Program-made: the position numbers and the translations under genes
Assembly (NCBI GenBank): GCA_002746985.1
Contig: NVXH01000007.1
Span: forward strand, 151,322 to 196,433
From: Porticoccaceae bacterium
GTDB lineage: Bacteria > Pseudomonadota > Gammaproteobacteria > Pseudomonadales > Porticoccaceae
Reading direction: 5' to 3'
DNA: 45,112 nt
The notes under the pieces: generated by a model
Databases searched by the model: none
What the model was told of the DNA's origin: nothing
The model's input: only the letters and a program-made list of their open reading frames with translations
Part shown: positions 1 through 45,112 of the stretch, one piece after another
Layout of the letters: every line of letters begins with the position of its first letter
How positions within the stretch are numbered: the first letter of the stretch is position 1

Positions 1-303
1 GTAGAGTTGCCGGAGGCATCCACTGCCCCCCTGGATGATGAAGACAAGGACCCATTGATTGTGTCAATCAAGGCGGATGGTTCTTATTATCTGGACTTGG
101 GTAATGGTAAAAATGTACAGGAGGCCCTGCCTTCAATTATTGACAAGGTGGCCAAGGTGTTACGCCAGCAACCAAAAACGCCTGTACTTGTTTGGGGCGA
201 TGCACGTGTAAATTACGGGGTTGTCGTTAAGCTGATGAGTGAATTACAAAATGCAGGGGCACCCTCTGTAGGGCTTGTTACTGAACCACCTGGGAAAAAT
301 TAG
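1..303 (+). CDS. tolR: TolR, 5' end truncated by the window edge
   Basis: Frame is open from base 1. ExbD/TolR-type C-terminus 'VLVWGDARVNYGVVVKLMSELQNAGAPSVGLVTEP'. Lies directly upstream of tolA-tolB-pal. Confidence 0.93.
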   Translation, partial: VELPEASTAPLDDEDKDPLIVSIKADGSYYLDLGNGKNVQEALPSIIDKVAKVLRQQPKTPVLVWGDARVNYGVVVKLMSELQNAGAPSVGLVTEPPGKN

Positions 304-308
304 CTGCT

Positions 309-1019
309 GTGTTATCGGGAAGAGTTGTTTCGTACAGCATTGCCATTTTGGTGAGTTTGGTGCTGCACTCTTTTGTGATTTTTTCGTTAGTAAACCATTG
401 GGGGGCAGAGAAAGCTTCTCGCAAAGTTGCACCACCCAAATATATACAAGCAAAGTTAGTTCAGCTGGAAGAGAAGGCCAAACCAAAGCCCAAGGCAAAA
501 CCCAAAGCAAAACCCAAAGCAAAACCAAAACCCAAAGCGAAGCCAAAACCTAAACCAAAGCCCAAGGCGAAGCCAAAGCCGAAAGCTAAACCAAAACCCA
601 AGGCTAAACCAAAAGCGAAACCAATAGCGAAGCCAAAGCCAGGCAGTCAGCAGTTAGAGTTAGACTTGGCCAGTGCTTTAGCAAGCGAAGAAGAATTTTT
701 AGTTGCTGAAAATGATGAGCAATTAGCCAGCAGTTACTCGGTTTATATTTTTGAACGAGTTGCTGAAAATTGGAATCGTCCTCCCAGTGCCAGAAGAGGA
801 ATGGAGGTAGAGTTACAAATTCAATTAGTGCCAACAGGGCAGGTGGTCAGTGTGTTGGTGATTAAATCCAGTGGCAATACTGCATTTGATCGGTCAGCAG
901 AGCAAGCAGTACATAAAGTAGGTCGATTTGAGAAATTACAGGAACTTCCTTCCAGGGTGTTCGAGCAAAATTTTCGTAACTTACGATTGGTCTTTAGGCC
1001 AGAAGATTTGAGGTTGTAG
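309..1019 (+). CDS. tolA: TolA (short form with a Lys-Pro-rich central region)
   Basis: N-terminal TM helix containing SLVLHS (SHLS-type motif), central KP/KAKP repeats and a TonB_C/TolA-III-like C-terminus ('SSGNTAFDRSAEQAVHK'). Sits between tolR and tolB. GTG start. Confidence 0.85.
   Translation: MLSGRVVSYSIAILVSLVLHSFVIFSLVNHWGAEKASRKVAPPKYIQAKLVQLEEKAKPKPKAKPKAKPKAKPKPKAKPKPKPKPKAKPKPKAKPKPKAKPKAKPIAKPKPGSQQLELDLASALASEEEFLVAENDEQLASSYSVYIFERVAENWNRPPSARRGMEVELQIQLVPTGQVVSVLVIKSSGNTAFDRSAEQAVHKVGRFEKLQELPSRVFEQNFRNLRLVFRPEDLRL
474..641 (+). repeat. Low-complexity coding repeat, about 56 aa of KP/KAKP units within tolA
   Basis: Translation KAKPKPKAKPKAKPKAKPKPKAKPKPKPKPKAKPKPKAKPKPKAKPKAKPIAKPKP. 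Synonymous codons vary between units. Confidence 0.95.
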
Positions 1020-1022
1020 CAC

Positions 1023-2309
1023 GTGAAAAAAACAGGAGTTGCTCTCAGTATTTGTTTGCTGGTGTTAATTTTTCCACTAACAGTATTGGCAGGCTTAACG
1101 ATTGAGATTACCAAGGGAGTGGATAACCCCACGCGAATTGGTATTTCCCCCATTACCCGTGATGGGAAATCTTTGCCAGAAGATGTAAGCAAAATTATAT
1201 CGGATGATCTTCACCGGAGTGGTTTGTTCAGGCCTATCCCAAAAAGAGACATGTTGTCATTTCCGGCAACGGCCAAAGATGTTTACTACCGTGATTGGCG
1301 AATTTTGGGTGCCGAATATCTTGTTGTGGGTAAAACCTCGCAGCGGGATGGTATCTATCAAATTACCTTTAGTCTGCTGGAGGTGCATAGCTCACGGGTA
1401 GTATTTACCAAGGTGGTTAAGGGTTCTAGCACTCAATTGCGTGACCTGGCTCATTACATAAGTGATGAGGTCTATCAGGCGGTGACGGGTATTCCTGGTG
1501 CCTTTTCAACGCGGGTTGCCTATGTCACTGCATTTCCTTTCGGCGGGAAAATGAAGTTTAAGCTAATGGTCGCGGATGTTGATGGTGCAAGAGAAAGGTT
1601 ATTGCTTGAATCGAAAGAGCCCATCATGTCCCCCTCTTGGTCGCCTGATGCCAAGCAATTGGCGTATGTTTCATTTGAAACAGGTCGGCCCGCTATTTTT
1701 CGGCAGAATTTAGCTACTGCTGCCCGGGAACAGCTAACCAATTTTCGGGGTTTAAATGGGGCTCCGGCATGGTCACCTGACGGACGAAGTATGGCATTAG
1801 TACTCTCTAAGGATGGTAATCCTGAAATTTACACACTGGATTTACAGAGCAGAAGGTTTACCCGCCGAACAAAACATTTTGCCATTGATACAGAACCAAA
1901 CTGGACACCGGATGGTAAGTCGCTCATTTTCACCTCAGATCGAGGTGGAACCCCGCAAATTTATAAGTTGACTCTTGCCTCAGGAAAGGTAGAACGCTTA
2001 ACCTTTAAGGGTTCTTATAATGCCAGACCAAGACTTGCTCCTGATGGCAGGACGTTGGTCATGGTGCATCGTGATAATGGTCGTTTCCATATTGCGACTC
2101 AGGATTTGGTGACGGGAGACCTAAGGGTGTTAACGCAAACCTATTTGGATGAATCCCCGACAGTTGCGCCTAATGGTGCTATGCTCCTGTATGCCACAAA
2201 AAAGGGTAATAAAGGTGTGTTGGCTGCGGTCTCTCTAGACGCGGGGGTAAAGTTCTTGCTTCCAGCTCGATTTGGGGATGTGCGTGAGCCAGCCTGGTCT
2301 CCTAAATAG
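1023..2309 (+). CDS. tolB: Tol-Pal system beta-propeller protein TolB
   Basis: Signal peptide, 'LTIEITKG' N-terminus and repeated PD40 motifs ([27 protein letters not shown]). Confidence 0.97.
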
Positions 2310-2425
2310 AAGGTCAGCTACATAGAAGCCTACTCAAAAAAAGGTTAAATTAATTACAGTTATAGGGCTGCTAAAAATAGTTAGCCAAAATCAAAAAGAA
2401 ACTTCCCCCTCTCTTACAGGAGAAT

Positions 2426-2935
2426 ATGATGAAAGTTCAATTAGTTAAATATGGCGTAATGGTTACTCTCTTGTCAGCGTTGTTGGTAGGTTGTTCCTCC
2501 ACTGACACTACAACAGATTCCAGTGGCGGTGTAACCACGATGTCAAATGATCGCGTGGCTACCGGGACAGTAGATTCTAGCTCAGTAAGTGGTTCATCAC
2601 TGGATACTGATAGTGCCGTTGCACGTGTTTTCTATTTTGAATTTGATAAGGCCATTCTTAACCCTGAAGCTCGTGTTGCATTGCGTCTTCATGCTCAAAG
2701 CCTTCGTTCAAATCCGGTCAATATTCGTTTAGAAGGTCATGCGGATGAGCGTGGTACTCGTGAATATAATATGGCGCTAGGTGAGCGTCGCGCTAATTCA
2801 GCCCGTGACTTCTTAGTGCAGGAAGGTGTTAATGGTTCTCTAATCGAAGTGATTAGTTATGGCGAAGAAACTGCCGTGTCAATGGGTAGTAATGAAGAGT
2901 CTTGGGCACTTAATCGTCGTGTCGAATTAAAATAA
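2426..2935 (+). CDS. pal: Peptidoglycan-associated lipoprotein Pal
   Basis: Lipobox LVGC and OmpA-like domain 'LEGHADERGTREYNMALGERRA...NRRVEL'. Confidence 0.97.
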   Translation: MMKVQLVKYGVMVTLLSALLVGCSSTDTTTDSSGGVTTMSNDRVATGTVDSSSVSGSSLDTDSAVARVFYFEFDKAILNPEARVALRLHAQSLRSNPVNIRLEGHADERGTREYNMALGERRANSARDFLVQEGVNGSLIEVISYGEETAVSMGSNEESWALNRRVELK

Positions 2936-2966
2936 AACTGCCCATCATAAAATCATCCTGTTAATT

Positions 2967-2998
2967 GTCCGGTACCGGAAGCGGTATCGGACTTTTTT
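2967..2998 (+). terminator. Intrinsic terminator between pal and cpoB
   Basis: 10-bp stem GTCCGGTACC/GGTATCGGAC (one G:T), 6-nt loop, then TTTTTT. Confidence 0.7.
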
Positions 2999-3073
2999 CG
3001 TTAAAAATTTGGCTTGTTGAGCTCTAGTATCCACTCAAGATTACATCCATTTTTGTTAGAGGAGTTTGCCTGT

Positions 3074-3859
3074 ATGTTTGCACCTGTCGGCTTCATCTTT
3101 TTTGGTCTTTTGATTTCATGTTCTGTTTTTGCAGCGGCACCTGTGTCGGAAATTGGTGGCCAAACGCCTCCGTCTGTATCTGTTGCTGCACCTCAAGTTC
3201 CACCCATCGAGCCTAAAGTGTTATCTGGTGATGTGCACTATCAAGTGCAGATACTGCAGGATGAGGTAAGAACATTGCGTGGAATGCTGGAAGAATTGAA
3301 CAATGAAGTTCGACTGCTGAAAAAGCGCCAAATGGATGATTATATGGATCTGGATCGCCGTTTAAGTACTTCTTCGGTAGGTCAGGCAGGATCTTCCTTA
3401 AAAGGTGGCGGGGCCGTGCAGGCTGCTTCTGGAAAGGCTGTTGAGTCTTCTTCCACAGGTACTACTAGCCAGGTTACCTCCTCAGCCTCTGGGGCTGAAG
3501 CTGATCATTACAATAATGCTTATGCACAGTTGAAAGCCGGTAAGGTTGCAGCTGCGGTGGCTCAATTTAAGACACATATTTCGAAATATCCCACCGGCAA
3601 GTACGTGGCAAATTCACACTATTGGTTGGGTGAAATATATGTACTTCAAAACAAACTTGAATTAGCCCGGCAGTCCTTTGCTACAGTGTTGGAATCATAC
3701 CCTGCTCACCGCAAAGCATCAGATTCGACCTATAAGTTGGGTCAGGTCTATTTTATGCAAGGCAACAAAGCCAAGGCGAAGGAGTTGCTCGAAAAAGCAG
3801 CGGCTGGAAATGATAATGCGGCAAGGTTGGCGCGTAGTTATCTGACCGAAAATTTCTAA
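3074..3859 (+). CDS. cpoB: Tol-Pal system protein CpoB/YbgF
   Basis: Signal peptide, coiled-coil 'QILQDEVRTLRGMLEEL' and C-terminal TPRs ('ANSHYWLGEIY'). Follows pal. ATG 3074 chosen over TTG 3014 because GGAG lies at 3061-3064. Confidence 0.87.
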   Translation: MFAPVGFIFFGLLISCSVFAAAPVSEIGGQTPPSVSVAAPQVPPIEPKVLSGDVHYQVQILQDEVRTLRGMLEELNNEVRLLKKRQMDDYMDLDRRLSTSSVGQAGSSLKGGGAVQAASGKAVESSSTGTTSQVTSSASGAEADHYNNAYAQLKAGKVAAAVAQFKTHISKYPTGKYVANSHYWLGEIYVLQNKLELARQSFATVLESYPAHRKASDSTYKLGQVYFMQGNKAKAKELLEKAAAGNDNAARLARSYLTENF

Positions 3860-3954
3860 TTATTAGTCATGTCCAAAGTGAGCAGAGAATATTCATTTTT
3901 CAGTTAAACCATTTGGGTTAAACTACACGGCTTATCCCGCGTAGTTTTGGTCCC

Positions 3955-4605
3955 ATGGATTTATCAACAGTTCGCATTACCGAGATTTTTTACTCCCTTC
4001 AGGGTGAGTCCACGACAGTCGGTTTACCCACCGTATTTGTTCGGCTCACTGGCTGCCCCCTGCGGTGCCAGTATTGTGATACTGAGTATGCATTCTATGG
4101 TGGTGAGCGCCAGAAAATATCTGATGTTGTTACATCAGTTGCCAGTCATAAGCCCCGTGAAGTCTGTGTCACTGGCGGTGAGCCCCTAGCTCAGAAAGCC
4201 TGTATTCCGTTATTAGCAGCACTTTGTGACGAGGGCTACCGAGTGTCTCTGGAAACCTCCGGGGCCTTAAGCGTAGAGCATGTGGACCCTAGGGTAGTAA
4301 AAGTGCTGGATTTGAAAACTCCGGGCTCTGGTGAGGTTGAAAAAAATCTCTATGGCAATATGAAGCATTTAAATATTCGTGATCAGGTGAAATTCGTAAT
4401 TTGTGATCGCCAGGATTATGAGTGGGCAAGAATGAAGATTGACGAGCTAAAATTAACGGAAAGGGTGGGGGATATTCTTTTTTCCCCAAGTACTGGTCAG
4501 TTAGATGCAGCAGAACTGGCTGATTGGATTTTAGAAGATCATTTGCCTGTCAGATTTCAGCTTCAGCTGCATAAGTTATTATGGAACGATGAGCCGGGAC
4601 ATTAA
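3955..4605 (+). CDS. queE: 7-carboxy-7-deazaguanine synthase (radical SAM)
   Basis: 'EIFYSLQGE', CxxxCxxC motif (CPLRCQYC), 'VTGGEPL', 'QLQLHK'. Adjacent to queC. Confidence 0.93.
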   Translation: MDLSTVRITEIFYSLQGESTTVGLPTVFVRLTGCPLRCQYCDTEYAFYGGERQKISDVVTSVASHKPREVCVTGGEPLAQKACIPLLAALCDEGYRVSLETSGALSVEHVDPRVVKVLDLKTPGSGEVEKNLYGNMKHLNIRDQVKFVICDRQDYEWARMKIDELKLTERVGDILFSPSTGQLDAAELADWILEDHLPVRFQLQLHKLLWNDEPGH

Positions 4606-4611
4606 GTAAAG

Positions 4612-5307
4612 ATGACTGAATCAGACAAAAAAGCAGTGGTGTTGATTTCTGGTGGTTTAGATTCCACTACTGTCTTGGCGATGGCGAGAGAGCAGGGTTT
4701 TGATTGTTACACCCTCAGTTTTGACTATGGCCAAAAAGCACATGCTGAACTGAAGGCCGCTAGGCAGTGTTCCGAATTGTTCGGAGCCTGTCAGCATAAA
4801 GTGGTAGAGCTGGATTTGCGTACCATTGGTGGTTCGGCATTAACAGATGACAGTATTGATGTTCCTGAAGAGCAAACATCCGGTATTCCCGTAACCTATG
4901 TCCCTGCACGCAATACAGTCTTCCTATCCATCGCGTTAGGTTGGGCGGAGGTGCTGGGTGCACAGGATATTTTTATTGGTGTGAACGCGGTGGATTACTC
5001 CGGCTATCCTGATTGCCGTCCAGAATACATCGAAGCTTTTGAGCGAATGGCCAATCTTGCAACCAAAGCGGGTGTAGAGGGGCAAAGCATAAAAATTAAT
5101 ACTCCTCTCATTCATATGACCAAAGCTGAAATTATTCGTGAGGGTATTTCGATTGGTGTAGATTACGCACAAACAGTCTCCTGTTATCAAGCTTCAGAGG
5201 AAGGTTTAGCCTGTGGAAAATGCGAAAGCTGTCGTTTGAGAAAGTTGGGATTTGAGCAGGCAGGCATTGTTGATACGACTCGCTATATTTCTTTAATAAA
5301 CACTTGA
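4612..5307 (+). CDS. queC: 7-cyano-7-deazaguanine synthase
   Basis: PP-loop SGGLDS, 'TYVPARN', 'YSGYPDCR' and Zn motif C..CGKCESC. Confidence 0.95.
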
Positions 5308-5331
5308 TTTTTAATTGGCCATGAGTAAGAT
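5304..5331 (+). promoter_or_regulatory. Probable sigma70 stable-RNA promoter for tRNA-Lys
   Basis: TTGATT (5304-5309), 16-bp spacer, TAAGAT (5326-5331), then a GC-rich discriminator-like GCGCC, ending 15 bp before the tRNA. Confidence 0.55.
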
Positions 5332-5346
5332 ATGCGCCTCTTCTGA

Positions 5347-5422
5347 GGGTCGTTAGCTCAGTTGGTAGAGCAGTTGGCTTTTAACCAATTGGTCGCGCGT
5401 TCGAATCGCGCACGACCCACCA
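5347..5422 (+). tRNA. tRNA-Lys (anticodon TTT)
   Basis: 76 nt. Acceptor stem GGGTCGT/ACGACCC, D-arm AGCTCAGTTGGTAGAGC, anticodon loop CTTTTAA, T-arm GCGCG-TTCGAAT-CGCGC, encoded CCA. Confidence 0.98.
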
Positions 5423-5430
5423 TATACGTA

Positions 5431-5462
5431 AAAAGGCCGCCCCAATGGGGTGGCCTTTTTTT
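5431..5462 (+). terminator. Intrinsic terminator after tRNA-Lys (potentially bidirectional)
   Basis: A-run, stem GGCCGCCCC/GGGGTGGCC (one G:T), 3-nt loop, then 7 T. Confidence 0.85.
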
Positions 5463-5490
5463 GTTTGTCCCATTCATTTGCTCTTTTTAG

Positions 5491-5668
5491 TTAAATTACG
5501 GTCTCAGGTTTTCGTCTATAGGTCTTCTGTGTAGTGTTGGTGTCTAGGTGTCCTCGCAATTTCGCTGCTTGCTCTACTGTTTCTTCCTCTAATACAGTTT
5601 TCGCGCAGATGTCATGCCTCAGTAAATCAAGCCTCCAACTTGGTATCTTTTAGTGCCTTATTGAATGC
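5491..5668 (-). pseudogene. Degenerate 3' fragment of a phage-type tyrosine integrase
   Basis: Manual translation: AFNKALKDTKLEA*FTE[+1 frameshift]HDICAKTVLEEETVEQAAKLRGHLDTNTTQKTYRRKPETVI*. It resembles the (R)FTEHDLRAK...GH...T...YRRKP C-terminus of tyrosine integrases. Carries an in-frame TGA (5627-5629), one extra base (5617), and Cys where the H-x-x-R Arg is expected. Confidence 0.75.
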
Positions 5669-5686
5669 TGGGAGGAATTTATGCGT

Positions 5687-6598
5687 TTAGGGTTCCTCTC
5701 CAAGCTTTAATGGAAGTGTCTCATCAAGTACCCATTCATTCATTGAACCATCGTAAAGAGACACATTATCCTGCCCACACAAACTCATAGCCATACAGGC
5801 CATTGTTGCAGAGATTCCTCCACCACAGTATGCGATTACTTTATCCGCATCTAAAGCGCGGCTCTTAGCAAATAGTGGGCGTAGAACATTTGGCTTAAGA
5901 AATTCACCGGTATTGGGGTTGATTACTGACTCGTAGGGGACACTGTGGCTTCCTGGCAGATGACCGGGACGCCCATAACGATTTAACTCGCCCGTATACA
6001 CTTCATGGGGTAACGCGTTAAGCATTGGTGGGCCATCCGACGCCATGGCTTCTAGAATTTGGTCTTTATTAATCCACATCTCAGGTTTCGGATTAACAGA
6101 TAGCTTTCCTTTAGGGTACTTTGAAACTACATTATCTGTAGGATGGTTCTCGCGCTCCCATTTCTCCCAGCCACCATCTAATACGGCTACATTGTCAAAA
6201 CCGATAGAGCGTAGCATCCACCACACTCTGGTTGCCCACATCTGGCAACCCTTGCTAAAAAGAATGACAGACGTATTTTCAGATACACCTCTAGAGGCAA
6301 TAGCTTCAGCAAAAGATTCTGGTGGAGGCATCATAAATGGGATGCTGTTGTTTGAGTCAAACAATTCACTCTTAAGATCGATAAAATTAGAGCCTGGAAT
6401 ATGTGATTCTGCCCACTCTTTACGAGCAGTTTCTGAATCCAGATTATATCCTCCGAAACTGTCGCCTGTGTCGCCCTTATATTCGACGTAAAGAGTTACA
6501 TCATAGATTCTTAAGCTTGTTTCTCTAAGGTTACGCGCAAGCCAATCAGTTGAAACTAAATAATTAGGGAGCGTAAAACTCGTTTCATGATCTGTCAT
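5687..6598 (-). CDS. Tandem-domain rhodanese / mercaptopyruvate sulfurtransferase (SseA/MpsT-like)
   Basis: 'LVSTDWLA', 'HIPGS', 'WATRVWWMLRSIG', 'VLDGGW', active-site loop YCGGGIS, 'LYDGSMNEW'. Confidence 0.9.
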   Translation of the reverse strand: MTDHETSFTLPNYLVSTDWLARNLRETSLRIYDVTLYVEYKGDTGDSFGGYNLDSETARKEWAESHIPGSNFIDLKSELFDSNNSIPFMMPPPESFAEAIASRGVSENTSVILFSKGCQMWATRVWWMLRSIGFDNVAVLDGGWEKWERENHPTDNVVSKYPKGKLSVNPKPEMWINKDQILEAMASDGPPMLNALPHEVYTGELNRYGRPGHLPGSHSVPYESVINPNTGEFLKPNVLRPLFAKSRALDADKVIAYCGGGISATMACMAMSLCGQDNVSLYDGSMNEWVLDETLPLKLGEEP

Positions 6599-6864
6599 GG
6601 GGTTTTCTCCTATTGCTTTGATGCATCCAAATTAGAAACTGAAAGATGTTGATTTTGTTTGATTGTAGATGCAGAGTACATTAATATTCCATTATGATCT
6701 ATGCATATAATAAAATGATATTATAATGTTGTTTGTAAAAAAGAATCTCTCACTATGACTGATGAGGATTTACATTTATTTAATGCATATTTTTTTATCT
6801 ATAGATGTTTTTTAGGAAAAGCTACAAATCTAAGTTAGGAATAATTTTTACAGGAGGTATAGAT

Positions 6865-7764
6865 ATGAAAAATCAACTAAATTGCCACTTAGATATTTCA
6901 ATAAAACCAGAGGTCGTTCCCTTTTTTGACAAGGAGACCAACACTTTTTCTTATGTTGTTAAAGACCCTGAATCTAATGCTTGTGCAGTAATTGACCCGG
7001 TAGCGAACATTAATTATTCATCTGGGAATATCAGTTTTGAAGGTGCAGATAAGATAATCGATTGCGTTAAGACTCAGGGTCTCAGCGTTAAGTGGGTTAT
7101 CGAAACACATGTCCATGCGGACCATCTATCTGCTGCGCCGTATATCCAAGAACATTTAGGTGGAAAGTTGGGTATAGGCTCTAACATCACTGTGGTACAA
7201 AAAGTTTTTGCCAATATCTTTAATACAAGCTCTGATTTCCAATGTGATGGTTCTCAGTTTGACTGTTTGTTTGATGATGGGGATGCCTATCAAATTGGGG
7301 GTATGACAGCTTATGCGCTACATACTCCTGGGCATACCCCAGCCTGTATGACCCATGTAATAGGAGATGCAGTATTTGTTGGTGATACACTTTTTATGCC
7401 TGATGGGGGCACGGCCAGAGCTGATTTTCCCGGTGGCGATGCTCGTACTCTTTTTCAGTCAATTCAAAAGATCTTAAGCTTACCTTCAGAAACACGTTTG
7501 TTTATGTGTCACGACTACCCACCTGGGGAGCGTGGACCTGAATGTACAACGACGATTGGCAAAGAGCGGGAAAAAAACATTCATGTCCATGATGGAATTT
7601 CAGAAAATGACTTCGTCGCTGTGCGTAAAGCGAGAGATATAACATTAAGCGTGCCTAAATTACTCTTGCCTTCACTGCAGGTCAACATGAGAGCGGGACA
7701 TTTACCTCCGGCTGAAGATAACAACAAGGTATACCTTAAGGTACCAGTCAACACCTTTAAATAA
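6865..7764 (+). CDS. MBL-fold persulfide dioxygenase (Blh/PDO, ETHE1-like)
   Basis: 'ETHVHADHLSAA', 'HTPGHTPAC', 'FVGDTLFMPDGGTARADFPGG', 'CHDY', 'PKLLLPSLQVN'. ATG 6865 follows AGGAGG, so it is preferred to ATG 6805. Confidence 0.88.
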   Translation: MKNQLNCHLDISIKPEVVPFFDKETNTFSYVVKDPESNACAVIDPVANINYSSGNISFEGADKIIDCVKTQGLSVKWVIETHVHADHLSAAPYIQEHLGGKLGIGSNITVVQKVFANIFNTSSDFQCDGSQFDCLFDDGDAYQIGGMTAYALHTPGHTPACMTHVIGDAVFVGDTLFMPDGGTARADFPGGDARTLFQSIQKILSLPSETRLFMCHDYPPGERGPECTTTIGKEREKNIHVHDGISENDFVAVRKARDITLSVPKLLLPSLQVNMRAGHLPPAEDNNKVYLKVPVNTFK

Positions 7765-7933
7765 ATCCAAAATGTCTAGGTTTTGGGGAAAAATATCATG
7801 GGTCCTAAGCATGAAAATAGAAAAGGCTGGGTTTCATAGGATCACTGTTGGTGGTTTGAATATGTTGGCTCGGTGCAATATCAGCAGTATTAATGATATT
7901 AGGCAACAGAGAAAAGTAACAGGATAAAGTGTA

Positions 7934-9691
7934 ATGAAATTAGCCCAGATTTTACCCTGCATTATTTGGGTGAGGGAATACCGAAGAAGCTACTTCGTTA
8001 GTGATATGATTGCTGCTGCCATTGTAACTATTATGTTGATTCCTCAGTCTCTTGCTTATGCCTTGCTTATAGGTCTACCAGCTCATGTGGGGTTTTATGC
8101 AAGTATTCTACCTTTAATTATTTATGCTGTTTTTGGTTCTAGTAGAACACTATCGGTTGGCCCTGTTGCAGTAGCCTCATTGATGACAGCTTCAGTGATA
8201 CAAGATATTGCCAGTCAGGGTTCTATCGATCATCTCAATGCAGCTATCATTCTTGCATTATTGTCTGGTTTACTTCTTGTATTGTTGGGTATATTTCGTT
8301 TTGGTTTTCTGGCTAATTTTTTGTCTCATCCAGTTGTCTCAGGATTCATTACTGCCTCTGGTATTATTATCGCTTTCAGCCAGTTTAAGCATATTTTGGG
8401 TATAACCGCTAATGGCAATAACCTGCCTGAAATTTTAAGTACCTTATATGAAAATGTTGCTCATACCAATCAGTCAACCCTAATGATTGGGAGCGGGGCA
8501 CTGTTTTTTTTATTCTGGGCACGTAGTGGTTTAAAAAAATTGTTACTCAAACTAAAGGTTGAAAATGCAACGGCTGAACTACTAACAAAAACGGCGCCAG
8601 TTATTGTGGTGGTAGTCACTATTTTTACTGCATTTAGTTTTGATTTGGGCAGTAAGGGTGTTGGGCTTGTAGGTAACATCCCATCAGGTTTGCCGACAAT
8701 ACAATTACCTTCAATAAACAGTGTTCCCTGGATGGATTTATTAGTTCCAGCAATATTGATATCTATTATTGGTTATGTCGAATCTATTTCTGTTGGTAAA
8801 ACTTTAGCCGTTAAAAGGGGACAAAAAATCGATCCAGATCAGGAGTTAATTGGTCTAGGTGCTGCGAATGTTGCCTCTGCTTTATCTGGAGGCTTTCCTG
8901 TTGCAGGTGGATTTTCTCGTTCCGTCGTTAATTTTGATGCTGGAGCAAAAACTCAGGCTGCAGGTTTCTTCGCTGCTATTGGAATAGGTATCGCAGCTCT
9001 AACTCTTACGGGTCTATTGGCATTTCTACCTAAAGCAACGTTAGCTGCTACCATTATTGTTGCTGTACTAAGGTTGGTTGATTTTTCTATTTTGAAGCGT
9101 ACTTGGAAGTATTCCTTGTCAGATTTCATGGCGGTGGCAGCCACTATGGTTTTAACCTTATTTCTTGGTGTTGAAATGGGGGTGCTCTGTGGCGTTACGG
9201 CTTCTATTGCACTACACCTTTATAAAACATCTCGTCCACATATTGCAGAAGTAGGTGAAATAGATGGCACAGAACATTTTCGTAATGTGAAGCGTCATTT
9301 AGTTAACACGCATACAGAGATACTCTCGTTGCGACTAGATGAAAGTTTATATTTTGCCAATGCATCTTTTCTTGAAGATCGAATCTATAAGGAGCTGGCT
9401 CTAAGGAAGGAGTTGAAACATATTATTCTGATGTGTACTGCCATTAATGAAATTGATATTAGTGCACTAGATGTATTGGGGGTAATTAATCAACGGTTGA
9501 CTGAGGTGGGTGTTGGGTTTCATCTCTCAGAAGTGAAAGGCCCTGTTATGGACTCTTTGGAAAAGACTGATTTTATAGCATGCTTGAATGGTCAAATTTT
9601 TCTTTCTCAACATATTGCTGTTACAACTATCCTGGAAAATAAGTTGAACATAGCTCAGGATAATTCTGAATTTAGAGACTATCAGATTTAA
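7934..9691 (+). CDS. SulP/SLC26 family anion transporter with STAS domain
   Basis: 'IPQSLAYALL', 'GSSRTLSVGPVA', 'GGFSRS', many TM segments and a C-terminal STAS domain ('LRLDESLYFANA'). Confidence 0.93.
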   Translation: MKLAQILPCIIWVREYRRSYFVSDMIAAAIVTIMLIPQSLAYALLIGLPAHVGFYASILPLIIYAVFGSSRTLSVGPVAVASLMTASVIQDIASQGSIDHLNAAIILALLSGLLLVLLGIFRFGFLANFLSHPVVSGFITASGIIIAFSQFKHILGITANGNNLPEILSTLYENVAHTNQSTLMIGSGALFFLFWARSGLKKLLLKLKVENATAELLTKTAPVIVVVVTIFTAFSFDLGSKGVGLVGNIPSGLPTIQLPSINSVPWMDLLVPAILISIIGYVESISVGKTLAVKRGQKIDPDQELIGLGAANVASALSGGFPVAGGFSRSVVNFDAGAKTQAAGFFAAIGIGIAALTLTGLLAFLPKATLAATIIVAVLRLVDFSILKRTWKYSLSDFMAVAATMVLTLFLGVEMGVLCGVTASIALHLYKTSRPHIAEVGEIDGTEHFRNVKRHLVNTHTEILSLRLDESLYFANASFLEDRIYKELALRKELKHIILMCTAINEIDISALDVLGVINQRLTEVGVGFHLSEVKGPVMDSLEKTDFIACLNGQIFLSQHIAVTTILENKLNIAQDNSEFRDYQI

Positions 9692-9853
9692 AGTGATGAC
9701 GGTGGGGTTTAGGTCTGCATGTTGTTAATGGCAGAGATGCTCTGTGTGCATTTTTTGTCAAGTAGAAGTAATAGAAATATGATTGTCTATAAATTACTCT
9801 ATTATTTTTGACGGGTGATACAATATAGTTTATTCACGAGGAGTCCCTATTTA

Positions 9854-10759
9854 ATGTTGATTAAGCTCTTAAAACATAAAGTAACTGTTTTCTTTGTATT
9901 GTTTATTTGTATAAATTTTAGTATTGCAGATAACAAAAGTCTTGAATTTCTCTGGGAACTTCATGGGCTTGATAATCCCGAGTCAGTTATTTATGACTCT
10001 AAGTTAAAACATCTTTATGTATCCAATGTTAACGGTCAGCCAAATGATAAAGATGGTAATGGTTATATATCTATTATTTCTTTGGATGGAAAAATAATTA
10101 ATAAAAAATGGATGGTCGGACTCAATGCACCGAAAGGCCTCGCATTGTTTGGTCGCAATCTTTACATTGCTGATATAGACGAGCTTGTTGTTATAGATAT
10201 TGATTATGGCCGTATTGTTAAAAAGTATAAGGTAGATGATGCAAAGTTCCTGAATGATGTTGCTGCTGCACCAAATGGTGATATTTATGTGTCTGATATG
10301 TTAACCAATCGGATTCATCGATTAACAAAAAATACATTTAGTGTTTGGGTTGAATCAGATGATCTTGAATCACCAAATGGTTTGTTTGTCTTGGGTGACG
10401 ACCTGATTGTTGGGGCTTGGGGGGCGATGACGGAGGGGTTTTCCACAGATATTCCTGGGCATTTAAAACGTATTTCAATTCAAGATAAAACAATATCATC
10501 TATTGGGGATGGCTCTCCGATAGGTAATCTTGATGGCGTTGAAGCTGCAGACCAAGAAGGTTTTTATGTCACTGATTGGATGAATGGAAAATTGTTTTAT
10601 ATTTCTAATACAGGTGGAGTGTCAACATTGCTAACCCTTGTTCAGGGTAGTGCTGACCTTGAGTTTATTGTCAAAAAAGGCCTTATATTTATACCGATGA
10701 TGAATGATAATAAAATACTTGCTTATAAGGTTAATGATGGGGGTAGATCGAAAGATTAA
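9854..10759 (+). CDS. Exported SMP-30/gluconolactonase-like beta-propeller protein
   Basis: Signal-like N-terminus, 'PESVIYD', 'GLNAPKGL', 'FLNDV', 'PNGL', 'LDGVE'. GAGGAG precedes ATG 9854. Confidence 0.75.
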   Translation: MLIKLLKHKVTVFFVLFICINFSIADNKSLEFLWELHGLDNPESVIYDSKLKHLYVSNVNGQPNDKDGNGYISIISLDGKIINKKWMVGLNAPKGLALFGRNLYIADIDELVVIDIDYGRIVKKYKVDDAKFLNDVAAAPNGDIYVSDMLTNRIHRLTKNTFSVWVESDDLESPNGLFVLGDDLIVGAWGAMTEGFSTDIPGHLKRISIQDKTISSIGDGSPIGNLDGVEAADQEGFYVTDWMNGKLFYISNTGGVSTLLTLVQGSADLEFIVKKGLIFIPMMNDNKILAYKVNDGGRSKD

Positions 10760-10760
10760 A

Positions 10761-11288
10761 CTAAACCCTTTGTAGCTTATATTTAAACTTAATTAATTTG
10801 TGTGTAAAGCCGGATAATTTGGTCGGTGGATAAAGACAGGTAACACGGAACGTATCCGCGTCTTTATCAAGCCAAAAGTTGTCGGAAAATATATTGACCA
10901 AATTTGTATCTGCTCCCCCTCCTCTCTTCCGAGGTGCTGTTTGGGGGCCGATGCGGCAAGCATAATATTGTGGATCAATGAGTGAGTATCTGGTGGACAT
11001 CAAACTGGGGATGTTTAAAAAAACCTTTCTAGATAATACGAACTTTTTCTTTGACTTTGGTGGTATGGGTTTTTTTTCTCCAATCAAACGAATTAACTGA
11101 GCTTGTTCACTGAATGATAGAGATGTTTTTTGTTGCAGTTCATTAATTAAATCTAAAAATCGCAGAACACTTAAAGCTGCCAATTGCGCTGTAATTGGGT
11201 TGTAGATTTTATAAGGAATATCGCAATGGGCTTCTGCTGTTACAAAATTAACATATTGATGCAGGTTTTCTAAAAACCGATATAGCAT
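10761..11288 (-). CDS. Hypothetical protein, 175 aa
   Basis: Only long ORF in this interval, with AGGAGG 7 nt upstream of the ATG. No family recognised. Confidence 0.6.
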   Translation of the reverse strand: MLYRFLENLHQYVNFVTAEAHCDIPYKIYNPITAQLAALSVLRFLDLINELQQKTSLSFSEQAQLIRLIGEKKPIPPKSKKKFVLSRKVFLNIPSLMSTRYSLIDPQYYACRIGPQTAPRKRGGGADTNLVNIFSDNFWLDKDADTFRVTCLYPPTKLSGFTHKLIKFKYKLQRV

Positions 11289-11364
11289 TACATGGCCTCC
11301 TGTCTTGGTTTTTGTAACAGTTGTTTCAGTTGAAGGCGTCGCGCTTTAGGCCGGCAGTAAAGAC

Positions 11365-11490
11365 CTATGGTGGAGTTAAGAGTATCAATAGTCCGTAGGT
11401 AGTATGGCTGGTATTGTCATGGTCGGGGTTAGCATTAGCACTTATTGCTATAGTCATTAATCAGGTTATGAAAAAGGTACGTTTATTCAT
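11365..11490 (-). pseudogene. Interrupted signal-peptide-bearing ORF remnant directly after fumC (possible orfX-like gene)
   Basis: AGAGGA RBS and ATG 24 bp after the fumC stop. Reads MNKRTFFIT*LMTIAISANANPDHDNTSH...PP* with an in-frame TGA at codon 10. Confidence 0.3.
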
Positions 11491-11514
11491 AGTTAAGTCC
11501 TCTTGTTGTGGCAA

Positions 11515-12894
11515 TTACAGGCCTCCTTGGGTTAGTTTTTCAGGGTCGAGCAGTCGTTCCAGTTCATTGCGGCTCAGGTCGGTATTTTCTTCAGCAACAT
11601 CGATAATTGGTCGGCTTTCGGCGTAGGCTTGTTTGGCAATTTTGGCGGCTTTTTCATAACCGATTATCGGGTTTAAAGCCGTCACTAAAATAGGGTTTCT
11701 GGTGAGCGCCTCTGTCAGGGATTTTTCATTGACAGTAAAGCTGGCAATAGCTTTATCTGCTAATAAAACACTGACATTAGTCAGGATTTCTAAACTAAAA
11801 AGTAAGTTGTGGGCTATCAGCGGTAGCATGACGTTGAGTTCAAAATTGCCTGATTGGCCGGCAATAGTGATTGCTGCGTCGTTTCCAATGACTTGAGCTC
11901 CCGCCATGGCAGCGGCTTCTGGAATGACGGGATTGACCTTGCCGGGCATAATAGAAGAGCCTGGTTGTAGTGCTTGCAGTTCTATTTCACCCAAGCCTGC
12001 CAGTGGGCCGGAGTTCATCCAGCGTAGATCATTGGCAATTTTAATAATGGAAACGGCCGTTGTTTTGAGCTGGCCAGAGAGTGCAACTGCAATATCTTGT
12101 GATCCAATATGAGTAAAAAAGTTATTCGCTGGCCGAAACTTGATTCCTGTCATTGCTGTTAATGCTTTATTGAACGTGTGTTTAAATTCTGGGTGAGCAT
12201 TAATACCGGTGCCGACCGCAGTGCCTCCTTGAGCAAGGCTTTGAATGCTGGGTTGTAGGTCAATAAGTCGATTGATATTTTGATCGATTTGATCGGCCCA
12301 GCTTTCGAGGCTTTGGCTTAAACGTATGGGCATCGCATCCATAAGGTGAGTGCGCCCGGTTTTTATATGATGATGTACGCTGTTGGCTTTATCCCGAATG
12401 CTATTGGCGAGATGTCGTAAAGCAGGAATCAACTGTTTATCCAATGCCAGGGCAGCACTGACATGAATAGTCGTAGGGATAACATCATTACTGCTTTGCC
12501 CGCAATTGACGTGGTCATTGGCATCAACTTTGTCACCATATAAAGTGCTGGCCAGGTTAGCCAATACCTCATTGGCATTCATATTAGAGCTGGTACCAGA
12601 GCCGGTTTGGAAGACATCTACCGGAAAGTGTGACATCAGTAATGGGTCTTCCTGTAAGTTGGCCGCTGCCTGTTGAATGGCTTCGCCCATTTTTTCGGGG
12701 ATTTGTTCCAAGGTGGCATTGGCGTTTGCAGCAGCCGATTTTACGAGTAAGAGCGCACGGATAAACGATTCAGGCATATGTAATCCACTTACTGGAAAAT
12801 TATTGATTGCTCGTTGTGTTTGGGCGGCGTATAGCGCATCAGCCGCAACTTCTAGGCTGCCCATACTGTCCTGTTCAGTTCGAGTGTTTTTCAT
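11515..12894 (-). CDS. fumC: Class II fumarate hydratase
   Basis: 'RTEQDSMG', 'QTGSGTSSNMN', 'GRTHLMDA', signature GSSIMPGKVNP, 'GNFELN'. Confidence 0.96.
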   Translation of the reverse strand: MKNTRTEQDSMGSLEVAADALYAAQTQRAINNFPVSGLHMPESFIRALLLVKSAAANANATLEQIPEKMGEAIQQAAANLQEDPLLMSHFPVDVFQTGSGTSSNMNANEVLANLASTLYGDKVDANDHVNCGQSSNDVIPTTIHVSAALALDKQLIPALRHLANSIRDKANSVHHHIKTGRTHLMDAMPIRLSQSLESWADQIDQNINRLIDLQPSIQSLAQGGTAVGTGINAHPEFKHTFNKALTAMTGIKFRPANNFFTHIGSQDIAVALSGQLKTTAVSIIKIANDLRWMNSGPLAGLGEIELQALQPGSSIMPGKVNPVIPEAAAMAGAQVIGNDAAITIAGQSGNFELNVMLPLIAHNLLFSLEILTNVSVLLADKAIASFTVNEKSLTEALTRNPILVTALNPIIGYEKAAKIAKQAYAESRPIIDVAEENTDLSRNELERLLDPEKLTQGGL

Positions 12895-12984
12895 AGTGTT
12901 AGCCTTAACAAATATTGTTTTAGTGTGGTGCTTTTTATCTTCTATCTTCTATCTTCTAAATTCGTAATTAAGCCAAGTAAGAAA

Positions 12985-13359
12985 TTAAGTCAAAAGCCCT
13001 GGTTGTAAGTAGTGGCTAGTCACTCGAAGCTCATGTATTAGTGAAAGAACCTACTGTTTACTCTGTTTGCATTCGGCCACGCACTGAAGTGAAAGTAATG
13101 GTATATAGATATGATCTAAACACTGACAGCGCCAGTGTGGTGGTAGGCATTCGTCGGCAAGAGTGTCCAGAAGTAACAGAAATTGTGCTAATAGATGTGC
13201 GCGGTGGACTGCTTTGGTATTTTGATTTGTGGATGGAGGCAGGTCTAAAAATTGACGGATAAGGCCGGGATTGTCGGGTTCTTCCACATTCCTGATTTTT
13301 TGGCGCAAACTCAGGTAAGTAGAGAAAGTGGTTGATGTGTTTATATTTAAACTGTTCAT
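12985..13359 (-). pseudogene. fagA: FagA-like protein interrupted by an in-frame TAG at 13051-13053
   Basis: 'EPDNPGLI' and 'LLLDTLADECLPPHWRCQCLDHIYIPL' match my recollection of the FagA family. It sits upstream of fumC with a Fur box. The frame continues 21 codons past the TAG (VLSLIHELRVTSHYLQPGLLT) to TAA at 12985. Confidence 0.65.
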
Positions 13360-13385
13360 AGTACGAGTATAGATCTTTATTAGAT

Positions 13386-13404
13386 GATATTGATTATCAT
13401 TTCG
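13386..13404. promoter_or_regulatory. Fur box upstream of fagA-fumC
   Basis: GATATTGATTATCATTTCG matches GATAATGATTATCATTATC at 15/19 positions and lies 26 bp upstream of the fagA ATG. Confidence 0.75.
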
Positions 13405-13585
13405 ATCTTTGAAGTTGTAAAGATAAAGATTTAAATTGATTGGTGGGGTGTCCCGGTGAAAGCAGGTACGTTTAATGATCTACGTTGTAGTATTGCCGGG
13501 CATGCTGAGGCCGGGATGACGGGAGTGGTTATTATTAAATAAAGGGGCTTATTATTGAGGGTGACAGCTTTAGGCTTGCCCTTTA

Positions 13586-14449
13586 TTATTTTTTCTTTTG
13601 GCGCTCAAAAAAATCCAGGGTTTTTTGGCGATTGACCAAATAATTGTACGTACTGATGTGGGGCCCGCGAGTTTTTACGTATTCAATATTCTCTCTGGTA
13701 TTACTTTGAAACTGGCTAATCAACTGTTCGGTGTGGTGGTTTGGAATTATTTGATCTGTAGAGCTACTGTAAATCAGTAAGGGCAGGTCTGGCCATTCAG
13801 ATACTGCTTTATCAGGGCTAAAGCGATTATCTATTATCCAAGATAATGGGTGTTGTAATGGTCGAGTGAGCCAGAATTCAGAGAGCTTTTCACGACCAAT
13901 ATGTCGGTAGTTAGCAAACGGCGCGTCAAGAATCACACCTTTAAGCCTCTCAATTTTGTTATGGGATAAATAATAGGCGCTAAGACTTGCTCCTATACTC
14001 TGACCTAACCAATAGGCTGGTAATTGTTGAGACTGGCTGCGGAGGTTAAGCCAGTGTGCGCCTGCATCGAGGTCTTGCAGTATGTCAGGCAGTGATGGCC
14101 GCCCTTGAGAGCGTCCATAACCACGATAATCAAGTAAGAGTAGTTCATAACCAGCTTCGGAAAGCCAGGCAACGCTATGGATATGTGTGCTGATATTCTC
14201 AGCATTGCCGTGTAAAACAAGCACGATGCCTTTTGCTGGTGTTTTTGGCAGTAGATGCCATGCATGTAACTGTGTGCCATCTTTGGCTCTAAGGTTTATA
14301 TCGTGGTAATTAATGCCTATTTTATCGGGTGTGAGCCGTATGTGTTGGTCTGGATAGAAGAAGGGTCTGCTGCAGGCAGTTAAGGTTATGGCAAGCATGA
14401 GAAGTATGGGCCAGCGCAGTGGCTTAAATACTGTTATTAAAAGCGCCAT
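13586..14449 (-). CDS. Lipoprotein alpha/beta hydrolase
   Basis: Lipobox LTAC, 'LHGNAENI', 'DYRGYG', nucleophile GQSIG, then Asp (DQII) and His (GPHI). Its start overlaps the DUF4105 gene stop by 13 bp. Confidence 0.85.
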   Translation of the reverse strand: MALLITVFKPLRWPILLMLAITLTACSRPFFYPDQHIRLTPDKIGINYHDINLRAKDGTQLHAWHLLPKTPAKGIVLVLHGNAENISTHIHSVAWLSEAGYELLLLDYRGYGRSQGRPSLPDILQDLDAGAHWLNLRSQSQQLPAYWLGQSIGASLSAYYLSHNKIERLKGVILDAPFANYRHIGREKLSEFWLTRPLQHPLSWIIDNRFSPDKAVSEWPDLPLLIYSSSTDQIIPNHHTEQLISQFQSNTRENIEYVKTRGPHISTYNYLVNRQKTLDFFERQKKK

Positions 14450-16326
14450 TCGATTCCTAACTGATATTCATGAAAATACTCACCTTCCGTGTGGCTTACC
14501 TGAGTGCTTCCAGTAAGAGATAGATTGGATTGTAGGTGATAGCTCAGCTGCCATGACAGTTCGTCGTAGTAGTGATTGTAGCCCGCAACACTGTCTGTAT
14601 GGATCAGGGCTAGGTGGTGCTGCCAATTGTTTTTGCGTGTGAGCCAGCCCACATGAAGGCCAAGATTGGCAGAATAGTTAGATGGCATTCGATGTTGATG
14701 TTGGTATTGAACCTCAAGCAGGGCGTATAGCTGCTGGTTTCCTATGTTGTAACTGTGTCCTGCCCCTATGTTCAGTGTACCGGTGAGAGGGTCGTCTGTT
14801 TTAGAAAGGTGTTTTCGATACAGCCCTGCATCTATTCGCCAGGATATAGGTTTAAAGAAATCGTTCCGCGGCGTAAGGGAGGTAATGTTCAGTCCGGTAA
14901 AGCTGGAAACTCTTAGGGTTCCTGTTTCACGGTAATCAATGGCCGTTTCCAGGAACTTGATTTGAGCACCATCGGGATAACCAGCACTGGGGTCAAGAAG
15001 GTCATGATACGCGGGCCTCAGTGTTAGGCGAGTCGTTTGTTTATGGTTGACATTGCCCTGGCTAATTGAGATTTCAAAGGTTTTATGTCCCTCGTCGTCT
15101 CGTACCAGGGGTTTGGGTGCAGGCGGGAAGGGGGAGTCAGGAGGTAGCTGGCTGCGTTGCTTTAGTAATGCCAGGGAGTATTCAGCAGCATGTTGGCGGG
15201 GTACTTCTTGTTGTTGAGCTTGATAGCGAAGATGGTCAAAGGCTACTTCGAGAACAGCTGCTTGTTCCTCGATGGAGTAGTTTTTAAGTTCTAATTTTGT
15301 TGTTTCAGAGTCTGATTTTGCTGTAGCTAGGGTTAGTTTATGTAGGTGCTTGGGTAGCATGTTAATTTTATGTTCGAGCTGGGTTGCCATAGAGGGACGA
15401 TACAAAATTTCACCAATAAGATCACTCGTATTCATTGATCTTAATGTGTCAGAGGGAATGGCATAGGTATGAAATTTATCAGTTAAATGCAATGAGGGGC
15501 GTGCGACATCCAGGAGCGTAAGAATACGGTAGGCACAGTTTTCATCAAAAAAGTAATAGTCAAAGTAGTTAGGTAGTAACTCCCAAGTATGAAGCAGCAG
15601 TCGTTCTATCTCTTCATCGGTAAAGTTAAGTTTATATTCCCAGATGTCTCTGTTCTCAATTTCACTGTATTCCTTGGCTTTCTGATAATAAGGTTTAACT
15701 GTAATCACGCCGGGATACCCGCCAAACAAGCCTCGAAAAGCATAGATAAGCTCAGGATCTTCGTGGTTAACATTGGCCGCAAAATTAATGGTTTGGGCCA
15801 GAAGTCGGTTGTTATTGCTTTGGCCATGTTGGTTAACACGTAAAAAAGTATGGCCAAACATAGATGAAGGGCTATTAAGGTAGGCTGCTGGAAAAATCAA
15901 ACTGATACTTTCAGCATTAAACTGTTGTAACCACTGATGTAAGTCTGGACAGTTATCAGGGGTGATATCTAATTTATCCAGTAAGCCCTGTTGATGCAGC
16001 CACTGGGCACGTGCGGGAAAACGACACTGTAAAGAGCGGGTTTGTGAAAGCTGTTCAATGCTGGCTCTTAATTCAGCCTTTGGATCATGCTTCCCCTTTT
16101 TTGATAAGAAAAAGTCGGGGGAGTCAACTTCTGACTGAAGTCGGTTATTCCAATCACTGCGGCGAAACTGTAATAAATTTAGCCATTGTTGCTGGGTCTC
16201 AACGTTGTCAGTGGAAAGGGGTGTTTGATTTGAAGCGAGTGTTACTGAGGACGTAAGTATCAGTAACAAAAAGACTGCAATGCAGGGTTGTGTCACTGAG
16301 CAGGCAGTGGACATAGAGTTATTCAT
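14437..16326 (-). CDS. DUF4105 (Lnb N-terminal-like) domain outer-membrane protein
   Basis: Signal peptide, 'QCRFPAR', 'SPSSMFGHTFLR', 'YYFFDENCAY', 'LRPAYHDLLDP'. The C-terminus has alternating beta-strands ending in WRF. Confidence 0.8.
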   Translation of the reverse strand: MNNSMSTACSVTQPCIAVFLLLILTSSVTLASNQTPLSTDNVETQQQWLNLLQFRRSDWNNRLQSEVDSPDFFLSKKGKHDPKAELRASIEQLSQTRSLQCRFPARAQWLHQQGLLDKLDITPDNCPDLHQWLQQFNAESISLIFPAAYLNSPSSMFGHTFLRVNQHGQSNNNRLLAQTINFAANVNHEDPELIYAFRGLFGGYPGVITVKPYYQKAKEYSEIENRDIWEYKLNFTDEEIERLLLHTWELLPNYFDYYFFDENCAYRILTLLDVARPSLHLTDKFHTYAIPSDTLRSMNTSDLIGEILYRPSMATQLEHKINMLPKHLHKLTLATAKSDSETTKLELKNYSIEEQAAVLEVAFDHLRYQAQQQEVPRQHAAEYSLALLKQRSQLPPDSPFPPAPKPLVRDDEGHKTFEISISQGNVNHKQTTRLTLRPAYHDLLDPSAGYPDGAQIKFLETAIDYRETGTLRVSSFTGLNITSLTPRNDFFKPISWRIDAGLYRKHLSKTDDPLTGTLNIGAGHSYNIGNQQLYALLEVQYQHQHRMPSNYSANLGLHVGWLTRKNNWQHHLALIHTDSVAGYNHYYDELSWQLSYHLQSNLSLTGSTQVSHTEGEYFHEYQLGIEWRF

Positions 16327-16402
16327 GGGTATGAGGCGAGCTAAAAAGTAGAAGGAATACCGGTAAACCTCCTGAAGACAATTTACCGGTTAAACTCAGC
16401 TT

Positions 16403-16879
16403 TTAAATATATTTGGCTAAGGATTGCTCTTTAGACATAACAGTAATGATGGCATTAACTACCTGTTCACTGGTTACTTCGCTGGTAGGATAGAGGGTAT
16501 CAAAGTTTTCGTGTAATACACGTTTAAACGTTGGTACATCAGCACTTTCTATGCCCATGACAGATGCAACAGTGTCGAGGATTTCTCCCTCACCCTTGGC
16601 AATGTCACTGGATAGTCGATCCATGTTATGGAAAACAACCGCGCTGGTACCTTTGTAATCAAGCGTTTTAGATGTATCACATCCATTGGTGCCTGAGGTC
16701 ATACCAAAGGTATTATTTCCTGATGTTCCGTTGGTTGTTGCTGCAACAACGTGGGATGGTGTTCCGGATGAACCCTCAAATAACATGGAACCCCAGCCGC
16801 AGCCAGGACCTGAGTTGTCAGCAAAAGCCAGAGTGCTGGCACCCATTATCAGTGAGCCGATCAAAAGTGGTTTTATCAT
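16403..16879 (-). CDS. DUF3015 family exported protein
   Basis: Signal peptide, 'GPGCGWGSMLFEG', 'NNTFGMTSGTNGC', 'DIAKGEGEIL'. ATG 16879 has an AAGGAA RBS; the longer 17101 start is unlikely. Confidence 0.85.
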   Translation of the reverse strand: MIKPLLIGSLIMGASTLAFADNSGPGCGWGSMLFEGSSGTPSHVVAATTNGTSGNNTFGMTSGTNGCDTSKTLDYKGTSAVVFHNMDRLSSDIAKGEGEILDTVASVMGIESADVPTFKRVLHENFDTLYPTSEVTSEQVVNAIITVMSKEQSLAKYI

Positions 16880-16971
16880 TGTTAATTCCTTTCTTTGTTT
16901 GTGGAAATGTCCATTACAAGAGGACTGATTATGGGAGTATTGATAAAGAATGGCAAAAATATAGGTCACAT

Positions 16972-17003
16972 TTTTTGGTGCACTGGTCTCGGTGCACCAA
17001 AAA
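16972..17003. promoter_or_regulatory. Perfect 12-bp inverted repeat in the DUF3015/nadA divergent intergenic region
   Basis: TTTTTGGTGCAC-N8-GTGCACCAAAAA. Confidence 0.5.
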
Positions 17004-17118
17004 GGGGCTAGGATGGTTATATGTGAATTAATTGAAAATATATCAGGTTGCGTTAGATTGCCGACTTGGTATATGTAATATGATAAAATCAGCTGGATCA
17101 CATTAGTTAGTAAGAATT

Positions 17119-18216
17119 ATGAACCAATCTTTAAAATTACGTCCTTCAAAGCTGCATGTCGTTGAAACATCAGAACACCAAGATATCGTCAATCGTTATC
17201 TGGCCCAAATCAATGATGATCCTAAATACACACCAGATGAAGAGGTGATGTATAAGGCACGTATCAAACGCCTTTTAAAGGAGAAGAATGCGGTTATCGT
17301 CGCTCATTACTACACCGACCCAGTCATTCAGCAGTTAGCAGAAGAAACCGGTGGCATTGTCTCTGACTCTCTGGAAATGGCAAGATTCGGCAGCAACCAT
17401 TCGGCCTCTACCCTGGTTGTGGCGGGTGTTCAGTTTATGGGTGAGACAGCTAAAATCCTTACACCTGAAAAAACAGTGTTGATGCCTACGCTTGAGGCAA
17501 CCTGTTCATTAGATATTGGCTGCCCTGTGGATGATTTCAGCGACTTTTGTGATCAGCACCCAGATAGAACCATTGTTGTTTACGCCAATACATCCGCCGC
17601 GGTAAAAGCGCGTGCAGATTGGGTGGTGACCTCGAGTATTGCACTGGATATTGTGGATTACCTGGATAGCTGTGGTGAGAAAATTCTGTGGGCTCCCGAT
17701 AAATATTTGGGTAGTTATGTTCAGAAGCAAACAGGTGCTGATATGTTGCTATGGGATGGCAGCTGTATTGTGCATGAAGAGTTTAAGTCGCAGGGTGTTG
17801 CCCGTCTTAAGAAAGTTTATCCAGATGCTGCGCTGTTAGTTCATCCAGAGTCTCCTGAAGCGATGATAGACATTGCTGATGCAGTGGGTTCAACCTCGCA
17901 GTTGATCAAGGCGGCACAAACATTACCCAGCAAGCAAATGATCGTGGCGACGGATATAGGTATCTTTTACAAGATGCAGCAGGCTGCTCCTGATAAAGAG
18001 CTGATTATCGCTCCTACGGCGGGCGAGAGTGCGACGTGCCGCAGTTGTGCAAGTTGCCCCTGGATGGGTATGAATAATCTTAAAAACCTTATGGAGTCCC
18101 TTGAGCAGGGGAGCAATGAAATTCATGTAGATCCAATAATTGGCCGGCAGGCTATGCTGTCATTGCAGCGGATGTTAGAGTTTCGTGAACAGCAATTGGC
18201 TGCTGAGGTTGTATAG
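17119..18216 (+). CDS. nadA: Quinolinate synthase
   Basis: 'VAHYY', 'DSLEMA', '[10 protein letters not shown]', 'ATCSLD', 'VYANTSA', 'GSCIVHEEF', 'HPES', 'CPWM'. Confidence 0.96.
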
Positions 18217-18252
18217 TTATTTGTTATTGCTATTTTAGTGAAGTTACTCCGC

Positions 18253-19701
18253 TTACAAGTTTTCCATTTTCTTTTCAAACTCAATAAGATCTCTAAGCTG
18301 TTGATCAATAATGGCTGTTTGCTTGAAGTCATGTATCAATAACTTTCTGGCATATCCTAGCTGATCTCTGGCCCGATCAAATACACCGTTTAGAATGAAA
18401 TACTGGGCTCGAGCTTTGTGTACCCCTGAAATATTACCTGCCAGGCCTCGTATTTCCGCAAGCTGGAACCATACTTCAGGGTTGTTTGGATGGCTAAAGG
18501 CTAGTGTGTCGAGCACCTGTTCTGATTCAGGATATTGATTTGATTTTAAGTAGGTTTCTGCCAGAGACATTCGAAGGGGGTAACTGTCAGAGCTGTATTT
18601 TAAAAGCCTTTTAGTCTTGCGTATAGCAATATCAAATCGTCCCTGAGCTCTATCAATATCAATATCTGCCATTTGGTAGGTAAGTCGATTGGGTGATTTT
18701 TTTAGCAGAACATCAATGGATTTTTCTGCCTCGACATGGTTTCCAAGTACCTCATAAGAGAGTGCGACACCGTAACGAGCTGCTTCACGGTTTAGGGTGT
18801 TGCCTTTTAGTTCGTGTTGGAAGCGGTTGAGCGATACGCTTGCATTGTTGTCGATAGCGATTAATGCCCGGACACGCATTAGGTGAAATTCCAGATTATC
18901 CAGGTATTGTTTTGGTGGCAGTTGGCTGATTCGGTTTTTGGCGTCTGCTACCCGGTTTTCGGTTAGTGGGTGGGTAAGTAAAAATTCGGGTGGCCTGCTG
19001 CCGTATCGGGACATTTTGAGCATTTCTTCAAACATGCTAGACATAGCCCTTGGGTCCATGCCTGCTTCGGCCATGGTTTGAAGCCCTAGTCGATCCGCTT
19101 CTTGCTCATTTTGGCGGCTGTAGCGCAGAGAGCTTTGCTTGCTTGCAGCCTGGGTTGCCGTTAACCCGGCGAGGCCGGCATCTCCACCCACGGTTGCTGC
19201 CAAGACGAGGCTGGCAAGCATTCCAGCAAGGCTAACAATAGAATTTTTTCTCTGTGCATCGATTCTGCGGGCAAAGTGTCTTTGGCTAAGGTGGGCAAGT
19301 TCATGTGCAAGTACAGACGAAAGCTGATGCTCAGTTTTGGCATAGAGGAATAAGCCCGTATGAATACCAATGACTCCTCCCGGGACGGCAAAAGCATTCA
19401 TCGACGGATTGTTGATAGTAATGAGTTCCAGCCTGCGGTCTTCCAATTCACTGTAAGATGCCAGCTTGTAGATGAGTTGTTCTAAATAGTCACTGAGCAG
19501 AGGGTCGTTGTATTCGTTAATTCTGCTGCGATAGGCTCTAAGCCAGGCTCGGCCCAGTTCATGCTCTTGTTGCAGAGAAATAATTCCGGAAGAGCTGTCA
19601 CCTAGAGAAGGCAGTTTAACATTGGCGCTTTCGACGGAAGTGGCTATAAGGCCGACAGCTGCGGCGGTTAGAGCGAAATGCTTAAAATATTTAAACAACA
19701 C
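18253..19701 (-). CDS. bepA: M48 family periplasmic metalloprotease with TPRs (BepA/YfgC)
   Basis: 'LPSLGD', 'NAFAVPGG', HExxH (HELAH), 'YSRQNEQEADR', 'LLTHP', followed by a TPR tail. Confidence 0.88.
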   Translation of the reverse strand: MLFKYFKHFALTAAAVGLIATSVESANVKLPSLGDSSSGIISLQQEHELGRAWLRAYRSRINEYNDPLLSDYLEQLIYKLASYSELEDRRLELITINNPSMNAFAVPGGVIGIHTGLFLYAKTEHQLSSVLAHELAHLSQRHFARRIDAQRKNSIVSLAGMLASLVLAATVGGDAGLAGLTATQAASKQSSLRYSRQNEQEADRLGLQTMAEAGMDPRAMSSMFEEMLKMSRYGSRPPEFLLTHPLTENRVADAKNRISQLPPKQYLDNLEFHLMRVRALIAIDNNASVSLNRFQHELKGNTLNREAARYGVALSYEVLGNHVEAEKSIDVLLKKSPNRLTYQMADIDIDRAQGRFDIAIRKTKRLLKYSSDSYPLRMSLAETYLKSNQYPESEQVLDTLAFSHPNNPEVWFQLAEIRGLAGNISGVHKARAQYFILNGVFDRARDQLGYARKLLIHDFKQTAIIDQQLRDLIEFEKKMENL

Positions 19702-19906
19702 AGTTGGCTAAGTCCTTTGGTCTGCTAATGCACTAAGGCATTTTAACGTGGCAGTGTAAGTATAAGACTAAATGTATAGGAATTAGTGCATTTTCAGCTT
19801 AAAAGCGTTTCGTCAGCAAAAAGGTTGACGATCGTTCTTGAAGCCTGAGCATTGATCTCTTAACCTGACGTTAATTGACAGATGTCGCTGGTGTTGGAAA
19901 TTTTTT

Positions 19907-20977
19907 ATGTGGAAAGTACTAGGAAGTTGGGTGAACCGCTATTTTGGTGAAGAAGAGGCTGTTCTTCTTGCGATGTTGCTTGTGGTCGCCTTGATTGTTG
20001 CTGCAACGATGGGTGAGATTTTGGCTCCTTTTATCGCTGCACTTATCTTTGCTTTTTTATTGCAGGGTGGCGTAAATCACCTGACGAAGTGGAATGTACC
20101 GAGGCTAGTATCCGTTACCCTCGTCTTTTTGTTTTTTGTTGGCGTGTTTCTGGCCATCTTGATTGTACTACTTCCTTTGATAGGCCGGCAGGCAGCGAAC
20201 CTTGCAGCTGAAGTCCCTGCGATGGTTAAGCATTGGCAGGATGTGCTGCTGTTGTTGCCCGACCAGTATCCACACTTGATTTCCGAAGCACAGCTGAAAG
20301 AGCTGTTGGGTCAGGCTTCTGTTGAAGTGGCGGGAATGGCGCAGCGGTTGGTCAGCTTTTCCTTTAGTACCTTTCCCAGTGTTGTTGCAATGATTGTTTA
20401 TCTGGTACTGGTTCCTCTTCTCGTGTTTTTTATGCTCAAGGATAAAGATGAGCTGTTGGACTTGCTGTCTAGTCTGCTGCCTCATGAACGCCCTGTAATG
20501 TGGCGTATTTGGCATGAGATGAATATGCAGATGGCCAACTATGTACGTGGGAAGGCCATAGAGATTTTAGTGGTGGGGTTGGTGAGCTATGTGGCCTTTT
20601 TAATACTGGGCCTAAATTATGCGGCCTTGCTAGCCTTGTTGGTGGGGCTATCTGTAGTGGTTCCTTATCTGGGGGCAGCTGTCGTCACTATTCCCGTTAC
20701 AGTTGTGGCTTATTTTCAATGGGGTTGGGGAGGAGACTTGCTTTGGTTGTTTGTAGTCTATGGCATTATTCAGGGGTTAGATGGCAACGTGTTGGTGCCC
20801 CTACTCTTTTCAGAAGCAGTTAACTTACACCCCATCGTGATTATTCTTGCGGTATTAGTATTTGGCGGTCTTTGGGGTTTCTGGGGTGTATTCTTTGCCA
20901 TTCCTTTGGCGACGTTAGTGAAAGCACTTTATAACGCTTGGCCGCGAACTGAGGTGGTTCGTTCGGTGTCCGAGTAA
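19907..20977 (+). CDS. perM: AI-2E family transporter (PerM-like)
   Basis: Hydrophobic protein with 'VPYLGA', 'LDGNVLVPLLFSEAVNLHP', 'WGFWGVFFAIPLA'. Divergent from bepA, as in the conserved arrangement. Confidence 0.85.
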   Translation: MWKVLGSWVNRYFGEEEAVLLAMLLVVALIVAATMGEILAPFIAALIFAFLLQGGVNHLTKWNVPRLVSVTLVFLFFVGVFLAILIVLLPLIGRQAANLAAEVPAMVKHWQDVLLLLPDQYPHLISEAQLKELLGQASVEVAGMAQRLVSFSFSTFPSVVAMIVYLVLVPLLVFFMLKDKDELLDLLSSLLPHERPVMWRIWHEMNMQMANYVRGKAIEILVVGLVSYVAFLILGLNYAALLALLVGLSVVVPYLGAAVVTIPVTVVAYFQWGWGGDLLWLFVVYGIIQGLDGNVLVPLLFSEAVNLHPIVIILAVLVFGGLWGFWGVFFAIPLATLVKALYNAWPRTEVVRSVSE

Positions 20978-21018
20978 CGCTTATTATTTATTCTGTTAAC
21001 AATTAATAATGGTACCCA

Positions 21019-23946
21019 ATGAAAAGAATCGCTGTAGCATTTGTATACTTACTGATTGCAACGCTTGGTTATAGTCAGGTCTTTGCGGACCATCATGGCC
21101 ATAAGGGTCAAGATGAAAAAGGCCATGAATACCAAGTTGAGATTGCCAAGAGTGATAACGATCACTCAGAATATCGTTATTTACAGTTAGCCAATCAGAT
21201 GCAGGTATTGCTTGTTTCTGATAATAAAGCCGACAAGGCTGCGGCGGCTCTTGATGTTTTTGTTGGTAGTTCCCATGACCCGGTTAAGCGTGAGGGCTTG
21301 GCACATTTTCTGGAGCATATGCTGTTCTTGGGTACTGATCGCTATCCAGAGCCGGATGAATACCAGGCATTTATCAGTCAGCATGGTGGCCAGCATAATG
21401 CTTACACCTCGTTTGATCATACCAATTATTTCTTCGATGTTGATCCAGCAGATTTTGAAACTACTCTCGACCGCTTCTCTCGTTTTTTTGTGGCACCATT
21501 ATTTAATGCTGAATATGTGGGGCGTGAAAAAAATGCAGTGCACTCAGAATATAAAGCTCGTATCAAAAATGATTATCGCCGACAGCGAGATGTCTTTAGC
21601 AAGGTTGTAAACCCCAATCATCCGGCAGCTAAATTCAGTGTGGGAAATTTAGATACATTGGCAGACAGCCCTGAAGGCAAGGTTCGTGATGATCTGTTGT
21701 TGTTTTACAAACAACATTATTCAGCTAATCGAATGACGCTGGTGGTTTTGGCTCCCCAGTCTCTGGATGAATTGGAGTCAATGGTTCGTAAGCGCTTTGA
21801 TGAGGTGCCAAATTATCAAAGTGTTCAGCCAGAGCACAAGCAGCCATTGTTTAAAGAGGGTTCATTGCCCTTGTTATTATCGCTTAAGCCTGTTCAGGAA
21901 TTAAGGCAGTTGTCTGTTACTTTGCCGCTGCCAGCTGTCCAGGAGTTCTATCATGAAAAACCTTTGAGCTACATTGCGAATTTGATTGGACATGAGGGTG
22001 AGGGCAGTTTGTTGTCTTTACTTAAAGCAAAAGGATTGGCAGAGGGATTGAGTGCAGGAAAGGGTATATCTGATATTAACGGGAGTTCTTTTGATGTCAC
22101 TGTTAGTTTGACTCCTCTGGGTCTAGAAAATTGGCAGCAAGTACTTGCGTTAGTGTTTCAGGAAATAGCCCTGGTTTCTGACCAGGGTGTGGCCAAATGG
22201 CGGATGCTTGAGCAAGGCTCTTTGGCAACGATGCAATTTCGCCACCAAGAGTTGGGCGAGCCGATACATCGAGTGAGTCAATTAGCTAGTCAATTGCACC
22301 AGTATCCTTATCAGGATGTTATGAGAGGTCCTTACCTGATGGATCGATTTGATGCCGGGCTTATTAAAAGTATGTTGGCATTAATGACACCAGAAAATGC
22401 CATGGTCACATTGATGGCCCCCGAGGCTGAAACCAATAAGACATCAACACTCTACCAGGTGCCTTATAGTATTGCTGCGTTGCCTGGAATGAATGGTAAA
22501 GGGCTTAGAGGTAAAGAGCTTGGTAGCGAAAAACTCAATAATAATATTGAGGACAAGCTTGGTATAAATAAACTAATGTTGCCCATCGCAAATGAGTTTA
22601 TTCCTGAAAATTTTGAACTCAAATTTCCGTTAAAGGCCAGTCAGCCGGGTTTGCCAATATTGCTGGAGAATAAACCAAGCTATCGATTGTGGCACTACCC
22701 CGATAATTATTATCAAGTTCCTAAGGCCCAGTTTTATGTGGCCGTTAAAATCCCGGTCATTGTCAATGCTACTGATGCCGCAATGGTTGAGCTTTACTTG
22801 AAGTTGGTGAATGAAAGGCTGAACGAACCAAATTATGCCGCAGCACTGGCTGGCTTGGGGTATCACGCTAATAGGCGCCAGGATGGTATTGGTTTTGTCG
22901 TCAGTGGCTTTGATAATAAATTAGCCGCATTAGTGGAGACTGTGGCCGATGGCCTCCTGCTACCCTTTTCTTCGAAAGATGCATCAAGTGAGCTGGTCGA
23001 GCGACTAAGAAAGGAGCTTATTAGGCATTGGCGTAATGGAGCTAAAGATACACCCTATAAACAACTGATACGTGAGACGGGTTTGTTGCTGAATACTTCT
23101 TCATGGCAGCCGATGCAGCTTGCTAATGCGCTGGAGGGGTTTGATAGCAAGGTGTTTGACCAGTTTGTTGCGGGTCTTTATCGGGGAGCAACGCTTGAGA
23201 TGTTTGCCAGTGGTAATCTTCATAAAGTAGACGTGGGGCGGTTGGCGAAAATACTGGCAAGCCGCTTTGCCAGTGAGCCATATGCTGATTGGGGAAATAG
23301 AGGTGTGGTTAGAATTCCTACGGGACAAAAAATCCAAACACATCTTTCCATTGACCATAAAGATTTCGCCATTCTCCGGTATTACCAAGGACGTAATGAC
23401 AGCCTAGGTGAAACTGTGAGAGTCATGTTGTTACGGCAGGTGATGCGTTCAGAATTTTTTCATCAATTACGTACAGAGCAACAGCTTGGTTATGTGGTGG
23501 CTGTGGTGAATCAAGGGATGGATAGGGTGCCTGGTTTTAGTTTGTTGGTGCAGTCTCCTAGTACTTCAGTAGGTAAGCTGGAAGAAGCTATTGATCAGTT
23601 TTTGCTGGATTTTGACCAACAGCTACAAGATATGCCAAAGGAAGAATTTGAGCGCCATCGGCAAGCGGTACTGACAGGACTGCGGGAAAAGCCAAAAAGC
23701 TTGGCGGAGCAGTCGGCTAGGTTCTGGGGTAGCATTGATATACGTGATTATACTTTTAGCCGTAGGGAGAAAATAATTACTGCGGTTGAGCGTCTCACAT
23801 ACAAGGAGTTGCGAGATGCTTACAAGGTTTTGGTGATGGATTCAGGTTATTCCATGCAGGTAGATAGTGCTGACGGTCATACATGGAGTGGGGATGAGTT
23901 TATGCTAGGTCGTGGTGTTTACCACCTTTCTACCGAAAAAATGTAG
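21019..23946 (+). CDS. Insulinase/pitrilysin family (M16A) periplasmic metallopeptidase
   Basis: Signal peptide, inverted zinc motif HFLEH, 'NAYT', 'QLRTEQQLGY'. Confidence 0.9.
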   Translation: MKRIAVAFVYLLIATLGYSQVFADHHGHKGQDEKGHEYQVEIAKSDNDHSEYRYLQLANQMQVLLVSDNKADKAAAALDVFVGSSHDPVKREGLAHFLEHMLFLGTDRYPEPDEYQAFISQHGGQHNAYTSFDHTNYFFDVDPADFETTLDRFSRFFVAPLFNAEYVGREKNAVHSEYKARIKNDYRRQRDVFSKVVNPNHPAAKFSVGNLDTLADSPEGKVRDDLLLFYKQHYSANRMTLVVLAPQSLDELESMVRKRFDEVPNYQSVQPEHKQPLFKEGSLPLLLSLKPVQELRQLSVTLPLPAVQEFYHEKPLSYIANLIGHEGEGSLLSLLKAKGLAEGLSAGKGISDINGSSFDVTVSLTPLGLENWQQVLALVFQEIALVSDQGVAKWRMLEQGSLATMQFRHQELGEPIHRVSQLASQLHQYPYQDVMRGPYLMDRFDAGLIKSMLALMTPENAMVTLMAPEAETNKTSTLYQVPYSIAALPGMNGKGLRGKELGSEKLNNNIEDKLGINKLMLPIANEFIPENFELKFPLKASQPGLPILLENKPSYRLWHYPDNYYQVPKAQFYVAVKIPVIVNATDAAMVELYLKLVNERLNEPNYAAALAGLGYHANRRQDGIGFVVSGFDNKLAALVETVADGLLLPFSSKDASSELVERLRKELIRHWRNGAKDTPYKQLIRETGLLLNTSSWQPMQLANALEGFDSKVFDQFVAGLYRGATLEMFASGNLHKVDVGRLAKILASRFASEPYADWGNRGVVRIPTGQKIQTHLSIDHKDFAILRYYQGRNDSLGETVRVMLLRQVMRSEFFHQLRTEQQLGYVVAVVNQGMDRVPGFSLLVQSPSTSVGKLEEAIDQFLLDFDQQLQDMPKEEFERHRQAVLTGLREKPKSLAEQSARFWGSIDIRDYTFSRREKIITAVERLTYKELRDAYKVLVMDSGYSMQVDSADGHTWSGDEFMLGRGVYHLSTEKM

Positions 23947-23956
23947 TAAAACTATA
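23942..23956. promoter_or_regulatory. Second HexR/RccR-like operator half-match overlapping the peptidase stop codon
   Basis: TGTAGT-AAA-ACTATA, one mismatch from the perfect core at 24070-24084. Confidence 0.45.
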
Positions 23957-24060
23957 TTTATTTTTACAATTAACTATTTAAATAATAGTTATTAAACAGT
24001 ATGTTGGGTATATATCTGAGTTTTTTTTAGTTTTTATCTTTTCTATTTTTGGTTGATATG

Positions 24061-24093
24061 AATATTTTGTGTAGTTATACTACACAAAATATT
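24061..24093. promoter_or_regulatory. Perfect 15-bp inverted repeat upstream of aceE with a HexR/RccR-like core
   Basis: AATATTTTGTGTAGT-TAT-ACTACACAAAATATT. Core TGTAGT-N3-ACTACA at 24070-24084. Confidence 0.7.
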
Positions 24094-24185
24094 GGCAGAG
24101 CAGTAATGGTTTTCATTGCTGGTTAAGGGGTACATACTGCCTTTGTATTCTTATTGATAACTGAATGGTATAAAAGGTATTGGTC

Positions 24186-26840
24186 ATGCACGAAGATATG
24201 GATCCTGTCGAAACTCAGGAATGGCTAGAGTCATTGGATTCAGTGTTAAGGCATCAAGGCGAAGAGCGTACGGCCTTTCTTTTGCAGCAACTGCTTGACC
24301 GAGCAACACATACCGGGGTGCGTATGCCCCAGGCCATTACTACTCCATATTGTAATACCATTCCTACAACCCGCGAAAAGCGTATGCCTGGCGATCTGTT
24401 TATGGAGCGCAGCATTCGTTCCATGATTCGCTGGAATGCTCTGGCCATGGTAATGCGGGCTAACAAAGATCCTGATGAAGGCATTGGCGGCCATATTGCA
24501 TCATTTGCCTCTTCGGCGACCCTCTATGATATTGGTTTTAACTATTTCTTTCGTGGTGATGAAGGGGAGAATCTTGGCGATTTAATCTATTTTCAAGGCC
24601 ACAGCGCACCGGGAATTTATGCGCGCTCTTATCTTGAACGTCGTTTTGATGAAGATGATCTGGATAGTTATCGTCGCGAGGTTGGAGGTAAGGGGCTTTC
24701 TTCATATCCACACCCGTGGTTAATGCCGGACTACTGGCAATTTCCCACTGTTTCAATGGGGCTTGGGCCTTTGCAGGCCATTTATCAAGCTCACATCATG
24801 CGCTATCTATCTGCTCGTGAATTAGTGCCTCGTGGCGACCGTAAAGTCTGGGCTTTCTTGGGCGATGGTGAATGTGATGAGCCAGAAACACTGGGTGCAA
24901 TTTCTTTAGCCGGTCGAGAAAATCTTGAAAATCTGGTTTTTGTTGTGAACTGTAACCTACAGCGTCTTGATGGCCCTGTGCGCGGAAATGGCAAAATTAT
25001 TCAGGAGCTGGAAGGCGTATTTCGTGGTGCTGGTTGGAATGTGATTAAAGTTGTGTGGGGGCGATTATGGGACCCTCTGCTTGCTAAGGATCAGAGCGGC
25101 TTATTGCAACAGCGTATGGATGAAGCTTGCGATGGTGATTATCAAAATTACAAACACAATGGTGGTGCCTATACACGGGACCACTTTTTTGGGACGTCTC
25201 CAGAATTAAAAGCATTGGTGGAAGATTTGAGTGATAAGGACATCATGGCCCTTAATCGTGGTGGTCATGATCCTTATAAAGTTTATGCGGCCTACGCTGA
25301 GGCATTGGCACACAAAGGGCAGCCGACGGTTATCCTGGCGAAAACAGTGAAAGGTTATGGCATGGGGGTGGGTTCAGGAGAAGCGGCCAATGATACCCAT
25401 TCCATTAAAAAGCTGGATTTAGAAAGCCTTAAGCATTTTAGAGATCGTTTTGGTATTCCTATTACCGATGATGAGTTGCCCGGAGTGCCTTATTACCGGC
25501 CACCGGAAGATAGCCCGGAAATGGTGTATATGAATAAGCGGCGAGCATCATTGGGTGGTGCGCTGCCTGCTCGTCGAGCTACTTTTGATGCACTTGATAT
25601 TATGCCTTTGTCAGATTTTGGAAAACTCCTTGAAGGTAGCGGGGAGAGAAAAATTTCTACAACCATGGCATTTGTTCGACAGCTTGGAATGTTGTTAAAG
25701 GATAAAAATATTGGTCAGAGAGTCGTGCCTATTGTGCCAGATGAAGCGCGTACCTTTGGTATGGAAGGTATGTTTCGTCAGTTAGGAATTTATTCTTCAG
25801 CGGGGCAAAAATATGTTCCACAGGATCATGACCAGATCATGTATTACAAAGAGGATAAAAAAGGACAAATCCTTGAAGAGGGTATTAATGAAGCCGGAGC
25901 TATGTCAGCCTGGATAGCATTAGCAACCTCTTACAGCAGTAATCATTTTCCGATGATTCCTGTGTATATTTATTATTCAATGTTTGGTTTTCAGCGGATT
26001 GGTGATTTGGCCTGGGCTGCTGGTGACATGCAGGCGCGAGGATTTTTGATTGGAGCAACAGCGGGCCGCACAACACTTAATGGTGAAGGCCTGCAGCATC
26101 AGGATGGTCATAGCCATCTATTGGCAAATACTATTCCCAATTGTCGAACCTATGATCCAGCGTATGCCTATGAAGTGGTGGTCATTGTTCAAGATGGCTT
26201 GAAGGTGATGTTTGAGCAGCAGGAAAACTGTTTTTATTACATCACGACCATGAATGAAAATTATCGACAGCCAGCGATGCCTGACAATGTTGCGGAAGGC
26301 ATTATCAAGGGTATGTATTTATTTGATGATGGTGGCAAAGCTGATTTGAAAGTTCAGTTGATGGGCGCGGGCAGCATTCTCAATGAAGTACGTGAAGCCG
26401 CTGTAATTCTGAAAGAAAAATATAAAGTGTCTGCAGATATCTGGAGTTTGACCAGTGTCAATCAGCTAGCACGCGATGGTCAGGCCGTAGAGCGGTGGAA
26501 TATGCTGCACCCAGAAGAGCCTTCTAAGGTGCCTTATATTACCGAACAGCTGGCCGGGCATGAGGGTCCTGTCGTGGTTGCTACGGATTATATCAAAAGT
26601 TATACCGAGCAGTTGCGCGCTTATATTCCTTCCAGCTATCGGGTGCTGGGGACAGATGGCTTTGGCCGTAGTGATAGTCGCGAGCAACTTCGTTACTTTT
26701 TCGAAGTGAGTCGCTATTTTGTAGTGATAGCGGCATTAAAATCCCTTGCCGATGAAGGAAAGATAGACGCATCTGTTGTAACGCAGGCAATTGCAGATTT
26801 TAATTTAGATCCCGAAAAAACCAACCCGCTTTATTGTTAG
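24186..26840 (+). CDS. aceE: Pyruvate dehydrogenase E1 component
   Basis: 'DPVETQEWL', 'GGHIASFAS', ThDP motif GDGECDE, 'VPDEARTFGMEG', 'GEGLQHQDG', 'LGTDGFGRSD'. ATG 24186 preferred to TTG 24180. Confidence 0.97.
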   Translation: MHEDMDPVETQEWLESLDSVLRHQGEERTAFLLQQLLDRATHTGVRMPQAITTPYCNTIPTTREKRMPGDLFMERSIRSMIRWNALAMVMRANKDPDEGIGGHIASFASSATLYDIGFNYFFRGDEGENLGDLIYFQGHSAPGIYARSYLERRFDEDDLDSYRREVGGKGLSSYPHPWLMPDYWQFPTVSMGLGPLQAIYQAHIMRYLSARELVPRGDRKVWAFLGDGECDEPETLGAISLAGRENLENLVFVVNCNLQRLDGPVRGNGKIIQELEGVFRGAGWNVIKVVWGRLWDPLLAKDQSGLLQQRMDEACDGDYQNYKHNGGAYTRDHFFGTSPELKALVEDLSDKDIMALNRGGHDPYKVYAAYAEALAHKGQPTVILAKTVKGYGMGVGSGEAANDTHSIKKLDLESLKHFRDRFGIPITDDELPGVPYYRPPEDSPEMVYMNKRRASLGGALPARRATFDALDIMPLSDFGKLLEGSGERKISTTMAFVRQLGMLLKDKNIGQRVVPIVPDEARTFGMEGMFRQLGIYSSAGQKYVPQDHDQIMYYKEDKKGQILEEGINEAGAMSAWIALATSYSSNHFPMIPVYIYYSMFGFQRIGDLAWAAGDMQARGFLIGATAGRTTLNGEGLQHQDGHSHLLANTIPNCRTYDPAYAYEVVVIVQDGLKVMFEQQENCFYYITTMNENYRQPAMPDNVAEGIIKGMYLFDDGGKADLKVQLMGAGSILNEVREAAVILKEKYKVSADIWSLTSVNQLARDGQAVERWNMLHPEEPSKVPYITEQLAGHEGPVVVATDYIKSYTEQLRAYIPSSYRVLGTDGFGRSDSREQLRYFFEVSRYFVVIAALKSLADEGKIDASVVTQAIADFNLDPEKTNPLYC

Positions 26841-26859
26841 TAGACCCTAAGAATGAGAA

Positions 26860-28614
26860 TTGAACGTGACCACTGAAACTATTCATGTACCCGACCTCGG
26901 TGGTGCCGAGAGTGTAGAAGTAATCGAGCTCTGTGTTGCTCCTGGCGACGTGGTAGAAGTTGAGCAATCGTTAATTATCCTGGAGTCGGACAAAGCGACG
27001 ATGGATGTACCGAGCCCTAAAGCGGGAACGGTAAAGACTCTGGTTGTTAAAGAAGGTGATATTGTCAGTGAAGGGGCGGCTATTGTTGAATTAGAGCTGG
27101 AGTCAGAGCTGAAAGAAGAGGTTGGTGATACAGTTTCTGATACCTCCTTGGAAGAGATTAACCCCGAGGGTGAAGTTGATAGTGTAATCGATGGTGCCGT
27201 TGATAATGTAATTGATAGCGTAAAAGAAACATCGGCTGTGAGTGGAGATGATGGGCCTGGGGGTTCTACCGTAGAGCAGGTAGTTTGTGTGCCGGATACG
27301 GGTACAGAAGAGGCCATTGAAATTATCGAGTTGGCAGTGTCTCCTGGCGATATATTAGCTGAAGGTGACAGTATTTTGGTGGTGGAAACGGATAAAGCTA
27401 CCATGGAAATACCGACAGATATCGGTGGTGAAGTTCTCAGGCTTCTGGTTAAAGAGGGAGATAAGGTTCATAGCGGTGATGAAATTGTTGTGTTGGCTAT
27501 TGCTTCCAGTATGGCTGAATCTGAAGATAGTTCTTCTCGTCAAAAAGGCAGTGAAAAAGACAATAAACTTTCAGAGCCTTCAATATTAGGCAATGCACCT
27601 ATATTAGACAGCGCTCCTCTATTAGAGAATACACCTACATCAGCCCCTGATTCTGGATCAAAAACAACAGGTCATGAGGTTGCTGGTTTGTTGCCCTCCA
27701 GTACAGATGTTTATGCCGGGCCTGCATCGCGGGCATTGGCGCGGGAGTTGGGTGTTGATCTGCATAAGGTTAAAGGTACAGGTCCCCGTGGCCGTATACT
27801 CAAAGATGATCTAAATGATTATGTAAAAAATGCCGTAGCTATTGCTGAATCTGGTTCTCTTGGGGCAGCAGCAGGGGCAGGTATTCCTGCAATCCCGGAT
27901 GTAGATTTTAGTAAGTTTGGTGAGATTGAAATGATCCCACTACAAAAGATTCAGAAACTTACTGCGGCAAACCTGCATCGAAGTTGGGTTAATGTTCCTC
28001 ATGTTACGCAGTTTGATGAGGCAGATATTACTGACCTGGAAGAATTTCGTCAGTCACTTAAGGCTGAAGCAGAGAAGCGTGGTTCACGTTTAACACCGTT
28101 GCCATTTCTTCTTAAGGCCTGCGCCCATGCGATGGTAGCCAACCCTGAGTTTAATCGTTCGATCACTAGCAATGGCGAGAGCTTTGTACAAAAAAAATAT
28201 GTACACATTGGTATTGCTGTTGATACTCCAAGAGGCTTAGTCGTTCCAGTGATCCGGGATGTCGATACTAAAGGCTTGTGGCAATTGGCGATAGAAGTGA
28301 ATGAGATGGCGGCAAAGGCCCGAGACGGGAAGCTTTCTGCTAATGACATGCAGGGTGGTTGTTTCACTATTTCCAGTTTGGGTGCGATTGGCGGAAACGG
28401 CTTTACCCCTATAGTGAATACACCAGAAGCGGGTATTCTTGGGGTTTCTAAATCTCAGATGAAACCGGTATGGAATGGCTCAGAATTTATACCGAGAATG
28501 ATGTTGCCGTTAAGTATTTCCTACGATCACCGTGTCATTAACGGCGCTGATTGTGGGCGATTTTTTACCTACTTGGTTCAAGAGTTGGGTGACACTCGTC
28601 GTCTAGCGCTATAA
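26860..28614 (+). CDS. aceF: Pyruvate dehydrogenase E2 (dihydrolipoamide acetyltransferase) with two lipoyl domains
   Basis: Two lipoyl motifs (ESDKAT, ETDKAT), E3-binding domain 'RALARELGVDL..V.GTGPRGRI', catalytic 'YDHRVING'. Confidence 0.96.
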   Translation: MNVTTETIHVPDLGGAESVEVIELCVAPGDVVEVEQSLIILESDKATMDVPSPKAGTVKTLVVKEGDIVSEGAAIVELELESELKEEVGDTVSDTSLEEINPEGEVDSVIDGAVDNVIDSVKETSAVSGDDGPGGSTVEQVVCVPDTGTEEAIEIIELAVSPGDILAEGDSILVVETDKATMEIPTDIGGEVLRLLVKEGDKVHSGDEIVVLAIASSMAESEDSSSRQKGSEKDNKLSEPSILGNAPILDSAPLLENTPTSAPDSGSKTTGHEVAGLLPSSTDVYAGPASRALARELGVDLHKVKGTGPRGRILKDDLNDYVKNAVAIAESGSLGAAAGAGIPAIPDVDFSKFGEIEMIPLQKIQKLTAANLHRSWVNVPHVTQFDEADITDLEEFRQSLKAEAEKRGSRLTPLPFLLKACAHAMVANPEFNRSITSNGESFVQKKYVHIGIAVDTPRGLVVPVIRDVDTKGLWQLAIEVNEMAAKARDGKLSANDMQGGCFTISSLGAIGGNGFTPIVNTPEAGILGVSKSQMKPVWNGSEFIPRMMLPLSISYDHRVINGADCGRFFTYLVQELGDTRRLAL

Positions 28615-28780
28615 AAAATTAGTTTTTATACAATAAATTTTTATATTTCAATTGGTTGTGGAACTTTTTTGGGGCTTGAGGTGCCCAATTAACACAGGTG
28701 TATATAAAAGTAGGCTACTTACTCTTTTTAACTATAAGCATCTGAATGATCTTTCGTAAAAATTAAAGTAGGGTATTGCG

Positions 28781-29230
28781 ATGAAGTATAAGAGACAAAA
28801 TTCTACCATTATCGCTCTTGTGGCGATTGCCATATTGTTTCTTTTCAATGCTTCAGCAATGTCTGATGATGTGGTTCCAGATGCCGATATTAGAGCGGTT
28901 CAGTTGGTGATTGGAAACCAAATTTCAGCATTTAAAGCGGGTGATCATAAATCGGCATATTCCTTTGCCGCACCCAATGTAAAGCAGGCATTTCCTTCAG
29001 CTAAGGTCTTCATCGGTATGGTGGAAAAGGGTTATAAGCCCCTGTATAACCATTCATCCTATGTGTTTGGTAAAAACACGCTGTCAAATGGCGATGTTTA
29101 TCAGGAGATTATCATTTCCGATGATACTCGTAAGCTGTGGCAGTTCATCTACACGCTGAGTCAGCAGCAAGACTTAAGCTGGAAAGTGACTAACGTAGTG
29201 ATGTACCCCTACGAAGGGACCTCTGTTTAA
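28781..29230 (+). CDS. DUF4864-like exported protein
   Basis: Signal peptide followed by 'VIGNQISAFKAGDHKSAYSFAAP...FIGMVEKGYKPL'. Confidence 0.7.
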   Translation: MKYKRQNSTIIALVAIAILFLFNASAMSDDVVPDADIRAVQLVIGNQISAFKAGDHKSAYSFAAPNVKQAFPSAKVFIGMVEKGYKPLYNHSSYVFGKNTLSNGDVYQEIIISDDTRKLWQFIYTLSQQQDLSWKVTNVVMYPYEGTSV

Positions 29231-29323
29231 TTCTGGTAAGTTTAATTCCAGTAAGTTTAAAATCTCGGCTGATTTTATCAGAGGGCCTTTATCGCAGGGG
29301 CTCGTATCCCAAAGTCTTGTTGT

Positions 29324-31126
29324 TTATTTTTTGTGAGTGTTCTTCCTGGGTGAAGTCGATGGTTTTGTGCCCCTTTCTTTAGATTCACCAGAGCGATCTC
29401 GTGGTTTGCTATCACCAAGGAGACTGAGCTTCATTGGTTGTTGGCAAACACGCACTTTGTTTTTCAAATGCTGGAAAATATCCTTGGGCATTCCACTTGG
29501 AAGATCGACAGTACTGTAATCATCACTGAGTTTGATTCGGCCAATGTTTTGGCTATCAATGCCAGCTTCATTGGCAATGGCACCAACAATATCTTTGGGC
29601 ATAATGCCGTGATTTTTTCCTACTTCCATGCGGTAGGTAACCATGTCGATATCATCGTGTTGTTTGCGATCTTGCCGAGGTCTTTCTTGTCGTCCTCCTC
29701 GTTCAGGCCGTTCGCCTCTTCCTCCACGTTCAGGCCGTTCTCCTCTTCCTCTTCCTCGTTCAGATCGAGCTCCGTGCTCTCCTCTGTCGCGGCCAGACCC
29801 TGTATCCAGAGGTGCCAGGTTGGGGAATAGTGGGCGCTCTTGCTGAAGTTGGGATGCCAGTCCGGCAGCAATGTCAGCCATAGAGAGTTCGTTTTCTTCA
29901 GCTAGTTTTTCCAGAAGCCCCCTGAATTTCTCCAGGTCTTTAACTTCCAGGCTTTGTAATACTCGGTCCTGAAATTGTTGAACCCGCTGGTCGCTGACCT
30001 GTTCCCCTGTGGGAAGCTCCATCAAAGTAAGTGATTGGCGGGTTGATTGTTCAATGGATCGCAATAGCCTGCGTTCCTTTGGGGCAACAAACAGAATGGC
30101 CTGGCCTTCACGACCTGCGCGGCCAGTACGACCAATACGGTGAACATAGGCTTCATTATCGTAGGGGATGTCGTAATTTACTACATGGCTAATACGTTCT
30201 ACATCCAAGCCGCGGGCAGCGACATCCGTGGCGACAACAATATCTACCTGGCCTCTTTTTAGCCGGTTGACCGTACGCTCACGTAAGGTTTGGCTGAGAT
30301 CACCATTCAGCGCGGCTGCAGAAAAACCACGGGCTTCCAGCTTTTCTGCCACTTCCGCAGTGGCAGACTTAGTGCGGACAAAAATGAGCATGCCGTCAAA
30401 ATCTTCTACTTCCAGAATGCGGGTAAGTGCTTCCATTTTCTGGTGACCCTTAACCATCAGGTAACGTTGTGTAATACGCTCAACAGTTTTGGTTTTGGAG
30501 ACGATACTGATTTCTTTTACATCCCCCAGGTATTTTTTAACAACCCGACGGATTGTGGGTGGCATGGTTGCCGAGAAAAGGGCTCGCTGACAAGTATCAG
30601 GGGTCTCTGCCAGAATAGTTTCGACATCATCGATAAAGCCCATACGTAGCATTTCGTCGGCTTCATCTAGTACCAAAGCGTTAAGCTCGTTGAGCCTTAG
30701 GCTGCGGCGTTTAATGTGATCAAGTATACGGCCAGGTGTTCCCACAATAACCTGGGCTCCCCGTTGTAAACCGCGTAATTGTCCACGTATATCTGTACCG
30801 CCATAGACAGGCAGTACATGAAATCCTTTAAGGTTACGGGCATAGGTTTGAAAAGCTTCAGCCACCTGAATAGCCAGCTCGCGGGTTGGGGTGAGCACCA
30901 AAATTTGTGGTGTTTTTTGGCTGCTATTAATGCGACTCAACAGTGGCAACGCAAATGCGGCTGTTTTACCAGTACCAGTTTGGGCTACGCCAAGTAGGTT
31001 CTCTCCGCTCAGGAGTATAGGAATACTTTGTGCCTGAATGGGGGTGGGCTGTTCATACCCCAGTTGTTGAACGGCTTTAAGCACCGGACTGGTGATGCCT
31101 AGTGATTCAAAATCGGGGGATGACAT
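29324..31126 (-). CDS. deaD: DEAD-box RNA helicase DeaD/CsdA
   Basis: Q motif (PTPIQ), TGTGKT, PTRELA, DEAD, SAT, 'VAARGLD', HRIGRTGR, an RGG-rich linker and a DbpA-type RBD. ATG 31126 (MSSPDF) preferred. Confidence 0.95.
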   Translation of the reverse strand: MSSPDFESLGITSPVLKAVQQLGYEQPTPIQAQSIPILLSGENLLGVAQTGTGKTAAFALPLLSRINSSQKTPQILVLTPTRELAIQVAEAFQTYARNLKGFHVLPVYGGTDIRGQLRGLQRGAQVIVGTPGRILDHIKRRSLRLNELNALVLDEADEMLRMGFIDDVETILAETPDTCQRALFSATMPPTIRRVVKKYLGDVKEISIVSKTKTVERITQRYLMVKGHQKMEALTRILEVEDFDGMLIFVRTKSATAEVAEKLEARGFSAAALNGDLSQTLRERTVNRLKRGQVDIVVATDVAARGLDVERISHVVNYDIPYDNEAYVHRIGRTGRAGREGQAILFVAPKERRLLRSIEQSTRQSLTLMELPTGEQVSDQRVQQFQDRVLQSLEVKDLEKFRGLLEKLAEENELSMADIAAGLASQLQQERPLFPNLAPLDTGSGRDRGEHGARSERGRGRGERPERGGRGERPERGGRQERPRQDRKQHDDIDMVTYRMEVGKNHGIMPKDIVGAIANEAGIDSQNIGRIKLSDDYSTVDLPSGMPKDIFQHLKNKVRVCQQPMKLSLLGDSKPRDRSGESKERGTKPSTSPRKNTHKK

Positions 31127-31292
31127 AGGGGAACCTGTTTGACTTGGGGTGTATAGAAATAGGGGGGCGAAGTATACGCGTATCACCCTGAAGTAGAAAG
31201 AATTATTAGTGATAACGCCCCGTGTTTACTGAAGGTTTAAACGGGGCTTTTAAGGTGATAAAAAGGGTGGGGCAGGTATATTTGTTATGCGC

Positions 31293-31733
31293 TTATTTTG
31301 CTAACAACCGGTCTAGTACATTGGCAAATTTCTGGCGTTCCGTTTTTCCCATGCTGGAAGGCCCCCCACTCACTTCACCAATAGAGCGAAGTTCTTCCAT
31401 CAAATTGCGCATGGCGAGCCGTTGCCGAATATTGGCCTTGGTATAGTGCTCTCCTCTGGGGCTGATAACCTCAGTTTCTTTTTCGATAACTTCAGCGGCA
31501 AGAGGAATATCCTGAGTAACAACAATATCACCCGGGTTAACCCGCTGAGCAATATAGTTATCGGCCACATCAAAACCGCTTTCCACCTGTTGAAACTTAA
31601 TCAAAGGTGATTTGGGGATGCTGAGCTGGTGATTGGCCACCAATGTCAGTGGCACATTACAGCGCTTAGCTGCCCGAAATAGAATTTCTTTAATGGGGTT
31701 GGGACAAGCATCGGCATCTACCCAGATATGCAT
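31293..31733 (-). CDS. yaiI: YaiI/YqxD (UPF0178) family protein
   Basis: 'MHIWVDADACP', 'DVADNYI', 'VVTQDIPLAA', 'SPRGE'. Confidence 0.88.
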   Translation of the reverse strand: MHIWVDADACPNPIKEILFRAAKRCNVPLTLVANHQLSIPKSPLIKFQQVESGFDVADNYIAQRVNPGDIVVTQDIPLAAEVIEKETEVISPRGEHYTKANIRQRLAMRNLMEELRSIGEVSGGPSSMGKTERQKFANVLDRLLAK

Positions 31734-31782
31734 TTATCGTTCTCTTCTTTTTTTGTGGATCATTTTATTTCAGCCAGTAGCC

Positions 31783-33246
31783 TTACAGGATATAGGTTAA
31801 GGTCAATTGAGTCAGCAGGCTGATAAGCAGAATTCCAGTAAGGTTGAGCCAAAAGCCAGCCTTGGCCATTTCTGGAATCGAAATCAGATTAGAGCTAAAT
31901 ACAATGGCATTGGGTGGCGTTGCTACCGGCAGCATAAAGGCACAGCTGGCCGCAATGGTGGCGGGAAGAATAATAGCCAGGGGATTAATTCCCAAACCTT
32001 CTGCCATCACTGCAAAAATGGGGATCAGCGCAGTGGTTGTGGCGGTATTGCTTGTGAGCTCAGTAAGAAAAATAATCAAACTAACCACCATTAGGGTCAT
32101 CACCAGTGGTGGTACCCCCTGCAAAATACTTAATTGGTTGGCTAGTAATTCACCCACGCCGTTGGCGCGAATAGCTCCAGCCAATGCCAGGCCGCCACCA
32201 AACAAAATCAAAACGCCCCAGGGCACCTTAAGGGCTGTGTCCCAATCCATCAAAAATTCCCGTTGTTTCAGATTAACCGGAATACTGAACAGCAGTAGCG
32301 CCGCAATAATGGCGATACCCGTATCACTTAGCCGGGAAAGTGGAGGCCATTCTATTAATAGCGGACGGCAAATCCAGCAGGCAGCGGTCAGCAGAAAAAT
32401 CGTCAGGGTTAATTTTGCGCCCATAGTCCAGGGTTCTGGTTTCTCATCGAGAAAAGAGCGGTCAATGGCCTCATCTCCCGGTGGATAAATCCATTGGGTT
32501 AGCATCCACCAAACCAGGGGTACAAATAACACCACAATAGGCAAGCCAATGGTCATCCACTTGGCAAAACTAATATCTATATCCAGTTCATTCTGAATAA
32601 AAGATACCGTAAACATATTGGGAACAGTGCCAATAATGGTGCCAATACCACCGATGGATGCCGCATAAGCAACCCCCAGTAGCAGGCAGAGGCTAAAGTT
32701 TTTACGATGAGGTGAATCTTTATCCAGCAGGCTGATAATACTCAGTAAAATTGGCAGCATCACCAACGTTGTTGCCGTATTGGTAATCCACATACTGAGT
32801 GTGGCGGCGACAAACATAAAACCACCCACCAGCGTGGCAGGTTTGGTGCCAATGAGCTTCAATACTCTAATGGCGAATCGACGATGTAGATGCCACCTCT
32901 CCAATGCCAGGGCGAGAATAAAACCACCAAGGAACAGAAAAATCAGAGGGTGAGCATAAGCACTGGCAGTTTCCTTAATAGTGCTGGCACCTGTTAGTGG
33001 CATTAGCGCCAGCGGTAATAATGCTGTGGCATAAATAGAAGTAGCTTCGGTCAGCCACCAGAGCGCCATCCAGGCAGCCATACCTGCGGTAGCTCGACCA
33101 GCAGTGCCAAGTACTATCTCTTCACCATTTAGTCCCGCCGCACGTTCAGGTACTAGTGAGTAAACCAATATTGCCAGTAAAGGCCCGGCTAATAGAGCTA
33201 GTTGACGAAATAGATGAATACCTTGGTGTAGTGGAGATGGCTGCAT
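31783..33246 (-). CDS. DASS/SLC13 family sodium:dicarboxylate/sulfate symporter
   Basis: 'SMWITNTAT', 'GIGTIIGTVPN', 'WGVLILFGGG', 'ELTSNTA', 'AFMLPVATPPNAI'. Confidence 0.92.
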   Translation of the reverse strand: MQPSPLHQGIHLFRQLALLAGPLLAILVYSLVPERAAGLNGEEIVLGTAGRATAGMAAWMALWWLTEATSIYATALLPLALMPLTGASTIKETASAYAHPLIFLFLGGFILALALERWHLHRRFAIRVLKLIGTKPATLVGGFMFVAATLSMWITNTATTLVMLPILLSIISLLDKDSPHRKNFSLCLLLGVAYAASIGGIGTIIGTVPNMFTVSFIQNELDIDISFAKWMTIGLPIVVLFVPLVWWMLTQWIYPPGDEAIDRSFLDEKPEPWTMGAKLTLTIFLLTAACWICRPLLIEWPPLSRLSDTGIAIIAALLLFSIPVNLKQREFLMDWDTALKVPWGVLILFGGGLALAGAIRANGVGELLANQLSILQGVPPLVMTLMVVSLIIFLTELTSNTATTTALIPIFAVMAEGLGINPLAIILPATIAASCAFMLPVATPPNAIVFSSNLISIPEMAKAGFWLNLTGILLISLLTQLTLTYIL

Positions 33247-33663
33247 AATTATTGTTATTGGGTGTTGTTATCTTGAGTTGGTACTAAGTAAAACAGAGCA
33301 TACCAACCGCAGCCCCAGATAATAAGAGCAATTAGAAATCGATGATTCAGGGCCGGATTAAAGGGAGTAGCATGTCGATAAGTGCTTATTTCTCCTAGAT
33401 CAGGAGGTTTGCAGTTAGGAAAATGCGGCCTTGTTCATGGGGAAAGTGGTATTAAGTGTTTGATTTTAAAGGGTGTTGAATTATGATCGGTGGCCATGGA
33501 GTGGAAAACAAAAGCAGGGATTAGGCTTCTTTTGCCAAACAACAGAATCCTCCTGTTTACTCCAATCCATTGTAAATAAAAAAATAATAGCCTTAACCGT
33601 AAATCATTTATCCCGAGATAATGGGGCCAAAGTGATATAAGGCCATAGGCTTTTGAATAAGCT

Positions 33664-33670
33664 GTTAGCT
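33664..33670 (+). other. Candidate integron core site (GTTAGCT), possibly an attI remnant, upstream of the DUF2130 gene
   Basis: GTT core 39 bp before the ATG. It is the exact reverse complement of AGCTAAC at the left end of attC1. No attC-like palindrome lies upstream of it. Confidence 0.3.
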
Positions 33671-33709
33671 GTCACTCAGAAAAATTGCAAAAGTAGAGGG
33701 TAAATAGCC

Positions 33710-35119
33710 ATGCACGAAATCATCTGTCCCCACTGTAAGAAAGCATTCAAGATTGACGAAGCTGGGTATGCAGACATTCTGAAACAGGTTCACGATAGCG
33801 AGTTTGAGCAGCAGTTGCACGAAAGGCTTGAGTTGGCCGAGAAAGATAAGACAAATGCTGTTGAGCTTGCCAAGGAAAAAGCTGGCAGCGAAATGCAGAA
33901 GGCAGCAGCAGCCAAGGACACTGAAATTCAAGATTTGAAGGCAAAATTAGAGGTTGGTGAGGTTACGCAGCAACTTGCTGTGACCGAGGCCCTGAAAGTC
34001 GTTGAAAAGGAACGCGACGAATTCGCCAACGAACTAAAACAGGCCAAGCAAGATAACGAAACCGCTTCGGAGCTAGCTAAGGCAAATCACTCAAACCAAC
34101 TACAAGAGACCTCTGCTAAAAAGAATGCAGAGATTCAAGAATTAAAGGCAAATCTCAGCGCTAACGAAATTGCGCAGAAGCATGCAATCACCGACGCGGT
34201 CAATGAAGCTGAGAAGGGGCGGGATCAACTGGAAAGTGACCTTGAACGAGTTACGCTAGAGAAGCAGCTCGCTGAGACGTCGCTCAAAGATAAGTACGAG
34301 ACGCAGATCAAGGATCGAGATGACGAGATTGAGCGCCTCCGGGATATGAAGGCCCGTCTGTCGACCAAGATGGTTGGAGAGACCCTTGAACAACACTGCG
34401 AAACTGAGTTCAACCTTATTCGAGCAACTGCGTTCCCCAAAGCATATTTTGAAAAAGATAATGACGCGCGAACTGGTAGCAAGGGCGACTACATCTTTCG
34501 CGACTCAGATGAGTTGGACACTGAGATCGTGTCGATCATGTTCGAAATGAAGAACGAGAATGATGAAACAGCGACTAAGAAGAAAAATGAAGATTTTCTT
34601 AAAGAGCTCGACAAGGATCGCATTGAAAAGCAGTGTGAATACGCGATCCTCGTATCTCTTCTTGAGCCTGATAGCGAGCTTTACAACTCAGGCATTGTCG
34701 ATGTGTCCCACCGTTACCAAAAAATGTATGTCATTCGACCACAATTTTTTATTCCGATAATTACATTGTTGCGAAACGCTGCCCAAAACTCACTCAAATA
34801 CAAAACTGAGCTAGCTATAGTAAAAGCACAGAACGTTGATGTCACAAATTTTGAGAGCGAGCTTGATGCGTTTAGGACAGGTTTTGCTCGGAACTACGAG
34901 CTAGCATCCAAGAAGTTTAAAACAGCTATTCAGGAGATCGACAAAACTATCGACCATCTTCAGAAGACCAAGGATGCGCTGCTTGGTTCTGAAAACAATC
35001 TTCGACTTGCTAACAACAAAGCCGACGACCTAACCGTCAAGAAATTAACCAAAAAAAATCCCACAATGGCAGCGAAATTCGCTGGGCTCAAGAACGATGA
35101 TAGTTCCGGTTCTACATGA
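33710..35119 (+). CDS. DUF2130 domain-containing coiled-coil protein
   Basis: 'MHEIICPHC', long coiled-coil, '[11 protein letters not shown]', 'GSKGDYIF', 'IMFEMKNE', '[14 protein letters not shown]'. Confidence 0.85.
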
Positions 35120-35149
35120 ATTGTGCTTTACCACTATTGAGCACACGCG

Positions 35150-35196
35150 TTAAAGGGGTTGTAACGATTATTAAATATTCAATCTGACCCCTTTAA
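35150..35196 (+). repeat. 47-bp imperfect palindromic repeat, copy 1
   Basis: TTAAAGGGGTTGTAACGATTATTAAATATTCAATCTGACCCCTTTAA. The perfect IR extends to 13 bp (35147-35159 / 35187-35199). Confidence 0.95.
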
Positions 35197-35363
35197 CGCT
35201 TATTACAGTTACTCAAGTTGTATTTTTAGTCAACGGTGTAAACTTTGCTCGTATATGGGAGGTTACAGAATACAAAGAGTTTTTTATCCCGCTGGCATTG
35301 TTTATATACTCCATGGATCTGTTTGCATACATGAAACGAGCACGGTCGCCCGAAAAAAGCTAA
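35196..35363 (+). pseudogene. 5'-truncated cassette gene (membrane-protein C-terminus)
   Basis: Open frame TLITVTQVVFLVNGVNFARIWEVTEYKEFFIPLALFIYSMDLFAYMKRARSPEKS* begins at the repeat edge with no usable start. Its TAA is inside the AGCTAAC box of attC1. Confidence 0.6.
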
Positions 35364-35444
35364 CAAATACATGCACTCGGACAGCAAAAAGCACCGCTTG
35401 TACCTCGCTCTACTTTTTACTGCCGGTGATGCTAGACGTTATGT
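35358..35444 (+). mobile_element. attC site 1 (87 bp)
   Basis: AGCTAAC...GTTATGT. Inner stem CAT(G)CAC(T)CGG/CCGGTGATG with two extrahelical bases, then CAGCAAAAAG/CTTTTTACTG. Confidence 0.85.
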
Positions 35445-35469
35445 GGATCTAAACCGAATTTTTTCTGTA

Positions 35470-35586
35470 ATGGGAAGGTCAAAAAAAGTTGTACCTGACC
35501 CTACTTATTTCTTACTTGAGGCTACAAAATTTCAAAAGCTAGACGTTAGATTTTGTCCTTGTTGCGGGGGCAACGTTGAAATATAA
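35470..35586 (+). CDS. 38-aa ORF of a mini cassette
   Basis: MGRSKKVVPDPTYFLLEATKFQKLDVRFCPCCGGNVEI*. The stop lies in the ATATAAC box of attC2. Confidence 0.4.
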   Translation: MGRSKKVVPDPTYFLLEATKFQKLDVRFCPCCGGNVEI

Positions 35587-35652
35587 CAAGGTGTTGTTAG
35601 CCACTTCGTGGCTGGGGCAGCCTACGCGTTGCCCCAAACCACGGCGTTAAAT
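35581..35652 (+). mobile_element. attC site 2 (72 bp)
   Basis: ATATAAC...GTTAAAT, with internal hairpins AGCCAC/GTGGCT and GGGGCA/TGCCCC. Confidence 0.75.
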
Positions 35653-35665
35653 ATATAGGTACGAA

Positions 35666-36046
35666 ATGGAATATTTTCTATTAGCAATAATTGCTCTATG
35701 TCCTCTTGTTGTAGCAGGACTATTTTCGGCATTATCAAAGAGCTCTATTGACTCAAAATTTGAGTTCATTTTAATCGTATTGTCTTGTTACGGTATCTAT
35801 TACATGACATTAGTGGTTTATGGCCATTTGGAGAAAATTTTCGAAAACTATATGTATTTAAACTGTGGTTATACAGGTGAACAGCTTTCCCCCTGTAGTG
35901 AAGTTCTATATCTATTAGATAAATTTGTTGCCAATTGGCTCTTTGTCATCAGTGTGCTCTTGTCTATTAGTTTACAAATTTATCTGCTCTACAGTATTCA
36001 GAAGCGTAATATATTTAACAAGTCAAAGCAGTCAGGGACAAGCTAA
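35666..36046 (+). CDS. Cassette-encoded hypothetical membrane protein, 126 aa
   Basis: Three hydrophobic segments. Starts 13 bp after the attC2 core and runs into attC3. No family recognised. Confidence 0.7.
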   Translation: MEYFLLAIIALCPLVVAGLFSALSKSSIDSKFEFILIVLSCYGIYYMTLVVYGHLEKIFENYMYLNCGYTGEQLSPCSEVLYLLDKFVANWLFVISVLLSISLQIYLLYSIQKRNIFNKSKQSGTS

Positions 36047-36073
36047 CGCTTTCCCCTGTTTGAGGCGTTATGT
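36013..36073 (+). mobile_element. attC site 3 (61 bp)
   Basis: ATTTAAC...GTTATGT with stem TCAAA(G)CAG/CTGTTTGA. ATTTAAC is the exact complement of the preceding core GTTAAAT. Confidence 0.85.
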
Positions 36074-36148
36074 GGATCTAAATCGAGGTTTTTTTGAAGA
36101 AATGTGATGTAATTGGAATAATCTTAAAGAATTACCCAGACACAATAA

Positions 36149-36634
36149 ATGGTTTCTATGCAGTCTTTTAGTACTCAATTTATCTTATCTCGAGATTACC
36201 TTGCTGAGTGTTTTGATCAGTCTTTACCCTATAGAAAAAATGCCAAGCTCAATTATCTATTTCCTGCATTATTGTTTGCTGCTGGTGCGGGATTACTGAT
36301 TTTTACTGAGCAAGCTAAGGTCGTAGGTAGTATTTTAATCGCGTTGGCTGTGCTGGAGCTGATTCATATTCGATTTCGACGAGCTTGGTGGTTAACACGG
36401 CAGATGTGGGGGAAAAGTTCTGGCGGTGAGGTAAAATTAACCATAGATGAAAATGGGATCCAAACACAGAACGCCTATACGCAAACAACGCTATTGTGGG
36501 CAGATGTTGAGCGCGTTATAGAAACCGATTTAGGGCTTATTCTGGTGGCTAAAGCTGGAGGTCAGCAGTACCTGTCTAAATCGTTATTTTCTGTTGAGTT
36601 GATAAGCAAGATTGTTGCGAGGAATAAGGATTAA
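36149..36634 (+). CDS. YcxB-like family membrane protein (cassette gene)
   Basis: Two TM helices, then 'LTIDENGI...LLWADVERVIETDLGLIL...QYLSKSLF'. Confidence 0.72.
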   Translation: MVSMQSFSTQFILSRDYLAECFDQSLPYRKNAKLNYLFPALLFAAGAGLLIFTEQAKVVGSILIALAVLELIHIRFRRAWWLTRQMWGKSSGGEVKLTIDENGIQTQNAYTQTTLLWADVERVIETDLGLILVAKAGGQQYLSKSLFSVELISKIVARNKD

Positions 36635-36685
36635 CATTCACTTCAATAAAAATTGAAATCGCTCCTATAATGCAGCTAATACAGT

Positions 36686-36692
36686 ACATAAC
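36686..36692 (+). mobile_element. Left box only (ACATAAC) of a truncated attC site 4
   Basis: Exact complement of the GTTATGT that opens this cassette (36067-36073). Repeat copy 2 begins 4 bp later in place of the rest of the attC. Confidence 0.6.
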
Positions 36693-36696
36693 TGAA

Positions 36697-36744
36697 TTAA
36701 ATGGGGTCGTAACGATTATTAAATATTCAATCTGACCCCTTTAA
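36697..36744 (+). repeat. 47-bp repeat family, copy 2 (48 bp)
   Basis: TTAAATGGGGTCGTAACGATTATTAAATATTCAATCTGACCCCTTTAA (one inserted T). Confidence 0.95.
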
Positions 36745-36773
36745 CCGATTTACAACTCCTAGAGACCCAGTTC

Positions 36774-37232
36774 ATGAACGTCACTATAAACGGATATGTC
36801 AGCTATATCTGCAAAAGTTGTAGTAAAGCATACATGGTCGAAAGCCAATCTTTAACTTTTGTAGAAGATACCAGCCCAGAGGCTGAGGACTATAATTATA
36901 TTTGCTACGTCTCTCAAGTTAGCGAAGCCTGCACCTCTTGCGAAAATGATGTGCATATTAAAATTGAAATATGGGAATACCCCGAAGCGGCTATTAACTA
37001 CTCATATTCCGCCATAGAAGGCGCTATCGATATAGAATGCGAGTTTTGTATCGAACACTATTTCGACGAAGCAGCCGCCAAGGAAGAAGACACCGAACAT
37101 GACCCAGAACCCGCCAAAAATACTAAAACCGAGGATGAAAGTAAAAGTACCTATAACTATAACGAAGACACAGCGCGACTCCATGAACCGTCTACCGCTG
37201 AACGCTATATAGATATGTATGACGATGAATAG
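36774..37232 (+). CDS. Hypothetical acidic protein with two CxxC motifs, 152 aa
   Basis: CKSC and CTSC, 'IWEYPEA', D/E-rich tail. Fills the space between repeat copies 2 and 3. Confidence 0.7.
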   Translation: MNVTINGYVSYICKSCSKAYMVESQSLTFVEDTSPEAEDYNYICYVSQVSEACTSCENDVHIKIEIWEYPEAAINYSYSAIEGAIDIECEFCIEHYFDEAAAKEEDTEHDPEPAKNTKTEDESKSTYNYNEDTARLHEPSTAERYIDMYDDE

Positions 37233-37237
37233 AGTAA

Positions 37238-37284
37238 TTAAAGGGGTCGTAACGATTATTAAATATTCAATCTGATCCCTTTAA
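37238..37284 (+). repeat. 47-bp repeat family, copy 3
   Basis: TTAAAGGGGTCGTAACGATTATTAAATATTCAATCTGATCCCTTTAA (one substitution in the right arm). Confidence 0.95.
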
Positions 37285-37409
37285 CGAATTTCTGTATAAA
37301 AGAGCGCATTCCTGTCACTTATCCTTATGTAGGTGTGTAATCACCGGGTTTAAGCTGCTAATCAGAGTGCGCTTTGATAAGATGCGCCCATTTTAAGTCG
37401 GAAATCCCC

Positions 37410-38978
37410 ATGTTTAGTTTGATCGTTAGCAAAGAATCCAATGTAAAGAATGATTTACTCTCTGGATTGACCGTTGCTTTGGCATTAGTGCCGGAGGCGG
37501 TAGCCTTTGCTTTTGTGGCTGGGGTTGCGCCCATGGTGGGGATGTATGCAGCCTTTATGATGGGTTTGGTTGCTGCTGTATTCGGTGGTCGCCCTGGTAT
37601 GATTTCAGGTGCCACTGGTGCTATGGCCGTTGTGGTAGTTGCTTTGGTGGCTAGTCACGGAGTGCAATATCTATTTGCCGCTGTGCTATTGGCTGGCGTG
37701 TTTCAAATTCTGTTCGGTGTGTTTCATCTGGGAAAATTTATTCGTTTGGTTCCCTACCCTGTGATGTTGGGCTTTGTTAATGGTTTGGCCATCGTTATTT
37801 TTCTGGCCCAGCTTGATCAATTTAAAGTGCCTGATGCTTCGGGTGTGCTTACATGGATGATGGGTGGCGAGCTGTACTTGATGTTGGGCCTGGTAATTTT
37901 AACCATGGCGATTATCCAGTATTTGCCCCGATTAACCACGGCTGTGCCTGCGTCTCTGGTCGCTATTATTATGGTGACGTTGATGGTTCATGGCCTTGAT
38001 ATTGATACTCGAACCGTTATTGATTTTGTTCGGGGTATGTTGCCAGTAGATCAGCAGGCATCGGCAAGTCTTGAAGGTGAGCTGCCAAGCTTTGCGATAC
38101 CGATGGTGCCGTTCACGTTAGAGACATTACGTGTTATCGGGCCCTATGCCATCATTTTGGCATTGGTCGGCCTGATCGAGTCGCTTTTAACCCTGTCATT
38201 GATTGATGATCTTACTAATACCCGTGGGCGAGGAAATCGTGAATGTATTGGCCAGGGGTTGGGGAATACCATTAATGGATTCTTCGGTGGTATGGGCGGT
38301 TGTGCCATGATTGGCCAGAGTATGATCAATATTAATTCTGGTGGGCGGGGACGTTTATCGGGAATTACGGCAGCATTAGTTTTGCTGGCTTGTATTCTTT
38401 TTGTGTCTGACCTGATTGAAATGATTCCCCTGGCGGTATTAGTGGGTGTCATGTTTATGGTGGTGTTGGGCACCTTTGAGTGGGCTTCGTTTCGAATTTT
38501 TCGTGCTATGCAGCGCAGTGATGCGTTTATCTCCATATTGGTTGCTGCTGTTACCGTGTTTACTGATCTGGCTATTGCAGTAATTGTTGGTGTGATTGTT
38601 TCTGCACTGGTGTTTGCATGGCAGCATGCCAAGCATATTTCTGTTTCTACCTATACGGATGAAGATGGCTGGAAAGTTTACGAACTGGATGGCCCCATAT
38701 TTTTTGGGTCAGTTAGCAACTTTAAAGAGTTATTCTCTCCTGAGACGGACCCTGATGATGTAGTGATCGAATTTAAAAATGCACGGGTATCAGACTCCTC
38801 TGCCATTGAAGCACTACATGGGTTAGCTCATAAGTATAAAAAATGCGGCAAAAAACTACACCTTCGCCACCTAAGTCAGGATTGTTTACAGTTGTTAGAT
38901 GATGCCGCTCGTTATGTGGAAATAAACATCAATGAAGACCCACGTTATAAAGTGGCAACTGATGCATATGATGACTAA
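37410..38978 (+). CDS. SulP/SLC26 family anion transporter (second, different subfamily)
   Basis: '[19 protein letters not shown]', '[13 protein letters not shown]', '[12 protein letters not shown]', STAS domain ('GPIFFGS'). ATG 37410 preferred. Confidence 0.92.
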
Positions 38979-39049
38979 TAGTTTTGTTGTTTCGACGTAA
39001 TGTGCTTCATTGAAGCCCGATTATTTTGAGTCATCTTATCTAAACTATT

Positions 39050-40822
39050 TTATCTGGAAGCCTTTTGTCTAGAACCGATGATCTTACGGGTTAAAGCGCG
39101 GGCTAGGTATCGTGCTTTTGTGGTTCTGTCAGAGCGTTGGTATTTGGTTTTAAGCGTGCCTTCCATAAAAGCTGTGTGTTTGCTGTAATCAATATAAACA
39201 TCTACCAGCACGGGTTTGTTGTCTAATGTCAGCTTAAAGGCCGTATCTAGGGCTGGCTGTAGCTGGTCGTCATCTTCTATGGCGACATATTCACAGCCCA
39301 TGGCATGGGCAAAAGATATCCAGTCAGCATCCCCCAATGTGGCACATGTCATCCGTTTGTAGGACATTTCCTGTACAACTTCTCCCAGTTCTCCGTCGTT
39401 AAACAGAAAGTAGATGACCCCAAGACCATATTTGTTTGCTGTGATGGCCTCCATTCCAGACATTAACATTGCACCGTCACCGACGATGCCTATTACGGTG
39501 TAATCTGGGTGAGTGAGCTTCAATGCATTCACGGCAGGAACGCAATAACCCATGGCATTAAAACCTGTAGGGGATATAAACCCACCTACTTGATTGATAG
39601 GTAATAGTTCCGCAGTAAGTATGGTGTGGTTGCCATCATCACAGGCTATTAATGTCTTTTCAGGAAGCCTCTCTTTTAAGGCTGAAAAGAAATTGGCTGG
39701 ATTAACCCGGTTAGTTTTATGTTTCTGCCAGAGTGCTATGTAGTCATCTTTATCAGAAGAAATTTGTTGGATGAGCTCTTTGTGGTCTCGTGGCTTTGGC
39801 TGTATTTCGATAATTCTTTTGAGTAGTGCTTTAAGTAGTGTAGAGGCATCACCTTGCAGCGTAATTGTGGTGGGCTGGCTGGTATCAAAGACCGCTGGAT
39901 TTATGTCGAGGTGAATAATGTTTTTTGGCGGGGTAATACCAAAGGTCCCAGTGGACGTTTCAGAGAAGCGAGCACCTACAACTAACATACAGTCACATTG
40001 TTCAAAAGCATGCTGGGCAGCCGGTACTGCTGAGGGCCCAAAGCCCATGCCGGTGTGTAGTGGGTGGCTGGCAGGACAAACACTCAACCCTTGTAATGTT
40101 GTCGCGATGGGGGCTCCCAAGTGTGACGCCAGTATTTGAATCAATTTGGATGCATTTTTTGCACCCCAGCCAACAAATATCCCGGGGCTTTCGGCATCGA
40201 GTAGCATATTAGCTATGTGATCAATTTCGGTGCTGTCTATGGGTGGCCCAACTATAGCCAAGCCATCTGTAGACGATGTTGTTAATCCGGCTTCAAGGCT
40301 GGGTAATTCCCCTGTTTCTTCATGACACAGTTGAAGGTTAAGTGGAATTTCAATGAATACGGGGCCGGGTTCACCCTCCAGTGCTGTGCGATATGCTTCA
40401 AAAATAGTAGGGACAATGTCGCAGTGATTTTTAATTAGGAACGATGTTTTGGTGATGGGGGCGATTAAGGCATGCAGGTCAATTTTTTGCTGAGCAGGGT
40501 GGTTGGAATTTTGATCCACACCGCCAGATATAACGAGCATGGGTATACCATCAAAAAAGGCTTCCCCAATACCACTGGCTGCATGCGTGATGCCAGAATC
40601 AGGAACAATGACCAGAGTGCCAATAGTATTAGTAGTACGGCTGACAGCATCGGCCATAAAGGCTGCTGAAGCTTCATGAGTAACCAGGCAGGGAGTAATT
40701 ATTTCTGATTGGTCCAGCTCATGATAGATTTCCGTATTGTGTTCACCTGGGATACCAAAGGTATGGGTGACACCAATGCTTTCCAATGCATATCGGGTAA
40801 GCCACGCCCCACTTTTTTTCAC
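39050..40822 (-). CDS. ThDP-dependent enzyme, acetolactate synthase large-subunit-like
   Basis: 'FGIPGEH', 'THEASAAFMADAVSRT', ThDP motif 'GDGAMLM...FNDG'. Confidence 0.85.
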   Translation of the reverse strand: MKKSGAWLTRYALESIGVTHTFGIPGEHNTEIYHELDQSEIITPCLVTHEASAAFMADAVSRTTNTIGTLVIVPDSGITHAASGIGEAFFDGIPMLVISGGVDQNSNHPAQQKIDLHALIAPITKTSFLIKNHCDIVPTIFEAYRTALEGEPGPVFIEIPLNLQLCHEETGELPSLEAGLTTSSTDGLAIVGPPIDSTEIDHIANMLLDAESPGIFVGWGAKNASKLIQILASHLGAPIATTLQGLSVCPASHPLHTGMGFGPSAVPAAQHAFEQCDCMLVVGARFSETSTGTFGITPPKNIIHLDINPAVFDTSQPTTITLQGDASTLLKALLKRIIEIQPKPRDHKELIQQISSDKDDYIALWQKHKTNRVNPANFFSALKERLPEKTLIACDDGNHTILTAELLPINQVGGFISPTGFNAMGYCVPAVNALKLTHPDYTVIGIVGDGAMLMSGMEAITANKYGLGVIYFLFNDGELGEVVQEMSYKRMTCATLGDADWISFAHAMGCEYVAIEDDDQLQPALDTAFKLTLDNKPVLVDVYIDYSKHTAFMEGTLKTKYQRSDRTTKARYLARALTRKIIGSRQKASR

Positions 40823-41058
40823 TGGGTTTCCTCTGTGATTTTTAACGGTAACCGTCTCTTTATAACAGAAATTTATATTACAGAAATCTATTTTACAAAA
40901 ATATGCGTTATTGGTTGGGTTTGGCTACGTCAGGGTATGTGAATAGTTGAGGAAGAAGCTGGCTGGGGGCATAACAGCATATGCCCCGAGTGATGTTTGA
41001 AATCGGGTGATTGGCTGGGGTGTTGTTTTGCTTGGGGGCTGTAGGGTTTTCTGTATTT

Positions 41059-41772
41059 TTAGGACACAGTTCCTGTTGTACGAACCCGCTTGGCACCTTT
41101 TACAACAGGCGCACGTCGTGCCGCATTGCGGTGTTCTATTTTGTCATCAATGATATTTTTTAGGGCAATGAGCATTCCTGCAATAAGGAATGCCCCGGGG
41201 GGAAGTATCGCCACCAAAAAACCATAGCCCTCACCAAATAAATTCAGGGTCCAATTTTCTGCAATGGGGCCAAATAATAGGTGCATGTTGGCAAACAGAG
41301 TGCCGCTGCCAAGAATTTCCCGGATGGTTCCAATGACTAACAGCACAAGACCAAATCCGGCCCCCATCATAAATCCATCCAGGGCCGAAGCTACAACATT
41401 ATTTTTGCTGGCAAAGGCTTCGGCTCGGCCAAGTATGGTGCAGTTGGTTACGATGAGAGGAATAAAAATACCTAATATTAAATACAGCTCATAGGTGAAG
41501 GCTTGCATGAGTAGTTCTGTACAGGTGGTGAAGGTAGCAATAATCATGACAAAAGCTGGAATTTTTACAGCCTCTGATACTTGTTTACGAATCAGGGAAA
41601 CTGCAATATTTGAGCCTACCAAAACCAGCATTGTGGCCAATCCAAGCCCTAGTGCGTTAACGACTGAGCCGGTGACAGCCAAAAGTGGGCACAAACCCAA
41701 AAGTTGTACCAGCGCGGCATTATTTTTCCAAAGTCCATTGGCGGTGATTTCACGATAGGACGTATCAGCCAT
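41059..41772 (-). CDS. rnfE: Rnf/Rsx electron transport complex subunit E
   Basis: '[22 protein letters not shown]', 'IPLIVTNC', 'LPPGAF'. Confidence 0.96.
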
Positions 41773-42460
41773 TATCTGGTACCTTCTTGGGTTTTAGGTC
41801 TTTGGTGGGGGCTGGGTTCTCTTGGGCTTCCGCTTGTTGTGCGGCTTTCAAAAGACGCTGTTGATCTTCTTTATAATATTGTAGTGTTTTTAAAACCTGC
41901 TGCACTACTGCACGAGGTGTGATGGTTGCACCGGTAAATTGATCAAAGCTGCCTTTATCTTTTTTTACTTTCCAGTCTTTAAGTTTTGGATTGGTTAAGG
42001 ACTTGCCATTAAAACCAAGAATCCAATTGTGTTTGTTAAGGTCAACCTTGTCACCCAGCCCTGGAGTTTCTTTGTGTGATGTCACTCTAACCCCAGCAAT
42101 GGTGCCATCCACATTGATACCAACAATCATATGTATATCACCGCTGTAACCATCGGGTGCAACGGTGGGGATAATCACGGCTACCAGCTCATTGCCCTTG
42201 CGTGCGATGTTAATGTTGCCACCCTTAATGCCAAGGGTTGGCCAGTACGCAGCAGGGACTTCGAGAGTGTCGACCAGAAGATCATTGTTGTGCCGCTCAA
42301 GTGGGACAATTTCAAGCAGGGCACGTTTGGCAACTTCACGTTTGGCTTCAGCAATGGGCTCTTTTGTTTTCAAATCGGTAAAGGCGAGCAGCGCCGCAGT
42401 AATTAAGGCGAAAAGCCCTAGGGCTAAACTGTTAGAACGGATGGATTTACCTAGCATCAT
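41765..42460 (-). CDS. rnfG: Rnf/Rsx subunit G
   Basis: 'APDGYSGDI', '[10 protein letters not shown]' and FMN-attachment motif TGAT. Confidence 0.95.
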
Positions 42461-43540
42461 CTAGTCCTTTTTTTCCGTAGCTCTGCGAGATTTTTGATGA
42501 CCATAAGTGCGTGGTAGCGTGTAATTGTCGATCAGTGGTGCAGCAAAATTCATCAATAGCACAGCAAAAGCAACAGAATCAGGATAGTTGCCCCAACTAC
42601 GAATGATAAAGATCAGCACGCCAATGAGCGCACCGTAAATTAGCCTTCCCCGATTACTGGTCGCGGAAGTTACCGGATCAGTGACAATAAAGAATGCCCC
42701 AAGCATGGTGGCACCGCTCAACAGGTGAAGCAGTGGGGAGCCATGGCTGGTGGAGCTGCCGCCATCATAGAAAAGTGCCGAGCATAATGTCAGAGCGACC
42801 AGCATAGCCACAGGCGCGTGCCATGTGAATATCTTGCGATAAAGCAGGAAGCAGCCGCCAGCAAGGAAACCTAAATTAACCCATTCCCAGCCGAGGCCTG
42901 CCCAATTGCCTTGGCTAAATAGTGGGTCTTTCTGATAAAGCTGCTCCATCAATAGCCCGGTGCTGTGTTTGACCGTATCCAGAGGTGTAGCAGCAGTGAA
43001 TGCATCAATAGTGCCAGTTACAGCCTCTGGGCTTAAAAATGGCAGAACGATTTGAAGTGATTGCCATAACCCAGGGACCGCTGTTCCTGCTTCATACAAT
43101 GGTGCCGGAGCTGGCCATGCGGTCATTTGTACTGGGAACGAAATCAGTAATACCACATACCCTATCATGGCCGGGTTGAATGGGTTGTAACCCAGACCAC
43201 CATAGAGTTGTTTGGCAATAATAATAGCAAAGGCTGTGCCGACAACGGCAATCCACCAGGGTGCGAGGGGGGGGAGTGCCAATCCCAGTAAGACCGCAGT
43301 AACAAGGGCGCTGTAATCTCGTAGGTAAAACATAACCGGGCGTTTGCGCAGATGCATGATACCTGCTTCACACCCAAGCGCCACAATGCTGGCTATACAG
43401 ATATTGATCAGCGTGCCCCAGCCAAAGAAGATGGTAAGTGCTAAGAGCCCCGGGGTGGTTGCCAGGAGCACCAATTGCATCACATTACCGGTATCTTGGG
43501 TTGTGTGAGCATGGGGTGATGTTAGTTTCAGCAGGGCCAT
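42461..43540 (-). CDS. rnfD: Rnf/Rsx subunit D
   Basis: 'SPHAH', '[15 protein letters not shown]', 'ATPLD', '[11 protein letters not shown]', 'GNYPD'. Confidence 0.95.
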
Positions 43541-43552
43541 GGTTGGTGTCCG

Positions 43553-45112
43553 TTAAAGTGTCTGCTCTGACAGTTCTGTTTCAGCAGTTGTCAGCTTGGC
43601 TTGCAGTTTGTCCACGCCAGTACGGAGTGCACTAATTTTATCAGAGTTGTCTTCTGAGTTTTCAGCCTCAATGGCTGTTAACCGGTCTTGCGCTTTTTTC
43701 AGTCGTGTTTTTAAAGACGCTATAGTGGCACGTAATTTATCCTCATCGGACATATTGGCTTGGGCCGCTGCTTTAGCTTGGGCCCTGGCAATAGCAGCAG
43801 AAGCTGCATCTTGTGTTTCCGGTGTTACGGCTTCGGCTGGAGCATCGACAGGTGTTTCAGATAACTGTTGTTCCGCATCGCGTAATTTGGTCTGTTGTTT
43901 GTCTAGCCCTTTTTGTAGCGCAGCTATAAGAACAGCACCCTCGGGAGAGTCTTTTGTAGCGGCCGAAATTTTTTCTTCAGTAACAGTAATGCGCTCTTTT
44001 AAGGTGGAAATTTTCTTTTCGAGCATGTCTGTTGGGCTTGCCTGAATTTTTTCCATCAGGACTTTTGTATCTACAGCTTTTGTCTTGGGATCATCTACCT
44101 GTGTTGGTTTAATATCCTTAAGTTTGGTTTGGGCACCGACAAGTCTAACCCTGGCATCTTCAATGGCGGCCAAGGCTTGTTCTCGTTGTTTGTCCGATGC
44201 ATCTTCCTCTAGTAGCTGAAGTCGTTGCTGTACTGTTTCGAGGTGATTTTCGGCTCGTGCTACACCTCGTTCCAGTTTAGCTTGTTGCTCTTTCGGTGAG
44301 GCTTTTTTCGCCTCAGCACGAGCCATAGCAGCTTTAATAATATCGTCAACACTGGAGGCTGCGGTATCGGAAGCAGTGGTTTTCGAAGACGTTGAGTTGC
44401 TTGCAGTCTTGGCTCGAGCCTGTTCGGCAGCTTTTTTACGTGCTTCTCGTTTTGCCAGCTTGGCGGCTTCTTCTTTTTCCTTGCGGCTTTGTTGGAACTC
44501 AAAACGTTGCCGTGCCCTGTCGGAATCAATTTTTTCTTCCGCCTGTTTTCTCATTTCTCCTTTACTTGCTCGGTAGTACTGAACCAGAGGGATATTGCTG
44601 GGGCAGACATAGGAGCAGGCTCCGCATTCAATGCAGTCAAAAAGGTTTTGTGCCTCAAGCTTGTCATAATTTTTTGATTGGGCATGCCAAAATAGCTGCT
44701 GGGGTAGCAGGCTGGCCGGACATGCCTCTGCACACATGCCGCAGCGAATGCAGGCTTGAGCTAATGGCGGTTCGGGCAGCTCAGTTTTATTTGGCGCTAG
44801 AATACAGTTAGTTGTTTTAATCACCGGAATGTCCGGGTTTTCTAGCGTAAAGCCCATCATTGGGCCACCCATCACTAACCGCGAACATTCACTTTGATCA
44901 AAATGATTGTATTCAAGTAAGTGACTGATCGGCGTGCCGATTAATGTTTGGTAATTTCTATTGGTAGAGCAGGCTTTCCCTGTCACGGTGGTGACCCGTG
45001 AAATTAGTGGTTCACCGCGGGTAATAGCTTGCTGTATGGCGTAGGTGGTACCTACATTTTGGCAGACGATTCCTATGTTAGCGGGGAGTCCACCGTGGGG
45101 TACTTCTTTCCC
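43553..45112 (-). CDS. rnfC: Rnf/Rsx subunit C, 5' end outside the window
   Basis: Frame is open to base 45112 (GKEVPHGGLPANIGIVCQNVGT). Has 'MGGPMMG', two 4Fe-4S motifs (CIRCGMCAEACP, CIECGACSYVCP) and a long helical C-terminal extension. Confidence 0.95.
   Translation of the reverse strand, partial: GKEVPHGGLPANIGIVCQNVGTTYAIQQAITRGEPLISRVTTVTGKACSTNRNYQTLIGTPISHLLEYNHFDQSECSRLVMGGPMMGFTLENPDIPVIKTTNCILAPNKTELPEPPLAQACIRCGMCAEACPASLLPQQLFWHAQSKNYDKLEAQNLFDCIECGACSYVCPSNIPLVQYYRASKGEMRKQAEEKIDSDRARQRFEFQQSRKEKEEAAKLAKREARKKAAEQARAKTASNSTSSKTTASDTAASSVDDIIKAAMARAEAKKASPKEQQAKLERGVARAENHLETVQQRLQLLEEDASDKQREQALAAIEDARVRLVGAQTKLKDIKPTQVDDPKTKAVDTKVLMEKIQASPTDMLEKKISTLKERITVTEEKISAATKDSPEGAVLIAALQKGLDKQQTKLRDAEQQLSETPVDAPAEAVTPETQDAASAAIARAQAKAAAQANMSDEDKLRATIASLKTRLKKAQDRLTAIEAENSEDNSDKISALRTGVDKLQAKLTTAETELSEQTL

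Follow-up and report, generated by a model that had tools for sequence, protein, structure and literature searches.

TIRtrons are RAYT-like genes that lie between long terminal inverted repeats (TIRs), some with a GGGGWSAS motif, and their TIR families occur as singlets, dimers and clusters (Di Nocera, De Gregorio and Rocco 2013, PMC3733652). In REP/REPIN-RAYT systems, represented by TnpA_REP (PDB 4ER8) and the Pseudomonas REPINs, imperfect palindromic hairpins of 20-40 bp with a 5' GTAG tag are present in extragenic DNA in tens to hundreds of copies, the transposase is a single, vertically inherited gene located between inverted repeats, and the doublet is the multiplying unit. IS200/IS605 elements and their miniature derivatives (PATEs) are likewise served by a Y1 HUH enzyme and are strictly oriented; they insert 3' of a fixed tetra- or pentanucleotide with no target-site duplication, and instead of inverted repeats they have subterminal hairpins that differ between the left and the right end. 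Integron cassettes, to our knowledge, are mobile only via their attC hairpins. Group IIC-attC introns (with an IEP) and IS1111-attC elements are regarded as attC-targeting elements, a description drawn in part from PMC3001079, to which an IS200/605 element lying by a CALIN can be added (PMC7923331). They are autonomous, either as an intron or as a DEDD or HUH IS, and the attC can still be recognised on either side of them. Short repeats that bracket gene-sized modules are also a feature of pdif/XerCD modules and of MITE- or IMU-flanked integrons.

The window, that is, the whole 45,112-nucleotide stretch of DNA analysed here, belongs to a Porticoccus genome of 2.59 Mb and contains an integron array between two core transporter genes (Table 1). 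A pattern search allowing up to three mismatches found exactly three copies of a 47-bp repeat, here named E47, all of them on the forward strand, with none expected from 100 dinucleotide shuffles. The three near-identical palindromes in the same orientation reported in the initial annotation are therefore real, and neither the pattern search nor a repeat-family search returned a further copy in the window. The arms TTAAAGGGGTC and GACCCCTTTAA and the asymmetric interior also match the earlier description; a minor amendment concerns copy 2, which begins TAAAT, not TTAAA. Folded as single-stranded DNA, E47 forms a stem of 11-13 bp with an internal loop (dG -7 to -14 kcal/mol).

Table 1. Coordinates of the array, its repeats and the transposase units whose terminal repeat matches the left arm of E47 (window positions unless a contig is given).
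Feature	Position	Strand	Description
DASS transporter	31783..33246	-	Core gene, left bound of the array (Pfam, synteny)
R235, attI-like array leader	33432..33668	+	One of ten genome copies; conservation stops at crossover G(33664)|TTAG
First cassette ORF, DUF2130, 469 aa	33710..35119	+	Pfam
E47 copy 1	35150..35196	+	47-bp imperfect palindrome, 1 mismatch; 3' of the DUF2130 cassette ORF, without an attC between
Canonical attC (AGCTAACAAA...GACGTTATGT)	35358..35444	+	Similar attC copies in congeners
Canonical attC (ATATAACAAG...GGCGTTAAAT)	35581..35652	+	Strict attC scan
Canonical attC (ATTTAACAAG...GGCGTTATGT)	36013..36073	+	After a 126-aa ORF at 35666-36046
YcxB-like cassette ORF, 161 aa	36149..36634	+	Pfam
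ACATAAC, R'' box left over from the attC of the YcxB cassette	36686..36692	+	Homologues L139 and L143 conserved up to here
E47 copy 2	36698..36744	+	2 mismatches; takes the place of the YcxB-like cassette attC, starting 5 nt past the R'' box
ORF152	36774..37232	+	CxxC-rich, acidic, without a Pfam family; single gene between E47 copies 2 and 3
E47 copy 3	37238..37284	+	1 mismatch; last junction of the array, then the core SulP gene
SulP transporter	37410..38978	+	Core gene, right bound of the array (Pfam, synteny)
Transposase unit	C10:44741-45542		Bounded by inverted 32-bp repeats
Transposase unit	C10:88200-88972		Bounded by inverted 32-bp repeats

The DASS and SulP genes are syntenic core genes in the relatives G017 and G034, where different, shorter DNA lies between them. 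As had been noted, the region is devoid of transposase and integrase genes (none encoded between 33.7 and 37.4 kb according to Pfam); elsewhere, two intI genes of the genome scored above the TIGR02249 cut-off, and an IntI is encoded at C15:188439-189386. All ten copies of the leader R235, which ends at G|TTA, are followed by attC sites or by known cassette-array DNA. A strict attC scan, used only as a map, gave 32 sites against 7-15 in shuffled sequence, including three canonical sites between the first and second E47 copies, while a loose TAAC...GTTA scan was discarded since it gave 149 matches in both real and shuffled DNA. The YcxB-like cassette circulates widely, with 290 homologues of 70-89% identity in many genera. 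The repeats stand at exact module boundaries within an integron array, as had been supposed.

Our main reading, held with fair but incomplete confidence, is that E47 is a non-autonomous miniature element of the RAYT type that overwrites attC sites of an integron array. Two junctions have a clean reference: there a normal attC is present in relatives, and here E47 replaces everything 3' of the R'' box. The tail of the YcxB cassette is conserved to the R'' box CATAAC, which is followed by a full attC in locus L143 and by E47 in this genome. Junction J3 lies on contig C15; in G026 and G017 its two cassettes are likewise adjacent, with an attC between them, and E47 stands here for a segment of ~85 bp made up of that attC plus about 27 nt from the leader of the next cassette. 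The redoxin and CvfB-like units of C15 are found in many congeners in other contexts and are flanked by attC in relatives, their boundaries lying no more than 6 nt from the E47 edges.

Because the cassettes at J3, the one junction open to this check, are already neighbours in relatives, the repeats did not assemble these modules; having overwritten attC sites, E47 marks cassette borders and probably did not capture the genes it borders. The repeat-module-repeat arrangement is therefore an integron array in which several attC have been overwritten. The proposed capture and stacking of unrelated DNA is not supported, the modules being ordinary integron cassettes, and a second, HUH-driven and non-integron cassette system is improbable, given the attC replacement at J3 and after the YcxB-like cassette and the invariance among strains described below. 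It counts against the main reading that a simple insertion would leave the 3' half of the attC beside E47, where that half is missing; the reading must therefore suppose a further event, either an adjacent deletion or recombination.

The source of the repeat was indicated by its left arm, AAAGGGGTCGTAACGATTATT, which is the terminal inverted repeat bounding a clade of RAYT/IS200-like Y1 (HUH) transposase genes. Two units of ~800 bp on contig C10 are bounded by inverted pairs of this motif and encode a Y1_Tnp domain (Pfam PF01797, E=2e-12), and both of these copies with matching TIRs are decayed, with defects around the HUH motif. An intact paralogue is present on C15 (Pfam E=1.6e-15). Its only PDB match was 4ER8, the E. 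coli TnpA_REP (E=8.6e-5), with HIH and RYVELNP aligned to HMH and DYIYINP at the HUH motif and the catalytic Tyr. Dasania phycosphaerae GY-19 has an intact homologue of 230 aa (66% identity; L103, 3988-4698), and the 21-mer stands on either side of it in exact inverted copies (L103, 3799-4727). The initial annotation had taken the repeats for recombination or HUH-nuclease sites acted on in trans; the identity of the left arm with the TIR of such genes supports an HUH enzyme encoded elsewhere, and for the same reason E47 can be described as a REP/REPIN-like "TIR dimer" of a TIRtron. A Tn3-family inverted repeat, an idea prompted by the GGGG start, was ruled out since the enclosed gene is a Y1 transposase.

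On the other strand the right arm reads GGGGTCAG and resembles GGGGGTCAGAG..., a TIR that relatives carry with a second type of RAYT; the resemblance over 9 of 10 nt suggests a possible origin for this arm, only the left one matching a transposase TIR. The right arm fits the GGGGWSAS core and the left arm, GGGGTCGT, departs from it at positions 7-8. E47 would thus be an imperfect hairpin made of two different GGGG-type terminal-repeat units set head to head, the REP/REPIN equivalent of the TIR-matched transposase, presumably moved by it in trans as single-stranded DNA. The attC hairpins could be favoured landing sites because both systems would act on extruded single-stranded hairpins, and excision by IntI of the affected cassettes is predicted to be no longer possible. 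With both matching transposase copies decayed, E47 may currently be inert in this genome.

The ends of E47 are those of a mobile repeat, with stutter duplications at both. Where a reference was available, at four junctions, the break follows AATT each time, with no clean empty site found among them. TTAA is invariant at the left end of 30 copies, and no conserved duplicate of it stands on the right. Comparison with relatives suggests that AATT, or else TTAA, at the start is target sequence outside the element, and insertion would take place 3' of AATT (or TTAA) without target duplication. No target-site duplication flanks E47 among the 30 copies, and the cognate gene is HUH, not DDE, by which a DDE-type MITE was rejected. 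Of 32 copies, 10 have TAAC no more than 35 nt upstream, the background being 11% (p=0.002). At every locus seen the copies have a single orientation, which in this genome is that of the cassettes.

Eight full E47 copies were found in the genome: three on C5, three on C15, and one each at C11:53754 and C11:243874. Seven of them are at cassette junctions, spread over three integron arrays, and those in attC position and array orientation are the three copies of the window, the copies on C15 and C11:53754. About 20 further copies of the left arm occur as singlets, continuing as ...TTTTTTGATCA. This copy number is low, unlike that of classical REPs, and counts against our main reading. E47 was missing from all 34 congeners searched. 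In metagenomes, 21 contigs from another genus (LeuC 73% amino-acid identity) carry at least 24 more distinct copies that share the 27-nt core, mostly in ordinary intergenic DNA between housekeeping-type genes. Scattering of this kind, in hundreds of copies, had been named in the initial annotation as the mark of a plain REP/MITE that would refute a cassette system, and the copies of the other genus bear this out in part. A 79-bp version (E79) was found within attC sites of other Porticoccus species; in G025 it is nested in attC-like outer stems, and among relatives it also occupies the attC of an OXA-type beta-lactamase cassette.

The attC position and orientation, after three cassettes of the window and three on C15, and the hairpin-forming imperfect palindrome with conserved unpaired positions, could also be expected if E47 were a short, unusually conserved class of attC used by IntI, the bracketed units still being ordinary mobile cassettes. 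This we consider very improbable. The outer stem 5'-(G)TTAAAGG...CCTTTAA(C)-3' is the reverse of the attC R-box arrangement 5'-RYYYAAC...GTTRRRY-3' with its crossover at G|TT, GTAAC in the interior lacks a GTTAC with which to pair, the 3' end is without GTT, and the genuine attC of the genus are different (TAACAAG...GGCGTTA). By this R-box geometry E47 was ruled out as an attC site; moreover, the same-core copies of the other genus are located between housekeeping genes, and the left arm is a transposase TIR.

Left-arm singlets closely follow, on the 3' side, housekeeping genes that include purD, uvrB and ilvD. Several species carry one at the orthologous site 3' of hisA, with the 21-mer unchanged in surroundings whose coding DNA is ~75-80% identical, which counts against the main reading and suggests that some left-arm copies, at least, are conserved or serve the host. 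Together with the stability of the E47 hairpin, and with the host functions that REPs are known to serve (PMC3733652), this would suit a domesticated hairpin (terminator, mRNA stabiliser or protein-binding site) kept by selection and not by transposition. For E47 such an explanation seems quite improbable, since no T-run follows the hairpin, none of the congeners searched has the element, its core is shared by two genera, which indicates mobility, and it would not account for attC having been lost at these very positions.

Among the known systems close to E47 are the TIRtrons (TIRYT). In both, a RAYT-like Y1 gene lies within long inverted repeats unrelated to GTAG REPs, the TIR core is of the GGGG type, the right arm of E47 fitting GGGGWSAS, and gene-free TIRs are found in moderate copy number, be it singly, in head-to-head dimers or in clusters. 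Apart from the gene, the present genome has the TIR as about 20 singlets and as eight head-to-head dimers, the latter being E47. In contrast, E47 is a heterodimer of fixed sequence and 47 bp whose left arm deviates from GGGGWSAS, and it is concentrated at attC positions of cassette arrays, which is absent from the description in PMC3733652.

With the REP/REPIN-RAYT systems E47 shares the HUH motif and catalytic Tyr of the enzyme, TnpA_REP being the best structural homologue, the imperfect hairpins, a gene between inverted repeats and a REPIN-like doublet as the multiplying unit. However, GTAG is absent from both ends in the consensus of 30 copies, there are eight copies and not hundreds, and the transposase is multi-copy and decayed. 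The Y1 HUH enzyme, the strict orientation, the presumably single-stranded substrate and the four junctions, which would fit an insertion 3' of AATT or TTAA that duplicates no target, recall IS200/IS605 and the PATEs, but the gene here has true, near-perfect 30-bp TIRs. A preference for attC, and the clustering of elements dependent on single-stranded DNA at cassette arrays, are shared with the attC-targeting elements, from which E47 differs in being a 47-bp non-coding sequence and in that the 3' part of the attC is gone in this genome. It is not a dif-like 28-bp site of 11-6-11 layout, because 25 bp separate its 11-bp arms. MITE-bracketed composite units have their repeats inverted, whereas E47 copies lie in direct orientation, and no target-site duplication accompanies them.

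The direct orientation in all multi-copy loci (window, C15, G025, G021, L115, L116, L119, L126 and L131), with element edges coinciding with module boundaries, raises an alternative that we hold to be unlikely: direct E47/E79 copies would be RAYT cleavage and joining sites, and one-ended or peel-and-paste events would mobilise whatever lies rightward of a copy or is enclosed by two, so that IntI-mobile cassettes become RAYT-mobile modules, or else the elements act as portable homology that reshuffles arrays. More doubtful still is a specific form of this idea, in which integron arrays have a second layer of mobilisation, HUH-based, with E47/E79 as its working ends, and RAYT cuts at the left edge (AATT|AAAGGGG) of direct copies, moving or reshuffling the downstream cassette-sized DNA. 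In three comparisons (G025 with G021, G025 with G029, and L126b with L131b) the right flank was conserved and the left unrelated, so the left edge of E47/E79 is a breakpoint; stutter duplications, present at both E47 termini, suggest repeated cleavage and ligation, and the same possibility has been raised for an IS200/605 element adjoining a CALIN (PMC7923331). If this were true, cassettes without attC would stay mobile and could cross genera without IntI.

However, the changes of the left flank are equally well explained by upstream IntI-mediated cassette turnover, and in L126b an attC R' directly abuts the element. A unit homologous to that of ORF152 has the same boundaries in L137 without E47 (the flanks of the homologues in L136 and L138 were uninformative), and the copies of the other genus are mostly solitary. 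The J3 neighbours with attC between them in relatives and the decay of the matching transposases weigh on the same side. Alignment of the DASS-sulP interval across strains, suggested in the initial annotation as a way to find empty sites, revealed none: seven of seven strain-level contigs have an identical structure at this locus, without structural polymorphism. No transposition event, empty site or excision product was observed for any E47 copy in this genome; like the identical strain structure and the decayed transposases, this also counts against the main reading.

Overwriting of attC by E47 would freeze cassettes, giving one route from mobile cassette to resident gene, while spreading portable homology through arrays and linking two mobility systems based on single-stranded DNA, IntI and RAYT. 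The presence of E79 in the attC of an OXA-type beta-lactamase cassette bears, therefore, on the retention or loss of environmental resistance cassettes. For TIRYT, a branch of the RAYTs that has been little studied, E47 and the intact Dasania transposase offer a specific substrate and enzyme that can be tested together.

Rfam returned nothing relevant for E47, with one sub-threshold chance match to mir-2 on copy 1, and no ncRNA near C11:53754. Seven of the eight copies lie on the G-rich strand according to GC skew, but these represent only three of four loci, and the left-arm singlets are mixed in this respect.

The three direct repeats claimed by the initial annotation are real: a search allowing up to three mismatches returned the same three matches to the 47-bp imperfect palindrome (E47), all on the plus strand, where chance predicts none, and further copies were likewise absent from the whole window, as it had stated. 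Folded as single-stranded DNA, each copy gave a stem of 11-13 bp whose internal loop is conserved, at dG -7 to -14 kcal/mol. Eight full copies were found across the Porticoccus draft genome (2.59 Mb in 15 contigs, C, with many Ns), in which the window occupies C5:151322-196433, and the left half, TTAAAGGGGTCGTAACGATTATT, occurs about 20 more times, running on as ...TTTTTTGATCA. The 47-bp form was not found in 34 congeneric species or 26 more distant genomes searched. Of the 35 genomes searched within the genus, this one included, 18 contain the 21-nt left arm, with 1-9 copies per congener; Dasania has it too. Among 30 distinct E47 copies compared, the conserved stretch ran from (A)ATTAAAGGGG to CCCCTTT, and none was flanked by a duplicated target.

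Repeats, integron features and transposase units in the window and genome
Feature	Location	Strand	Remark
E47 copy 1	window 35150-35196	+	≤3 mismatches
E47 copy 2	window 36698-36744	+	≤3 mismatches
E47 copy 3	window 37238-37284	+	≤3 mismatches
E47 copies 1-3 above	C5 (window)	+	genome census
E47, three copies	C15, 245.3-246.7 kb	-	spacing 640-700 bp
E47, one copy	C11:53754		genome census
E47, degenerate	C11:243874		genome census
DASS gene	window 31783-33246	-	left bound of interval
SulP gene	window 37410-38978		right bound of interval
intI, intact	C15:188439-189386
intI	C8		one stop codon
intI fragment	C11
R235	window 33432-33668		one of ten in genome
R235, other copies	C5:145270, C5:147180, C5:203482, C6:5981, C7:141141, C8:8196, C8:87946, C11:206446, C15:42179
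R235 fragment	C11:102956
RAYT unit, inverted long motif	C10:44741-45542		Pfam Y1_Tnp
RAYT unit, inverted long motif	C10:88200-88972		Pfam Y1_Tnp
RAYT paralogue, intact	C15:136114-136809		26-bp TIRs
AAAAGTTGTA-type repeat	window 35459-35517; C9:34397-34457; C9:34554; C12:18777; C7:139457; locus L011 ~9360-9400
TAAAAGAGCGCATTCCTGTCACT pair	window 37297-37319; 43979-44001		inverted

The repeats are dimers of the terminal inverted repeats (TIRs) of a RAYT-type transposase. On C10 the long left-arm motif forms two inverted pairs, each surrounding an IS200-like/RAYT Y1 transposase gene; both gene copies are defective around the HUH motif. The intact paralogue on C15 has TIRs of its own in the same AAAGGGG...TTATTTTT frame, and E. 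coli TnpA_REP (4ER8) is the only structure it matched in the PDB, the HUH motif and catalytic Tyr aligning between the two. The isolate Dasania phycosphaerae GY-19 has an intact homologue of 230 aa (66% identity), bracketed by exact copies of the 21-mer in inverted orientation. A RAYT gene between inverted TIRs is the arrangement of TIRtrons/TIRYTs, whose TIRs belong to families found as singlets, dimers and clusters, some with GGGGWSAS (Di Nocera et al. 2013, PMC3733652). The E47 right arm, which reads GGGGTCAG on the other strand, is similar to GGGGGTCAGAG, the TIR of a second type of RAYT from a relative. Since the left arm is a RAYT TIR and the right arm is like that of this second type, E47 is best described as two TIR units joined head to head into a heterodimer.

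Short stutter duplications are frequent at both E47 termini, and the left end of the intact Dasania TIRtron shows the same sort of stutter, a tandem duplication (L103, 3799-4040) of a ~120-bp unit comprising TIR, leader and first 14 codons. The intact C15 RAYT (6114-6809 in L012, C15:130000-140000; TIRs GAAAAGGGGACGCATCTATTTTTCAC) lies among three ~200-bp repeats (L012 3303-3500, 4164-4379 and 5832-6047) that read as an 'MQRKAVM...' pseudo-ORF, and this RAYT adjoins a gene for a 795-aa lipase/RTX-like protein. The two decayed RAYT units share C10:44-95 kb, probably a large variable region or island, with eight further TIR singlets, several minus-orientation attC sites and accessory genes, among them a reverse-transcriptase-like ORF (~78.9-80.3 kb).

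The repeats are located at the junctions between cassettes in an integron array. The interval between the DASS and SulP genes encodes DUF2130, small ORFs, a YcxB-like protein and an orphan 152-aa protein (ORF152) and, in agreement with the initial annotation, no recombinase. The genus-typical attC (YTAACAAG...GRCGTTA), found downstream of the intact intI, occurs three times between copies 1 and 2 in a heuristic attC map. The 235-bp attI-like leader (R235), also several per genome throughout the genus, is conserved in all ten copies as far as ...AAGCTG/TTA (also written ...AATAAGCTG/TTA) and diverges right there, at the attI crossover point; downstream of each, in its own orientation, are attC sites or known cassette-array DNA forming a short array. 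Only one R235 copy, on C8, has an intI beside it, 136 bp apart, and dispersed attI-like leaders heading integrase-less mini-arrays look unusual. On the R235, attC and cassette evidence, the window order is attI-like leader, DUF2130 cassette, E47, three small attC cassettes, YcxB cassette, E47, ORF152, E47 and SulP.

Other small repeats were observed in these arrays. One, ...AAAAGTTGTA(C/A)CTGACC(C/T)TACT..., is seen repeatedly within or close to cassette arrays. The 23-nt inverted pair TAAAAGAGCGCATTCCTGTCACT (91% complementary), with one member just 5' of sulP and the other 6.7 kb away, could be an operator common to both sites or one more small repeat; TAAAAGAG also lies 3' of the ORF152 unit of contig L137. 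At the end of two arrays (C15:191.7 kb, L046 ~5690-5790; C6:4010) the last attC is truncated, and after it comes (A)ATA(G/C)GGGTCAGATACAA, a singlet like the E47 right arm, so the family may mark array ends too.

At two junctions E47 stands in place of attC. The redoxin and CvfB-like units between the C15 copies occur in many congeners (80-93% identity, differing contexts), with match limits within 6 nt of the E47 edges, and are flanked by canonical attC in relatives. In G026 and G017 the two cassettes are adjacent as on C15, with attC between them at exactly the spot that E47 occupies on C15. The ~85 bp replaced take in the attC plus ~27 nt of leader from the next cassette; within the R'' box homology ends at ...CCAATT(AA), and it restarts at TAT(G/T)TTAAG. 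The YcxB-like cassette, with 290 homologues (70-89% identity) across genera, has a 3' tail conserved as far as the R'' box GCACATAAC, past which L143 has a full attC whereas this genome reads tgaatt/AAATGGGGTCG.... Homology to the ORF152 unit of L137 (79% identity), where no E47 was found, runs from 3 nt past copy 2 to ...AGTAATTAA at copy 3. The break follows AATT at all four junctions with a reference. The idea that E47 is an attC variant was rejected because of its R-box geometry.

A 79-bp form (E79) in other Porticoccus species has the left arm of E47 and agrees with it in which positions are paired and which are unpaired. In G025 it comes after three consecutive cassettes, whose contents are a 231-aa ORF, an OXA-type class D beta-lactamase and a YefM/YoeB-type pair, and it is nested there within attC-like outer stems; G021 and G029 share its right flank identically, while the left flank is unrelated DNA with GGGGTCAGATAAGAC. 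The beta-lactamase (260 aa, STFK motif; L087, G025:C3:11000-19000, 3669-4451, minus strand) is an integron cassette in environmental Porticoccus MAGs, also present in G021 (L070), with E79 in its attC and the YefM/YoeB-type pair as next cassette.

A metagenome scan recovered the 27-nt E47 core in 21 contigs, with about 24 new contexts. Housekeeping proteins encoded on them share only 66-73% identity with those of this genome, which assigns these contigs, on sequence identity, to another genus. Most of these copies sit between ordinary genes; of 32 copies, 10 have an R''-type TAAC no more than 35 nt upstream, against a background of 11% (p=0.002), and two more are directly 3' of a complete attC. 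All multi-copy metagenome contigs carry directly oriented copies, and L126b and L131b have the right flank in common and different left flanks.

The initial annotation had proposed that the repeats capture and stack unrelated DNA, perhaps as a second, non-integron cassette system. This survives as a minority reading of low probability because of the breakpoints at the left edge and the strictly direct orientation; the data are explained without it, the neighbouring cassettes having already been adjacent beforehand at one junction. As TIR dimers, E47 would instead be mobilised in trans as single-stranded DNA and insert 3' of AATT or TTAA, perhaps with a preference for extruded attC hairpins, the attC 3' half being lost secondarily through adjacent deletion or recombination between copies. 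Because E47 replaces their attC, the affected cassettes are presumably no longer excisable by IntI. In other metagenomes, seven contigs that match the window at 99.7-100% identity carry the same three E47s with the same variant bases, and neither an empty site nor an excision product was seen.

TIRtron repeats are already known as an element type. Neither their concentration in, or replacement of, integron attC nor a fixed 47-bp heterodimer common to two genera was found in the literature searched, the nearest mention being an IS200/605 element beside a CALIN (PMC7923331).

E47 itself is unlikely to have a pure host function, which some old singlets, for instance those following hisA, may have. 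A left-arm singlet lies immediately 3' of hisA at the same position in at least five Porticoccus species (L093 of G016, 3290-3340; also L060, L061, L072, L074 and L092), and its 21-mer is unchanged although the coding DNA is only ~75-80% identical.

Follow-up and report, generated by a model that had tools for sequence, protein, structure and literature searches.

Layout of the citT–sulP locus

The window (the whole stretch of DNA analysed, 45,112 nt) comes from a marine Porticoccus genome and contains, between a citT-like gene and sulP, a slice of integron gene cassettes whose cut ends both lie at 47-bp hairpin repeats. The features of the locus, with the evidence for each, are:

33664..33666, + strand: attI-like or secondary-site G↓TT junction (arrow, cut point), where citT-side backbone stops and variable cassette DNA starts
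33665..35149, + strand: DUF2130 gene cassette, first of the array (ORF 33710-35119; PF09903, E 8e-90)
35150..35196, + strand: 47-bp hairpin repeat, copy 1 (fold -14 kcal/mol, z -5.6; left edge GCG↓TTAAAGG)
35196..35363, + strand: 3' remnant (55 codons and stop) of a gene for a ~355-aa multi-pass membrane protein (homology)
35358..35444, + strand: attC1 (R'' AGCTAAC ... R' GTTATGT), whose bottom strand forms a long bulged hairpin (attC model match)
35439..35652, + strand: ORF-less cassette 2, with a second type of small hairpin repeat (35459-35509) and attC2 (35581-35652) (attC model, fold)
35666..36046, + strand: cassette 3 ORF, 126-aa membrane protein of unassigned family (Pfam search without match)
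36041..36073, + strand: attC3, a 33-bp 'mini-attC' stripped of its central hairpin, with R'' AGCTAAC, 19 nt and R' GTTATGT (sequence, fold, attC model)
36149..36634, + strand: cassette 4 ORF, YcxB-like, 161 aa (PF14317; homologous cassettes at L046 and L055)
36686..36692, + strand: R'' box ACATAAC, sole surviving part of attC4 (homology to L046/L055 ends here)
36697..36744, + strand: 47-bp hairpin repeat, copy 2, with an extra T in the left arm (repeat search, fold)
36774..37232, + strand: 152-aa Cys-rich acidic ORF, alone between copies 2 and 3 and without an attC (ORF list)
37238..37284, + strand: 47-bp hairpin repeat, copy 3, ~35 nt upstream of the conserved sulP upstream region (backbone comparison)

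The region from 33665 to ~37320 is a decayed integron cassette array lacking an integrase (CALIN). It contains at least two close, co-oriented attC sites (attC model, all matches on the + strand), and a TIGR02249 search revealed no intI nearby, locating intI genes on contigs C15 and C8 and a fragment on C11; of these genes elsewhere in the genome one, at C15:188439-189386, is intact, one has a stop codon and one is truncated. C5 yielded only XerC/D-like matches, ~100 kb off and below the TIGR02249 cut-off. The layout of the locus is identical, with no indels and 99.6–100% identity, in five independent metagenome assemblies and is thus not an assembly artefact; its invariance across these five samples gives no sign of current activity.

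In three congeners (G017, G003 and G014), the citT–sulP gap also harbours attC cassettes, different in each, all of which start at one conserved G↓TT junction (33664/33665 in the window). The backbone GCCAAAGTGATATA...TTTTGAATAAGCTG is kept in G014, G003 and G017, with divergence exactly after the G. The gap is a cassette-insertion hotspot conserved in the genus Porticoccus. That cassettes in the same gap of three congeners start from a single G↓TT junction indicates that integron-type recombination assembled the array at this site. The first-pass annotation, made from the sequence of the window, had suggested instead that the slice was not assembled here by IntI, a view that the congener cassettes, the cassette nature of the DUF2130 gene and the ordinary junctions at attC1–attC3 do not support.

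Internal cassettes and their attC sites

A model derived solely from the attCs of other loci matched the window at 35578-35655 (E 0.03) and, with E 0.18 in each case, at 36010-36076 and 35355-35447, always on the + strand; over the 45-kb window, these matches to attC2, attC3 and attC1 were accompanied by only one other, marginal match. Moreover, attC1 is 82–85% identical to attCs behind unrelated genes in G025, G004 and G014, and mini-sites like attC3 are also found in L046 and L095. The internal attC1–attC3 are real, ordinary cassette junctions. The second-type repeat in cassette 2 (35459-35509) recurs on C9 and C7 and, in relatives, in front of sulP. The array has also decayed in ways that involve no repeat, as seen in attC3, which is 33 bp long, and in cassette 2, which lacks an ORF. 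An nhmmer search with an attC alignment, which is too insensitive for the window attCs, picked out several small attC clusters elsewhere in the genome, and an Rfam scan of 33–38 kb returned nothing relevant. A home-made attC scanner (TAAC...GTTA with constrained folding) was dropped, as it gave more matches in reversed than in real sequence and missed attC1 and attC2.

Homologues of the DUF2130 protein with 85–95% amino acid identity are distributed across phyla. The 5' boundary of the gene, G↓TTAGC(C/T)GTCACTCAG, is common to five independent contexts, one of them beside a tyrosine recombinase gene, and the DUF2130 gene is thus itself a cassette. Homology at its 3' end stops at 35143, and in two other organisms the place that copy 1 has after DUF2130 is taken by a related hairpin. 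By this comparison copy 1 may belong to the DUF2130 module, and the DUF2130-linked hairpins of the two other organisms may point to a hairpin that moves along with genes instead of inserting beside them.

Both ends of the slice are cut at repeat copies

The frame at 35196-35363, which begins at the edge of copy 1, has no usable start codon and matches only the last ~50 residues of 340–400-aa proteins (146 hits, aligned at ~residues 300–350), with 63% identity to a 368-aa ORF in genome G081. Because the matches are confined to these C-terminal ~50 residues of a ~355-aa family, the frame is a 3' remnant and not a complete small gene, and ~300 codons are gone. Removing copy 1 and rejoining at TTAA restores no ORF, given the in-frame TGA that can be read directly in the sequence at 35138-35140.

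At the right cut, the order is ACATAAC, then TGAA, then the start of copy 2. The homologous YcxB cassettes of metagenomic origin at L046/L056 and L055 have a 3' UTR in common with the window up to ACATAAC, past which they continue into attC-like sequence, with 41 and ~75 bp, respectively, to a GTTA R' box, and are free of the repeat. In terms of the elements of an attC (R'' RYYYAAC, R' GTTRRRY, and an imperfect palindrome with extrahelical bases), attC4 retains the R'' box alone. We discarded the possibility that copy 2 is an insertion in attC4, with the rest of the site after copy 2 or copy 3, as both the R' box and the complementary arm are absent. For the 152-aa ORF beyond copy 2, only five cluster-level homologues were found, and homology to L053 runs from ~17 nt 5' of the ATG through the stop codon.

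These data uphold the first-pass description of both cuts: on the left, a frame without a start codon at the edge of copy 1, with no ORF on TTAA rejoining; on the right, an attC4 that stops 4 bp past ACATAAC, where copy 2 begins. Both ends of the slice were proposed there to be non-attC breakpoints matching repeat copies, and the edges indeed coincide within 0–4 nt. Neither of the findings it had named as fatal to this proposal, that the left fragment is a complete small gene or that intact homologous cassettes already carry the repeat, turned up for the slice, the homologues of the former being 340–400 aa long and the intact YcxB cassettes having no repeat.

Structure and origin of the 47-bp repeat

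The window has three direct copies of the 47-bp palindrome, against none expected by chance. Its perfect 11-bp inverted ends form a stem that ends in GTTAAAG ... CTTTAAC. The first 23 nt and last 11 nt recur exactly as the inverted ends of C10 elements ~0.8 kb long (C10:44743-45540 and C10:88202-88971), where the genes are degraded and the HUH region is broken. In L070 (Dasania phycosphaerae), the exact 23-mer occurs in inverted orientation around an intact Y1 transposase of 230 aa (PF01797, 50 bits; NF047646, 61 bits), and it was through this copy that the transposase family was assigned, since a genome-wide PF01797 search missed the C10 copies because their genes are broken. No intact transposase with the ends of the repeat was found in the window genome. 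These shared ends identify the repeat as a non-coding, strand-specific hairpin that derives, in miniature, from the inverted ends of an IS200/RAYT-like Y1 transposase element. It has the attributes of a MITE, being small, non-coding and multicopy (eight copies here, 28 on metagenome contigs), with terminal inverted repeats shared with a transposase element. As to target duplication, the TTAA at the flanks belongs to the palindrome itself, the flanks of 31 copies did not vary in a correlated way and no empty site was recovered; a TA or TTAA duplication is inseparable from the palindrome. The genome holds eight full-length copies and ~20 solo ends. Apparent end copies on C12 and C13 proved not to be elements but a 6-kb assembly-duplicated segment with housekeeping genes, and one on C8 is merely a 250-bp remnant. 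The copy on C11 is adjoined by a duplicated right-end fragment, which is a rearrangement scar.

The resemblance of the stem ends (GTTAAAG/CTTTAAC) to the R-box consensus raises the question of whether the hairpin is itself a recombination site, either as a stand-in for attC used by IntI or as the site of a second kind of cassette handled by a Y1 enzyme. In keeping with this, one copy on C15 lies between TCTAAC and GTTAAGA boxes and folds with both stems (70 bp overall), copy 1 and L090b start exactly at a G↓TTAAA junction, and copies in the window, on C15 and in L065 enclose single ORFs with a spacing like that of cassettes. However, its polarity is the inverse of that of attC (GTT 5' and AAC 3'), its 11-bp stem is perfect and devoid of extrahelical bases, most copies have no flanking R boxes, G↓TT is absent from the right-hand junctions, and a site-specific system would not be expected to cut a gene at codon ~300. 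We regard this reading as quite improbable; the right-hand junctions, moreover, rule out the repeat as a micro-cassette made by IntI. Its bolder version, that the hairpin is a working recombination site and repeat–gene–repeat a second, integrase-independent kind of cassette grafted onto arrays in which it replaces attC, strikes us as a shade more doubtful again; such units could be moved by a RAYT/IS200-like Y1 enzyme through single-strand 'peel and paste', or could recombine at their hairpin copies. In a weaker form, hairpins that lie between an R'' and an R' box, like the one on C15, may be intermediates in making or renewing attC sites.

Association of the repeat with cassette arrays

All eight full-length genomic copies are in or beside cassettes (three cassette loci, plus one site with an R'-like box just downstream) and co-oriented with them. 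Cassette loci, estimated as a handful, each a few kb long, in 2.6 Mb, occupy well under 1% of the genome. Among the 24 metagenome contigs with the repeat, nine have attC-model matches, and repeat and attCs have the same orientation in 10 of 11 loci. Ten of 31 copies have a TAAC box on their left, at most 40 nt away, compared to 15% of control positions, and many metagenome copies have no attC box nearby, so that targeting is a tendency, not a rule. The 47-bp form was present in no other species genome searched.

Might the coincidence of cuts and repeats be fortuitous? Ordinary deletions would then have decayed the array, and the hairpins, as REP-like elements or terminators, would simply have accumulated in non-essential intergenic DNA. 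This would suit the repeat-free decay at attC3 (33 bp) and cassette 2 (no ORF), and the many metagenome copies that are not beside attC boxes. Yet we hold it to be the least probable reading, given the match of both slice ends to repeat edges (0–4 nt), the confinement of 8/8 genomic copies to so small an estimated part of the genome, a terminator scan that flagged none of the copies, and an indel, described next, in which copies take part in rearrangement.

Repeat-bounded rearrangement

Two loci from Porticoccus MAGs, L065 and L067, align collinearly (94% identity) and differ only in a 577-bp GNAT cassette, which has a direct 32-nt copy of the end of a related element on either side. This one-cassette indel between direct copies indicates that repeat-by-repeat recombination adds or removes modules, and we infer that the same process made the particular cuts in the window, and did so at this locus. 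The reading we favour, with a probability of roughly 0.55, is that repeat-associated recombination trimmed a decayed CALIN in place at the citT–sulP hotspot. The element family would settle preferentially in cassette arrays, in the orientation of the cassettes and at or next to attC positions. Direct copies would then recombine (or adjacent deletions associated with the element would occur), so that intervening DNA is removed or swapped with cassette boundaries ignored. With copy 1 at the 3' end of the DUF2130 cassette, a deletion rightward from it would have taken ~0.9 kb of the next cassette; copy 2 would stand in for all of attC4 beyond the R'' box, and copy 3 would occupy the attC position after the 152-aa gene. 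The proposal in the first-pass annotation that the slice was trimmed at the repeats fits the truncations at repeat copies. A search for a close relative with an uncut version of the window array yielded none, and deletion events were consequently not observed at the window locus. A simpler picture, insertion into an attC, fails because the joined flanks of copy 2...copy 3, and those of metagenome copy L075, rebuild no foldable attC, folding no better than shuffled sequence.

The L065/L067 indel can equally be read as an insertion, and the slice might have arrived from elsewhere, the delivery option of the first-pass annotation, under which cassettes would spread by a route independent of integron recombination: two repeat copies would have picked up part of a larger array, and a Y1 transposase supplied in trans would have moved repeat–slice–repeat here as a composite transposon, resembling MITE-flanked 'integron mobilization units' or IS200/IS605-type units with direct end hairpins. 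A slice between direct hairpin copies has the end geometry of IS200/IS605, one-gene units between repeats recur in the window and on C15, and a small ORF lies between related hairpins in another organism. Nevertheless, such delivery seems unlikely to us, as the locus already has cassettes in congeners and the slice shares the orientation of the neighbouring DUF2130 cassette. Furthermore, where a composite transposon would be recognised by a segment at ≥2 locations or a flanking target duplication, the genome has one copy each of the slice and of the 152-aa module, no module is duplicated, and neither an empty site nor a target duplication was found, a duplication being indistinguishable from the palindrome ends. 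Nor was the 47-bp form found in another species genome, or an intact transposase with its ends in this one. The cuts in the window look like recombination scars made on the spot, and not proof of import.

Relation to known systems

In the usual view, arrays are reshuffled by the integrase at attC sites alone, with IS elements as occasional disruptors. Here, in one marine genus, a tiny hairpin derived from a Y1 transposon colonises cassette arrays at attC positions and marks junctions that ignore cassette boundaries. If general, this would open a second path by which cassettes are deleted, stranded and perhaps re-inserted, via homology- or Y1-driven recombination, and would account for some of the 'orphan' cassettes and attC-less genes in CALINs. 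The case also offers a tractable test of functional kinship between hairpin transposon ends and attC sites.

The IS1111-attC group and the group IIC-attC introns each code for an enzyme of their own, a DEDD transposase in the former and a reverse transcriptase in the latter, and insert at a precise position in attC, leaving both halves intact. Like them, the window element is array-enriched, with fixed orientation relative to the cassettes, and lies at or in attC sites, but it is non-coding, its position relative to the R box varies and the remainder of the attC is usually gone. In integron mobilization units, known from Enterobacter and Acinetobacter, class 1 integrons lie between two MITE copies of 288–439 bp that derive from DDE transposons, generate target duplications and bracket the whole integron including intI. 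The window likewise has two direct copies of a miniature element bracketing integron DNA, suggesting mobilisation in trans, but its repeats cut through cassettes, and neither a duplication nor a second copy is demonstrable.

A parallel to the origin of the repeat is offered by REP/REPIN sequences and their RAYT (TnpA-REP) transposases (PMC8266576, PMC3733652): palindromes are inverted around a Y1 HUH transposase gene (two degraded genes on C10 and the intact one in L070), and the transposase matches the REP-associated tyrosine transposase model. It differs from these systems, with their high intergenic copy number and GTAG/CGTC tag, in having eight copies and ~20 solo ends (~28 ends in 2.6 Mb) with neither tag, and a 47-bp form limited to cassette arrays and not scattered between genes genome-wide. 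An IS is found near 38% of CALINs, and transposable elements in or beside arrays have been proposed as a cause of rearrangement (Cury et al., 2016; PMC4889954). The window array resembles such IS-disrupted CALINs in its co-oriented attC cassettes, the lack of an adjacent intI with IntI encoded elsewhere, and elements in or beside the array; it differs in that its element is a 47-bp non-coding hairpin, not an IS, which occupies the places of attCs, and in the position of the array, at a G↓TT insertion point conserved in the genus. The insertion of cassettes at genomic sites other than att, termed 'attG' (bioRxiv 10.1101/2022.09.11.507474), leaves the repeat-bounded truncations unaccounted for, while accounting for attC cassettes at the GTT site by citT without a local integrase.

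The citT–sulP interval and its array

The window (C5:151322-196433) belongs to a 2.6-Mb assembly of 15 contigs, assigned to Porticoccus (Porticoccaceae) by named genomes that contain the repeat's end as an exact match, and the array that it carries reads as follows (window positions).

31783-33246, minus strand: citT-like transporter gene, left border of the array
33710-35119: DUF2130 gene
35150-35196: repeat copy 1
between copy 1 and attC1: 55-codon frame that lacks a start codon and reads into attC1
35358-35444: attC1
35581-35652: attC2, in an ORF-less cassette
36041-36073: 33-bp mini-attC3, preceded by a 126-aa membrane ORF
36149-36634: YcxB-like ORF
36686-36692: ACATAAC, the R'' box of attC4, 3' of the YcxB-like ORF
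36697-36744: repeat copy 2
36774-37232: 152-aa Cys-rich acidic ORF
37238-37284: repeat copy 3
37374-38978: sulP gene, right border of the array

The three copies of the 47-bp repeat are in direct orientation and 1–2 bases apart in sequence, with a chance expectation of 0. Masked bases are numerous in the assembly, and at least one segment of it is duplicated; since the citT–sulP layout is identical in five independent metagenome assemblies (99.6–100% identity, 0 indels), it is not an artefact. A ~6-kb stretch with the housekeeping genes purH, purD and dusB occurs twice at 99% identity (C12:~9600-15680 and C13:~94900-100960), which is probably assembly redundancy rather than biological duplication.

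Cassette DNA is cut beside copies 1 and 2

The 55-aa frame had 146 matches among 1.84 billion representative proteins, nearly all placing it at about residues 300–350 of 340–400-aa proteins, and translating 300 genomes of the order in all six frames yielded a multi-pass membrane ORF of 368 aa with 63% identity to it at the C-terminus. About 300 codons are thus missing. The homology search proposed in the first-pass annotation recovered full-length genes, of which the fragment is a C-terminal piece truncated at copy 1, as had been claimed; that it might be a complete small gene is ruled out, because it matches only the C-terminal part of longer proteins. The accompanying claim that rejoining at TTAA without copy 1 restores no ORF also holds, as the TGA at 35138-35140 falls in frame.

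On the right, YcxB cassettes were found in JGI metagenomes (contigs L046/L056 with 87% and L055 with 81% aa identity), and the entire YcxB 3' UTR up to ACATAAC is common to these and the window. Thereafter, 41 and ~75 bp of attC-like sequence lead to a GTTA R' box in L046/L056 and L055, whereas the window has TGAA and then copy 2. The cassette comparison suggested earlier thus agrees with attC4 ending 4 bp after ACATAAC at copy 2.

Homologous cassettes of YcxB (36686-36692 compared with L046 and L055) and of DUF2130 (35135-35143 compared with loci L102 and L104) abruptly lose their similarity beyond an R''-like box, whereas the textbook cassette model predicts that it extends across the complete attC as far as the G|TT crossover. 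Because both homologies end there, the position immediately 3' of R'' looks to be a breakpoint used repeatedly. In L057/L058 (1501-1977), a YcxB homologue that also has this conserved leader stands in ordinary chromosomal context with no attC, and could be either the source gene of the cassette or a cassette minus its site.

The citT–sulP gap as a cassette platform

A profile derived exclusively from attCs at other loci found attC2, attC3, attC1 and one marginal match in the window, with the E-values of 0.03–0.18 coming from a weak model of 4 base pairs. Moreover, attC1 is 82–85% identical to attCs 3' of unrelated genes in three other genomes, and its bottom strand forms a long hairpin with bulges. 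The window attCs are genuine.

In three congeners (G017, G003, G014) the citT–sulP gap also holds attC cassettes, but different ones. The citT-side backbone (GCCAAAGTGATATA...TTTTGAATAAGCTG) is conserved among these genomes, and divergence sets in exactly after G (CTG|TTAGCTG in the window versus CTG|TTATGCG in G014), which is the signature left when integron-type insertion uses an attI-like or secondary site. DUF2130 proteins 85–95% identical occur in distant phyla (Methyloprofundus, Mariprofundus, Scalindua, Flavobacteriaceae and others), and the 5' boundary G|TTAGC(C/T)GTCACTCAG recurs in five independent contexts, one with a divergent tyrosine recombinase gene (SAM_4 + Phage_integrase architecture) ~210 bp away. 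DUF2130 is a travelling cassette, the first unit of the array in the source genome, where intI occurs three times, always on other contigs: intact, interrupted by a stop codon, and truncated. With a native cassette platform sharing its junction with congeners, DUF2130 itself a cassette and intI in the genome, the earlier contention that the slice between copies 1 and 2 was not assembled here by IntI is unsupported.

DUF2130 neighbours are defence-type genes (OLD-family nuclease, SIR2-HerA, PIN domains) or an integrase (window, L060, L062, L102-L104). The conserved 3' UTR of DUF2130 forms a small hairpin of GTT...AAC polarity, and related AATTAAAGGGGTCG hairpins lie directly 3' of DUF2130 in two other organisms.

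The repeat derives from a Y1 transposase element

The repeat's first 23 nt (TTAAAGGGGTCGTAACGATTATT) and last 11 nt are identical to the inverted ends of C10 elements, ~0.8 kb long, that contain broken Y1 transposase genes; about 20 more solo ends and short derivatives are present. In the Dasania phycosphaerae isolate genome, the exact 23-mer lies inverted on both sides of an intact 230-aa protein with an HUH motif and catalytic tyrosine region (by eye, from the translation), which scores 50 bits for PF01797 (cut-off 23) and 61 bits, under the 80-bit cut-off, for the REP-associated tyrosine transposase model. Since its ends are those of Y1 transposase elements, the 47-bp form is a miniature non-coding derivative of the IS200/RAYT superfamily. 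It was found in none of 120 other genomes of the family and none of 185,579 species genomes; the JGI metagenomes that yielded the intact YcxB array contain 28 copies, on 24 contigs.

IS200/IS605-type elements have two direct-orientation end hairpins, so a repeat-bracketed composite could, by its geometry, have delivered the slice; against this, we found no second copy, empty site or distinguishable target duplication, and no intact transposase with the repeat's ends in the source genome.

Repeat copies lie in or beside cassette loci

Besides the three window copies, the source genome has five others. Three (plus a masked fourth) occupy a C15 island of small ORFs with attC sites, bordered by a tRNA gene and selO; on C11, one stands at the far end of an array behind a truncated intI, with a duplicated right-end fragment adjoining, and another has an R'-like box directly downstream. 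The C11 array (C11:48754-53816; L016 2790-7816) comprises the 94-aa N-terminus of intI and about five cassettes, and its terminal repeat copy, in which the 13-nt right end is duplicated in tandem, stands just before hflX.

All three window copies are at cassette junctions: the start of copy 1, at GCG|TTAAAGG, is 6 nt beyond the last base of homology to the DUF2130 cassette, copy 2 comes after the attC4 R'' box, and copy 3 lies 5 nt 3' of the stop codon of the 152-aa gene. A gene is cut only at the right side of copy 1. Pure coincidence of repeats and breakpoints is unlikely, because both breakpoints fall within 0–4 nt of repeat edges and 8/8 copies in the source genome are confined to sites in or beside cassette loci.

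Repeat and attCs are co-oriented in 10/11 loci. On the short metagenome contigs on which the enrichment statistics rest, the attC model matched 9 of 24 with the repeat, and a TAAC box lies ≤40 nt left of 10/31 non-redundant copies versus 15% at control positions. Two copies in the source genome stand 3–4 nt after an R'' box (ACATAAC-TGAA in the window, TCTAAC-CAA on C15) and several others directly before or after an R' box. Clean insertion of the repeat into an attC was rejected, as the joined flanks give no foldable attC and many copies have no nearby box.

R-box-like stem ends, a 70-bp hybrid site on C15 and the repeat-gene-repeat pattern suggest that the hairpin might stand in for an attC or serve a parallel cassette system as its site, but its polarity is opposite to that of attC, it has no extrahelical bases and R boxes are missing at most copies.

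Recombination between element copies, a proposed cause of the cuts

In two MAG loci of Porticoccus (L065, L067), a 77-nt relative with ends identical to the element's forms arrays in which its copies lie in direct orientation, 600–1100 bp apart, each neighbouring pair enclosing one ORF, with attC pieces adjoining. The loci are collinear at 94% identity except for 577 bp extra in L065 (3949-4525), which contain a GNAT acetyltransferase gene and are edged by direct 32-nt copies of the element's end; L067 is left with a single hybrid copy. The indel is the footprint of recombination between two element copies, moving a one-gene module out or in. Such recombination, at this locus or in an earlier array and with copies at varied positions inside and between cassettes, would yield the structure observed in the window: cassette DNA beginning mid-gene at one copy and ending just inside an attC at the next. 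Copy 1, remnant and attC1 are formally still an IntI-movable unit (G|TT at 35149|35150 and 35438|35439).

Elements targeting attC sites and MITE-flanked integrons are known. CALINs and their disruption by IS elements have been described (PMC4889954), as has cassette insertion at non-att GTT sites (bioRxiv 10.1101/2022.09.11.507474). We found no published description of a Y1/RAYT-end-derived hairpin colonising cassette arrays and replacing attC sites; literature texts with both attC and RAYT gave only a passing structural analogy. The case is of moderate interest, which would be higher if the hairpin proved a working recombination site.

Further features of the cassette sites

Mini-attC sites, with R'' and R' boxes only 8–27 nt apart as if the central hairpin were deleted, recur in these arrays (36041-36073; L046 3343-3386; L095; L053 506-527). 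Cassettes 2 and 4 share a ~34-nt leader directly after the G|TT boundary (35434-35467, 36063-36096). Two independent ENA assemblies (contigs L045, L052) break at 36068 and 36084, TTATGT being the exact start of L045, which hints at cassette-level polymorphism or an assembly-graph branch at attC3. Within the ORF-less cassette 2 (35459-35509) lies another small hairpin repeat (GGTCAAAAAAAGTTGTACCTGACCC), of which copies occur on C9 and C7 and, in relatives G012 and G014, upstream of sulP. Weak attC-like matches lie elsewhere in the source genome (C5:144231-146915, C7:139499-140101, C9:74020-82199, C10:50115-50188, C11:207388-207458), several close to copies of the element's 23-nt end, which suggests that this genome contains many small integrase-less cassette clusters.

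Follow-up and report, generated by a model that had tools for sequence, protein, structure and literature searches.

We found that the window (the whole 45,112-nt stretch of Porticoccaceae DNA analysed here) carries an array of four to five gene cassettes between 33664 and about 37300 that no integrase gene adjoins. With a probability of about 0.8, this array is headed by an attI-type site, was built by attI × attC recombination with an integrase from another locus, and is read from a promoter in the attI-type module at its head. The initial annotation of this DNA had recognised an integron cassette array without integrase (CALIN), and this description holds, as there are three attC sites in the same orientation, the cassette boundaries are chained and no intI match is present. 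The array is a CALIN of an undescribed kind, attI-headed and dispersed.

attC sites and cassettes

attC sites are recombined by IntI as a folded bottom strand; on the top strand, they carry an R'' box (RYYYAAC) at the 5' end and an R' box (GTTRRRY) at the 3' end, 50-150 nt apart. The initial annotation had proposed three such sites on the + strand and had named two grounds on which they would have to be abandoned, namely insignificant matches to an attC covariance model, or bottom strands that do not form the R/L-box stem with correctly oriented extrahelical bases. We built an attC covariance model without any window sequence. The ten seeds (arms only) were taken from further arrays in this genome; two lie immediately downstream of the intact intI of contig C15 and one lies downstream of the intI of contig C8. 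The first-pass model (R1) yielded 50 sites in 160 kb of non-window loci, and 29 of these training sites lie in arrays adjoining genes above the curated integron-integrase threshold (TIGR02249). The model was rebuilt on the 50 sites (R2) and run over the whole window with filters off.

We found that exactly three + strand matches to R2 are significant in the 45 kb, with ends identical to those first annotated: attC1 at 35358-35444 (87 nt; AGCTAAC..GTTATGT; 38.6 bits, E=2.4e-7), attC2 at 35581-35652 (72 nt; ATATAAC..GTTAAAT; 30.2 bits, E=3.1e-5) and attC3 at 36013-36073 (61 nt; ATTTAAC..GTTATGT; 43.9 bits, E=1.2e-8). Each of the three has both the R'' and the R' box. There is no significant R2 match in the remainder of the window; the E-values are rough (short calibration), yet the gap from 3.1e-5 to the next best match at E=0.66 is wide. 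R1 already matched attC3 (E=2.6e-8). Genome-wide, R2 gave 33 matches at E<=0.01, mostly in small same-strand clusters, and the genome-wide E-values of attC1 and attC2 are 1.4e-5 and 1.8e-3, respectively. An Rfam search of 33000-38000 at E<=10 returned chance matches only, and Rfam is without an attC family. Scans for AAC..GTT hairpins and an 'array walker' were too noisy and are not used as evidence.

The bottom strands of the three sites fold better than shuffled sequences (z -2.3 to -2.9), with attC1 at z=-2.35 and its bulges on the 3' arm. In the R2 alignments, G16 and T20 are unpaired on the left arm of both attC1 and attC3, as is A24 in attC1. The unpaired bases of the window sites sit on the arm that holds the top-strand AAC (model positions 16, 20 and 24 in attC1), so their geometry is that of a published account in which asymmetric extrahelical bases on the AAC-bearing arm are said to steer the integrase to the bottom strand (PMC5027507). 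The weakest of the three is attC2, which has an irregular left arm with an extra hairpin and shows the extrahelical bases in part only. The extrahelical G/T first reported is right for the top strand, and on the recombined bottom strand these bases are C/A. The earlier view that the three attC sequences are unrelated fails, since they have a clade consensus in common (TAACAAG...GGCGTTA, bulges at 16/20); the cassettes may or may not stem from different donors. Hence, because the model matches, the bottom strands fold and the bulges are on the proper arm, neither ground for abandoning the sites arose, and the three attC are real integron sites.

Reading the boxes in the sequence reproduced the complementarity first described at the cassette boundaries. 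GTTAAAT (35646) and ATTTAAC (36013) are complementary 7/7, as are GTTATGT (36067) and ACATAAC (36686), and GTTATGT (35438) pairs with ATATAAC (35581) 6/7; the chance of a 4/4 match outside the fixed AAC/GTT is 1/256. A further boundary lies upstream of those annotated, where GTTAGCT (33664) is complementary 7/7 to AGCTAAC, the R'' box of attC1 at 35358. Hence, the DUF2130 gene between them is cassette 1, and the array starts at 33664, 1.7 kb before the start at 35358 given by the initial annotation.

All cassettes lie on the + strand. Cassette 1 (33665-35438) consists of the DUF2130 gene (33710-35119; Pfam DUF2130, E=8e-90), the palindrome P1 (35147-35199) and attC1, so the statement that each attC directly follows an ORF does not extend to attC1, which begins 240 nt beyond the DUF2130 stop. 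Cassette 2 (35439-35646; 208 bp) holds a small ORF at 35472-35586 (38 aa) or at 35371-35586 (71 aa, with its start inside attC1), and cassette 3 (35647-36067) holds a hydrophobic 126-aa ORF (35666-36046); a Pfam search found no family for either. The ORF stops had been placed in or near the AAC boxes, which is correct for the small ORF (stop inside the R'' box of attC2) and incorrect for the 126-aa ORF, whose stop is in the attC3 loop. Cassette 4 (36068-36750) holds a YcxB-like 161-aa ORF (36149-36634; Pfam YcxB, E=5.6e-7), the R'' box ACATAAC and the palindrome P2. This box had been reported as the left box of a fourth attC; it is a correct R'' box, and what follows it is a 50-bp palindrome that the model does not score. 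A 152-aa acidic CxxC ORF (36774-37232, +) lies between P2 and the palindrome P3. It falls within the stretch that synteny marks as variable and is a possible fifth cassette with palindromes as its bounds. The cassette products (DUF2130, YcxB-like and small unknown proteins) include nothing of medical concern.

The attI-type module and the integrase genes

The GTT at 33664 marks the end of element X (33392-33663, +), a 272-bp repeat that corresponds to the intI-attI intergenic region of the integron on contig C8. The last 38-45 bp of X form a module, GCCAAAGTGATATAAGGCCATAGGCTTCTGAATAAGCT|GTTA, which in the window occupies 33626-33670 (+) and reads GCCAAAGTGATATAAGGCCATAGGCTTTTGAATAAGCT followed by the crossover heptamer GTTAGCT (33664-33670). 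In an alignment of 36 distinct module copies, conservation is 87% up to GTTA, and no consensus is left in the three columns that follow. Similarly, the genome has about 10 copies of X (76-88% identity), in which similarity ceases right after GTT(A) and the following three or four letters are different in every copy. Other genomes of many Porticoccus have 1-12 copies of X each.

Every copy of X or of the short module is followed on the same strand by 1-4 model-significant attC sites. The junction heptamer matches the R'' box of the first attC 7/7 at the window, C5:145280, C6, C8:8427 and C8:88158, and 6/7 in three more copies of the genome. Since similarity ends at G|TT and each heptamer pairs with the R'' box of the attC that follows, these junctions are integrase-type crossovers.

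Cognate IntI binds and recombines an attI in double-stranded form. We found the module at the attI position, about 320 bp from the intI start and divergent from it, in G005, G003, G040, G038 and on contig C8 of the present genome, with G040 and G038 being two genomes outside the family that both have the intI-linked module. The C8 copy of X lies between the stop-bearing intI and its single cassette, and in the G005 integron, intI is intact and accompanied by a LexA box and about 10 cassettes. Where the junctions of these integrons were read (G005, G040 and C8), the first attC matches the module junction 7/7. In the five integrons, the module family thus lies between intI and the first cassette and has the crossover G|TT; the window copy shows the crossover part of this definition only, by its 7/7 match with attC1 and by the point at which similarity to G013 ends. 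Because of the intI-adjacent position and the matching junctions, the module is predicted to be the attI of this integrase clade. The array accordingly appears not to be a headless fragment, as what stands at its head looks like a complete attI-type site. The integron on C15 has an attI of different sequence and like layout (palindrome, 11 nt, GTTA).

The module holds an extended -10-like motif, TGATATAAG (33633-33641), 22 bp upstream of the crossover and pointing into the cassettes; a generic promoter scan did not flag it and did not surpass shuffles. We infer that this motif would be the promoter of the cassettes. The module also contains an inverted repeat, AGGCC-ATA-GGCTT (33640-33652), 11 nt upstream of the crossover. 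Its covariation is weak (87% paired, with 13 of 500 shuffles equally good), and the structured-RNA test of X covered only this small repeat. We rejected X as a giant attC or a cassette, for it is without a conserved R'' box, its left boundary is not at GTT and its last 110 nt form no R/L hairpin.

The genome (2.59 Mb, 15 contigs) was searched for intI with the TIGR02249 profile, a check that the initial annotation had proposed. There is an intact intI on C15, one with an in-frame stop on C8, and fragments on C11. The window is matchless, as first annotated, and a DASS transporter gene is found upstream of X. The stop in the C8 intI is located in box II, ahead of the catalytic Tyr, and because an ambiguous base (N) adjoins it, it may be an assembly error. 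Hence, with intact intI on C15 and a stop-bearing one on C8, the would-be cognate integrase of the window array is in trans or recently dead.

When a collection of 185k species, with a single genome for each, was scanned for the module pattern, 31 copies turned up, in Porticoccus, other Porticoccaceae and Cellvibrionales, Microbulbifer, HTCC2143, Spongiibacteraceae and Aestuariirhabdus. Of the 31, a single copy adjoins intI, whereas at least 26 are solo, with no intI within 0.8 kb or more upstream; about 21 have attC downstream on the same strand. Most solo modules lead into attC cassettes with a first box that fits the junction. The present genome has about 10 short arrays headed by the module, and other Cellvibrionales have dozens, mostly without intI. 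G005, with its intact cognate intI, has two further solo modules, and G004, in which no intI was found, has two. All four carry a lineage-specific variant, GAATTTACT, and the arrays behind them show 7/7 complementarity at each junction. Hence, the solo modules track the resident attI and have served as crossover sites.

Origin of the array

CALINs and complete integrons are found at similar frequencies; a CALIN might arise by loss of intI, by rearrangement or by insertion at a random genomic site. The window array lies in a variable region (33369-37336) between the DASS transporter gene (31783-33246, -) and a SulP gene (37374-38978, +); similarity to relatives ends at 33321-33368 and is back at 37319-37337. 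In G013, similarity continues through the transporter gene and X and ceases at the crossover, where the junction is GTTAGGT, followed by unrelated DNA. At the orthologous spot, both G017 and G003 carry a short, degenerate module together with a cassette for a CxxC protein; G017 has an attC in addition, and G003 has katG. More distant species are missing the whole region, SulP included. At least five metagenome assemblies made independently, with crustal-fluid samples named as a source, contain the array together with both flanks, collinear in every case, and the array therefore is not a chimera. No rearranged version was found among the public assemblies that cover it; cassette order is identical in them, and hence there is no sign of current shuffling.

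This uniform order would also suit an inert relic, that is, a former complete integron from which intI was deleted in place, leaving attI and cassettes behind. In keeping with such a deletion, X is the intI-proximal intergenic region of the C8 integron, and CALINs reportedly arise by such loss, according to the summary of Cury 2016 in bioRxiv 10.1101/2022.09.11.507474. Yet the window holds no intI fragment, and the upstream region of the transporter gene is intact to 33368, with X beginning about 25 bp later. At least nine X copies on six contigs have one common left boundary, about 60-75 bp short of the expected intI start, and most modules in other genomes are solo, as counted above. None of the relatives compared at the orthologous locus has intI, yet G013, G003 and G017 have different cassettes there, a pattern that favours turnover of cassettes at a solo attI over a deletion of intI on the spot. 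We consider loss in place unlikely.

The cassettes might instead have entered at an ordinary genomic secondary site (attG, consensus GWT), in which case the conservation upstream would be a coincidence. Integrases can place cassettes at positions other than att sites, for which there is experimental evidence from IntI1 in E. coli, and such insertions are a possible origin of small CALINs and SALINs; the attG consensus, however, is only 3 nt long (bioRxiv 10.1101/2022.09.11.507474). The junction in the window comes at the end of a 38-45 bp module with the 87% conservation noted above, and this module is also what stands at the attI position of integrons with intI, which makes a chance insertion very improbable. 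Least credible of all is that REP-like palindromes or terminators mimic the AAC...GTT boxes by chance. Although short palindromes are common in intergenic DNA and the 50-bp palindromes of the region are not canonical attC, the model E-values of 1e-8 to 3e-5 have no counterpart elsewhere in the 45 kb, four boundary matches are chained (each 4/4 match at 1/256), the bulges at 16/20/24 are on the correct arm and the same architecture stands beside true intI genes.

The reading we favour remains attI × attC recombination at the module with an integrase from another locus. This recombination would have inserted the cassettes, and it would have been catalysed in trans by a C8-type enzyme (now stop-interrupted) or possibly by the intact C15-type enzyme. 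Transcription of the cassettes would start from TGATATAAG in the module. While the anatomy of the junctions is shown, both the action of the integrase in trans and the transcription of the array are inferred.

A wider reading is that Porticoccus and other Cellvibrionales have a 'distributed integron', with one or no intI and many solo attI-plus-promoter modules that capture and express short arrays. We offer this tentatively, at somewhat less than even odds. If it is true, many CALINs would be working platforms served in trans rather than debris, and the window array would be a satellite platform at a hotspot that persists from species to species as the cassettes are exchanged.

Known systems and the palindromes P1 to P3

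A CALIN is reportedly defined by Cury and colleagues, for IntegronFinder, as two or more attC spaced by under 4 kb that have no integron-integrase in the 4 kb around them. The window array has three attC within about 720 bp, and intI occurs only on C15, C8 and, as fragments, C11; an intI adjoining attI and cassettes, as in a complete integron, is absent from the window. The array resembles other CALINs in its closely spaced, co-oriented attC sites, its intervening cassette ORFs and the lack of intI in the surrounding 4 kb. Unlike them, it is headed by a complete attI-type site, as far as its sequence tells, with a promoter-like motif; this head is one of about 10 in the genome, and the locus is a hotspot with different cassettes in sister species. 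A literature search for CALINs headed by a multi-copy or solo attI, or for Porticoccus integrons, found no relevant description.

With complete integrons (G005 and C15), the array has in common the order attI-cassette-attC, the G|TT crossover, the 7/7 junctions and the attC consensus, but it has no adjacent intI or LexA box, and its integrase is in trans or extinct. As in attG or SALIN insertion (Loot et al., bioRxiv 2022.09.11.507474), cassettes lie outside the canonical platform, whereas the window offers, in place of a loose GWT, a long conserved target module with the same sequence as the resident attI. The reaction at such a target would therefore be an efficient attI × attC recombination.

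The head of the array is readable: a putative cognate attI with a promoter-like motif, many chromosomal copies, clean junctions and species-specific cassettes. If the modules work in trans, an integron is not necessarily a single locus, cassette capture and expression would be possible at many sites per genome, and tools that seek attC beside intI would systematically mislabel such platforms.

The array also carries three copies of a palindrome, P, on the + strand: P1, in cassette 1; P2 (36698-36748), joined to the R'' box ACATAAC (36686-36692) at the end of cassette 4; and P3 (37238-37288), after the 152-aa ORF. An R'' box accompanies P2 only, and none of the three has a GTT; the P2 unit is without the R' box, with TTTACAA at the place expected for GTTxxxx. 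The genome has eight copies of P and one masked copy, with seven of the nine in three cassette arrays, and none was found in 60 relatives. Two explanations for P were set aside. As a canonical attC, it gives no R2 match at E<=10 and forms a perfect stem without extrahelical bases; as a REP moved by a neighbouring RAYT, it would need a nearer partner than the sole Pfam Y1_Tnp match, at C15:136 kb, which is 100 kb from any copy.

P resembles species-specific attC families (the VCRs of Vibrio) as a highly conserved, species-restricted palindrome at cassette ends, and differs from such families and from REP/REPIN in that it mostly has no AAC/GTT boxes, no extrahelical bases and no model score. P may represent a lineage-specific attC family that has degenerated, or else some other type of repeat associated with arrays. 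The one or two units that close the array have this species-specific 50-bp palindrome at their end in place of a normal attC and are probably frozen. Most P copies are without R boxes. One copy on C15 lies between TTCTAAC and GTTAAGA and matches the upstream junction 7/7; hence, P can occupy the core of an attC.

Cassette starts and composition within the window

The array in the window lies in the variable region (33369-37336), which is flanked by the genes for the DASS transporter and SulP. We found that cassettes 2 and 4 of this array begin alike, their first ~30 nt (35434-35467 and 36063-36096) sharing the form GTTATGTGGATCTAAAYCGA...TTTTTT with 85% identity. This cassette-start motif had no further occurrence in the source genome or in the related loci compared. 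The G+C content is 41% for the variable region and 44% for the whole window, and is only 34% for cassette 3.

Outside the array, an attC-like sequence, GCATAACAAA...GGGGCGTTATCA, is present on the - strand at 31210-31290, immediately 3' of the DUF188 gene. In a search of the whole window with R2, a covariance model built from attC sites outside the window, it was the top match beyond the array, at a non-significant 12.7 bits (E = 0.66). The sequence after DUF188 may be a relic of an old single cassette.

Integrase and transposase loci on other contigs

The copy of X (a 272-bp repeat that ends in an attI-type module) on contig C8 of the source genome is adjoined by an intI gene (C8, 7122-8103), in which a TAA stop codon falls in box II (LRTxQ*LLGHSD), immediately beside an N of the assembly. 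The call of this intI as a pseudogene may be an assembly artefact. An intact integron is found on contig C15, and its attI (189570-189634) consists of GAGGCCGTACGGCCTC, 11 nt and GTTATGT. Its layout is like that of the attI-type module of X (a short palindrome, 11 nt and the crossover), but the rest of the sequence is different.

At the end of C15, we found a fragment of an IS200/RAYT-like transposase (249350-249991), ~2.5 kb from the C15 array that bears the species-specific 50-bp palindrome P; the fragment gave no match in a Pfam Y1_Tnp search.

Tandem X copies and hotspot content in relatives

A tandem pair of X copies with five attC sites lies on contig C5 at 143863-147448, ~4-7 kb before the window begins, and the chained junctions of this array are all 6/7 or 7/7. 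The array is 99.86% identical to the public contig JAESTN010000421.1, binned as Flavobacteriaceae NORP315, on which X adjoins a DASS-transporter flank just 82% identical to that of the window. Either JAESTN010000421.1 shows the C5 array in a second species, at the hotspot orthologous to that of the window, or it is a mis-binned co-assembly chimera.

A cassette for a CxxC protein (MCNCKEQPE...), together with a degenerate module, is present in the source genome on the - strand of contig C3 (158800-159222). In related genomes G017 (contig C1) and G003 (contig C17), this same CxxC cassette and a degenerate module instead occupy the orthologous hotspot, with the DASS transporter gene on one side and SulP on the other. 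In G003, the variable region also carries, between the module and SulP, a katG-like catalase-peroxidase gene of ~2.2 kb that follows a truncated attC.
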